In this document: positions 1 to 21,480 of the stretch, piece by piece
Layout: each line of letters starts with the position of its first letter
How positions within the stretch are numbered: position 1 is the first letter of the stretch
DNA from: a virus
Virus genome (UHGV): UHGV-0072741
Strand: one strand, 5' to 3'
Length of the DNA stretch: 21,480 nt
The notes under the pieces: model-generated
The model's database searches: none
The model's input: the letters and a program-made list of their open reading frames with translations, nothing else
Told to the model about the DNA's origin: nothing
Made by a program: the position numbers and the translations under genes

Positions 1-717
1 CGGGAGCTCGCCAGCGTGACCGGTCATGCCGTCAAGCGTTGGAGGTTTGCCCCATTCGACAAATTTACCTTCCATTTCCTGATGAGAATGCCTGACGTCA
101 CCATCTTCGGCTGTACGCCAGATATAACCATTCGAACCAATTGACAGCGCACGCGCCTGATCCAGCGCGCCGGTTGCACGTCCAAGTTCAGTACGGGCAA
201 TCAGGTCAGCTCTGGACTTTGCTATATCACCCGATGCGGCTATTTCTTTAGCAAAATGTTCCGCTCTCCCACCGGTAACAACAGCTTCTATCGCCCGATT
301 CTGGATGTCGTACACCCTGTCAGCCGCCTCGAGGGGTAGCGATTTGATGTACTTAACCTGTTCAGCAACGATGGATTTCATCACCTGCCCTGGAGGGGCA
401 CTGTTTACCAGATTGCGTAGCTCACGGCTGATGGTTTTGCTGTGTTTACGCCACTGCTCATCATTCTTGCGCACAATGTCGGCGGTAAAGTTTTCCGCGA
501 CCTTTGTCGCCCAGGGGGTGATGATTTCACTGTAGCGTTCCAGCGCCTCAATAATTTCCGTGATACTGTCATTTGAACCATCGTAGCGACCATTTACGAT
601 GTCCCCGACCGCCCGCGCTATCCTGCGTAGGCTGGTTCGATAGCGGATTTCCGCCTGACGGTTCCTGCGGTTCGTCATCAGGTTCGCCGATGCCGGGCGG
701 CGCTTCGTCTTCGGCAT
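1..717 (-). CDS. Phage head morphogenesis protein (Mu F-like / SPP1 gp7 family), 5' part only; the gene continues beyond the window start
   Basis: Minus-strand frame with codons on forward 3k-2..3k is open from 756 down to 1. It encodes ...SIGSNGYIWRTAEDGDVRHSHQEMEGKFVEWGKPPTLDGMTGHAGEL, which resembles the Mu F-like motif. ATG at 717 has GAGGA 9 nt upstream; an alternative ATG is at 678. Not in the ORF track because it has no stop in the window. Confidence 0.6.
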   Translation of the reverse strand, partial: MPKTKRRPASANLMTNRRNRQAEIRYRTSLRRIARAVGDIVNGRYDGSNDSITEIIEALERYSEIITPWATKVAENFTADIVRKNDEQWRKHSKTISRELRNLVNSAPPGQVMKSIVAEQVKYIKSLPLEAADRVYDIQNRAIEAVVTGGRAEHFAKEIAASGDIAKSRADLIARTELGRATGALDQARALSIGSNGYIWRTAEDGDVRHSHQEMEGKFVEWGKPPTLDGMTGHAGELP

Positions 718-2035
718 TCTCGATGTCCTCGTCGGTAATGGATGCCCCGATGCCGGTTACGTCAGAATTTTCGCGCAAATCGGTCATAGCGGCTTTCAGT
801 GTCATCAGACCATCACCCAGCGCTGTACTGATTGCGTTGGTGGTGTTTAACGCCACCGTTGAGCGATCGACATCAGACATTTGCCAGAGCGGGTTAAACT
901 CAAACGTGAAATCGTCCGGCAGCAGCTTGCCAAGTTCCGAGCGATGCATGATGTCCAGTATCCGCCGCACCGGAAGACGTAAACGCCTCTCCTGCAGCGA
1001 ACTGATGCGGTCGTAATAGTTGGCAAGGTCTGCATCACCGGTAGAAAATCCTTTCGGGGACTGTCCGAACAACCGCACCAGTGGGATACCAACAGCGCCA
1101 CTAATCTGTTCTGCAAACTGCGATAGGATGTCATCCAGACCACTGAAGCTGTACTGATGCGTTTCAAACTTATCCCGCGAGTCCATGAGCGTCATACCTT
1201 CATTGCTCTGGAACTGTCGAATCAGGTCGATATTCTTCAGCAACGCTTCATACGCAGGACCACCAAGTGCGATAAGCTCGCGTAGCTTCTCCACGCTGTA
1301 GGTGCGCAGATGCGCCTTGTAGACCAGCTGCGCCGCGCCGACAGTAGCGCTGTCGAACGCGGTAAGACGATCCCAGATACGCTCTACAACCGACATTCCC
1401 CATTCGTTCTCGGTCATCTTCTGCTGAAATGGCAGCGTGACGCCATCAAAGCGAATCAGGCGACTGTGATGAATGCGCCAGGCAGGAATTCCCGTTGCTG
1501 TGGTCACCACATCGTAAAACTCAGGTTTACCCAGGTCCGGCCCCATATCTTTAATGCGGCGGGTCAGTACCGGGTCAATCATCCAGCGGTCGAGCGGGAG
1601 AATCCCCTTAAACTTGCCCTTACTGATGGTTTCGGGTCGCAGCGGGGTCATTGGTGCCTGCCCCTCAATCATGATGAAACCCACCGCGCCGCCGTAGAGG
1701 CGCGACCATTTCAGCACGTCATTCAGCGCATCCCAGATTTGCAACTCATCCAGTTGTGATTCGAGAATGCCACGATCTTTTGCATCAATTTCCGAAGTGA
1801 TGCGAATGCCTTTGCGGGTCATATCATCCGGGATAGCATCGACTGCTTCGCCGATGATCCAGGAAGAACGATAGGACCATTCCACCAGCATGCGGTTACG
1901 ACTGGTGAAATTAGCCCGGTAGGTGGATGCTGAGTGCTGGTTAGGTGTCTGCATCCCTACGCGGGCGATAAAATTCTCATAACCATCAGCTGTGGCCTGC
2001 GCAGTTCGCCGCAGGGCTTGTTTGTTTCGTGCCAT
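569..2035 (-). CDS. Phage portal protein
   Basis: 488-aa ORF immediately downstream of the large terminase with a 1-nt stop/start overlap (TGATG on the minus strand); acidic low-complexity C-terminal tail; position and size typical of a portal. Confidence 0.8.
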   Translation of the reverse strand: MARNKQALRRTAQATADGYENFIARVGMQTPNQHSASTYRANFTSRNRMLVEWSYRSSWIIGEAVDAIPDDMTRKGIRITSEIDAKDRGILESQLDELQIWDALNDVLKWSRLYGGAVGFIMIEGQAPMTPLRPETISKGKFKGILPLDRWMIDPVLTRRIKDMGPDLGKPEFYDVVTTATGIPAWRIHHSRLIRFDGVTLPFQQKMTENEWGMSVVERIWDRLTAFDSATVGAAQLVYKAHLRTYSVEKLRELIALGGPAYEALLKNIDLIRQFQSNEGMTLMDSRDKFETHQYSFSGLDDILSQFAEQISGAVGIPLVRLFGQSPKGFSTGDADLANYYDRISSLQERRLRLPVRRILDIMHRSELGKLLPDDFTFEFNPLWQMSDVDRSTVALNTTNAISTALGDGLMTLKAAMTDLRENSDVTGIGASITDEDIENAEDEAPPGIGEPDDEPQEPSGGNPLSNQPTQDSAGGRGHRKWSLRWFK

Positions 2036-3657
2036 CAGGCCTGTCTCCCTAGCAACTCCCAGATGTTCAGGGCTGAATTCATTGGGGCATAGTTGATCAT
2101 CACCGAGTCGGCAAGATTTGGCGACCGGGTCCCATCAGGCTGTTTATCAATAACGATTTTTCCCACACCATTAATGGAATAGGTCGGCTGCGAAAGCTCG
2201 ATGATGAGTTTATCTTTGAGCGCCATGCTACTGCTGATTGAGATGATTTCGTCCGGGTTGTAAGCCATACCTTCAACCACGGCGCGCCAGGTATTCTGAA
2301 AAAGTTTACGTAACCGCCACCAGCTCTGAGCTTTGGCGTTAGCGAAGAAGTCCTTGTTCAGTCGTGCGGCTTGCCCGTTGTCCCCGCGAACAGCTTCATC
2401 ATCCGGATCAAATACCGCGCCACTGCCTCGAAACGGTGTGGCGAGTATTGACGGTCGGCGCGCAACGTTACGCAGTTCGTTGATAGCGCGCGCATCGCCG
2501 CGAACGCCAGCGCCCAGCCCGTCCTCGTCAAAGCGAAACTCTTCGATGTTGTCCTGTTCGCAAAAACCGAAGACCTTCTCGACGGACTGATAAATGTCGC
2601 TGCCCACACCGGACCATTCCCGCACATTTTCCAGGAGGAAGCCATGACGGGTGGAAAAGGCATTTTTGTCCCTGCCTTCGTCGGCGACATCCATCGCGCC
2701 AAGTCGTTTGCCTGTTGGCTGGATACCCAGTTTGATATGCGCATCAACGGCAGCCTGTACCCATTCGGATGGAATCAGGACGCCTTCCGCTGATGCGCTG
2801 TAGTTCAGATCAAGTTCCTGTGCCACCACCACCGGATTATCGATTTTCTCACATTCCCTGCGATACCACTCTTCATCCTTGCGAGGATCATCCCGCCAGT
2901 GGAATGTGAATACCGGTATCTTCCCGCCATGACGCTTCTGAGCGAACGGGTTAGCCATGCCGTTAACTGAACTCAGGTCGATACGGCAACGCGTCGTTTG
3001 TGACAACGCCGCATCAATCAGCAGAGGACGCTGAAGGAATGCAGCCTCATCAACCAGATAAAGCGTGGTACGGTCACCACGACCAATATTATCGCCAGCC
3101 TCGCCTTTGATAACGGCACCAGTTTCAGGAAACTCAACACGCATATATGGCGCGTGCTTCTTCTCGCTCCACGAACCGCGAAACTCTACAGGCAGTGTTT
3201 CCACGAACTTGCGCGCCTTCCAGAACAATGCTTTCGGGTCACCGGTGCTGTCGACGTATTCCTCTTTACGGGAGCCGAAACCGATAACCATTTCTTTGTT
3301 GAAGAGACAAAGCGAGCAGGCCAGTCCGATCGCGGTCCAACTGAGCCCCATTTCACGGGATTTTTCGGTAATACCATTCTCCCGATTGCCCCAGCGTTCC
3401 ATAATCCAGTGGATCCACTCCTCCTGCTTAGGGAAGAGTAAAAACGGAATGGTCACCGGCAGGCCATAATCAATATTACGCGGGTCCGTTGTCATGCCCC
3501 AGTCGATGATGAACTGAGCCGGATTGGTTCGGTAAAACTGTTTTAGTGCAGGCAATATTTCAGGATTCTGGCGAATGCGCTGTAGGCGTTCCATCCGCCA
3601 TTCAAAAACCATCTGGTAATCAGGATGTTTAAAATCGAAGGGGAATGGTAACGGCAT
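2035..3657 (-). CDS. Terminase large subunit (TerL)
   Basis: 540-aa ORF between small terminase and portal with sequence character of a phage terminase ATPase/nuclease; tightly spaced with its neighbours. Confidence 0.85.
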
Positions 3658-3659
3658 AC

Positions 3660-4232
3660 TTAGCCCATCATTTTTCTATACGCCTCTGCAGCCTGCTCCG
3701 GCGTTAAGTTGGTAATTTCTGTTCTGACTGGTCCTCCATCAGCGCCAGTCACTTCATTTTTGACGTTGTCTTTAAACGCCTGAACAGAAACATGACGCCC
3801 AAGCAACTCAAGGTTTTTAACCTTATCAGGCCACTTAATCTTTTTAAGGATCCCGACCATTTCTCTGTCATCTCCTCGCCCCTCAAACATTTCAGCGAGG
3901 TTAAATCCACTCAGGTACCGACGCCACGATTCCGGCCACGCAGACAGAGGCTTAATACTTAAATCGTCCTCCAGGATGTCAGCCACATCGAGCCTGTCGA
4001 TCTCAACCAGTCGCATCAGCACATAATTCGCATCAATGCCCAGTTGATCAATACGCTCCTGCTTTAGCTCGTTGATGCGGGCGCGTATCTCAGGTTTACC
4101 ATATAGTTCAGCCCCCGTAACATGTGCTCGCCTGGAGGCATAGCCTGCGCGAATAGCTGCTTGTGTAGCATTCAGATCGACAAGAAACTCGCGACAAAAC
4201 ACCTCGTGTTTTGCTTTCAGCTTCTTAGTCAT
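3660..4232 (-). CDS. Terminase small subunit (TerS)
   Basis: 190-aa ORF directly upstream of TerL; N-terminal [31 protein letters not shown] resembles the terminase small-subunit DNA-binding domain. Confidence 0.75.
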
Positions 4233-4293
4233 TTTATTTTCCAGTTATCAGGTCATTATCGAAGCCCCTCCTGGAAGAGCTTCTGTAATGCTA

Positions 4294-4818
4294 TTACCGG
4301 GACTGTTCTATTTGTCGGACACCAGCCAACTGGTTATTCGCCTTCTCGATGGCTGCCAACAGTGGGTTAATCCACAGAACAGCCTGGCAATATGTCAACG
4401 TTCTGGTGGTAGTGGCACGATCACTGGCTGAGTCAATGTCCCCGGAATCGGCGTGCAATGCGCTGGCGCGTAAACGGTTCGCGTAGTTGAGCAACCCGAC
4501 AGCAATATCAGCAGGAACAGGGAAATCACAGTTCTTTTCACGGAGCAGAACCTCACGGTATTTGATGACTGTCTTCTCGTGACCGATGTCGACCAGAGAA
4601 TTTAATCGGCTTGCGTTTTCTGCTATCTGGTTAAAACGATTGAAGTTTAATGCCTGATTAGCTATCACTTTCCCTTGATATTCAGCTTCACCTTCCGCTT
4701 TATCAGCCCGCAACTTTTCTGCCTGATACTTGCTGTGGTAATGGTTTGCAGACCAGACGAGCGCCCCAAAGGCAAAGAAGAAAAGTGCCGCGATGACAAT
4801 CTTATAAGTCAGCTTCAT
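4294..4818 (-). CDS. Rz: Rz-like i-spanin (lysis protein)
   Basis: 174 aa with an N-terminal transmembrane segment (IVIAALFFFAFGALVW) followed by a charged, coiled-coil-like periplasmic region; sits immediately after the endolysin. Confidence 0.7.
   Translation of the reverse strand: MKLTYKIVIAALFFFAFGALVWSANHYHSKYQAEKLRADKAEGEAEYQGKVIANQALNFNRFNQIAENASRLNSLVDIGHEKTVIKYREVLLREKNCDFPVPADIAVGLLNYANRLRASALHADSGDIDSASDRATTTRTLTYCQAVLWINPLLAAIEKANNQLAGVRQIEQSR
4395..4541 (-). CDS. Rz1: Rz1-like o-spanin lipoprotein embedded in the +1 frame of Rz
   Basis: Hand translation of the alternate frame inside Rz gives (GTG)MKRTVISLFLLILLSGCSTTRTVYAPAHCTPIPGTLTQPVIVPLPPER: signal peptide, lipobox LSGC and a proline-rich mature part. 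Too short for the ORF track. Confidence 0.5.
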   Translation of the reverse strand: MKRTVISLFLLILLSGCSTTRTVYAPAHCTPIPGTLTQPVIVPLPPER

Positions 4819-5278
4819 TTACCACCCCACCAGCATCTTTAAACCTGGAAATCAGGTCACCGATTTTATGTTCATACTGACCGTAACCTGCACCAGGTAA
4901 CGACGCCCAGATATTGCTGCAACGGTCGATTGCCTGACGAATATCTCCACGGTCAATCATCGGTAAAGCGCCACGCTCTTTAATCTGCTGCAGCGCCACA
5001 GCATCCTGACTTTCTGGCGAAAAATCTTTCAGGCCAAGCTGCTTGCGGTAGGCATCCCACCAGCGTGAAAGAAGCTGATACCGGCCTGCAGCTGTTGATT
5101 TAAGCTTCGGGTTGAGCGTGACAAGTTTGCGAGGGTGATCGGAGTAATCAGTGAACAACTCACCTCCGACGATAACGTCATAACCGTGATTACGTGTCGG
5201 TTGTCGCCCGTTATCCGTTCCTTCTGACCATGCCACCATATCCAGGAAAGCTTTACGTTGGGAATTTAGTGTCTGCAT
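4802..5278 (-). CDS. R: Endolysin, lambda R-type lytic transglycosylase
   Basis: 158 aa, near-identical over most of its length to lambda R as I recall it (QRKAFLDM.AWSEGTDNGRQ.TRNHGYDVIVGGELFTDYSDHPRKLVTLNPKLKST.AGRYQLLSRWWDAYRKQLGLKDFSP). Confidence 0.9.
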   Translation of the reverse strand: MQTLNSQRKAFLDMVAWSEGTDNGRQPTRNHGYDVIVGGELFTDYSDHPRKLVTLNPKLKSTAAGRYQLLSRWWDAYRKQLGLKDFSPESQDAVALQQIKERGALPMIDRGDIRQAIDRCSNIWASLPGAGYGQYEHKIGDLISRFKDAGGVVNEADL

Positions 5279-5281
5279 GAA

Positions 5282-5641
5282 TTACTCCTTAGAGCCACCA
5301 AACTTGTTACCGATTACTCGCATTGCAGCCCCACGAATAGCATCGACACCGATCAGCCCAACACCACCACCAATGGCAACAGAAAGCGATTTAGGCCATC
5401 CAACATACTCAAGAGCGGATGCAAAGGTCAGCGTCAGAGCACCACAGAGCAAAATCTCAAGCGTTTTTCGTTTCCAGCCGCCGCCACCGCCAAAATAGGC
5501 AATGCGCAAACCAGCCATAACAATTGACATAACCACTGCGCCCAACGGCGTATCTCCACGCCACCAACTTTGTAAGAGTTCCAGTAAGTCAGGCCAGGAA
5601 TGAGGAGCATTGTGCATTTTCATACTTCCCACCTCCGCCAT
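5282..5641 (-). CDS. Holin
   Basis: 119-aa ORF directly upstream of the endolysin with hydrophobic segments and a glycine-rich stretch; several N-terminal Met codons (MAEVGSMKMH) allow a possible dual start. Confidence 0.7.
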   Translation of the reverse strand: MAEVGSMKMHNAPHSWPDLLELLQSWWRGDTPLGAVVMSIVMAGLRIAYFGGGGGWKRKTLEILLCGALTLTFASALEYVGWPKSLSVAIGGGVGLIGVDAIRGAAMRVIGNKFGGSKE

Positions 5642-5715
5642 TACGGGGTGTTGTTGAAAGGCGGGCCCTGCGTATACGCCCGTAGGATTGGGTTATGAGC
5701 CGTCCTTCGGTGGGC

Positions 5716-5739
5716 CCTGAATACAAAAAAAGTTCGCCA
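5716..5739 (-). terminator. Intrinsic terminator on the minus strand in the Q-to-holin leader (tR'-like)
   Basis: Minus-strand RNA would read GUUCGC-UAUG-GCGAAC followed by seven U (forward: aaaaaaa gttcgc cata gcgaac). Lies downstream of Q and upstream of the holin, the expected place for the late terminator that Q reads through. Confidence 0.4.
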
Positions 5740-6026
5740 TAGCGAACCTTGTTAAATTTGTTAAAAAAGGAGGTTATTTAACATAATGTACGTTATAGGA
5801 ACCACACGATCACCGCTCGCAATAGATTTGCGATGAAAGGCCTGTTTAATCAACTTAAGTGGCCCAGAATGGCGAAATTCGAGTGAATAAAAGGTGCATA
5901 AAAAAGGGCAAACACTGCATAGCGTTTTTTCGCGACGAAAACCCTGTTTTATTAACTTTTACTGAGAACAGAGCATTAAAAAAGCCCCAATGATTTGGAG
6001 CTCTTCGTTGAGGTCAGAAATTCAAC

Positions 6027-6461
6027 TCATACCAGCGTAGCGCAGTTTTTGCGTAGCGCACTAATACTTTTTTCATCCCTTTGAATTTCGACCTCAGGAT
6101 CCATCTGAAGGCTCACACCCAGCATGCAGAGACACCCCTCAATGAATCCCTCTGCTACCTGCAACTGCTGGCGGATAAATCCTTCAGAACAGCGACGCCG
6201 CCGCCCTATCTCACGTTTGCTTAACCCGTAGACGTAGTACAGCATAATGACGTCCAGTTCCTCAGGCTTACGGACCTGCTGCAGCCGACAGACGCAAGCA
6301 TCGATAATCAGGCCATCGTCGTCACAGCAACTCAGCCTGCCAGGCGAGCTGCTGACTACCAGCCCTTTAAATCCCGCCGCTATTGGAGCCCAGCTCACTG
6401 TGGTGTTGCTATCGGCAGCCCAGCCACCCCAGCGCTCTAAAACCTGTTGAATATTACGCAT
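6027..6461 (-). CDS. Q: Late-gene antiterminator Q (phage antitermination protein Q family)
   Basis: 144 aa; MRNIQQVLERWGGWAADSN..SWAPIAAGFKGLV...CCDDDGLIID...YYVYGL matches the conserved pattern of Q-family antiterminators; located upstream of the lysis cassette. Confidence 0.85.
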   Translation of the reverse strand: MRNIQQVLERWGGWAADSNTTVSWAPIAAGFKGLVVSSSPGRLSCCDDDGLIIDACVCRLQQVRKPEELDVIMLYYVYGLSKREIGRRRRCSEGFIRQQLQVAEGFIEGCLCMLGVSLQMDPEVEIQRDEKSISALRKNCATLV

Positions 6462-6514
6462 AGCTCTGACCTCTACGTTTTGCTACGAAAAAATTTTCTG
6501 AGAACTACGTCTGT

Positions 6515-6534
6515 TTATCCGTGGGTGTGGATAA
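6515..6534. promoter_or_regulatory. Inverted pair of DnaA-box-like sequences
   Basis: tgtggataa at 6526..6534 is the exact reverse complement of the DnaA box consensus TTATCCACA; ttatccgtg at 6515..6523 is a 7/9 match on the other strand. Confidence 0.4.
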
Positions 6535-6591
6535 CGCAGTTCCGATTCGCATATTGCATGTATCAACATGCAAAAAGTTGCTAATTCGGAG

Positions 6592-6780
6592 TGGAACCAC
6601 CCGCCCCCACCTGGAACCACCTTTTCCTAACCTTTCCCTCAATCGACTTATATATATATATGGGGTTTCTAGTAGAAAGGCGGTTCCAGTGGTTCCAGTA
6701 GTTCCGACCCGCTTGCCACAAGGTCTGCAAGGTGGAACCACCTTCTCTTTTAGGTGGTTCCGCGTGGTTCCAGCGGTTCC
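6592..6780. repeat. Iteron array: about nine copies of GGTTCCA/TGGAACC flanking a (TA)n tract; candidate origin of replication
   Basis: TGGAACCA at 6592, 6612 and 6733; GGTTCC(A) at 6682, 6691, (6700), 6755, 6766 and 6775, at roughly one-helical-turn spacing; tatatatatata at 6649..6662. Lies between the primase stop and Q. Confidence 0.55.
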
Positions 6781-8936
6781 CAAACCTTGCATTTTTTCCC
6801 CCCAATTCGCCTTTGGGCACGCTTATACCCGCAATTTTGCAAAACATTACTAATTCGCATTTCTTCGCGTTTTCCGATGCGGTCAGGATTTAGCCCAATC
6901 GCATCACGCAAAACATCACTTGCGCGTAAAAATTCGCAATTCCGCGGAAGTTCATTAGTCATCAGGTCGGGCGTGTCGAGCCATTTCTCTACCGTTTCAA
7001 GCCAAGCATCCTTGATGGTGTACTGTTCATGGACACTCGCTGCCAGTTGTTCAGCCTCACGGAACTGGATACCCCCCAGACGCTGAAACACCTCACGAGC
7101 CTCAGCCCAAAGTAAAAGGAGATCTCTTTTTATCGCTTTCACGTCGACTTTCGACACTTCCACGGGGAGCCAGCGACGGTTACCAGTCTTGTCCGCAAGG
7201 AATTCGTCCTCATTGGTGGTACCAACGAACACCAGGCGACGAGGAAACTGGGTGGCGAACTCCCGGTATTTCGGGATCCAGTTTTCGTGAGTACGCGTCA
7301 CAAACGCTTTGATTGACTCCAGCTCTTTGGTATTAAGTCCGCGCAGTTCACCAATCTCTGCCACCAGCCGACCACGCATTTTTCGAGCGAGATCATCGTC
7401 TTTTTCGGCAAAAGAGATTTCAGTAAAAAACGCAGGATCAGGGCTCAGTGCCTCCACTCCGGAAGACTTACCGCAGCCCTGCGGACCAACGAGGATCGGC
7501 ACCATATCCGCTTTGATGCCTGGCTCCAGTACTCGCCCCGCCAACGCGGTCCACATGTACATAGACACCGCACGGGTATAAGGCGTGTCGGCGGTACCGA
7601 AGTGCGTATGGTAGAAACATTCGATGCGCGGCACGCCATCCCACTCCAGTCCGTTCAGCCAGGTGATCGCTGAATCAAATGGTTGTTCATCGGCTGCAAG
7701 TAACACCACATCGCGAATAAGTTCACGACCAACAGGTTTAAATCCCCGCTTTTCCATCGTGATGCGCAGGCGCGCATAATCCGCATCGGTGAATGCCCGC
7801 CATTGTCCGGATCCTGCAGGGGCAAACATGATTTCGTCGCGGAACTGGTCAAAGCGAATATCGATGTCCACAAAATCAGGGCGTACTACTGCTTTGGCTG
7901 CGTTGCTGATGGTTGCCTCGATACGCCCCCATTTATCACGCTCGAAAGCAGGCAGCGGTAAAGGTTCCGCCACTTCGGTGCTGGTCAGATCTTCGAAATC
8001 GTCGTTGCGGATCCCGATGGCATTAAGGAAATCTCCGTCATCACGATGCGCACAACTGGCATGCAGGCATTTAAAATGCCCCTGCTCAAAGCCCGCGGTT
8101 CCCGCAGGAAAATAAACTGTGCTTGTTGGATCGCCCCCGCTACTGTGGCCGTCTTCAAACGGACAGCGGATATATCGTTCACCATTTGCGCCATCCAGCA
8201 GCGTCCAGCCATTGGCATCAAGATATTCAGCTGTATCATCCGTCGCGCCGGGCGTGAATGCTGAACGGTCGCGCATCTTCGTGTTGCCCGCTTCGGTGGT
8301 TACCGACACAGGGAGTTGTTCAGCCAGGCGCTGCCACAGCGTTTCAAGCTGCTCACCTGTAATAGCCGGAGGTTCATCCGGCAAACCACCGTCCCATTCA
8401 ATACGCGCGCCGCTGCTGTGCGTACCGCAGGCAACGAACTGCTGCCCGTTCGCCAGCAACTCGATAATGCCCATATCCCCCGCTAGGCGATGGATACGCT
8501 TACGGAAATCACCATCAACGGCCAGCAGATACAGACACTTATTACTGTTTGCTCGCCAGCGTCGCGGCGGCAACTCACCCAGAAGTTGCACAAGCGTTTT
8601 GCGAATATCTGCCTGAATGTCTTCATCTTCGCTATCACAGTCCAGCGCCAGCCAGCCATGGCCTGTACGCACGCAGATGCCATAATCCGGTTCATTCGAC
8701 CAGCGGGCAAAATCATGCTCAGTAACAACATGCCCGGTCCATTGAGCAATACCGGTGACCTGGCGGTCCCGGTTATAGCGACTCGGCGTCTTACCCAACG
8801 CTTTCAGTTTACTATCAGGGGATATGGTCGCACTGGGGTTACATACAACTGGGAGAAGATGATCAGTTCTCCCCAATACCAGGTCGAAATGAAACCACTC
8901 ATCAGGCGTAGCTCCCCATGGTTTGCTATCGGACAT
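6750..8936 (-). CDS. Replication protein: primase (prim-pol-like N-terminus) fused to a D5/P4-alpha-like P-loop helicase
   Basis: 728 aa; Walker A GPQGCGKSS; cysteine/histidine-rich N-terminal region; follows the Cro-like gene in the early-right operon; the C-terminus overlaps the iteron array. Confidence 0.8.
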   Translation of the reverse strand: MSDSKPWGATPDEWFHFDLVLGRTDHLLPVVCNPSATISPDSKLKALGKTPSRYNRDRQVTGIAQWTGHVVTEHDFARWSNEPDYGICVRTGHGWLALDCDSEDEDIQADIRKTLVQLLGELPPRRWRANSNKCLYLLAVDGDFRKRIHRLAGDMGIIELLANGQQFVACGTHSSGARIEWDGGLPDEPPAITGEQLETLWQRLAEQLPVSVTTEAGNTKMRDRSAFTPGATDDTAEYLDANGWTLLDGANGERYIRCPFEDGHSSGGDPTSTVYFPAGTAGFEQGHFKCLHASCAHRDDGDFLNAIGIRNDDFEDLTSTEVAEPLPLPAFERDKWGRIEATISNAAKAVVRPDFVDIDIRFDQFRDEIMFAPAGSGQWRAFTDADYARLRITMEKRGFKPVGRELIRDVVLLAADEQPFDSAITWLNGLEWDGVPRIECFYHTHFGTADTPYTRAVSMYMWTALAGRVLEPGIKADMVPILVGPQGCGKSSGVEALSPDPAFFTEISFAEKDDDLARKMRGRLVAEIGELRGLNTKELESIKAFVTRTHENWIPKYREFATQFPRRLVFVGTTNEDEFLADKTGNRRWLPVEVSKVDVKAIKRDLLLLWAEAREVFQRLGGIQFREAEQLAASVHEQYTIKDAWLETVEKWLDTPDLMTNELPRNCEFLRASDVLRDAIGLNPDRIGKREEMRISNVLQNCGYKRAQRRIGGKKCKVWEPLEPRGTT

Positions 8937-8939
8937 GGG

Positions 8940-9152
8940 TTAAGCCTTTTTATCGTTTTGTGAGCCATACAACAGCCAATTAGGGTCGCAATCCAATGCT
9001 ATAGACATTTCAAGAAGATAACGTGGCCGAGCAATAACACCACTTTCAATTCTGTTTATTGCCTGCTGGCTCACTCCTGTGAGCTCAGCCAACGTAACTT
9101 GCGTCATTTTGAGTTCTTTACGTCGTTCTTTTACTCGGGTCGCTAAGGTCAT
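8940..9152 (-). CDS. Cro-like HTH transcriptional regulator (XRE family)
   Basis: Small HTH protein (MTQVTLAELTGVSQQAINRIE) divergent from the cI-like gene. Start placed at the ATG with GAGGTG upstream; the ORF-track start at 9170 has no RBS. Confidence 0.7.
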   Translation of the reverse strand: MTLATRVKERRKELKMTQVTLAELTGVSQQAINRIESGVIARPRYLLEMSIALDCDPNWLLYGSQNDKKA

Positions 9153-9272
9153 TGCTTTCACCTCATACAATTTTAGTGGTATTTAGCAACAACAAACGAG
9201 GTTTGTCAAATACAACAAAAATTGTTTTTAATGTGGGGATACACATTAATACAACCCAGAAGGACTAATCCC
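9153..9272. promoter_or_regulatory. Divergent promoter/operator region between the cro-like and cI-like genes (OR-like)
   Basis: Perfect palindromes ACAAAC-gag-GTTTGT (9192..9206) and AACAA-aaa-TTGTT (9214..9226) in a 120-bp AT-rich intergenic region between divergent HTH genes. Confidence 0.5.
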
Positions 9273-9896
9273 ATGTCTCTCGCAGCCCGTTTTAAAGCAC
9301 GTCGTTTGGAATTAGGAATGACTCAAGTGGAAGTAGCGAATTCTGCAGGGGTTAGCCAACAATCCATAGAATCCATCGAAAGTGGACGAACCAGAAAGCC
9401 ACGCAATCTTCTGGATCTGGCTAAGGCCTTGAAATGTAGCCCAGACTGGCTACTGAACGGTAAAAATATTATGCCTCTCACAGAGATAAGTACCAGACGC
9501 ATACCTATATTAAGCTACGTTCAGGCAGGAGAGCTTACAGAAGCAAGAGACATAACAGATCTGACAGGGGAATTTGAATATATTTTGGCAGACTCTGACA
9601 TTCCAGAAACATGCTTCGCATTACGTATTGATGGCGACAGCATGCAACCAGAGTTTAAAGAAGGAGACATTGTTATCATCGATCCTGATCTATGTCCTGC
9701 ACCAGGGGAGTTTGTTGTCGCCAAAAACGACGGTCACGAAGCTACATTTAAAAAATACCGTCCATTAGGAATCGGCATCGACGACTTTGAATTAATCCCC
9801 CTAAATCCTGATTACCCTATTTTTCGTAGTGCAGATATGAACTTACAGATCATAGGTGTAATGATCGAACACCGTATTTACCGCCGTAAACGTTAG
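9273..9896 (+). CDS. cI-like repressor: N-terminal HTH plus C-terminal S24 (LexA-like) self-cleaving peptidase domain
   Basis: HTH MTQVEVANSAGVSQQSIESIE; Ala-Gly cleavage site in YVQAGEL; catalytic Ser in GDSMQP and a downstream Lys. Start at the ATG preceded by AGGA; the ORF-track start at 9222 is a TTG. Confidence 0.85.
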   Translation: MSLAARFKARRLELGMTQVEVANSAGVSQQSIESIESGRTRKPRNLLDLAKALKCSPDWLLNGKNIMPLTEISTRRIPILSYVQAGELTEARDITDLTGEFEYILADSDIPETCFALRIDGDSMQPEFKEGDIVIIDPDLCPAPGEFVVAKNDGHEATFKKYRPLGIGIDDFELIPLNPDYPIFRSADMNLQIIGVMIEHRIYRRKR

Positions 9897-10000
9897 TATT
9901 CCCACCGTAAATATCGGGAGGCGTAACAGCCTCCCTTACCCCATTTGTAAAGTCTTACAAATTAAATTCACTTAAATATCAATAAAGTAGTATTCACATC

Positions 10001-10051
10001 CCACAAAATACCACATTTGTGGTTTACACAATACAACTCAAATTGTATCTT
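10001..10051 (+). promoter_or_regulatory. Candidate OL/pL-like operator-promoter downstream of the repressor gene
   Basis: Palindromes CCACAAA-N8-TTTGTGG (10001..10022) and TACAA-N6-TTGTA (10032..10047) share ACAA/TTGT half-sites with the OR palindromes; possible -35 TTTACA (10023..10028) and -10 TATCTT (10046..10051) with 17-bp spacing. Confidence 0.35.
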
Positions 10052-10206
10052 TAGCCACAAGTCGAACGGCGCGACTCTAAACCATGCGTCGGGACCGTGG
10101 CGGGACAGGATGTCGGCAATACGGGTCAGTAAGTTCCCTTTGGGGTGCGGCGAAGCACTGGGTCGAAGCCGCCGAACCACCAAAGTGAACTGAATGAGGA
10201 AACGGC

Positions 10207-10401
10207 GTGAAAACGTATAAACCGCTCAAAAGTGAATGCCCTGCTTGCCAAACACAGCTTCAGACACCAAAGCCAAAACGATACCAAATCAACGAATGTT
10301 ATGAGCACTGCCCTGGATGTGGTGCTTTCCTGCATACCATTGCAACGCACTGGCGTGTCCGCTTCAACCTTGTGGTACCACGTACGCACAATACCAACTG
10401 A
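10207..10401 (+). CDS. Small zinc-ribbon protein (CPAC...CPGC), first gene of the early-left operon
   Basis: GTG start with GAGGA 7 nt upstream; two CxxC pairs (CPACQ..., CPGCG); followed by a strong terminator. Confidence 0.4.
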   Translation: MKTYKPLKSECPACQTQLQTPKPKRYQINECYEHCPGCGAFLHTIATHWRVRFNLVVPRTHNTN

Positions 10402-10432
10402 ATCATCCATGTAATTGCTGTGTGTAGTCTTT

Positions 10433-10459
10433 GCCCGCCTCACGTGACGGGCTTTTTTA
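10433..10459 (+). terminator. Rho-independent terminator
   Basis: GC-rich hairpin gcccgcctcacgtgacgggc followed by tttttt, immediately after the zinc-ribbon ORF. Confidence 0.6.
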
Positions 10460-10484
10460 TGTCTGAAAGCACACTCGCAACAGT

Positions 10485-10667
10485 GTGCTCCCCGATATGA
10501 AAAAAGGAATACAACCGATGAAACCTGAATACCTCCATCGACTGACGGGGCGCGATGTTCTCCGTTATCGCCGTAAAAACTTCGATTTGATGACCGGTCT
10601 GGCCGTTGCCACTGCGCTCGGTCTGATCATCACTTTCATTCTCCTTGTAGCGAGGACCACAGTATGA
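10485..10667 (+). CDS. Small protein with a C-terminal transmembrane helix; start uncertain (GTG 10485, ATG 10497 or ATG 10518)
   Basis: C-terminal LAVATALGLIITFILLV hydrophobic segment; the ATG at 10518 has AGGA upstream; stop overlaps the start of the next ORF (ATGA coupling). Confidence 0.4.
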   Translation: MLPDMKKGIQPMKPEYLHRLTGRDVLRYRRKNFDLMTGLAVATALGLIITFILLVARTTV

Positions 10668-11566
10668 GTTTAGAAACCAGTCTCGAACTTAATAATCAAC
10701 TTCTGGCACAACATAATGCGCTGCTTGAACGTCTTATCCGCACAATGGCATCAGGTATTGTTATGCATCCTGACACGATTTCACGAGTGCAGGAATGTCG
10801 GGATACAGCAACTGAAACTGAAAATACGTCAGCGGCAATGACACTGGATGATCTGGAGTTCAGCGACGTTATCGCACTGGCTGGTTTCTACCCGGTAGCC
10901 ACCCCTATCACAGAAGACATGCTGCAACGTGCTGTTGCCTACCGTGATGCTGAAGGCGATAAACGAGTAGTTCAGATTGATGCTCTCGACAGCGCATTAC
11001 AGGGCGTCAAACGAGCCAGAGCGCTGCTTAAACCTGCTCTCCTGGACCTGTCCCGTAACATCCTTAAGTTCTGGGACGACCTGCCAACCATCGGCGAACG
11101 GCGTGCTTTTGCCGAGCAGCTACTTGATGCACCTGCAGATGGGCGTGATGAAGTTAAGCCGAAAAAGGCCAGTAACAAAGATGGAGAACGCACGGGGCCG
11201 TTTTACGTCAAAAATGTATCCGGCACAGCAGCCAGTGAACTCCACACCTTACGCAAGTTGAACGAGATGCTGAAAAAAGGCCATATCGAGATCAACCGTG
11301 TTGAGTACCTTCAGCTGCAGGAAGAATTTGCACGCAGAGACGCAGCAAATTCCAGCCAGAATAATGACGCCAAAGATGACCATACAATTGATTTCGCGGC
11401 ACTACGCAAACAAGCTGAAGGGTTGATCCTCCAGTTAGCAAAAGGGGGTTACCGGGCAGAAGCTATTGCAATTCTGGAAAAACAGGGAGCCAGGAAACTT
11501 GGTGAAGTAACGGATGAAAATCTCGCTGAAGTAATCACCCTGGCTGAAAAAGCACTGGAGGGTTAA
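10664..11566 (+). CDS. Hypothetical protein, 300 aa, no family recognised
   Basis: Long ORF translationally coupled to the preceding small membrane ORF and ending 3 nt before the DUF2800 gene; acidic, helical character. Confidence 0.6.
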
Positions 11567-11568
11567 TT

Positions 11569-12870
11569 ATGCCAGACGTTCATGCACGACTTTCCCCGTC
11601 ATCGGCGCATCGATGGATGCGCTGCCCAGGAAGTCTGGCGCTGGAGGCCACACAACCGGATAAAGAAACAACTTTTGCAATCGAGGGCACTGCAGCGCAC
11701 GCGCTTGCTGAAAAAGTTCTACGAAACAGGCAAAGCCACCCGGAACACTACGCCGGATGCAATGTTTCTATGTTTCTCGGCTCATACCCCCTTCGCGAAA
11801 ATCCTGATGATACATCTGGCCCACAGGTGGATGATGAAATGGTCGAAGCCGTTGGCCGGTATGTTGATACGGTCTGGACTCTTGCACAGAATAATGAACT
11901 ATTGGTTGAACAACGTGTTGATTTCTCACATATAACGGGTGTGGAAGAATCTTTCGGAACTGCCGACGGCATAATCATCGCGGGTAACGAATTACAAATC
12001 CACGACCTGAAATATGGCAAAGGCGTCCGCATTGATGCAGAACAAAATGAGCAACTACAACTGTATGCTCTGGGTGCTCTCGAACAATTCAGCATGCTGT
12101 ATGACTTTGAGACTGTAAGATTATTTATTCACCAGCCAAGGCTCAACCACGTTTCAGAATGGTCGTTAACAGTACAGGAACTTCAGTCTTTCGGTGAACG
12201 GGCACAGGAGGCCGCAACCAGCGCGATCCTTGTTCTCAATATTGCCGAATGCGAAGGCATTGAGACACTACCGCTGGAAAACTTCATACCTGGAGAAAAA
12301 CAGTGCCGCTTCTGTAAAGCAAAAGCTATTTGCACTGCCCAGAAAATGCAGCATTTACAAACAGCAGCCAGCGATTTTGAAGATCTGACAAAGCCTGTCA
12401 GCGAAATAATCACCAATGCCAGCGCACGTGTACCTCTGTTAACCATTGAGCAGCTTGCGGAGATCTATAGCCAGGCCGACTTTATTGAATCCTGGCTAAA
12501 GGCAGTACGGGACCGGGTTCACAATGAACTCAATGCCGGACATCCGGTACCGGGGTTTAAACTGGTAACAGGAAAACAAGGTAACCGGGCCTGGAGTGAT
12601 GAAGAGGCAGCTCGCGCACTTCTGAAGGACCAGTTCAGGTACAAAACTGAAGAAGTATTCGACTTTAAACTTATTAGTCCCACAAAAGCCGAAAAACTTA
12701 TCAAAAAGGCCAGTCCGCGCCGTTGGTCAAAAGTCGAGGCACTGATAACACGAGCTGATGGTAAACCCACCGTCGTTCCCGAGTCAGACCCACGCCCCGC
12801 ACTCAATATCAACCCTGTAAATGATTTCGACGACGTATCCGACGATACGCTAACCGCAGACCTCATCTGA
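11569..12870 (+). CDS. DUF2800-family PD-(D/E)XK (Cas4-like) nuclease
   Basis: N-terminal [15 protein letters not shown] motif typical of DUF2800; cysteine cluster [10 protein letters not shown]; GGAGGG RBS; adjacent to DUF2815 and PolA as in known phage replication modules. Confidence 0.75.
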
Positions 12871-12885
12871 TTTAAGGAAATACCC

Positions 12886-13434
12886 ATGAAACTGAAGCTG
12901 AACAATGTTCGTCTGGCCTTCCCGTCTCTGTTTGAAGCTAAAACTGTAAACGGCGAAGGCGATCCGCGTTTCTCCGCAGTATTTTTAATGTCTCCCAAAC
13001 ACCCGCAACTGGAAGAAATCCGTAAAGCTATGAAGCAGGTAGCGAAGGAAAAATGGGGGGAGAAGTGGGAGTCCATTTATAACCAGCTGGAGAAAAAACT
13101 CAATCTGTGCCTGCATGATGGTGATGAAAAAGCAGAGTATGAAGGCTTTCCCGGCAATTTCTTCCTGAATGCTGCTAACAAAGCGCGCCCAGCTGTTCTT
13201 GATCGCGATCGTTCGCCACTAATTCAGGCTGATGGACGTCCCTATGCAGGGTGCTATGTAAACGCCGTTATCGATATCTGGGCACAGGACAATAATTTCG
13301 GTAAACGCATTAATGCCTCACTCGGCGGAGTCCAGTTCCTGCGAGACGGCGATGCATTTGCTGGCGGCGGAGTGGCAAGCGCTGACGATTTCGACGATAT
13401 CAGCGAAGGTGCTGATGCTGAAGCACTAATTTAA
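12886..13434 (+). CDS. DUF2815-family protein (phage replication module, SSB-like)
   Basis: 182-aa ORF with AAGGA RBS directly after DUF2800; conserved DUF2800-DUF2815-PolA synteny. Confidence 0.7.
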   Translation: MKLKLNNVRLAFPSLFEAKTVNGEGDPRFSAVFLMSPKHPQLEEIRKAMKQVAKEKWGEKWESIYNQLEKKLNLCLHDGDEKAEYEGFPGNFFLNAANKARPAVLDRDRSPLIQADGRPYAGCYVNAVIDIWAQDNNFGKRINASLGGVQFLRDGDAFAGGGVASADDFDDISEGADAEALI

Positions 13435-13485
13435 AAATATTCATCCCCCAGCTACGTGCTGGGGTATCTCATGAGGGAAAGAATA

Positions 13486-13665
13486 ATGTCACAGCCCGTA
13501 TTAACTAATCACCTTAAAACTCAAATCATCAATAACGCACTTGAGAAAGCGGGTATCCCCAAACGTAAATCAGCACTACGAGCTGCTCGTGTTGAATGGG
13601 CCGAACGTGTTCGGCTTGCAGCTATCGGGGGCGTAGAGAAAGAAGCTGAAATATTAAAAAAATAG
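13486..13665 (+). CDS. Hypothetical small protein
   Basis: ORF beginning MSQPVLTNHLK with GAGGGA upstream; the ORF track extends it to 13456. Confidence 0.4.
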   Translation: MSQPVLTNHLKTQIINNALEKAGIPKRKSALRAARVEWAERVRLAAIGGVEKEAEILKK

Positions 13666-13733
13666 AAACACTGGTATCAAAATTCCCCGAAGCATTAAAA
13701 ACCGCCAATAATATTATCAGGAAAGAGTGTTAC

Positions 13734-14114
13734 ATGTGTCTGAATCTGGCAGGTTCTCGGGTTACCGTCTATTTCAACGGTAACTATCGAGGATATGAAT
13801 CAGGGTCACCAGACCATATTCACAAAATCGCGCCGGGGGAATTTACCCTTCTGGCAAATGACCCTCTAGTTACAGAGTTTTACGGGTTTGATGCACTTTA
13901 TGAGCAGATACAGAGCGATGAGTCAGACATTCGACAGAATGTCAGCGCTGCACTCAGTAAAGTGCGCACAGTTAAGCGCCTGCTGGAAGAGTGGCCTGAA
14001 GCTAAAGAACTTCTGCCAGCCGATGCACCATCTGCTCCGCTTCCGCCAGCTATACGACGCGAAACTCTCAACGAAATGATCGGCCTCCCTTCTGACGAAG
14101 GGGTAGATGCTTAA
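13734..14114 (+). CDS. Hypothetical protein, 126 aa
   Basis: ORF with AGGAAAGAG RBS; no recognised motif. Confidence 0.5.
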   Translation: MCLNLAGSRVTVYFNGNYRGYESGSPDHIHKIAPGEFTLLANDPLVTEFYGFDALYEQIQSDESDIRQNVSAALSKVRTVKRLLEEWPEAKELLPADAPSAPLPPAIRRETLNEMIGLPSDEGVDA

Positions 14115-14181
14115 TATTTCTTATAACAAAGGCTGGCTTAAGAAAATAGTTATCCAAACCAGCCTACCGCAATACTAAAAA

Positions 14182-14451
14182 TTAAAATTCATTGAATTTA
14201 AAAAGACATTTCCCTATTGGATTGCCATAGTCTCTACATACCGAAATGCTGTCCCATACAGGCTGAGCCAAACACCCAAGAAAGAACCCAATAAGCGCAA
14301 AAATTATAATTTTGGGAAGAACACGATCCTTAGGACCTTCTTCACGTTCGAGCCATGCGCCACCAGCCCGAACTATTCTCCCTAAAATATAAAGAATGGG
14401 GAAAGCAATAATACCTATCAATGAAAGTATTCCGATACCAAAGCTAAACAC
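14182..14451 (-). CDS. Small two-helix membrane protein (89 aa) on the opposite strand inside the plus-strand operon
   Basis: GTG start with a perfect AAGGAG 6 nt upstream; two hydrophobic helices (FGIGILSLIGIIAFPILYILG; IIIFALIGFFLGCLA) and a cysteine-containing C-terminus; sits in a local AT-rich island. Confidence 0.5.
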   Translation of the reverse strand: MFSFGIGILSLIGIIAFPILYILGRIVRAGGAWLEREEGPKDRVLPKIIIFALIGFFLGCLAQPVWDSISVCRDYGNPIGKCLFKFNEF

Positions 14452-14507
14452 CGCCGTCTCCTTGTTTATTTACACCTACATAACCATATATCACACAAGG
14501 TTATTTT

Positions 14508-16571
14508 ATGTCCAATATACTATGGGGTGACCTAGAAACCTATTGCGAAATCCCTATTACGAACGGTACCCATGCGTATGCCGAAGGCGTTGAAGTGATG
14601 CTTTTCGCATGGGCTATCAACGACGGGCCAGTAAATGTGTGGGATATCACTGCCGGTGGTGGTATTCCACACGGCTTATACGAAGCAATCGCAGACCCTG
14701 AAACCCTGCTTTATTTCCATAACTCTCACTTCGACCGCACCGTTCTGCGTTATGCAATGCCGCGACTGGCACCGCCAGTCGAACGTTGGCGCGACACGAT
14801 GGTGCAGGCGCTGGCGCACGGTCTCCCGGGGTCTCTGGGGGAACTCTGCGAAGTACTAGGCGTCCCGCAAGACAAAGCGAAGGACAAAGAAGGTAAAGCG
14901 CTGATCCAGCTGTTCTGTAAGCCACGCCCGAAAAACAGCAAACTGCGTCGGGCCACCAGTAAAACCCACCCGGAAGAATGGCGGCGCTTTGTTGCTTACG
15001 CCGGACTGGATATCGAGGCAATGCGCGAAGTCTATAAACGTCTGCCGAAGTGGAATTATCAGGGGACAGAACTGGCGCTCTGGCATCGTGATCAGCAGAT
15101 CAATGACCGGGGCGTCTGCATGGACATGCAACTCGCACGCGCTGCGATCGAAGCGGTAGACCAGGAACAAAAGCGCCTGGCAAAGCGTACACAGGAAATG
15201 ACTGATGGCGAAGTGCAGGCAGCCACACAACGAGACGCGTTGATTAAGCACATTGTTGAATCCTACGGTGTGGAGCTACCAGACATGCAACGCAGTACTC
15301 TGGAACGTCGTATTGCCGACCCCGATTTACCATCTGCCGTGAAAGAACTGCTGGCTATCCGACTGCAGGCCAGTACTACCAGCACCAGTAAATACAAGGC
15401 ACTGATGAAAGGCGTAAGCCACGACGGGCGCTTACGCGGTACGCTACAGTTCTGCGGGGCGTCACGTACCGGTCGTTGGGCCGGACGGCTATTCCAGCCC
15501 CAGAATCTTCCCCGCCCTTCACTAAAACAGGAACAAATAGACGAAGGCATCGAAGCACTGAAAGCCGGATGTGCAGACCTGCTGTTTGACAATATCATGG
15601 AACTAACCAGTTCAGCGTTACGTGGCTGCATTATCGCGCCAACAGGCAAAAAACTGGTGGTAAGTGACTTGTCGAACATTGAAGGCCGTATGCTGGCATG
15701 GCTGGCAGGAGAAGAATGGAAACTGAATGCATTCAGAGAGTACGACGCCGGAACGGGTTCGGACTTATATAAACTGGCGTATGCAAAAGCTTTCGATATT
15801 ACACCAGATGATGTTGATAAACACATGCGTCAGATCGGTAAAGTCATGGAACTCGGTCTGGGTTATGGTGGTGGTGTGTCGGCCTTCATCACTTTTGCAC
15901 TGGTTTACGGTCTCGATCTCGACGAGCTGGCGAACGCCGCACTACCAAACATTCCCCGCGATGTTATCCGCGAGGCGAAAAGCTGGTACGACGAATCGGT
16001 TAAACGCAAGTCAACCTACGGGCTTTCTGAACGGGTATTTATCGCCTGCGACTCACTTAAACGTCTCTGGCGCCGGGCGCATCCCGCGACCTGTGATTTC
16101 TGGTACGAACTGGAGCGCACCGTCCGCACTGCAATCGCCACACCGCAAAAAACATTGTATTGCGGTTATCTTAAAATCCGCCGCGATGGCGCGTGGCTGC
16201 GCATACAGCTACCATCCGGACGCGCTGTATGCTACCCGTCTCCGGTTATCGAAAAAGGGAATATCACCTACATGGGGGTTAACTCTTATTCGCGTAAATG
16301 GCAACGACTCAAAACCTACGGCGGAAAGCTGGTGGAGAACGTTACCCAGGCGGCCGCCCGCGACGTTCTGGCCGGAAACATGCCGCTTATCGAAGATGCC
16401 GGTTACAGCATTGTGCTGACGGTACACGACGAGGTGATAACCGAAGCACCTGACACAGAAGATTTCAACGATAAAGCGCTTTCCGCGCTTCTCTCCAATA
16501 ACCCCGAATGGGCGCCCGATATCCCACTGAACGCTGGCGGTTTTGAGGCGTACCACTACCGTAAGGATTAA
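14508..16571 (+). CDS. Family A DNA polymerase (PolA-type, with N-terminal exonuclease-like region)
   Basis: Family-A motifs: DLSNIEGR (motif A-like), [16 protein letters not shown] (motif B), VHDEV (motif C); 687 aa. Confidence 0.9.
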
Positions 16572-16576
16572 CTCCT

Positions 16577-16792
16577 ATGTCATTAAAATACTGGGACAAT
16601 CCACTTTATTACAGGGCTGCAAGGGAGGCTTTGCGACTTGAACAATCCGGCGAATATGACCGGGCAGCGAAGGTCTGGGCAAAAGCCAACCGCGAATCAC
16701 ATCACGAACTGAATCAGGAATGGAGTGAACGCAGATCTGATTTTTGCCTGATGCAGAATATGCGTGAAAAGCGTAAGGCGGTCGAAGAATGA
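16577..16792 (+). CDS. Small hypothetical protein (71 aa); possibly an ANR-like small regulator
   Basis: ORF with AAGGA RBS right after polA; W/R/C-containing helical pattern loosely reminiscent of the ANR family. Family assignment is a guess. Confidence 0.4.
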   Translation: MSLKYWDNPLYYRAAREALRLEQSGEYDRAAKVWAKANRESHHELNQEWSERRSDFCLMQNMREKRKAVEE

Positions 16793-17088
16793 TCGTTTAC
16801 GTTGCCGGGCCGATGAGCGGTTACGAGCAATTTAACCGCCCGGCTTTTCATTCCGCAGCAAAGAGGCTAACGGACAAGGGATATGTTGTGCTTAACCCCG
16901 CAACTTTACCCAATGGTTTGACACAGGCTCAGTATATGGACATCTGCCTCGCAATGCTTCGCTGTGCCGATACGATTTATATGCTCAAAGAGTGGGAGTA
17001 CTCTGCTGGCGCACGTGCAGAACACGCGTTGGCAGAGAAACTGGAATTGAATGTGCTTTTTGAAGAGTGGGATTCAGATGGCCTATGA
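16789..17088 (+). CDS. DUF4406-family protein (nucleoside 2-deoxyribosyltransferase-like)
   Basis: N-terminal MIVYVAGPMSGYEQFNRPAF matches the conserved DUF4406 start pattern; overlaps its neighbours by 4 and 11 nt. Confidence 0.6.
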   Translation: MIVYVAGPMSGYEQFNRPAFHSAAKRLTDKGYVVLNPATLPNGLTQAQYMDICLAMLRCADTIYMLKEWEYSAGARAEHALAEKLELNVLFEEWDSDGL

Positions 17089-17347
17089 ACGTGAAAGCCT
17101 TATCGAAAAGCACCTCGTCGCTGAAGTGAAAAAAGCTGGCGGAGTGGCCTTTAAGTTTGTATCTCCCGGTCACCGCTCGGTACCAGATCGCATTGTCCTG
17201 CTACCCGGTGGTCGTATCGTTTTCGTTGAATGTAAATCCCCCGGCAAACCACCACGACCTGACCAGTTGCGCACACATAAACGTCTGCGAAAGCTGGGCT
17301 TTACCGTGGTGGTACTGGATAGCAAAGATCTGGAGGAGATTATTTAA
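17078..17347 (+). CDS. VRR-NUC domain nuclease
   Basis: PDRIVLLPGGRIVFVECKSPGKPPRPDQ contains the D...E.K nuclease motif; ATG at 17078 overlaps the DUF4406 stop; the ORF track starts earlier at 17051. Confidence 0.7.
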   Translation: MAYERESLIEKHLVAEVKKAGGVAFKFVSPGHRSVPDRIVLLPGGRIVFVECKSPGKPPRPDQLRTHKRLRKLGFTVVVLDSKDLEEII

Positions 17348-18099
17348 AAAGATAGATGCCAGGTATCATCAAAACAATGCCTATAAAAGTTTATTTTTGC
17401 TTCATCTTTAACTCTTCTAAACTTCATTTTGGCATCATATGGAATCAGCACAAAATCTTTGTCGTATTCATCACAACGACCCAGAATGAAACCGTTACTA
17501 CTTTTAGAAAGTAGTATAAATGGAGCATCAGTTGTAGTTGAGAGCTCATTCTCACCGTTGTCAAATTCCGGATAAGAGACTTTATCGGATGATGAATTAA
17601 CGAATCCTGCAAGAAATGATAGCAGCAGTAGACATGTTGTCCCAATGATAGCGGAAGAAAATTTACCTATCAGTATAGATTTAAAAACATCGCTCCAAAC
17701 TACAATCATGATTATGAACACAACAACAATAATACCAAGACACACAAGGAAAATCGCTTTACCACTATAAATCAATAAGTACAGTTCTTTAGGGTTGAAA
17801 ACATTAAAGGTATAAACGCCTAAGATCCATATTGAGTAAACACCAGTAATAAGAAACCATATGAGCGACGTTCTTTTTGACAAGCCAAACCAAAAAACAC
17901 AAAGAAGCGGTAAAAATATCGTCAATATTTTAAATGAAGTTATAAGAATAATATTGATATTTATATCAATAAACTCTACAGGGTATTCAAAATAATAACT
18001 CTCCCCAAGCAAATAAGCATATGTCAAAATATAAAGCAATGCCGAAATAGTAGATATTGATGACAAATCCTTGAGGAATTCTCTAGCCGTAATTTTCAT
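17344..18099 (-). CDS. Multi-pass membrane protein of unknown function (251 aa); AT-rich moron and candidate accessory/defence gene
   Basis: About five predicted transmembrane helices followed by an ~80-aa soluble C-terminal domain; opposite strand to all neighbours; strongly AT-rich (by eye roughly 30% GC versus about 50% around it); has its own promoter. Confidence 0.65.
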   Translation of the reverse strand: MKITAREFLKDLSSISTISALLYILTYAYLLGESYYFEYPVEFIDININIILITSFKILTIFLPLLCVFWFGLSKRTSLIWFLITGVYSIWILGVYTFNVFNPKELYLLIYSGKAIFLVCLGIIVVVFIIMIVVWSDVFKSILIGKFSSAIIGTTCLLLLSFLAGFVNSSSDKVSYPEFDNGENELSTTTDAPFILLSKSSNGFILGRCDEYDKDFVLIPYDAKMKFRRVKDEAKINFYRHCFDDTWHLSF

Positions 18100-18130
18100 T
18101 ATATTTACTCAAAGTTATGTTAATGAGAAT

Positions 18131-18158
18131 ATTATATGTTCATCCAACACAGTTTCAA
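18131..18158 (-). promoter_or_regulatory. Near-consensus sigma70 promoter for the membrane-protein moron, overlapping the SNF2 helicase start codon
   Basis: Minus-strand reading TTGAAA-16 nt-TATAAT, about 31 nt upstream of the moron ATG; the -10 hexamer (forward 18131..18136) abuts the helicase ATG at 18136. Confidence 0.45.
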
Positions 18159-19536
18159 ACCTAGACTTTACCAAAATCTCATTATCAACCACGAGACCAA
18201 CACTCTGCGCGGCAATATCTGGGCAGGTATGGGAATGGGAAAAACCGTAGCGACACTCACCACGCTGGAAGATCTCTTCATGGCAGGGGCAGAAACACGC
18301 CCAGCGCTGGTCCTCGCGCCGCTGCGCGTGGCTGCCAGCACATGGCCGGATGAAGCACTGAAGTGGGGGCATTTGCGCAATATCGAGGTGCAGCCAATTA
18401 TTGGTAATGCCAAAGCGCGCTCTATGGCGCTGGCGAACAGCAACGCAAGCGTGTTCACAATCAACTACGATAACCTTGTCTGGCTGGTTGAGGAATTGGG
18501 AGAACGATGGCCGTTCGGTACTGTCATTCCAGATGAAAGCACCCGGCTAAAATCCTTCCGGCTGCGAGGTGGTGGTAAGCGCGCGGCGGCGCTGGGCAAA
18601 GTGGCGCATAAGTATGTCCGGCGCTGGATAAATCTCACCGGTACGCCAGCACCGAACGGCCTGGTAGATTTGTGGGGACAATCGTGGTTTGTGGACCAAG
18701 GGCAACGTCTCGGGCGCACTTACGGCGCGTTTACCTCACGCTGGTTCAACTCGATACAGTTTCCGGGACAGAGCTGGACTAAACTGGAACCTTTTGCTCA
18801 CTCACAGGGTGAAATACAGCGAGCATTAGCCGATGTGACCCTCTCGCTGGATGCGGCCGACTGGTTCGATATCAAAGACCCCATCCATAACGTAATCCGC
18901 GTGGATATGCCCCCGAAGGCCCGTCAGCAGTATCGTGAAATGGAAAAGGAAATGTTCCTCGAGCTGAATGGCGAAGGCATCGAAGCACCGAACGCCGCGG
19001 CAAAGACACTGAAGTGTCTTCAAATCGCTAGTGGCGCAGTATACACAGACGACACCGGAAGTTGGTCAGAAGTGCATGACACCAAACTACAGGCGCTGGA
19101 CAGCATACTGACCGAAGCAGCTGGCGTACCTGTGCTGGTTGCTTATCACTGGAAACACGATCTTGAACGCTTGCTTAAAGCATTCCCTCGCGGTCGTCAC
19201 CTCGACCAGGATCCACAGACACTGCGCGACTGGAATTCCGGAAAGATTCCTGTTCTCTTTGCACACCCAGCCAGCGCGGGCCACGGCCTGAACATGCAGG
19301 ACGGCGGAAATATACTGGTATTTTTCTCACACTGGTGGGACCTGGAGCAATATCAGCAAATTCTTGAACGTATCGGCCCCACCAGGCAGATACAGGCCGG
19401 ACACAATCGTCCGGTATTTATTCACCACATTATTGCTGCCGACACTATGGACGAAATGGTGATGGAGCGGCGCAACTCAAAACGAACAGTGCAGGACATC
19501 CTGCTCGATGCCATGAAAAAGAGAGGTATAGCATGA
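18136..19536 (+). CDS. SNF2-family (DEAD/DEAH-like) helicase
   Basis: Walker A GMGMGKTVATLT; DExx box VIPDESTRLK; 466 aa; tail of the replication module. Confidence 0.85.
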   Translation: MFIQHSFKPRLYQNLIINHETNTLRGNIWAGMGMGKTVATLTTLEDLFMAGAETRPALVLAPLRVAASTWPDEALKWGHLRNIEVQPIIGNAKARSMALANSNASVFTINYDNLVWLVEELGERWPFGTVIPDESTRLKSFRLRGGGKRAAALGKVAHKYVRRWINLTGTPAPNGLVDLWGQSWFVDQGQRLGRTYGAFTSRWFNSIQFPGQSWTKLEPFAHSQGEIQRALADVTLSLDAADWFDIKDPIHNVIRVDMPPKARQQYREMEKEMFLELNGEGIEAPNAAAKTLKCLQIASGAVYTDDTGSWSEVHDTKLQALDSILTEAAGVPVLVAYHWKHDLERLLKAFPRGRHLDQDPQTLRDWNSGKIPVLFAHPASAGHGLNMQDGGNILVFFSHWWDLEQYQQILERIGPTRQIQAGHNRPVFIHHIIAADTMDEMVMERRNSKRTVQDILLDAMKKRGIA

Positions 19537-19733
19537 GCGAGAAACCCGACGATTTACTCACCCCGGATGAAGTATGCCAAAAGTTAGGTATTACACAGAA
19601 AACGCTATGTGAGTGGAATATTAAGCATCGTCATCGGGCTATCCTGGCACCAATTCGTTTCAGTGCAAAAGTAGTTCGTTATGAGCGCCGCAATGTCGAC
19701 GCTTTTATTCAAAAGTGTCGCAGCCGGTATTAA
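19533..19733 (+). CDS. Excisionase-like / AlpA-type small DNA-binding protein
   Basis: 66-aa basic protein (LTPDEVCQKLGITQKTLCEWN...) with a winged-helix-like pattern; ATGA overlap with the helicase stop; lies next to the integrase. Confidence 0.55.
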   Translation: MSEKPDDLLTPDEVCQKLGITQKTLCEWNIKHRHRAILAPIRFSAKVVRYERRNVDAFIQKCRSRY

Positions 19734-21133
19734 CCTCGCCGCCGTAGCAATGCCACCTGCGCAAGTATGCTCCGCTCGTGAGCCTCGAAAGCTTCGCGCT
19801 TTAACGCAATCTCTTCCTGCAAAATCTCATCAGAAAAGTCGTAATGTTCTGCCATCGGGTCATCTGACTTGCTGGAGTGGTGAAGGCAAAGGAGGCTGAT
19901 TTCCCTTCGGTCTGATCGGGAATAGCCTCTTTCCTTCATCAAGGCAATAACATTGCTCTTAAGGAATTTACGGCACATCGTATTAAATGCACCGTCTTTC
20001 CCTTTAACAGTCCCATCATGTTTTATTCCTTTTACAGCCCCATCCGGGCTGTATGTTTTCACTAGCTTATCCAGTGATCGTTTTGAAAATGGCTGCATTG
20101 GATCACGCGGCTGCAAAAATACATAATCCCTGTTGCACTCAGGAACTGAATCACGCCATGCTTTCTGCTCGTCGATAATCCGCCGGATCTCCGGCGTTAT
20201 TGGCAGGCGGAAAGCCTTTTGTGTTTTCATAGCCCCTCGCATGCCGATAACCCCTTCAGGATAAACAATTTCGCCAGTCTCCTCGTGAACGTAGTCCCAG
20301 CGCAGGTTATGGACATTAATCGGACGAACGCCGGTGATGATCATGAAGCGAACAGCATTCTTCTGGTGTACAGAGGTGCAGGCGGCAACATTGAGCCAGA
20401 GCCGGGCGATTGACTCAATATCGGTAAAAAGCCGTGTGGGGGTGGGTTTCTGTACGCGGGAGGAAACATAATCATCTGGCAGACTGGCAGCAACATTGCG
20501 ACCGTTACAAAGAGTAGGTGCGCAGAACTTCCAGAACCGACGGAGCTCGGCAAACAACTCCAGGGCGTTATTGTTCGAGCGAGTGGCGATCCACTCGTCC
20601 AGCACTTCCACCAGCCGATTGTATGTTACGTCGCTGAACACCTCACGCTCGCCGAACGTTGCTTTAATCCGGTCGATACGCACCCCGTAGGTTGTGAAAC
20701 TGTCCGGGCTCAGCTTCTGCCGGGCGACTTTGGCTTTGAGGTCATCCCGGTACATTTCCAGCGCTGCATGTACGGACTCTGCCCGCAAGCCACCGTCAGC
20801 CATACCTAGCGCTTTTTCGCGCGCCAGCTGGATAGCGAGCTCCGGCCACTCGCCGAGCTTTTTACCCTTGAGGCCCATCTTTTTTGGAAACTCGGCGTAA
20901 AATGTAACCTTACCGGCTTTGCTGAAATCGATACGGAGATAGTTCTCTTTTTCGTATTTGGAACGGCGAGCCACGCCGGAAGCAGCGAGGATGATTTTGG
21001 CGGCAGCAACACAGATTTTCATGTGTGCGCTGGTATAGGGGGGTTTACAGGCGTCCCATTTTTCAGATGCGGCTAAAACATCGTCATTATTGGGGCTATC
21101 CGGATTATGTGTTACAGTGCGCGGCATTCTCAA
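19730..21133 (-). CDS. int: Tyrosine site-specific integrase
   Basis: 467-aa ORF at the prophage end with phage-integrase-like C-terminal region; AAGGA RBS upstream of the ATG at 21133; adjacent to the host junction. Confidence 0.8.
   Translation of the reverse strand: MRMPRTVTHNPDSPNNDDVLAASEKWDACKPPYTSAHMKICVAAAKIILAASGVARRSKYEKENYLRIDFSKAGKVTFYAEFPKKMGLKGKKLGEWPELAIQLAREKALGMADGGLRAESVHAALEMYRDDLKAKVARQKLSPDSFTTYGVRIDRIKATFGEREVFSDVTYNRLVEVLDEWIATRSNNNALELFAELRRFWKFCAPTLCNGRNVAASLPDDYVSSRVQKPTPTRLFTDIESIARLWLNVAACTSVHQKNAVRFMIITGVRPINVHNLRWDYVHEETGEIVYPEGVIGMRGAMKTQKAFRLPITPEIRRIIDEQKAWRDSVPECNRDYVFLQPRDPMQPFSKRSLDKLVKTYSPDGAVKGIKHDGTVKGKDGAFNTMCRKFLKSNVIALMKERGYSRSDRREISLLCLHHSSKSDDPMAEHYDFSDEILQEEIALKREAFEAHERSILAQVALLRRRG

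Positions 21134-21480
<347 letters not shown>

Follow-up and report, generated by a model that had tools for sequence, protein, structure and literature searches.

In the window (the whole stretch of DNA that was analysed, 21,480 nucleotides), a gene encoding a protein of 728 amino acids (aa) occupies positions 6750-8936 on the minus strand. The gene of the antiterminator Q (6027-6461; Pfam Phage_antitermQ, E 1e-50) is located on the same strand. An array of short repeats lies upstream of Q at 6592-6781 and consists of nine copies of TGGAACCAC, with zero to two mismatches each, and one decayed copy, placed around a (TA)6 tract. The original prediction had proposed an iteron-type replication origin at this locus and had named the C-terminal domain of the adjacent primase-helicase as its binder. 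Both proposals are supported here by homology, the predicted fold, a conserved layout and protein-DNA covariation.

The repeats are arranged in four groups. Iterons 1-3 are direct repeats on the coding (minus) strand and read GGGAACCGC (6754-6762, one mismatch), TGGAACCAC (6764-6772, exact) and CGGAACCAC (6773-6781, two mismatches). Iteron 4 (6733-6741, plus strand) is exact and inverted relative to them. Iterons 5-7 (6680-6688, one mismatch; 6689-6697, exact; 6698-6706, two mismatches; minus strand) stand head-to-tail with a 9-bp period and point towards a central block, a position that is kept in all relatives. On the far side of this block, iterons 8-10 have the opposite orientation (plus strand); those at 6592-6600 and 6612-6620 are exact, while the copy at about 6601-6611 is decayed here and intact in other specificity classes. 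The spacing of tandem iterons is 9-10 bp, and the distance from 6592 to 6612 is 20 bp. The estimate of about nine repeats in both orientations at a spacing of about 10 bp was accurate, but the repeat unit is the 9-bp TGGAACCAC and not the 7-bp GGTTCCA first described. The iterons extend from 31 nt before the stop codon of the primase-helicase gene (6750-6752) to 158 nt past it. The array had been placed between the primase gene and Q, which is correct except for iterons 1-3 (6754-6781), since these lie within the final 10 codons of the open reading frame (ORF) for the primase-helicase.

The concentration of the motif at this site is unlikely to be accidental. The exact 9-mer TGGAACCAC occurs five times in the 21.5-kb window, each time inside the array. 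Eight of the 13 GGTTCC hexamers of the window fall within 6590-6785, where 0.046 are expected (Poisson P = 4.8e-16), and the other five lie in the remaining 21.3 kb. A k-mer cluster scan of the whole 21.5 kb revealed no comparable repeat cluster elsewhere.

The 728-aa protein is a fusion of three parts, namely a primase of the prim-pol type, an SF3 helicase of the VapE type and, at the C-terminus, a winged helix. The N-terminal AEP prim-pol, with a zinc-binding segment, covers approximately residues 1-300 and the helicase approximately residues 330-640. The protein matched Pfam VapE-like_dom (E 2e-60) and, below threshold, DUF5906; it also matched the PHROG DNA helicase and primase families, and PF09250 Prim-Pol is recorded in its homologues. 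Its sole solved relative is the SaPI1 Rep (PDB 7PDS). A phmmer comparison with this Rep1 (chain A) gave E 8e-34 over residues 393-657, and Foldseek matched the whole 457-aa Rep1 chain (E 6e-18), as well as the prim-pols of pRN1 and NrS-1. The C-terminus is predicted to fold as a winged helix (residues 644-721; codons at 6774-7007, minus strand) with helices H1 (644-653), H2 (672-680) and H3 (689-701, REEMRISNVLQNC) and wing strands at residues 704-711 and 714-721. The second wing strand, KKCKVWEP, is encoded by 6774-6797 (minus strand).

The central block (6621-6679) is 59 bp long with about 58% A+T and reads TACTAGAAACCCCAT-(AT)n-AAGTCG..GGGAAAGGTTAG on the coding strand. It includes the originally described (TA)6 tract, a 13-nt (TA)6T run (TATATATATATAT) at 6649-6661. 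The 20-mers over this tract belong to the least stable 0.1% of the window and form the least stable duplex of the region. The block is conserved across specificity classes while the flanking iterons change, and we regard it as the candidate melting site. In a right-hand border element (6554-6588), 20 nt of the H3-helix codons are repeated (6569-6588), and this copy overlaps a perfect 8+8 palindrome, TTGCATGT-atca-ACATGCAA (6554-6573). A consensus scan detected no promoter-like or terminator-like site on the minus strand from the primase-helicase gene to Q, and Q is probably reached through read-through transcription that crosses the origin. No Rfam match was found in 6300-7000 at E <= 1.

In 32 related loci (the 30 loci of the covariation set, and E. 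coli IAI1 and phage YeP4, which were added separately), the orthologous gene is followed directly on its 3' side by the same layout. These extend from E. coli to Burkholderiales and include Trabulsiella, Pluralibacter, Pectobacterium, Xenorhabdus, Photorhabdus, Yersinia phage YeP4 and Gilliamella/Orbaceae. The positions of the iterons are constant across the loci; their core varies by lineage and is homogeneous inside each locus. Variation of the core follows the wing hairpin and is not matched by the protein backbone, the immunity region, Q or TerS. Each of seven wing classes goes consistently with one of seven iteron cores, among backbones that are 63% to 98% identical. The partial correlation between iteron and wing given the backbone (Mantel r = 0.67, reached by 0 of 5000 permutations) could in part represent co-inheritance of one recombination block and not functional coupling, because the wing codons and the iterons are adjacent and partly overlap; the correlation between iteron and backbone given the wing was -0.17.

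Closely related prophages illustrate this relationship. Four E. coli prophages (L002, L003, L004 and L008) match the window at 96-100% identity over VapE, cro and cI, but at only 46-84% in about 6540-6815. Every iteron in them has changed from GGAACC to GTACC, and the protein is altered from residue 715 onward only. The swapped cassette is approximately 250 bp long and comprises the wing codons and all of the iterons; the rest of the compared 3.5 kb is 96-100% identical. The second wing strand is the only protein segment that differs in these otherwise identical prophages with another iteron core, which points to this strand as the specificity determinant. Individual residues also follow the core. 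The third residue past a conserved GK is Arg where the variable half of the core has C (GTAC, GTCC, AGAC) and Lys where it has A or T (GGAA, GTTA, GTAA/GTAT), and the wing strand ends in V-W with CCAC, in I-F with CCAAC, and in V-F or V-Y with CAACC. The covariation suggests that each initiator is specific for its cognate iterons.

The closest known system is the Rep-ori module of the staphylococcal pathogenicity islands (SaPI) and other phage-inducible chromosomal islands (PICI). SaPI Reps bind iterons immediately 3' of rep, where an AT-rich centre is flanked by at least two iterons per side in opposite orientation (Ubeda et al. 2007 and 2012, summarised in Qiao et al. 2022, PMC9371898). The SaPI1 Rep (7PDS) is an initiator helicase that loads itself and binds the iterons through its winged helix. 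A SaPI ori has six to twelve short iterons, and each initiator goes with its own cognate iterons. The element in the window shares with SaPI a homologous VapE-type SF3 initiator with a C-terminal winged helix, the position of the putative origin immediately 3' of the initiator gene, and opposed iteron sets, 6680-6706 (minus strand) facing 6592-6620 (plus strand) across 6621-6679. The fusion of primase and Rep also has a counterpart in PriRep5 of SaPI5. There are also clear differences. SaPI are helper-dependent satellites in Staphylococcus aureus, whereas the present element is a complete prophage of a Gram-negative host with structural genes, polymerase and SSB of its own. The iteron has 9 bp here and 5-6 bp in SaPI, three iterons overlap the end of the ORF, and differences in specificity are located in the wing hairpin. 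The AT-rich regions of SaPI origins are roughly 80 bp long, whereas the presumed melting centre here is short and lies in a strongly conserved core (GGGAAAGGTTAG ... ACCCCAT(AT)n).

Gram-negative PICI, such as EcCICFT073 and others, have the same pri-rep-ori organisation, and the pri-ori fragment of EcCICFT073 was tested for plasmid maintenance with pri or ori deletions as controls (Fillol-Salom et al. 2018, PMC6092414). They share the host group (E. coli) with the prophage, and the likeness is one of organisation. The module is PICI-like, but the element itself is not a PICI: genes for TerS, TerL, portal, head, neck and tail proteins, holin, lysozyme and Q are present both in the window and in IAI1, and the related YeP4 is an isolated phage. 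By homology and layout, the gene and its array are a SaPI/PICI-type Rep-ori module inside a complete lambdoid prophage. A literature search found no published account of the present origin.

Taken with these likenesses, the arrangement makes it very likely that 6592-6781 is the replication origin of a lambdoid-organised E. coli prophage and that it works in a SaPI/PICI-like manner. Initiator binding, melting, self-loading and the start of replication would all take place within this interval. After induction, the cro-side early promoter would transcribe the gene for the prim-pol/SF3-helicase/winged-helix protein (6750-8936), and the C-terminal winged helix would bind the 9-bp iterons. The variable wing hairpin may read the variable 5' half of the iteron, with the conserved CCAC/CAAC half probably left to the recognition helix, which hardly varies. 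The opposed iteron sets on both sides of the (TA)n core would position two helicase rings; the core would melt and the helicases would load themselves without a separate loader. Primers would then be supplied by the prim-pol domain of the initiator itself and extended by the phage family-A polymerase with SSB from the leftward operon. The phage does encode PolA and SSB, along with a nuclease and an SNF2 helicase. No member of the lambda O or P families was found among the scanned ORFs, and the replication gene beside cro is that of the VapE protein.

The original prediction had also likened the locus to satellite phage P4, which serves as an analogue but not as a relative. The alpha protein of P4 unites a primase, an SF3-class helicase and a C-terminal origin-binding domain in one polypeptide, as does the 728-aa protein, and it binds short iterons (TGTTCACC) in both orientations, with crr directly 3' of its gene. 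However, the domains of alpha are Zn_Ribbon_Prim, Toprim_3, D5_N, DUF5906 and Pox_D5, so that a Toprim primase with D5_N and Pox_D5 stands against an AEP prim-pol with VapE, and BLASTP of the 728-aa protein against alpha gave nothing significant (best E = 0.7). P4 also needs two separate iteron regions in cis, ori and crr, whereas a single cluster is present here.

This last difference bears on the alternative that the cluster is a crr-like cis enhancer and that the true origin is a second iteron region elsewhere, as in P4, where crr lies immediately 3' of alpha and ori about 4.5 kb away (NC_001609 annotation). The window covers just a part (21.5 kb) of the prophage, as this alternative would require. 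We nevertheless consider it improbable. No second cluster of cognate iterons is present in the 21.5-kb window or in 24.5-kb stretches of the prophages of IAI1 and TUM1880, and the complete 35-kb genome of YeP4 has a single cluster, in which seven of eight AGACAACC copies are directly 3' of the primase gene. Moreover, the homologue of the 728-aa protein is SaPI Rep, which serves a single origin, and not P4 alpha.

It is still less probable that the array is mainly regulatory, acting as a roadblock or an autoregulator that times Q and the late genes without origin function. The array does lie on the sole transcription path from the early operon to Q, no promoter-like or terminator-like site was found there on the minus strand, and the initiator gene shares its 3' end with three iterons. 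Many relatives, however, have a gene other than Q at this place and nevertheless keep the array with its layout and (TA)n core unaltered. A conserved core that melts easily, set between convergent iteron groups, is the architecture of an origin and not of an operator. Regulation by the array could be an extra role, but it leaves the core unexplained.

A host-DnaA-dependent theta origin of the plasmid type, in which a DnaA box and the iterons cooperate, is highly improbable. An exact box, TTATCCACA, is found in the Q leader at 6526-6534 (minus strand; letters TGTGGATAA), 58 bp from the last iteron; the window has no other exact box, and about 0.16 are expected by arithmetic in 21.5 kb on both strands. 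The original prediction had paired this box with an inverted partner. The exact box was located as described, but the partner TTATCCGTG (6515-6523) departs from the DnaA consensus at 3 of 9 positions and is therefore not a credible second box. Nor is the pair a conserved component of the origin, a role for which it was rejected. Of 31 related loci, only 5 have an exact box, so the box is outside the conserved module; the 26 that lack it show the same origin layout, and the relaxed pattern TTWTNCACA is matched in 7 of the 31. Even in close E. coli relatives, two positions of the box have changed, giving CGTGAATAA. The box sits in the Q-leader segment, which is replaced where another gene follows, and is probably no part of the origin module. 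In addition, the helicase-initiator, primase, polymerase and SSB are all encoded by the phage itself.

A pac array for the small terminase or a set of cI/Cro operators is scarcely credible: short repeated motifs are often recognised by small terminases and repressors, and the array is about 2.3 kb from terS, but both were rejected, since TerS (WP_000162796.1) is the same in all three E. coli iteron classes, and the cI-cro region is the same in the window and L002 although their iterons differ, with GGTTCC absent from the cI-cro intergenic region. Two further candidate binders were rejected. Q types assort independently of the iteron class, and no hidden small ORF is conserved in the cassette, two classes having no ORF of at least 40 aa.

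The proposed origin can be compared with that of lambda, with which the prophage shares the order cI, cro, replication, Q, lysis and terminase. Both origins lie in the rightward early operon and are crossed by early transcription. The lambda ori is inside the O gene, whereas the present one is at the end of the initiator gene and after it. Lambda has the initiator O and recruits the DnaB helicase of the host with the loader P; the helicase here would be self-loading by analogy with SaPI. The origin of the streptococcal phage Sfi21 is downstream of its primase gene.

These results point to the place where a prophage family, which has relatives in many Enterobacterales, Orbaceae and Burkholderiales, is likely to start its replication. 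An origin design described as exclusive to PICI satellites appears to be used in complete temperate phages as well, and its occurrence there bears on the source of satellite replication modules. The known mechanism would be extended to a new class of elements, and current understanding is not overturned. The near-isogenic cassette swaps are a natural experiment, in which an initiator and about ten sites seem to shift specificity together, and they might supply synthetic biology with orthogonal pairs of origin and initiator.

More tentatively, this phage family could contain a natural library made up of at least ten initiator-origin pairs, all orthogonal to one another and swapped as a cassette of approximately 250 bp, with specificity read by the wing hairpin and not by the recognition helix. 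The cassette may comprise the second wing strand and all nine or ten iterons between the two copies of a 20-nt direct repeat, the left copy of which encodes the recognition helix. If such a library exists, five or six residues could reprogram origin specificity, and its diversification would plausibly have been driven by the avoidance of cross-talk among co-resident prophages and satellites. The prophage family was present in 152 of 5,426 complete E. coli genomes (about 3%).

The window comes from an E. coli prophage of lambdoid organisation and is 98% identical to a prophage in strain IAI1; of 5,426 complete E. coli genomes, 152 contain the locus. Going left from the immunity region on the minus strand, a cro-like HTH gene (8940-9170) comes first, then the gene of a 728-aa VapE-domain protein (6750-8936; hereafter the initiator), a non-coding stretch of 288 bp (6462-6749) and the Q antiterminator gene (6027-6461). 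Beyond Q lie holin, lysozyme, an Rz-like gene, TerS, TerL and portal, in that order. The plus strand carries a cI-like S24 repressor gene (9222-9896) and an operon (10664-19536), which encodes a DUF2800 PD-(D/E)XK nuclease (11569-12870), an Enc34-type SSB (12886-13434), a family-A DNA polymerase (14508-16571) and an SNF2 helicase (18136-19536) and is followed by the integrase. Lambda O and P are absent from the window genes. Such possession of its own replisome parts is unusual among lambdoid-organised E. coli prophages, which usually use host enzymes via O and P.

The candidate replication origin lies at the 3' end of the initiator gene. Nine matches to TGGAACCAC with zero to two mismatches were counted at 6592-6781 (three plus-strand, six minus-strand), together with a decayed tenth copy at about 6601-6611, in agreement with the roughly nine iterons of the original prediction. 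All five exact 9-mers in the window fall inside the array, 8 of the 13 GGTTCC hexamers lie within 196 bp (0.046 expected; Poisson P = 4.8e-16), and a k-mer cluster scan of the whole window gave no second cluster comparable to it. On the coding strand, three direct copies overlap the final ten codons of the ORF and its stop codon, and one inverted copy follows. After about 26 bp come three head-to-tail copies with a 9-bp period, a 59-bp central block (6621-6679) and three inverted copies, of which the decayed one is in the middle. The central block reads GGGAAAGGTTAG ... AAGTCG ... (AT)n ATGGGGTT on the coding strand, and its (TA) tract TATATATATATAT (6649-6661) is among the least stable 0.1% of window 20-mers. 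The core TACTA..AACCCCAT(AT)nAAGTCG..GGGAAAGGTTAG is nearly invariant in Enterobacterales across specificity classes and still recognisable in Gilliamella and Burkholderiales. This near-invariance points to a conserved partner (a host factor, or the initiator through its helicase or primase part) or to a structural constraint beyond AT-richness. No Rfam family matched the origin region, and no promoter-like or terminator-like site was found on the coding strand from the initiator gene to Q.

We aligned the origin region with those of seven diverged E. coli relatives. The repeat positions were equal in all seven, and three core classes were distinguished: GGAACC in the window, GTACC in TUM1880, 21KM1392, STEC383 and M-17, and GTTACC in Sx181, XH993 and A34. 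The (TA)n central block and the Q-proximal 100 bp were kept in all aligned loci. In a sliding identity profile, the GTACC prophages were 96-100% identical to the window over the whole initiator gene, cro and cI, and three of them were also near-identical through Q; identity fell to 46-84% only at about 6540-6815. The initiators of the window and the GTACC class share 97-98% identity and differ only from residue 715 (GKKCKVWEPLEPRGTT versus GKMTRIFEAVSQPVPTSK), in the second strand (714-721) of the wing, the hairpin that follows the recognition helix. The second wing strand and all of the iterons switch jointly, in what is effectively a natural cassette swap in the near-isogenic background of the compared 3.5 kb. 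Residues 715-718 are encoded before the first iteron is reached, so the overlap of iterons and ORF does not account for their change.

Other candidate binders of the iterons were rejected. The window and IAI1 have one iteron class in common but unlike accessory cargo, and Q types assort independently of iteron class. One TerS protein accession is common to prophages of all three E. coli classes. The cI-cro intergenic region, where the motif is absent, differs by one base between the window and a GTACC-class prophage (L002). No hidden ORF is conserved in the cassette.

The comparison was extended to 22 loci from a one-genome-per-species scan, nine from exact-protein look-ups and one from Yersinia phage YeP4, an isolated phage. 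Wherever the 3' end of a locus was complete, the window's layout recurred past the stop codon, with lineage-specific cores: GGAACCAC, GTACCAAC, GTTACCAC, TAGACCACC, TAGACAACC, GTCCCAAC, GTAACCAC/GTATCCAC, GTAACAACC, GCCACC, GTCACCAC, GGAACA and TTTCTACACT, plus others. The backbones are 63-98% identical, and the pairing of wing and core was consistent. The wing GKKCK[VL]WE goes with TGGAACCAC (four loci), GK[MV][TV]RIFE with TGTACCAAC (eight), GKLMKVW with TGTTACCAC (four), GKQIRVW with TAGACCACC (two), GKQQR[VI]F with TAGACAACC (three, YeP4 among them), GKKMRIFE with TGTCCCAAC (one) and GKVLKVW with both TGTAACCAC and TGTATCCAC (two). Among 31 loci (the window and 30 relatives), iteron distance correlated with wing distance at r = 0.68 but with backbone distance at r = 0.22; the partial Mantel r of 0.67 was reached by none of 5000 permutations. 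Both the recognition helix and the iteron's 3' half (CCAC, CAAC) are almost invariant among classes, which suggests that helix and wing divide the reading of the iteron between them.

In Citrobacter and a metagenomic relative (L039 and L040), both of the GKVLKVW class, the iteron variants GTAACCAC and GTATCCAC, one base apart, both occur at matching positions about 10-250 nt past the stop codon, which suggests tolerated degeneracy or position-specific affinity tuning. In the temperate phage YeP4 (MK733262.1, 17178-17360), whose record carries no origin annotation, seven AGACAACC iterons surround a TATATA core behind the gene of a 'DNA primase' that ends GKQQRIFTAS.

Pfam detected only the VapE-like domain (residues 427-639) in the initiator, PF09250 Prim-Pol is recorded in close homologues, and there are matches to PHROG primase and helicase families. 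By sequence, SaPI1 Rep1 bound to DNA (7PDS, E 8e-34) is its only relative of known structure. An AlphaFold2 model (mean pLDDT 73) matched the entire 457-residue chain of 7PDS in Foldseek (E 6e-18), and its N-terminus resembles the pRN1 and NrS-1 prim-pols.

The SaPI Reps belong to the SF3 helicases, load themselves and start replication through iteron recognition by their C-terminal winged helix (Qiao et al. 2022, PMC9371898). The SaPI origin has six to twelve iterons directly downstream of the rep ORF, at least two of them on each side of an AT-rich middle in opposite directions (PMC9371898). E. coli PICIs are reported to have an origin of this organisation on the 3' side of the replication-initiation gene, and a pri-ori fragment was assayed for plasmid maintenance (Fillol-Salom et al. 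2018, PMC6092414). The candidate origin agrees with the SaPI/PICI description on each feature. Mechanism and architecture are already known in these elements; one point that goes beyond the descriptions consulted is a clean natural series of putative specificity cassettes, their protein part limited to the wing hairpin. Streptococcus thermophilus phages have origins just downstream of VirE-type primase genes, which makes the candidate origin less surprising.

The original prediction had drawn an analogy to P4, which holds for the union of primase, helicase and origin binder in a single chain. However, P4 alpha (Zn-ribbon, Toprim, D5_N, DUF5906 and Pox_D5 domains) has no significant similarity to the initiator (best E 0.7). 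In the P4 genome record, crr lies directly 3' of alpha and ori 4.5 kb off, whereas the window, a 24.5-kb stretch from each of two relatives and the complete YeP4 genome contain one iteron cluster apiece; in YeP4, seven of eight copies come immediately after the primase gene. This makes P4 a functional analogue, outside the family of this module.

[quoted passage not shown] The rings would self-load, the prim-pol domain would prime, and the phage polymerase and SSB would then take over. Ori-lambda is activated by PR transcription. Early transcription heading to Q would cross the candidate origin and could activate it, or bound initiator could impede this transcription.

The predicted pair of DnaA boxes was reduced to one. 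The exact box TGTGGATAA (6526-6534) is the single exact one in the window, but its inverted partner has three mismatches. An exact box occurs in only 5 of 31 loci, namely the window and four near-identical Q-linked relatives; at its position the GTTACC E. coli class has CGTGAATAA and Citrobacter a ACTCACACC-type sequence, and the box is lost wherever the downstream gene is other than Q. Judged from this distribution, the box appears to be part of the Q leader and not of the origin module. It may have an auxiliary host-specific role in E. coli, for which we found no support.

A 20-nt direct repeat (left 6838-6857, right 6569-6588; 17 of 20 positions alike) flanks the variable cassette. Codons of the recognition helix (R-I-S-N-V-L-Q) make up the left copy; the right one comes after the last iteron and overlaps a semi-conserved TTGCA-N10-TGCAA palindrome. 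The repeat is also present in loci L002, L005-L008, L015 and L039 and missing from about a dozen. In L015, a distant locus from Orbaceae, the two copies have diverged jointly and again agree at 17/20, which none of 500 shuffles reached. The repeat may have been left behind by cassette exchange or promote it (as homology arms), or it may be one more site bound by a protein. Just past the last iteron lies a perfect 8+8 palindrome, TTGCATGT-atca-ACATGCAA (6554-6573). The TTGCA-N10-TGCAA element stands at the equivalent place in most relatives irrespective of the downstream gene, for example as TTGCAGGTAGCGATATGCAA in L010-L012 and as a 9+9 palindrome in Gilliamella (L017). The palindrome may serve as an operator or may mark the border of the origin.

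Two cargo islands (about 13434-14780 and 16584-18169) vary between prophages that are otherwise about 97% identical. They hold an Nmad5 domain protein (13734-14114), DUF4406 (16789-17088) and a minus-strand 251-aa ORF (17344-18099) in the window, and TIR-domain, ANR-family and nuclease genes in IAI1 and TUM1880, the latter additionally with SIR2 and DUF6338. The islands are probably anti-phage defence hotspots.

What the first reader, a model, noticed from the sequence alone, without database searches (positions are those of the whole stretch)
10041..10460. GC-rich ~165-nt leader and zinc-ribbon first gene followed by a strong terminator at the N/tL1-equivalent position
No N-like arginine-rich antiterminator is evident, yet the early-left operon begins with a long GC-rich untranslated leader (10041..10206) containing potential stem-loops, then a 64-aa CxxC...CxxC protein and a strong intrinsic terminator. 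Reaching the downstream replication genes would need antitermination, either by this small protein or by a cis-acting put-like RNA in the leader as in HK022. A loosely boxA-like sequence (cgcgactctaaa) occurs in the leader.
Basis: inference. Interest (0 to 1): 0.45.

Follow-up and report, generated by a model that had tools for sequence, protein, structure and literature searches.

The report
Put antiterminator RNA, RprA-like terminator
The GC-rich leader is a phage HK022-type "put" RNA, a transcript that by itself makes RNA polymerase ignore terminators (a known device, here unannotated), and the terminator it has to cross turns out to be a near-exact copy of the 3' end of the host small RNA RprA, which I did not find described.

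Summary
A repressor-controlled promoter (10023-10051) is followed by a 60% GC leader, a 64-codon CxxC...CxxC ORF (10207-10401) and a hairpin plus T-run (10433-10460).

The leader is not anonymous. Positions 10060-10127 are a full-length homologue of HK022 putL. A covariance model built without the window's clade scores it 81 bits (E 7e-17). Every difference from HK022 is compensatory or sits at an inert or bulged position of the cryo-EM structure, and all residues essential by mutagenesis are kept. The "boxA-like" string is put residues 13-24.

The zinc-ribbon ORF is a weakly constrained E. coli ORFan that also occurs behind a non-put leader, so it is cargo, not the antiterminator.

In 75 related phage contigs sharing the downstream operon, 27 carry put, 48 carry a boxA-type leader, none both and none neither. 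This supports the idea that the terminator must be bypassed.

The unexpected part is the terminator module. Positions 10413-10460 match the last ~47 nt of host sRNA RprA (its processed form), with 24 of 24 identical bases before the stem. This block is 99% conserved and sits behind CI-like repressor genes in 93 of 98 phage contigs.

Put is a new member of a known kind. The RprA-like module is the open lead.

The parts
9274..9896 (+). CI-like repressor gene (HTH plus S24 peptidase), upstream context; the cro-like gene 8940-9170 lies divergently on the - strand
   Evidence: Pfam HTH_3 and Peptidase_S24; RefSeq annotates the orthologue as 'LexA family protein'.
9916..9935 (+). Hairpin GGGAGGC/GCCUCCC after the repressor gene, a likely end of the maintenance transcript
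   Evidence: dG -16.1 kcal/mol, z -4.1. It lacks a clean T-run, so its efficiency is unknown.
10023..10051 (+). Early-left promoter (PL equivalent): -35 TTTACA, 17-nt spacer, -10 TATCTT
   Evidence: Consensus scan. The -10 aligns with the annotated HK022 PL -10 in alignment A1. By the same register the inferred start is near 10058.
10031..10048 (.). Operator-like palindrome ATACAA-N6-TTGTAT between -35 and -10, also present at 9165-9182 and 9211-9228 in the cro/cI intergenic region
   Evidence: Repeat families D1, D7 and I4. The assignment as an operator is inferred.
10060..10127 (+). putL-type antiterminator RNA, equivalent to HK022 putL residues A3-C72. Helix S1 is 10060-64 with 10072-76. 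Helix S2 is 10067-71 with 10087-91. The -10-like pause element AACCAT is 10080-85. G35 is 10092. Stem II is 10093-10127.
   Evidence: blastn to annotated putL of HK022, HK75 and O276 and to putL-like of HK639. CM R2 built without this clade gives 81 bits, E 7e-17, full length. Cryo-EM pair list: 94% of cells paired and 9 pairs with double changes across 33 sequences.
10132..10191 (+). Third stem-loop directly after put stem II, ending 5 nt before the Shine-Dalgarno sequence
   Evidence: dG -27.7, z -4.2. Some covariation among relatives. A stable hairpin at this position follows putL but not putR across 75 distinct flanks. Its role is unknown.
10207..10401 (+). 64-codon CxxC...CxxC ORF (GTG start), variable cargo gene
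   Evidence: Only two homologue clusters, both E. coli. No PHROG. Not called by PGAP in a 97%-identical prophage. Absent or replaced in put-bearing relatives. Present behind a boxA-type leader in L354.
10413..10460 (+). RprA 3'-end-like module: single-stranded AAUUGCUGUGUGUAGUCUUU (10413-10432), terminator stem-loop (10433-10452) and U-run (10453-10458). This is the first terminator of the early-left operon.
   Evidence: Rfam RF00034 at 50.5 bits, E 7e-6 to 2e-5, below the gathering score of 70. 24 of 24 bases identical to K-12 rprA before the stem, with a compensatory A-U to G-C change in the stem. 98.9% per-position conservation of the 22-mer 10415-10436 in 56 distinct protein-anchored relatives.
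10468..10489 (+). Second hairpin AGCACACU/AGUGUGCU after the terminator, without a U-run
   Evidence: Read from the sequence. The stem varies with paired changes in relatives (alignment). Its role is unknown.
10518..10667 (+). 49-aa small membrane protein (phrog_11981), first gene of the conserved downstream block. It is followed by phrog_6784, the DUF2800 nuclease, an Enc34-type SSB, Nmad5, a family A DNA polymerase and an SNF2 helicase.
   Evidence: PHROG and Pfam scans. Used as the anchor for the unbiased sample of relatives.

Best explanation
The window is the immunity and early region of an E. coli temperate phage. When the CI-like repressor leaves the operators, RNA polymerase starts at PL near 10058. 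The first ~70 nt it makes (10060-10127) fold co-transcriptionally into a put RNA. Stem I is a pseudoknot-like pair of helices with a triplex strand, and stem II completes the V shape. [quoted passage not shown] It should stay bound and make that polymerase resistant to pausing and to intrinsic and Rho-dependent terminators, with no phage protein needed. The modified polymerase then reads through the hairpin plus U-run at 10433-10460 into the replication and recombination operon. Transcripts entering from upstream (the cI message) carry no put and stop there. The zinc-ribbon ORF is a mosaic cargo gene between the two signals. Shown here: homology, conservation of the solved fold and of the essential residues, position relative to the promoter, and the put-or-boxA rule in relatives. 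Inferred: the antitermination activity itself and the transcription start point.
For: Sequence: blastn hits to annotated putL of HK022, HK75, O276 and HK639 (annotations). Alignment A1 shows the invariant motifs CGAACGGCxCG, AGGAxG and GxCAAT. Structure: mapped on the cryo-EM numbering of PMC9378689, the window differs from HK022 only by A5U/U17A, G38C/C70G, C41U/G66A, U49A/A58U, a paired deletion of residues 48 and 57, U20C (a position where mutations were inert) and U68G (a bulged base). A8, A9, U28, G35, G43, G45, A63, A64 and U65 and the -10-like AACCAU are kept. Family: 33 distinct putL-type sequences from IMG/VR fit the cryo-EM pair list (94% paired, 9 pairs with double changes, covariation 0.222 against 0.066 in shuffles, slid controls 26-46% paired). 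Model R2, built without the window's clade, scores 81 bits at E 7e-17. Model R1 also finds HK022 putR (42.8 bits) as a sensitivity control. Context: the promoter and operator sit immediately upstream in HK022 register and a terminator lies 305 nt downstream. Comparative: of 75 protein-anchored relatives with at least 1.4 kb upstream, 27 have put, 48 have a GCTCTTTAACAA leader, 0 have both and 0 have neither.
Against: No experiment on this element exists. Stem II is one base pair shorter at its apex, and the bulged base is G rather than U. HK022 deletion of U68 loses antitermination, and the effect of base identity at that position is unknown. The terminator is only moderately stable (-9.8 kcal/mol), and no further intrinsic terminator was detected on the + strand of the operon, so the need for processive antitermination rests on comparative evidence. 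Unlike HK022 there is no putR. The loci were collected with a pattern that fixes the invariant motifs, so those columns cannot vary by construction; the pairs tested lie mostly outside them.
Confidence: 0.85

Rival explanations
1. The 64-aa zinc-ribbon protein is the antiterminator, or an essential cofactor of the leader RNA. It would be made from the promoter-proximal gene like lambda N and would act on polymerase at the terminator just downstream.
For: It occupies the N-equivalent position as the first ORF before the first terminator. Four Cys residues are kept in all seven known copies. There are weak zinc-ribbon Pfam hits.
Against: Only two homologue clusters exist, both E. coli, and there is no PHROG. 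Put-bearing relatives with the same terminator carry other first genes (L052, L006, L007, L025 and others). The 88% homologue in L354 sits behind a boxA-type leader with no put. There are 8 non-synonymous against 4 synonymous codon differences, including one inside CPGC. PGAP does not call it. HK022 put needs no phage protein (PMC9378689 introduction).
Confidence: 0.03
2. The leader is an N/nut- or rrn-type site. The boxA-like string would recruit NusB/NusE and an unidentified phage factor.
For: cgcgactctaaa loosely resembles boxA. Sibling phages do carry a perfect rrn-type boxA, GCTCTTTAACAA, at the same position.
Against: The string is put residues 13-24, paired in helix S1 and the triplex of the solved structure. 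The true boxA motif (at most 1 mismatch) is never found together with put in 75 relatives. No arginine-rich N-like protein was found by Pfam or PHROG. The only R-rich N-terminus (the 49-aa membrane protein at 10518) is encoded after the terminator.
Confidence: 0.02
3. For the terminator part: the RprA resemblance is incidental. A phage once captured the 3' end of host rprA by recombination, and the block now serves only as an ordinary intrinsic terminator and insulator between the immunity region and the replication genes.
For: The block has everything a terminator needs and sits where lambdoid phages place tL1. The RprA 5' stem-loop and rpoS-pairing region are absent. The Rfam score is below gathering (50.5 against 70). 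No self-target was found in the window.
Against: A terminator does not need a fixed sequence upstream of its stem. Yet the 18 single-stranded bases 10415-10432 are 98.6% conserved per position in 56 distinct protein-anchored relatives. That compares with 75% for the loop, 70% for the next hairpin and 80% for third codon positions of the adjacent gene. The block recurs in at least 76 different flank contexts and in the 3' UTR of thymidylate synthase in a lytic Erwinia schitovirus. The matching part of RprA (the last 47 nt, RprAproc) is itself an active regulator (PMC9262595).
Confidence: 0.55
4. The put homologue is a decayed relic in a defective prophage and no longer acts.
For: One base pair is missing in apical stem II and U68 is G. 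The Nmad5 gene downstream is split, hinting at some decay in this copy.
Against: Identical or near-identical put copies occur in 14 loci or contigs of this type and in 36 complete E. coli genomes at about 97%. All changes preserve pairing. The window also keeps intact terminase, portal, Q, holin, polymerase and integrase ORFs.
Confidence: 0.05

Closest known systems
HK022 putL (polymerase-utilisation RNA; King et al. 1996; cryo-EM 7XUE, Hwang et al. 2022, PMC9378689)
   Same: About 80% sequence identity over 70 nt. Same helices and same essential residues (A8/A9, U28, G35, G45, A63/A64). Same -10-like pause element. Same placement about 2 nt after the PL start, downstream of cI and upstream of a terminator.
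   Different: Apical stem II is one base pair shorter and the bulged U68 is G. Four stem pairs are swapped by compensatory changes. There is no putR partner and no Nun gene. The operon it serves is a PolA/DUF2800/SNF2 replication module rather than lambda-like recombination genes.
HK639 putL-like RNA (annotated in HM208537; King et al. 2011, J Bacteriol 193:5784, not readable here)
   Same: A single put at PL with no putR in the stretch examined. The GenBank feature spans 126 nt, that is put plus a third hairpin up to the first gene, as in this window.
   Different: Lower stem II has a different sequence and bulge register, and the third hairpin has a different sequence. What the paper says about the third hairpin could not be checked.
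Lambda N / nutL / tL1
   Same: Same logic and layout: a promoter-proximal signal in the PL transcript, a first gene, then the first terminator, whose bypass opens the early-left operon.
   Different: No N protein, no boxB, no real boxA. The RNA acts alone on beta' (by homology with HK022). Sibling phages of this window do use a boxA-type leader instead.
RprA sRNA of Enterobacteriaceae (Rfam RF00034), specifically its processed 3' form RprAproc
   Same: Window 10413-10460 matches the last ~47 nt: AAUUGCUGUGUGUAGUCUUUGCCC is identical, followed by a terminator stem of the same design and a U-run.
   Different: It lacks the 5' stem-loop, the rpoS-pairing region and an RcsB-type promoter. It lies inside a phage operon behind a coding ORF. 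It scores below the Rfam gathering threshold.
DicF (Qin prophage) and StxS (Stx phages), recalled from memory and not checked here
   Same: Hfq-dependent sRNAs cut or terminated out of repressor-controlled or antiterminated phage operon transcripts. They set a precedent for an sRNA at this kind of position.
   Different: No sequence similarity. Neither copies a core host sRNA.

Membership tests
put antiterminator RNA (HK022 type) | Significant match of sequence plus structure to known put RNAs | tested here: met
   CM R2, built from 17 HK022/HK639-type sequences and excluding the window's clade, gives 81 bits at E 7e-17 with model positions 1-71 of 71. blastn E 1e-9 to annotated putL.
put antiterminator RNA (HK022 type) | The solved fold: helix 3-7/15-19, helix 10-14/30-34, stem II 36-72 with internal non-canonical pairs | tested here: met
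   All pairs can form in the window. Across 33 sequences 94% of cells are paired and 9 pairs have changes on both sides, against 26-46% paired in the slid controls.
put antiterminator RNA (HK022 type) | Residues essential by mutagenesis or contacting the beta' zinc-binding domain (A3-G7 strand, A9, U28, G35, G45, A64) | tested here: met
   All are identical in the window except position 5, which changes together with its partner 17.
put antiterminator RNA (HK022 type) | putL-type placement: immediately after the early-left promoter, with the internal -10-like pause element | tested here: met
   The -10 at 10046-51 aligns with the HK022 PL -10. AACCAT lies at 10080-85.
put antiterminator RNA (HK022 type) | Acts in cis on the transcribing polymerase without a phage protein, and is blocked by beta' zinc-binding-domain mutations | not testable with these tools
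   This needs reporter fusions and rpoC mutants.
RprA sRNA (RF00034) | Score at or above the Rfam gathering threshold | tested here: not met
   50.5 bits against 70. L245 scores 50.2 and L247 scores 43.2.
RprA sRNA (RF00034) | 5' stem-loop and central rpoS/csgD-pairing region | tested here: not met
   The alignment to K-12 rprA shows no meaningful similarity upstream of about 10398. None of 124 phage copies has the RprA 5' half.
RprA sRNA (RF00034) | 3' 47-nt processed form (conserved single strand plus terminator) | tested here: met
   24 of 24 identical bases plus a stem with a compensatory change. RprAproc is defined in PMC9262595.
Lambda-type N/nut antitermination | boxA plus boxB in the leader and an arginine-rich N protein | tested here: not met
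   No boxA (at most 1 mismatch to GCTCTTTAACAA) occurs with put in any relative. No N-like family was found in the Pfam or PHROG scans.

The most novel reading that the evidence does not exclude
The first terminator of the early-left operon may be a phage-borne mimic of processed RprA. Polymerases that stop at 10458 would yield a transcript whose last ~47 nt, once freed by RNase E at the RprA-like site, is an Hfq-type sRNA carrying the most conserved RprA segment. Put (or, in sibling phages, the boxA leader) would then set the ratio between sRNA output and readthrough into the replication genes. The same portable module is kept behind CI-like repressor genes in more than 90 prophage contigs of many immunity types and in a 3' UTR of a lytic Erwinia phage. 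This suggests that phages commonly tap the Rcs/Cpx-RprA envelope-stress circuit. It also raises the converse possibility that the 3' half of host rprA and these phage terminators share an origin.
Probability: 0.35. Interest if true: 0.75.

Novelty: new member of a known kind. Interest (0 to 1): 0.5.

Why it matters
Put RNAs are the textbook example of an RNA that reprograms RNA polymerase on its own, but only a handful are annotated. Rfam 15 has no family that matches one, and RefSeq leaves this 630-bp stretch blank. This work shows three things. The family is large, with at least 120 IMG/VR contigs and 33 distinct putL sequences. The cryo-EM fold of HK022 putL is borne out by covariation, including the 5' helix that older models lacked. 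Put is also interchangeable with a boxA-type leader in front of one conserved terminator and operon, which gives a natural swap experiment. Separately, a near-invariant copy of the active 3' fragment of a core stress sRNA sits at the PL-proximal terminator of many prophages. If that copy is functional, it would be a new route by which phages manipulate host post-transcriptional networks, and it can be tested with existing Hfq-CLIP, RIL-seq and Term-seq data from lysogens.

Tried and rejected
(1) The Rfam gathering scan of the whole window found nothing. The E-value scan found nothing over put.
(2) MFE folding of the leader or of put alone is uninformative (z -0.9 and +0.6), because the fold is pseudoknotted and protein-bound.
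(3) The search for a second put (putR) with filters off gave a next best hit of 9.8-10.1 bits at E about 0.6, so there is none.
(5) King et al. 2011 (PMC3187212) and Papenfort et al. 2015 (PMC4553797) are not held. Full-text searches for put-like prophage elements or 'RprA-like' found nothing relevant.
(6) I considered whether the RprA-like block could be attP, that is a duplicated 3' end of an integration target. I rejected this because it lies 9 kb from the integrase (19730-21133), inside the early operon.
(7) tRNA-like sequences upstream of some phage copies were not called by ARAGORN.
(8) I looked for complementarity of the RprA-like seed to phage start regions or elsewhere in the window. 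There is only its own antisense strand and unremarkable duplex energies, the best being -19 kcal/mol at the start of the 300-aa gene.
(9) dN/dS of the zinc-ribbon ORF rests on only 12 variable codons, so it is indicative and not decisive.

Full report
CONTEXT. The window is the central part of an E. coli temperate phage.
- On the - strand lie a cro-like HTH gene (8940-9170), a VapE-type primase/helicase (6750-8936), a Q antiterminator (6027-6461), a holin, small and large terminase subunits and a portal gene.
- On the + strand lie a CI-like HTH-S24 repressor (9274-9896), the region of the finding, and then a small membrane protein, phrog_6784, a DUF2800 nuclease, an Enc34-type SSB, Nmad5, a family A DNA polymerase, an SNF2 helicase, an excisionase-like gene and an integrase.
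- The 9900-10520 stretch occurs in 151 of 5,426 complete E. coli genomes, always chromosomal. In 36 of them it is full length at about 97% identity.
- The nearest sequenced phages (vB_EcoM-606R2 and its relatives) share 58% of the window at 98% identity but have a different immunity region.

OBSERVATION. All three features exist.
- The leader is 57-60% GC, against 35% just upstream.
- The ORF 10207-10401 has a GTG start, a GAGGAA Shine-Dalgarno sequence and two CxxC pairs.
- The terminator is GCCCG-N10-CGGGC followed by TTTTTTAT, with dG -9.8 kcal/mol. That is moderate rather than strong, and the consensus scanner missed it because of its long loop.
- A sigma-70-like promoter (TTTACA-17-TATCTT, 10023-10051) overlaps an operator-like palindrome ATACAA-N6-TTGTAT that recurs twice in the cro/cI intergenic region. 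The leader is therefore the start of a repressor-controlled early-left transcript.

WHAT THE LEADER IS.
- A sensitive blastn search of 9900-10520 against phage records hit the annotated putL of HK022, HK75 and O276, the 'putL-like antiterminator RNA' of HK639, and unannotated sites in Erwinia phiEt88 and Salmonella phages (annotations).
- The alignment shows invariant blocks CGAACGGCxCG, AGGAxG and GxCAAT. It also shows that the window's -10 hexamer aligns with the HK022 PL -10, which puts the start near 10058, two bases before put residue A3 at 10060.
- I mapped the window on the cryo-EM structure of putL bound to the elongation complex (Hwang et al. 2022, PMC9378689). The structure has helix A3-G7/C15-U19, helix C10-G14/C30-G34, the U21-C25 triplex strand, the bulged C26-G29 with U28 inserted in a beta' pocket, the A9-G35 platform, and stem II G36-C72 with non-canonical G42-U65, G43-A64 and C44-A63.
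- The window differs from HK022 by four compensatory pair swaps: A5U/U17A, G38C/C70G, C41U/G66A and U49A/A58U.
- It also has a joint deletion of the paired residues 48 and 57, U20C (the one position where all tested mutations were inert) and U68G (a bulged base).
- Every residue whose mutation inactivated put (3-7 as a strand, U28, G35, G45, A64; also A9) is preserved. So is the -10-like AACCAU that the authors link to sigma-dependent pausing in putL.

FAMILY EVIDENCE.
- A pattern made from the invariant blocks occurs once in the window and never in 100 shuffles. It occurs in at least 120 IMG/VR contigs.
- After removing obvious chance hits, 33 distinct putL-type sequences were aligned.
- I counted the cryo-EM pair list on that alignment, written with the two stem I helices as crossing brackets. 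94% of cells are standard pairs, 9 of 23 pairs show changes on both sides, and the covariation score is 0.222 against 0.066 in shuffles (0 of 500 reach it). Versions slid by one to three columns give 26-46% paired.
- One caveat applies. The collecting pattern fixes some columns, but the covarying pairs lie outside them.
- A covariance model from all 33 sequences finds HK022 putR at 42.8 bits, which is a sensitivity control, and nothing else in the window above 9.8 bits. There is therefore a single put, as in HK639.
- A second model, built only from HK022/HK639-type sequences and excluding the window's clade, still scores the window at 81 bits, E 7e-17, end to end.
- Rfam 15 reports no family over put, even at E up to 10, and RefSeq annotates nothing between the repressor gene and the small membrane protein.

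THE ZINC-RIBBON ORF.
- It has only two homologue clusters among 5.8 billion proteins, both from E. coli, and no PHROG.
- In put-bearing relatives the segment between hairpin 3 and the terminator is replaced by unrelated small genes, while put and the terminator block stay.
- Its most divergent copy (88%, L354) sits behind a boxA-type leader without put. It differs at 8 non-synonymous and 4 synonymous codons, including one inside CPGC.
- It may well be translated, but it is not tied to put, and HK022 put needs no phage protein. I treat it as mosaic cargo.

DOES THE TERMINATOR NEED BYPASSING?
- I collected relatives through the protein encoded just after the terminator (49 aa, phrog_11981, 69-100% identity). 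This choice is blind to the leader.
- Of 75 loci with at least 1.4 kb upstream, 27 contain put and 48 contain GCTCTTTAACAA (the rrn-type boxA, at most 1 mismatch). None contains both and none contains neither.
- Two alternative promoter-proximal antitermination-type signals, always one of them, in front of one conserved terminator and operon is what is expected if polymerase must be modified to pass. This is comparative support, not proof.
- No further intrinsic terminator was seen on the + strand of the operon. Rho-dependent sites cannot be predicted here.

THE TERMINATOR IS AN RprA 3' MODULE.
- An E-value-mode Rfam scan of the region gave RF00034 (RprA) at 10353-10462, at 50.5 bits and E 7e-6 to 2e-5, below the gathering score of 70.
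- Only the 3' part aligns well. Against K-12 rprA, AATTGCTGTGTGTAGTCTTTGCCC is 24 of 24 identical. The terminator stem differs by a compensatory A-U to G-C change and the U-run follows. The RprA 5' stem-loop and rpoS-pairing region are absent.
- This matching part is what the literature calls processed RprA, the last 47 nt. It co-exists with full-length RprA and is sufficient for some regulation (PMC9262595). RNase E releases it (PMC6202311).
- The exact 22-mer occurs in at least 120 IMG/VR contigs in 76 distinct flank contexts, none with the RprA 5' half.
- Of 98 copies with enough upstream sequence, 93 lie downstream of a same-strand CI-like HTH-S24 gene, at a median of 563 nt from its stop. 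These include lineages with quite different leaders, such as L247.
- In the protein-anchored sample, 76 of 78 loci have the 22-mer with at most 2 edits. Its per-position conservation is 98.9%.
- That compares with 75% for the terminator loop, 70% for the next hairpin, 43% for the sequence upstream, and 90%, 97% and 80% for codon positions 1, 2 and 3 of the adjacent gene.
- A lytic Erwinia schitovirus, Ea9-2, carries the same module directly after its thymidylate synthase gene.
- Put and this module are independent. Only the window-type put clade (16 of 91 putL loci) has it downstream.
- A terminator does not need a fixed single-stranded sequence in front of its stem, so something beyond termination is probably selected. 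I could not show what. No phage self-target stood out, and I found no paper describing phage copies.

THIRD HAIRPIN.
- Positions 10132-10191 form a long imperfect hairpin (dG -27.7, z -4.2) that ends 5 nt before the Shine-Dalgarno sequence.
- Relatives keep its base with some compensatory changes while the apex varies by insertions and deletions.
- Across 75 distinct putL flanks, the 70 nt after stem II have a median dG of -18.2 and z of -2.4, with pairing starting about 6 nt after put. For 14 putR flanks the values are -4.0 and +0.3.
- The HK639 GenBank feature (126 nt) includes this hairpin. Its role is unknown; candidates are insulation of put folding, a processing site, or mRNA stability.

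MECHANISM AND CONFIDENCE. Identity as a put RNA is shown. That it acts as in HK022 (binding the beta' zinc-binding domain, persistent modification, suppression of the 10433-10460 terminator and of any Rho-dependent sites beyond) is inferred from conservation of the fold and contact residues and from the put-or-boxA rule; I put it at about 0.85. That the RprA-like block is more than a terminator I put at about 0.35-0.45.

NOVELTY. The put element is a new, unannotated member of a known family. The association of PL-proximal terminators with the 3' end of RprA appears undescribed in the literature I could search, and it is the part worth following up.

Noticed in passing
L245:2594-2790 (phage vB_EcoM-606R2) and L354:1180-1480: Sibling phages with the same terminator and replication operon have no put. 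Instead they carry a perfect rrn-type boxA (GCTCTTTAACAA) followed by a ~200-nt GC-rich leader, with no obvious N gene. It matches no Rfam family and could be another RNA-based or Nus-dependent antitermination leader.
   Followed up: partly
window 10132-10191; 75 putL flanks in L001-L123: A stable third hairpin follows putL, but not putR, in almost every lineage, with unrelated sequences. In L354 the recombination junction between the leader types falls inside this hairpin.
   Followed up: partly
L437:398-447 (Erwinia phage Ea9-2; also Frozen, Rexella, Gutmeister, Tellus): Lytic N4-like Erwinia phages carry the RprA 3' module (AAATTGCTGTGTGTAGTCTTTGCCC, stem, then T-run) immediately after thymidylate synthase. 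It overlaps an annotated 'hypothetical protein'.
   Followed up: partly
L247:4870-4905 (- strand) and L245:3462-3497: A shared motif GAACCACC(G/T)CGCCTGATGTGGTTAAAAGCAGGC occurs in the PL leaders of otherwise different phages, upstream of the RprA-like block. Its function is unknown.
   Followed up: no
window 10468-10489: A second hairpin (AGCACACU/AGUGUGCU) lies right after the terminator, with paired substitutions in relatives and no U-run.
   Followed up: no
window 13456-13665 and 13734-14114: The Nmad5 nucleotide-modification gene is split into two ORFs, covering Pfam profile positions 3-55 and 86-206. A related E. coli prophage (L244, NZ_AP042574.1) annotates a 639-nt Nmad5-family gene at the corresponding position. 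This is likely a disrupted gene in this copy.
   Followed up: no
window 17344-18099 (- strand), promoter-like site 18158-18131: A 251-aa ORF with no Pfam or PHROG match lies antisense inside the early-left operon, behind the best promoter match in the window (TTGAAA-16-TATAAT, 11 of 12). It looks like a moron expressed from the prophage.
   Followed up: no
window 14182-14451 (- strand): An 89-aa ORF on the opposite strand sits in the 394-nt AT-rich gap between Nmad5 and the DNA polymerase gene. It is another possible moron.
   Followed up: no
L084:3412-3455: A put variant lacks residues ~17-34 (the 3' strand of helix S1, the triplex strand and the 3' strand of S2) but has an intact stem II. 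It may be a deletion derivative or a minimal form.
   Followed up: no
HK022 putL residues 14-24, window 10071-10081: The put segment GCGUCUUUAAA (HK022) or GCGACUCUAAA (window) resembles rrn boxA UGCUCUUUAACAA. This may be coincidence or a hint of common ancestry between put and boxA leaders, which are interchangeable at this locus.
   Followed up: no

Follow-up and report, generated by a model that had tools for sequence, protein, structure and literature searches.

Gene content of the locus

The window analyzed here, the whole 21,480-nt stretch of virus genome UHGV-0072741, is a temperate Escherichia coli prophage. The annotated relatives closest to it are the isolated phage vB_EcoM-606R2 and prophages inserted next to yfhL, for example that of strain UPEC 26-1. 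The region under study lies in the replication operon, where plus-strand genes for a nuclease, an ssDNA-binding protein, and an Nmad5 protein are followed by polA and, past it, by ANR, DUF7446, VRR-NUC, and SNF2 genes. Between the Nmad5 gene and polA is a short AT-rich island whose coding capacity is on the opposite strand. The features, in window positions, are as follows.

roughly 4300-5640: lysis cassette (lambda-family holin, GH104 endolysin, LysC), about 9 kb from the 89-aa gene
11569-12870, plus strand: DUF2800 nuclease gene of the replication operon
12886-13434, plus strand: gene for the DUF2815/Enc34-type ssDNA-binding protein of the replication operon
13435..14507, not stranded: cargo slot holding the frameshifted Nmad5 gene and the small membrane gene; homology to relatives ends at the DUF2815 stop (13434) and the polA ATG (14508)
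13486..14114, plus strand: broken Nmad5 (PF18757) gene, with Pfam matches to profile positions 3-55 and 86-206
14122..14165, minus strand: intrinsic terminator of the 89-aa gene, a 13-bp stem with one bulge and a 9-nt loop, then UUUGUUAU
14182..14451, minus strand: coding sequence of a predicted 89-aa inner-membrane protein, with a GTG start at 14451-14449 and a TAA stop
14458..14463, minus strand: Shine-Dalgarno sequence AAGGAG, with a 6-nt spacer to the GTG of the 89-aa ORF
14485..14514, minus strand: weak candidate sigma-70 promoter of the 89-aa gene, read by eye
14508-16571, plus strand: family-A DNA polymerase gene (polA) of the replication operon

Alignment with an intact 213-aa allele revealed that the Nmad5 gene is broken by a 10-bp deletion near position 13656, which leaves ORFs of 69 aa and 126 aa; the gene is unbroken in strain CAU16175.

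Expression signals of the antisense gene

The preliminary description of this DNA had pointed to a ~390-bp AT-rich gap carrying a minus-strand ORF for an 89-aa two-helix membrane protein, with a GTG start and an AAGGAG Shine-Dalgarno sequence, convergent with the upstream plus-strand gene. All of this is borne out. The gap (14115-14507, 393 bp) has a GC content of 37.7% versus 49.7% for the window, the ORF occupies 14182..14451 with its Shine-Dalgarno sequence reading from 14463 to 14458, and the convergent plus-strand ORF (13734..14114) is the C-terminal part of the Nmad5 gene. There is no in-frame methionine within the ORF, and the GTG is the right start because the homologues described below align from residue 1. 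The coding sequence itself departs from its surroundings in base composition, both overall (GC of 39.3% versus 49 to 54% in the neighbors) and at third codon positions (GC3 of 30% versus 42 to 56% in the adjacent genes). The region around the Shine-Dalgarno sequence and start codon (-9.2 kcal/mol; z = +0.94) folds no better than its shuffled counterparts, leaving the Shine-Dalgarno sequence unsequestered. Of 5,000 shuffles of the 393-bp region, 58 (1.2%) contain an ORF of 89 aa or longer, so that the length of the observed ORF is unusual by chance and suggestive, not decisive; it is conservation that settles the reality of the gene. The NCBI pipeline already calls the same or nearly the same protein (WP_000490740.1) a hypothetical protein, and PGAP annotates the same ORF in UPEC 26-1 and CAU16175.

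Downstream of the coding sequence, starting 17 nt past its TAA stop, is the hairpin that the preliminary description had noticed as an inverted repeat and read as a possible bidirectional terminator. The repeat is indeed present, with its core at 14132-14164, and in the minus-strand RNA the stem is extended to 14165-14130 with the help of G-U pairs. This minus-strand structure has a folding energy of -23.5 kcal/mol (z = -3.0), and none of 200 shuffled sequences is as stable. The plus-strand RNA forms only 7 bp around a 22-nt loop (z = -0.3), with no U tract after it. Being stable and U-tailed on the minus strand only, the hairpin is a terminator of the small gene and not a bidirectional one. 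A consensus scan called no plus-strand promoter-like site between 13400 and 14800, and the AT-rich island contains neither a plus-strand promoter nor a plus-strand terminator. Since the island offers no plus-strand promoter, polA and the genes following it must be reached by read-through from the early region, and a plus-strand terminator at this point would cut them off from the early transcript.

The same scan called no promoter for the 89-aa gene. On inspection by eye, we found a weak sigma-70 candidate upstream of it, consisting of a -35 element TGGACA (14514-14509) that overlaps the polA ATG on the opposite strand, an 18-nt spacer, and an extended -10 element TGaTATATG (14493-14485). The scan missed this candidate because its -10 element lacks the T at position 6 (the conserved -7 T). 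The equivalent place upstream of a Serratia homologue (see below) has TGGACA, 17 nt, and TAGATT. As the candidate -35 element lies within the conserved polA flank, it would be available to every cargo allele that occupies this position.

A widely distributed family of small membrane proteins

An exhaustive HMMER scan recovered 118 protein clusters at E <= 1e-3, 36 of them at E <= 1e-10; nearly all are 85 to 95 aa long and align over their full length. A word-index protein search returned E. coli copies only, so that the exhaustive search was needed to reveal the family, and IMG/VR likewise holds only near-identical E. coli copies. Members confirmed by the HMM come from Serratia, Pantoea, Xanthomonas, Thiotrichales, Polaromonas, Undibacterium, Herbaspirillum, Castellaniella, and Sulfuricurvum and from one Pseudomonas phage, a wide and patchy spread across the Gamma-, Beta-, and Epsilonproteobacteria. 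A degenerate DNA pattern run on genome contigs gave 18 loci, of which the HMM accepted 7 as true members. tblastn against isolated phages found no match with either the window protein or the family consensus; with family member P0061 as the query, it led to Pseudomonas phage Pacha_bin_1.

No relationship to a known family emerged. Searches of the 89-aa protein against Pfam, PHROGs, PADLOC, and NCBIfam gave nothing above noise, and Pfam and PHROGs searches with all 64 members of our alignment recovered no common family, phrog_8574 (function unknown) matching 2 of the 64. A sequence search of the PDB with the 89-aa protein yielded no significant match, and a Foldseek comparison of its structural model with the PDB and BFVD gave nothing below E = 1. 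A literature search on the accession, the related phages, and Pacha likewise returned nothing. Morons that code for small membrane proteins are a familiar kind of element; the family of the 89-aa protein is undescribed.

Analysis of the 64-member alignment showed that G59, C72, and C82 are invariant and that G7, G55, and Q63 are nearly so. Two motifs are conserved, AW..R...PK[D/E]RV between the two helices and QP.WD....C...G.....C after the second. The hydrophobic segments of the window protein fall at about residues 3-24 (TM1) and 44-66 (TM2), each with a mean Kyte-Doolittle value above 2, and delimit a predicted cytoplasmic loop (25-47) and a predicted periplasmic tail (67-89) with C72 and C82. 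Across 116 members, the loop contains on average 5.2 lysines and arginines, compared with 0.4 in the N-terminal tail and 2.3 in the C-terminal tail, and it is richer in them than the tails in 102 of the 116. By the positive-inside rule, this distribution puts the loop in the cytoplasm and both ends in the periplasm. The predicted arrangement is thus N-out/C-out, with a short N terminus and a 23-residue C-terminal tail that would both face the periplasm and a conserved, positively charged AW..R...PK[D/E]RV loop that would face the cytoplasm. It is the two transmembrane helices and the positive-inside loop that predict an inner-membrane location for the protein.

The cysteine pair, aligned in 107 of the 116 members, fits this topology because a disulfide can form in the periplasm. 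An AlphaFold model built on the family alignment (pLDDT of 87.8) has helices at residues 8-34, 44-74, and 79-86, an arrangement in which C72 and C82 flank a short turn. A disulfide between the two cysteines of the predicted periplasmic C-x9-C tail would probably hold a helix-turn-helix in place. On the evidence of this family-wide conservation, we regard the 89-aa ORF as a real gene; the 118 homologous clusters with invariant residues rule out an unconserved artefact of AT-rich sequence.

A swappable cargo slot in E. coli prophages

Among 5,426 complete E. coli genomes, 159 have the flanks of the locus, and 32 of these 159 have the island with the 89-aa gene; the gene is absent from the other 127 related prophages. 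All 32 copies of the island are at least 99.5% identical and always occur in the same context, and the ORF is intact in 31 of them. In the isolated phage vB_EcoM-606R2, too, the gene is missing, and another antisense ORF takes its place. Homology to relatives with other cargo breaks exactly at the DUF2815 stop and at the polA ATG, so the stretch between these two points, and not the small gene by itself, is what differs between relatives.

Across 60 records sampled at even intervals, the slot held the Nmad5 gene with the 89-aa gene in 12, the Nmad5 gene with an antisense gene for a 229-aa soluble protein in 10, a single antisense gene only in 30, and a BRO-N gene in 2; the remaining 6 were partial matches. 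Loci that were read individually revealed two forms of the single-gene class: a 209-aa antisense membrane protein with a GC content of 29% (strain IAI1 and phage 606R2) and a 199-aa antisense membrane protein with a GC content of 32%. Both have an N-terminal transmembrane helix and C-terminal transmembrane helices. None of these antisense cargo proteins matched a known family. The stretch from the DUF2815 stop to the polA ATG is therefore swappable as a whole, and the other cargo is mostly antisense and AT rich. With at least five interchangeable alleles, the junction between DUF2815 and polA in this prophage lineage is a cargo slot and a natural place in which to seek further defense or conversion genes.

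Contexts of the homologues in other genomes

The closest parallel to the E. coli locus is in Serratia nevei, where a homologue with 49% identity occupies the same slot, also antisense, between DUF2815 (72%) and polA (73.6%). Its start resembles that of the window gene (AGGAG, 8 nt, and an ATG at the aligned position), and its GC content is 43% versus 62%. The Serratia element has decayed to a remnant; its larger genes have been disrupted in various ways, and the small ORF has stayed whole. We considered taking this survival as a sign of selection and give it little weight, since a target of 279 bp would often escape by chance.

Other phages and prophages carry the gene in different modules. 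In a Pantoea lambdoid prophage, the gene is in an antisense block that separates the lysis genes from the terminase, and in Pseudomonas phage Pacha_bin_1 the gene (GC content of 54% versus 64%), whose product scores 88.9 bits against the family HMM, lies antisense directly after the endolysin and holin genes. In an Undibacterium prophage, the gene is again antisense and is located within the early region, close to a CI-type repressor gene, and in an integrase-primase element it adjoins a repressor gene and is convergent with it. A lambda-like phage has it on the same strand as its neighbors, between terminase and portal. The gene is antisense to its surroundings in five of the six phage and prophage cases. 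Genes that a repressed prophage expresses are usually placed in this way.

The copies outside phages have no constant partner gene. Three are directly downstream of type I secretion/RTX genes on the same strand, two follow polymorphic toxin and immunity pairs (one Tox-SHH, one AHH), two are beside toxin-antitoxin toxins, and two come after flavoprotein oxidoreductases; one follows an IS element, and one is on a Sulfuricurvum plasmid.

The island as a moron

On the basis of these observations, the AT-rich island is best explained as a moron, a self-contained accessory cassette that a temperate E. coli phage carries within its replication operon. Morons, in the Juhala/Hendrix definition, and the inner-membrane exclusion protein gp15 of phage HK97 are described in PMC3594210. 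The island is extra DNA relative to close relatives (phage 606R2 and 127 of the 159 prophages are without the gene, and the breakpoints are exact), it differs in base composition from its surroundings in E. coli, a contrast seen also in Serratia and Pacha, and it has its own terminator in the U-tailed minus-strand hairpin. Taken together with the predicted membrane topology, these features make it very probable that the 89-aa gene is a real moron coding for a membrane protein.

Three known kinds of phage cargo invite comparison. HK97 gp15 is a 62-aa inner-membrane superinfection-exclusion moron protein (Cumby et al. 2012, summarised in PMC3594210). Like the 89-aa protein, it is a small membrane protein whose gene was added to a phage operon as a cassette with a terminator of its own and a deviating base composition; it too is absent from close relatives and has homologues outside prophages, and it acts alone, as the 89-aa protein would. 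However, there is no sequence relationship between the two (hhalign probability of 1.4%), and gp15 is shorter and encoded on the same strand as its tail operon, whereas the 89-aa gene is antisense to a replication operon and its product has two predicted transmembrane helices and a predicted periplasmic C-x9-C tail. Imm of phage T4, an 83-aa membrane protein that blocks DNA injection, is similar in size, has two hydrophobic segments, and is encoded next to the phage DNA polymerase gene (gene 43). Homology is lacking here as well: the hhalign probability is 0.6%, and no family member matches the Pfam Imm_superinfect profile. Furthermore, T4 is a virulent phage, the imm gene and gene 43 share a strand, and Imm has no conserved cysteine pair.

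The third comparison is with the conversion genes of the lambda bor type, which lie antisense just downstream of the lysis cassette and are expressed from the prophage. The Pantoea prophage and Pacha_bin_1 members, antisense beside lysis genes, resemble them in position, and the logic would be the same, with antisense cargo expressed in the lysogen. In contrast, Bor is an outer-membrane lipoprotein unrelated in sequence, and the copy in the window is in a replication module.

A possible role in superinfection exclusion

The arrangement of the cassette suggests when the gene would be active. It is antisense to the early operon and has its own strong Shine-Dalgarno sequence, its own terminator, and a candidate promoter that overlaps the polA start, all of which suggest that it would be expressed in the lysogen under repression of the early operon. 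Once the prophage is induced, convergent early transcription running through to polA would damp it. The product would act alone at the inner membrane and protect the lysogen. We tentatively suggest that this protection takes the form of superinfection exclusion, a role to which we give somewhat less than an even chance, in which the DNA or tail-tip complex of an incoming phage would be stopped from crossing the inner membrane. The small membrane proteins HK97 gp15, T4 Imm, and P22 SieA work in this manner and are the nearest functional precedents. The preliminary description had offered either an exclusion factor or a type I toxin-like peptide; the first half of that proposal appears the most plausible in light of the cassette anatomy and the comparative genomics, and the second is taken up below. 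The hhalign comparisons found no homology of the 89-aa protein to T4 Imm or HK97 gp15, and its mode of action may resemble that of gp15, Imm, and P22 SieA by analogy, with no shared family membership. Imm and SieA are described in PMC11436027.

Because many members are found outside phages, the basic activity of the family may not concern phages at all. A broader and rather doubtful extension of the exclusion reading is that the family consists of portable envelope-protection modules, in which two transmembrane helices and a periplasmic C-x9-C hairpin would, without any partner, seal the inner membrane against macromolecules that cross it, be they phage DNA and tail complexes or perhaps secreted toxins. 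Such modules would explain why, across at least three proteobacterial classes, the gene turns up at such varied sites as type I secretion loci, toxin-immunity islands, plasmids, and the accessory slots of prophages. If exclusion is indeed the function, the family would add a new group of single-gene blockers of DNA injection; if the protein has no such activity, it would be an ordinary unannotated prophage accessory gene. The protein is easy to test, being small and offering two obvious cysteine mutants, and its presence in uropathogenic and other E. coli lysogens makes it relevant to host range in phage therapy.

Alternative functions

A rather unlikely alternative to exclusion, and the one that survives best, is that the protein is a lysogenic-conversion modulator that binds a sensor kinase, transporter, or protease of the host inner membrane, modifies its activity in the manner of small proteins like MgrB, and thereby shifts host physiology instead of blocking phages. 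The gene is solitary, no partner recurring across the more than 15 contexts, its conserved motifs are predicted on both faces of the membrane, and many members are encoded outside phages. The periplasmic cysteine pair would also suit such a role, as MgrB depends on periplasmic cysteines. However, we found no homology to any known small regulator. The wide and patchy spread across three proteobacterial classes disfavors a lineage-specific host target, and the swapping of alleles at the E. coli slot resembles the turnover of defense or exclusion cargo.

The neighbors of the nonphage copies raise a less likely alternative, namely, that the family comprises orphan immunity-type proteins directed against membrane-acting toxins of competitors (bacteriocins, type I-secreted toxins, or polymorphic toxins), which phages have acquired as cargo beneficial to the host. 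The members downstream of type I secretion/RTX genes, those just past the Tox-SHH and AHH toxin-immunity pairs, and those beside toxin-antitoxin toxins all speak for it, and small size with two transmembrane helices recalls the immunity proteins of microcins and colicin V. Nevertheless, none of the E. coli, Serratia, Pantoea, and Pseudomonas phage copies has an identifiable cognate toxin next to it. The adjacent toxins with recognizable domains are nucleases, whose immunity proteins are cytoplasmic, and the three members next to type I secretion genes may occupy orthologous loci of related Betaproteobacteria and so perhaps represent a single event.

The shared position in the replication modules of two genera could instead mean a role in the phage life cycle, such as a membrane anchor for the replisome or an antiholin that times lysis, with the gene kept beside polA out of need. 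Retention of the DUF2815-polA position in E. coli and Serratia despite only 49% identity is what such a function would predict. We nevertheless consider it improbable: the gene is antisense to the replication operon, its absence from 127 of 159 otherwise near-identical prophages and from vB_EcoM-606R2 makes it dispensable, other members are in unrelated modules, plasmids, and chromosomes, and a lambda-family holin gene and lysis genes are already present in another part of the prophage. A holin or antiholin assignment for the window protein was considered separately and rejected, as the gene is outside the lysis cassette and missing in most related prophages.

The toxin half of the earlier proposal fares worse still and is very improbable. 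It would make the protein a depolarizing peptide or abortive-infection effector, silenced by an antisense RNA and released upon infection or prophage loss. As with Hok, TisB, ShoB, Ibs, and Ldr, this is a small hydrophobic inner-membrane protein with an mRNA that an antisense RNA could oppose; it is encoded in an AT-rich island antisense to a long early transcript able to pair with that mRNA. Type I toxins are usually shorter than 60 aa, with one transmembrane helix. At 89 aa, with two such helices, a conserved and predicted folded periplasmic tail, and an invariant cysteine pair, the protein differs from them. The search for an antisense sRNA partner was negative, with no Rfam match at E <= 1 and no plus-strand promoter for one in the stretch scanned, although an sRNA of an undescribed kind may have escaped it. 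Further, the gene has no leader that sequesters its strong, open Shine-Dalgarno sequence, and there is no repeated or partner locus.

That the ORF is a spurious reading frame in an AT-rich spacer from which no protein is made, as the 1.2% of shuffles with an ORF of this length and the lack of a promoter call might suggest, has a negligible chance of being right, given same-length homologues with invariant residues in 118 clusters from several proteobacterial classes, a same-slot Serratia homologue with a conserved start and Shine-Dalgarno sequence, and an intact frame in all but one of the 32 E. coli copies.

A variable cargo slot between DUF2815 and polA

Comparison across E. coli prophages revealed that the junction between the DUF2815 and polA genes (13435-14507 of the window) serves as a cargo slot, for which the window and loci L012, L013, L014, L015 and L001 (the last from phage vB_EcoM-606R2) show at least five alleles. 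Among the alternative cargo genes, three resemble the 89-aa gene of the window in being antisense and AT rich, and two of these three encode membrane proteins (199 aa and 209 aa) without a known family.

The slot in the window also holds an Nmad5 gene (PF18757; 13486-14114, plus strand). Relative to an intact 213-aa allele, this gene has lost 10 bp near 13656, inside an A-rich run, and the deletion leaves two ORFs of 69 aa and 126 aa. The lesion is strain specific, since Nmad5 is intact in strain CAU16175 and carries a separate frameshift in UPEC 26-1. Further, Nmad5 is a mosaic between slot alleles, as seen when the window copy, paired with the 89-aa gene, is compared with the L012 copy (687-1328), paired with a 229-aa gene. 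In the 5' part, up to the 10-bp gap, the alignment of these two alleles contains a single counted mismatch, whereas the remainder is clearly more divergent, at roughly 75% identity as estimated by eye. This disparity between the two parts of the alignment implies a recombination breakpoint within Nmad5.

The polA flank of the slot contains a candidate -35 hexamer:

14509-14514, minus strand: TGGACA, matching the -35 consensus at five of six positions; also found in a Serratia nevei locus (L008) near 8946

This hexamer is the reverse complement of the first polA codons. Because it is kept in both E. coli and Serratia, the conserved polA flank could act as a source of the -35 element for any antisense cargo occupying the slot.

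Related elements and further accessory genes

The Serratia nevei element (L008, L009 and L010; about 2000-10500) is the remnant of a prophage, about 8.5 kb long and devoid of structural, repressor and integrase genes. It retains only a DUF2800 tail, a frameshifted DUF2815 gene, polA (intact or frameshifted, depending on the strain), SNF2 fragments and the small gene homologous to the 89-aa gene, which is intact. In one such remnant (L009 6052-6813), as in vB_EcoM-606R2 (L001 5892-6653), polA is closely followed by a TIR-like (CAP12-PCTIR) gene; its presence there in these two elements and absence from the window suggest an additional accessory or defense slot 3' of polA.

AT richness in the window peaks in an island at 17251-18250, where GC content falls to a minimum of 28%. 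It harbors an ORF flanked by the VRR-NUC gene on one side and the SNF2 gene on the other:

17344-18099, minus strand: antisense ORF of 251 aa, 32.5% GC, with several TM helices

This ORF, which has no match in Pfam or PADLOC, is probably a second moron of the window.

Finally, three homologs of the 89-aa protein are encoded 15 to 33 nt downstream of type I secretion or RTX-associated genes:

L016/L017 9001-9336, same strand as the upstream gene: family member
L022 8001-8276, same strand as the upstream gene: family member
L023 8001-8258, same strand as the upstream gene: family member

Upstream of them lie an operon comprising ABC, MFP, OEP and HlyC genes, a gene for an ABC transporter and one for a 1,281-aa RTX protein; these three family members may represent orthologous loci.

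What the first reader, a model, noticed from the sequence alone, without database searches (positions are those of the whole stretch)
17344..18158. AT-rich opposite-strand membrane-protein moron with its own near-consensus promoter, inserted between VRR-NUC and the SNF2 helicase
An ~800-bp block of markedly AT-rich DNA interrupts an otherwise tightly packed plus-strand replication operon. It encodes, on the opposite strand, a 251-aa protein with about five transmembrane helices and a soluble C-terminal domain that I cannot place in any family. A TTGAAA-16-TATAAT promoter sits just upstream, overlapping the helicase start codon. Compositional contrast, reversed orientation and autonomous promoter are the hallmarks of a lysogen-expressed moron, which in prophages is often a superinfection-exclusion or abortive-infection effector. 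This is my best candidate for an undescribed single-gene system.
Basis: partly seen in the sequence, partly recalled or inferred. Interest (0 to 1): 0.85.

Follow-up and report, generated by a model that had tools for sequence, protein, structure and literature searches.

The report
Prophage membrane-protein cassette in a defence slot
An AT-rich, backwards-facing gene with its own strong promoter sits in a swap-prone slot of an E. coli prophage, where related prophages carry known anti-phage genes. It encodes an uncharacterised inner-membrane protein whose conserved parts face the periplasm, so it most likely keeps other phages out, but this has not been tested.

Summary
A 251-codon minus-strand ORF (17344-18099) lies in an approximately 0.8-kb block of 30-35% GC, with GC3 of 0.29 against 0.47-0.58 in the flanking genes. 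It is preceded by the only 11/12 sigma-70 match in the whole window (18158-18131).

The block is one allele of a polymorphic cassette, not a one-off insertion. 159 of 5,426 complete E. coli genomes share the flanks at about 95-97% identity, and none carries this block. Their slots hold BstA, a PDC-S42 cassette, methyltransferases, Rha/Arc regulators, or a 236-aa distant homologue of this protein.

A profile search found about 70 relatives at 50% clustering. Every named one is from Enterobacterales and is annotated as hypothetical. Wherever a long contig could be read for relatives down to about 17% identity, the gene occupies the same VRR-NUC|SNF2 slot.

The protein has five transmembrane helices (AF2 pLDDT 87). 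It is predicted N-in, with a conserved periplasmic loop and an approximately 80-aa periplasmic beta-rich domain carrying two invariant cysteines. It is under purifying selection (dN/dS about 0.1) and survives in decayed prophages.

No known family, fold or defence model matches. My best reading, at 0.4 confidence, is a lysogen-expressed superinfection-exclusion protein that blocks phage genome entry. Function is untested.

The parts
17341..18168 (.). Variable cargo cassette between VRR-NUC and SNF2. The right edge includes the first 6-11 codons of SNF2.
   Evidence: blastn against E. coli relatives L009-L013: homology at 95-99% stops at 17340/17350 and resumes at 18153/18169. 0 of 159 flank-bearing E. 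coli genomes cover the middle. No blastn match to the block in 5,426 E. coli genomes.
17344..18099 (-). CDS of 251 aa (stop codon at 17344-17346): predicted inner-membrane protein of an uncharacterised Enterobacterales prophage superfamily.
   Evidence: ORF. dN/dS is 0.07-0.11 against the Erwinia and Salmonella homologues. AF2 model pLDDT 87.3, pTM 0.86. 7 close homologues and 70 cluster representatives.
18131..18158 (-). Sigma-70-type promoter TTGAAA-16-TATAAT (-35 at 18158-18153, -10 at 18136-18131), overlapping the 5' end of SNF2.
   Evidence: Only site of 11/12 or better in the window, positional P about 0.002. TATAAT is conserved in 5 of 5 close homologues and is TACAAT in L014. Activity not tested.
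18100..18130 (-). Short 5' leader with a weak Shine-Dalgarno-like GAG (18108-18110), 8 nt before the ATG.
   Evidence: Read directly from the sequence. This is inference.
17596..18060 (-). Membrane domain with five TM helices: residues 14-33, 48-70, 79-98, 115-137 and 147-168.
   Evidence: AF2 helices and hydropathy. K+R is 5.9 on the N-terminus, loop 2 and loop 4 against 1.4 on loops 1 and 3, in 53 of 53 family members, which gives N-in and C-out.
17959..18000 (-). Conserved acidic and aromatic periplasmic loop 1 (residues 34-47, SYYFEYPVEFIDIN; family motif G-x-S-x-F-x-G-Y-P-x-x-F-I-x-x-D).
   Evidence: Near-invariant G32, P40 and I44 in the 53-sequence alignment. Mean K+R is 0.19 in this loop.
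17347..17595 (-). C-terminal domain of about 80 aa, predicted periplasmic (four beta-strands plus two helices), with invariant Cys209 (17473-17475) and Cys242 (17374-17376).
   Evidence: AF2 secondary structure. C209 and C242 are the only invariant columns of A3. Exactly 2 Cys occur in this domain in 51 of 53 sequences. dN/dS is 0.02-0.04.
17078..17347 (+). Left flank: VRR-NUC / PD-(D/E)XK nuclease gene. Its stop codon overlaps the cassette gene's stop (TTAA at 17344-17347).
   Evidence: Pfam VRR_NUC and phrog_93. RefSeq homologues of 89 aa.
18136..19536 (+). Right flank: SNF2-family helicase gene. Its start codon and first codons overlap the cassette promoter.
   Evidence: Pfam SNF2-rel_dom and phrog_62 at E 4.6e-153.

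Best explanation
The block is one allele of a polymorphic cargo cassette in a temperate prophage of the Enc34-SSB / PolA / SNF2 replication-module type. It encodes a 5-TM inner-membrane protein that is N-in and C-out. I propose the gene is transcribed from its own constitutive-type sigma-70 promoter while the surrounding early operon is repressed in the lysogen. The protein would then act from the periplasmic face of the inner membrane, through its conserved acidic/aromatic loop 1 and its probably disulfide-stapled C-terminal beta-domain, to stop superinfecting phages from delivering their genome. It could do this by occupying or jamming the inner-membrane step of ejection, either the phage's tape-measure or ejection proteins or the host channel they use. 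When the early operon fires, convergent transcription through the gene would dampen it.

- Shown: gene, promoter sequence, composition, cassette polymorphism, slot-mates, purifying selection.
- Predicted, not shown: topology and fold.
- Inferred: expression in lysogens, the disulfide, exclusion activity, target, transcriptional interference.
For: 1. **The slot carries defence cargo.** In prophages with 94-97% identical flanks, the same opposite-strand position holds BstA (PADLOC E 1.4e-115), a PDC-S42 cassette (E 6e-40) and a TIR-like protein in phage vB_EcoM-606R2. BstA is an experimentally shown prophage defence (PMC8585504).
2. **The gene is dispensable for the phage.** Related prophages, and an isolated phage, lack it.
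3. **Only the envelope is reachable.** No cytoplasmic domain exists. Short basic loops face the cytoplasm, and all conserved features (loop 1, the C-domain, the Cys pair) are on the predicted periplasmic side. The only invariant residues are the two cysteines, with no conserved Asp/Glu/His/Ser, which argues for binding rather than catalysis.
4. **Allelic diversity is extreme at a fixed locus with conserved flanks.** Kluyvera: flanks 85-92%, cargo 48%. L014: 68-72% against 30%. E. coli L013: 94-95% against about 19%. P22 SieA shows the same pattern, with three types under 30% identical at one locus (PMC10883804).
5. **Selection is purifying within an allele.** dN/dS is 0.07-0.11.
6. **The gene survives when the prophage decays.** It is intact in an Erwinia remnant full of IS elements, and a Serratia relative is an orphan beside proBA, the att site used by the Salmonella prophage.
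7. **The promoter is strong and conserved.**
8. **The locus architecture has a precedent.** P22 sieB is an antisense gene with its own promoter inside the early-left operon.
Against: - There is no functional datum of any kind: no expression data and no phenotype.
- No homology to any known exclusion protein was found. hhalign probability is below 1% against P22 SieA and SieB, lambda RexB and HK97 gp15. No PADLOC model matches the protein or any of 53 relatives.
- Guilt by position is weak. The same slot also holds methyltransferases and Rha/Arc/Ant regulators, which are not host-defence genes.
- AT-rich DNA in Enterobacterales is often silenced by H-NS, so the promoter may not be active in lysogens.
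- The topology rests on the positive-inside rule and an AF2 model, not on experiment.
- More distant relatives lack the Cys pair.
- No terminator was found.
- A precomputed Pfam label, PF27470 'TfpB', on two relatives points to a family I could not examine.
Confidence: 0.4

Rival explanations
1. Envelope-level abortive-infection or membrane-effector protein. The protein senses phage attack at the inner membrane and then depolarises or permeabilises the cell, killing it before phage release. It would be like RexB, but with sensor and effector in one gene.
For: It is a multi-pass membrane protein with a possible oligomeric pore-like bundle. The slot carries the Abi protein BstA in relatives. As a single gene with a strong promoter it has the typical layout of small membrane Abi effectors.
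Against: No charged or polar residues are conserved within the TM helices, and the near-invariant TM-adjacent residues are Gly and Pro. There is no homology to RexB or to any PADLOC effector. A constitutively expressed pore former would need tight gating, and no partner gene is present in the cassette.
Confidence: 0.15
2. Lysogenic-conversion or host-fitness factor unrelated to phage defence. Examples: orphan immunity to a membrane-acting bacteriocin or contact-dependent toxin, an envelope-stress or surface-property modifier, or a colonisation factor.
For: The gene is retained in decayed prophages and as an orphan in Serratia. The conserved surface is periplasmic. It is AT-rich with its own promoter, like colicin immunity genes (own knowledge). 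Allelic diversity would also fit toxin-specific immunity.
Against: No toxin gene and no glycosyl- or acyltransferase partner lies in or next to the cassette. No catalytic residues are conserved. The slot-mates are anti-phage genes rather than virulence or immunity genes.
Confidence: 0.2
3. Homologue of type IV pilin accessory membrane proteins (TfpB / TfpY / FimB-like) that binds pilin-like inner-membrane proteins. It would modulate a pilus or type II secretion filament, possibly to remove a phage receptor.
For: A precomputed Pfam label PF27470 'TfpB' sits on two superfamily members: P0044 at E no more than 1e-5 and P0031 weakly. TfpY-like proteins are of similar length (235-245 aa), are N-in, and have a periplasmic C-terminal domain that contacts pilins (PMC11841053).
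Against: The architecture differs: 5 TM and an 80-aa C-domain here, against 3 TM and a two-sheet domain of about 140 aa (PMC11841053). No member seen lies next to a pilin gene. The A3 profile found nothing in 1,323 ORFs around 80 type IVa pilin genes (best E 0.095). hhalign gave 0.1% probability against two pilin-adjacent 3-TM proteins, which I presume (not confirmed) to be TfpY-like. I could not check what PF27470 is built on.
Confidence: 0.1
4. Accessory function in the phage's own life cycle, such as membrane anchoring of replication, control of lysis timing, or establishment of lysogeny, rather than a benefit to the host.
For: The family is the commonest and apparently ancestral occupant of the slot across divergent prophages. 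The gene is embedded in the replication/recombination operon.
Against: It is replaced by unrelated cargo in closely related prophages and in an isolated phage. It is transcribed against the operon from a sigma-70 promoter. It is retained after the rest of the prophage is lost. The lysis genes lie elsewhere (holin at 5282-5641).
Confidence: 0.1

Closest known systems
P22 SieA (superinfection exclusion A)
   Same: It is prophage-encoded and sits on the opposite strand with its own promoter, tucked against a conserved operon. It is a multi-pass inner-membrane protein without enzymatic motifs. It exists as several sequence types under 30% identical at the same locus, and it blocks DNA delivery at the inner membrane (PMC10883804).
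   Different: There is no detectable homology (hhalign probability 0.14%). SieA is 162-164 aa with 3 TM helices, its best-conserved motif is predicted cytoplasmic, and it has no periplasmic globular domain. The protein here is 251 aa with 5 TM helices and conserved periplasmic parts. SieA's function is demonstrated, whereas the function here is not.
P22 / lambda SieB locus
   Same: The locus layout is identical in kind: a gene antisense to the early-left (recombination / int-proximal) operon, driven by its own promoter.
   Different: There is no homology. SieB acts as an Abi-type system with a self-protection product (Esc), and no such second product is evident here.
HK97 gp15 moron
   Same: It is a textbook moron in a conserved operon, encoding a small inner-membrane protein that blocks phage genome entry (annotated 'moron product'; mechanism from own knowledge of Cumby et al. 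2012 and 2015).
   Different: gp15 is 62 aa, has a single TM helix, lies on the same strand as its operon and has its own terminator. There is no homology.
BstA (prophage abortive-infection protein)
   Same: It occupies exactly the same VRR-NUC|SNF2 slot, on the opposite strand, in E. coli UPEC957C and 07_3722 prophages. It is a single-gene prophage defence (PMC8585504).
   Different: BstA is a soluble DNA-binding protein that acts at replicating phage DNA. It is unrelated in sequence and in cellular location.
Conjugative entry-exclusion protein TraS (own knowledge)
   Same: It is a small, AT-rich, highly allele-specific inner-membrane protein that blocks incoming DNA by recognising a component of the donor's transfer machinery. 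Conceptually this is the closest analogue for an allele-diversified entry block.
   Different: It belongs to a plasmid system rather than a phage system, and it was not compared here by sequence. It serves as an analogy only.
TfpY / FimB-like type IV pilin accessory proteins (and Pfam PF27470 'TfpB')
   Same: They are similar in length, are N-in membrane proteins with a periplasmic C-terminal domain, and have no recognisable catalytic domain (PMC11841053). The PF27470 label sits on two relatives.
   Different: They have 3 TM helices rather than 5 and a larger two-sheet C-domain, and they are always adjacent to a pilin gene. No homology to pilin-adjacent candidates was detected. No member of this superfamily was seen next to a pilin gene.

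Membership tests
Moron (autonomous cargo unit in a phage operon, sensu Hendrix/Juhala) | Present in some and absent or replaced in other closely related phages, between the same two conserved genes | tested here: met
   159 E. coli genomes share the flanks and 0 carry the block. At least 7 alternative cargos were seen.
Moron (autonomous cargo unit in a phage operon, sensu Hendrix/Juhala) | Nucleotide composition different from the neighbouring genes | tested here: met
   GC 0.33 against 0.50-0.54, and GC3 0.29 against 0.47-0.58.
Moron (autonomous cargo unit in a phage operon, sensu Hendrix/Juhala) | Own promoter | tested here: met
   An 11/12 sigma-70 match at 18158-18131, unique in the window. 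The -10 hexamer is conserved in 5 of 5 close homologues. This is sequence evidence only, and activity was not tested.
Moron (autonomous cargo unit in a phage operon, sensu Hendrix/Juhala) | Own factor-independent terminator | tested here: not met
   The stop codons of the cassette gene and VRR-NUC overlap at 17344-17347. The only terminator-like site on the minus strand is weak and lies 216 nt downstream inside VRR-NUC (17128-17111).
P22 SieA family | Sequence homology to SieA types A-C | tested here: not met
   hhalign of the 53-sequence profile against P22 SieA: probability 0.14%.
P22 SieA family | Blocks phage DNA injection without affecting adsorption | not testable with these tools
   This needs infection assays.
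SieB / RexB / HK97 gp15 exclusion proteins | Sequence homology | tested here: not met
   hhalign probabilities of 0.28%, 0.26% and 0.21%.
Any system in PADLOC-DB v2 | Match to a defence-protein HMM | tested here: not met
   No hit for the protein at E no more than 1. No consistent hit among 53 relatives.
phrog_35408 (unknown function) | Match to the PHROG profile | tested here: inconclusive
   32 of 53 superfamily members match (best E 1.6e-45). The window protein itself does not match at E no more than 0.01. It is linked only through the superfamily profile.
Pfam PF27470 'TfpB' | Score above the gathering threshold against the Pfam model | not testable with these tools
   The model is absent from the local Pfam copy, and the scan of all 53 members shows no TfpB. 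Only precomputed labels exist, on P0044 (strong) and P0031 (weak).
TfpY / FimB-like pilin accessory proteins | Gene immediately downstream of a type IVa major pilin gene | tested here: not met
   The 11 contexts read are a prophage slot, a prophage remnant, an orphan beside proBA, or another mobile element. None has a pilin neighbour.
TfpY / FimB-like pilin accessory proteins | Three TM helices plus a two-sheet periplasmic domain; homology to pilin-adjacent accessory proteins | tested here: not met
   Five TM helices and an 80-aa domain here. The A3 HMM found nothing in 1,323 ORFs at 80 pilin loci. hhalign gave 0.1% against two pilin-adjacent 3-TM proteins. This is a limited test, because the identity of those two proteins as TfpY-like is inferred from position and architecture.

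The most novel reading that the evidence does not exclude
The superfamily (about 70 clusters at 50% identity; every named member is from Enterobacterales and every informative context read is a prophage or another mobile-element setting) would be a new class of allele-specific phage entry-exclusion determinants. Its disulfide-stapled periplasmic domain and conserved loop would recognise the ejection or tape-measure apparatus of incoming phages, as TraS recognises TraG in conjugation. Recombinational swapping of whole alleles at the VRR-NUC|SNF2 slot would then be the footprint of an arms race between related temperate phages. The slot itself would be a previously undescribed defence hotspot of this prophage family.
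Probability: 0.2. Interest if true: 0.7.

Novelty: new member of a known kind. Interest (0 to 1): 0.5.

Why it matters
If the protein excludes phages, it adds a new family that is widespread in Enterobacterales and wholly unannotated to the short list of envelope-level single-gene exclusion proteins. It would come with a confident structural model, a predicted periplasmic recognition domain and a natural series of alleles for specificity mapping.

Independently of function, the work defines a cargo hotspot in a common E. coli prophage type, present in 159 of 5,426 complete genomes. This VRR-NUC|SNF2 slot already holds BstA, PDC-S42 and TIR-like genes. Two further slots, after PolA and between SSB and PolA, hold TIR/PDC-S35 and SIR2/PDC-S25. 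The remaining unknown cargos, such as the DUF6338 pair and the two partners of PDC-S42, become candidates by position.

The idea that prophage hotspots carry defence genes is not new. It is established for P2/P4, lambdoid, mycobacterial and Pseudomonas prophages.

Tried and rejected
**Family libraries**
- Pfam, PHROGs and PADLOC on the protein gave nothing.
- Pfam, PHROGs, PADLOC and NCBIfam on all 53 relatives gave only phrog_35408, of unknown function.

**Structure and fold**
- A PDB sequence-profile search gave nothing.
- AF2 with 7 sequences was poor, at pLDDT 54. With 53 sequences it was good, at 87.
- The afdb50 library was not available.

**Similarity searches**
- blastn of the block against 5,426 E. 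coli genomes found no match.
- tblastn of the protein against phages and plasmids found no match.
- tblastn of three relatives against phages found no match.
With the close family it found 3 IMG/VR contigs and none in the GTDB representatives.

**Known exclusion proteins and the TfpB lead**
- hhalign against SieA, SieB, RexB and gp15 was negative.
- Literature searches on TfpB did not clarify what PF27470 is.
- 80 pilin loci were fetched and scanned with the family HMM, without a hit.

**Other checks**
- Rfam on the window found nothing.
- There are no repeats at the cassette boundaries, so no sign of site-specific insertion. Exchange is presumably by homologous recombination in the flanks.
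- Three metagenomic relatives sat on contigs too short to give context.

**Readings considered and rejected**
- A spurious ORF in AT-rich DNA is rejected by dN/dS of about 0.1 and by conservation.
- An O-antigen-modifying enzyme is rejected because there are no catalytic residues and no partner genes.
- A holin or antiholin is rejected because the lysis cassette lies elsewhere.
Full report
**1. Observation**

The window is a temperate prophage. On the minus strand it carries portal, small terminase, holin, antiterminator Q and a VapE-type primase. It also has an S24/HTH repressor at 9222-9896. A plus-strand early operon follows: DUF2800/PD-(D/E)XK, Enc34-type SSB, Nmad5, family-A DNA polymerase, PerC/ANR, DUF4406, VRR-NUC, SNF2 helicase and HTH_17. 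It ends at a minus-strand tyrosine integrase.

Inside that operon, the ORF 17344-18099 (-) encodes 251 aa. GC falls to 0.30-0.35 over 17401-18200, against about 0.50-0.58 on both sides. GC3 is 0.29 against 0.47-0.58 in the flanking genes, so the bias is not just a by-product of a hydrophobic protein.

The promoter TTGAAA-16-TATAAT lies at 18158-18131 (-). It is the only match of 11/12 or better on either strand of the whole window. In 2,000 Markov simulations of the cassette, such a site fell in the 70 nt upstream of the start codon in 0.2% of cases. The -10 hexamer abuts the SNF2 ATG, and the -35 hexamer lies in SNF2 codons 6-8.

**2. A polymorphic cassette, not a one-off insertion**

Megablast of 16500-19600 against 5,426 complete E. 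coli genomes finds the flanks in 159 genomes, mostly at 95-97% identity. None covers the middle. The block itself has no blastn match in those genomes and no tblastn match in phage or plasmid collections. Homology to five relatives ends at 17340/17350 and resumes at 18153/18169. No repeats mark the boundaries.

In the relatives, the same slot holds the following cargo, mostly on the opposite strand:

| Cargo in the VRR-NUC\|SNF2 slot | Evidence |
|---|---|
| Three-gene cassette, largest protein matches PADLOC PDC-S42 (E 6e-40) | |
| BstA (E 1.4e-115, full length) | |
| DUF6338 protein plus a small ORF | |
| Dcm-type methyltransferases | |
| Rha/Arc/Ant regulators | |
| Two plus-strand genes, one TIR-like, in phage vB_EcoM-606R2 | |
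| A single 236-aa membrane protein (frequent) | |

All these cargos are AT-rich, with GC of 0.28-0.45.

**3. The protein family**

A word-indexed search of 5.8 billion proteins found only seven homologues: E. coli 100%, Erwinia rhapontici 92%, Salmonella 81%, and Kluyvera and metagenomic sequences at about 48%. Each sits in the same slot, between a VRR-NUC gene of about 90 aa and SNF2, on the opposite strand, next to the integrase of the same prophage type.

The 236-aa E. coli alternative is a distant homologue. BLASTP gives E 7e-7 over the N-terminal 59 residues, and the two share an 'NGxFxLGxC' motif in the C-terminal region. A profile of both groups, searched exhaustively against 1.84 billion cluster representatives, gave 70 hits at E no more than 1e-3. 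Nearly all are 228-265 aa and match over their full length.

Every member that carries a name is a 'hypothetical protein' from Enterobacterales: Serratia, Yersinia, Proteus, Providencia, Pantoea, Izhakiella, Leclercia, Lelliottia and Enterobacter. Members at 17-30% identity (P0031, P0033, P0037 of Proteus) again occupy the same slot. So the family is an old resident of this slot, and the window carries a rare allele: its cluster has four member sequences on five contigs, and none of the 5,426 complete E. coli genomes carries it.

**4. Evolutionary behaviour**

The cargo diverges far faster than its flanks:

| Comparison with the window | Flank identity | Cargo identity |
|---|---|---|
| Kluyvera | VRR-NUC 85%, SNF2 92%, PolA 86% | 48% |
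| L014 | 68-72% | 30% |
| L016 | 73-80% | 28% |
| E. coli L013 | 94-95% | about 19% overall |

The last case can only be whole-allele replacement. Within an allele lineage the gene is under purifying selection. dN/dS is 0.10 against Erwinia and 0.08 against Salmonella, and 0.02-0.04 in the C-terminal domain.

Two cases suggest retention after prophage decay.
- In Erwinia rhapontici the SNF2 gene is broken, IS elements and an integrase fragment lie nearby, and the 251-aa gene is intact.
- In Serratia a relative (P0044) is an orphan directly after proBA, the site where the Salmonella prophage is integrated. It still has GC of 0.33.

**5. Structure and topology**

With the 53-sequence alignment, AlphaFold2 gives pLDDT 87.3 and pTM 0.86. 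The model has helices at 14-37, 48-70, 79-98, 115-140 and 143-171, plus a short helix at 103-111. These are followed by four beta-strands (177-219) and two short helices (233-250).

K+R counts are 5.9 on the N-terminus, loop 2 and loop 4, against 1.4 on loops 1 and 3. The inequality holds in 53 of 53 sequences. This places the N-terminus in the cytoplasm, and loop 1 and the C-terminal domain in the periplasm.

The only invariant columns of the alignment are Cys209 and Cys242. Exactly two cysteines occur in that domain in 51 of 53 sequences. G32, P40, I44 and G165 are nearly invariant, and loop 1 carries the motif G-x-S-x-F-x-G-Y-P-x-x-F-I-x-x-D. A periplasmic disulfide is the simplest reading, but it is an inference because I could not measure the distance in the model. 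More distant relatives keep the architecture but lack the cysteines.

No acidic, histidine or serine residue is conserved family-wide, which argues against an enzyme.

**6. Comparison with known families**

Family-library and PDB sequence searches gave no usable match beyond phrog_35408 (details in Tried and rejected).
- phrog_35408, of unknown function, matches 32 of 53 relatives but not the window protein.
- Three fold searches returned only generic helical hairpins and weak hints of small barrels. The AlphaFold-database library was unavailable.
- Profile comparisons with P22 SieA and SieB, lambda RexB and HK97 gp15 are all negative.

Functionally and architecturally, the closest analogues are these.
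- The P22 sieB locus is an antisense gene with its own promoter inside the early-left operon.

**7. An unresolved lead**

Precomputed Pfam labels attach PF27470 'TfpB' to P0044 (strong) and P0031 (weak). The local Pfam copy lacks that model. From memory, tfpB is an ORF beside the pilin genes of Moraxella, and it may belong with the TfpY/FimB pilin accessory proteins. Those are N-in, have three TM helices and a periplasmic C-domain, and contact pilins (PMC11841053).

I tested this indirectly. I fetched 80 loci around type IVa pilin genes. The family HMM found nothing in their 1,323 ORFs, with a best E of 0.095. Two mutually homologous 3-TM proteins lying directly downstream of pilin genes gave hhalign probabilities of 0.1%. 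None of the contexts seen for the superfamily has a pilin neighbour. The lead is therefore not supported, but it is not closed.

**8. Interpretation**

What is shown:
- a real, selected gene;
- a near-consensus, positionally conserved promoter;
- deviant composition;
- a cassette-type polymorphism at a slot that also carries validated (BstA) and candidate defence genes;
- dispensability for the phage.

What is predicted is a five-TM inner-membrane protein whose conserved surfaces face the periplasm, with no cytoplasmic domain.

What is inferred is that the gene is expressed in the lysogen while the surrounding operon is repressed, and that it acts at the envelope. Because only the periplasmic face and the membrane are available to it, the most economical mechanism is superinfection exclusion at the genome-entry step. 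I put this at 0.4 confidence. Whole-allele diversity would then reflect specificity for different incoming phages.

The rivals are:
- an envelope-triggered abortive-infection effector (0.15);
- a non-defence lysogenic-conversion or toxin-immunity factor (0.2);
- a TfpB/TfpY-like filament accessory protein (0.1);
- a role in the phage's own life cycle (0.1).

Caveats:
- there is no expression or phenotype data;
- H-NS may silence the AT-rich DNA;
- there is no terminator;
- the slot also carries non-defence cargo.

**9. Verdict**

The 'insertion' is better described as a rare allele of an ancient, rapidly exchanging cassette family. 'Undescribed single-gene system' remains a hypothesis.

It is a good experimental candidate and defines a useful prophage hotspot. 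Conceptually, though, it falls within a known kind: prophage-borne cargo at defence hotspots, and membrane exclusion proteins. Interest is 0.5.

Noticed in passing
window 13486-14099: The Nmad5 gene appears frameshifted. The 212-aa Salmonella homologue aligns to 13486-13659 in one frame (residues 1-58) and to 13650-14099 in another (residues 59-208). The break is at an A-run near 13650-13660. This could be a pseudogene, a sequencing error or slippage.
   Followed up: partly
window 16571-16577; L028:426-1187; L025:2375-3136; L003:9438-9917: There is a second cargo slot directly after the DNA polymerase gene. It is empty in the window. In E. coli relatives and in phage vB_EcoM-606R2 it holds a TIR-domain protein (PADLOC PDC-S35, E 1.7e-109). 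In Salmonella it holds an HNH protein.
   Followed up: partly
window 14115-14507; L016:12781-14283; L030:10794-12296; L004:12054-12737; L008:11303-11833: There is a third cargo slot between SSB/Nmad5 and PolA. In L016 and L030 it holds a SIR2_2 protein; the L016 one matches PADLOC PDC-S25 at E 2e-156 (the L030 one was not scanned). In Kluyvera and L008 it holds unknown opposite-strand genes. The window has a 390-nt gap there, with an unmatched 89-aa minus-strand ORF at 14182-14451.
   Followed up: partly
L001:7042-9022 (Erwinia rhapontici GCA_017875455.1): This is a prophage remnant. SNF2 is broken into fragments, IS110 and IS3 transposases and an 88-aa integrase fragment lie nearby, and the 251-aa gene (92% identical) is intact with dN/dS 0.10.
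   Followed up: yes
L032:7001-7786 (Serratia): Superfamily member P0044 stands alone directly after proB-proA, with no prophage genes around it. That is the integration site used by the related Salmonella prophage (L003). It keeps GC of 0.33 and carries the precomputed Pfam label PF27470 'TfpB'.
   Followed up: partly
L011:2354-3066 (E. coli A34): The 236-aa-type membrane gene is annotated as two ORFs of 71 and 166 aa, so it is probably disrupted in this lysogen. A 166-aa truncated form recurs in Salmonella records (P0020).
   Followed up: no
window 17344-17347 and 17111-17128: The stop codons of the convergent cassette gene and VRR-NUC overlap in a TTAA, and there is no intergenic terminator. 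Transcription from the cassette promoter should therefore run antisense into VRR-NUC and DUF4406. The only terminator-like hairpin is weak, at 17128-17111 (-).
   Followed up: partly
L037:7001-7753: A distant relative (P0114, which lacks the Cys pair) lies in a different mobile-element setting. It sits beside a serine recombinase, an N6-adenine methyltransferase and a DUF87 ATPase.
   Followed up: no
L009:2353-3124; L028:1763-2634: Unannotated partners of known or candidate defence genes sit in the same slot. Two small proteins (176 and 82 aa) accompany PDC-S42, and a DUF6338 protein (195 aa) has an 86-aa partner. None has a PADLOC hit.
   Followed up: partly
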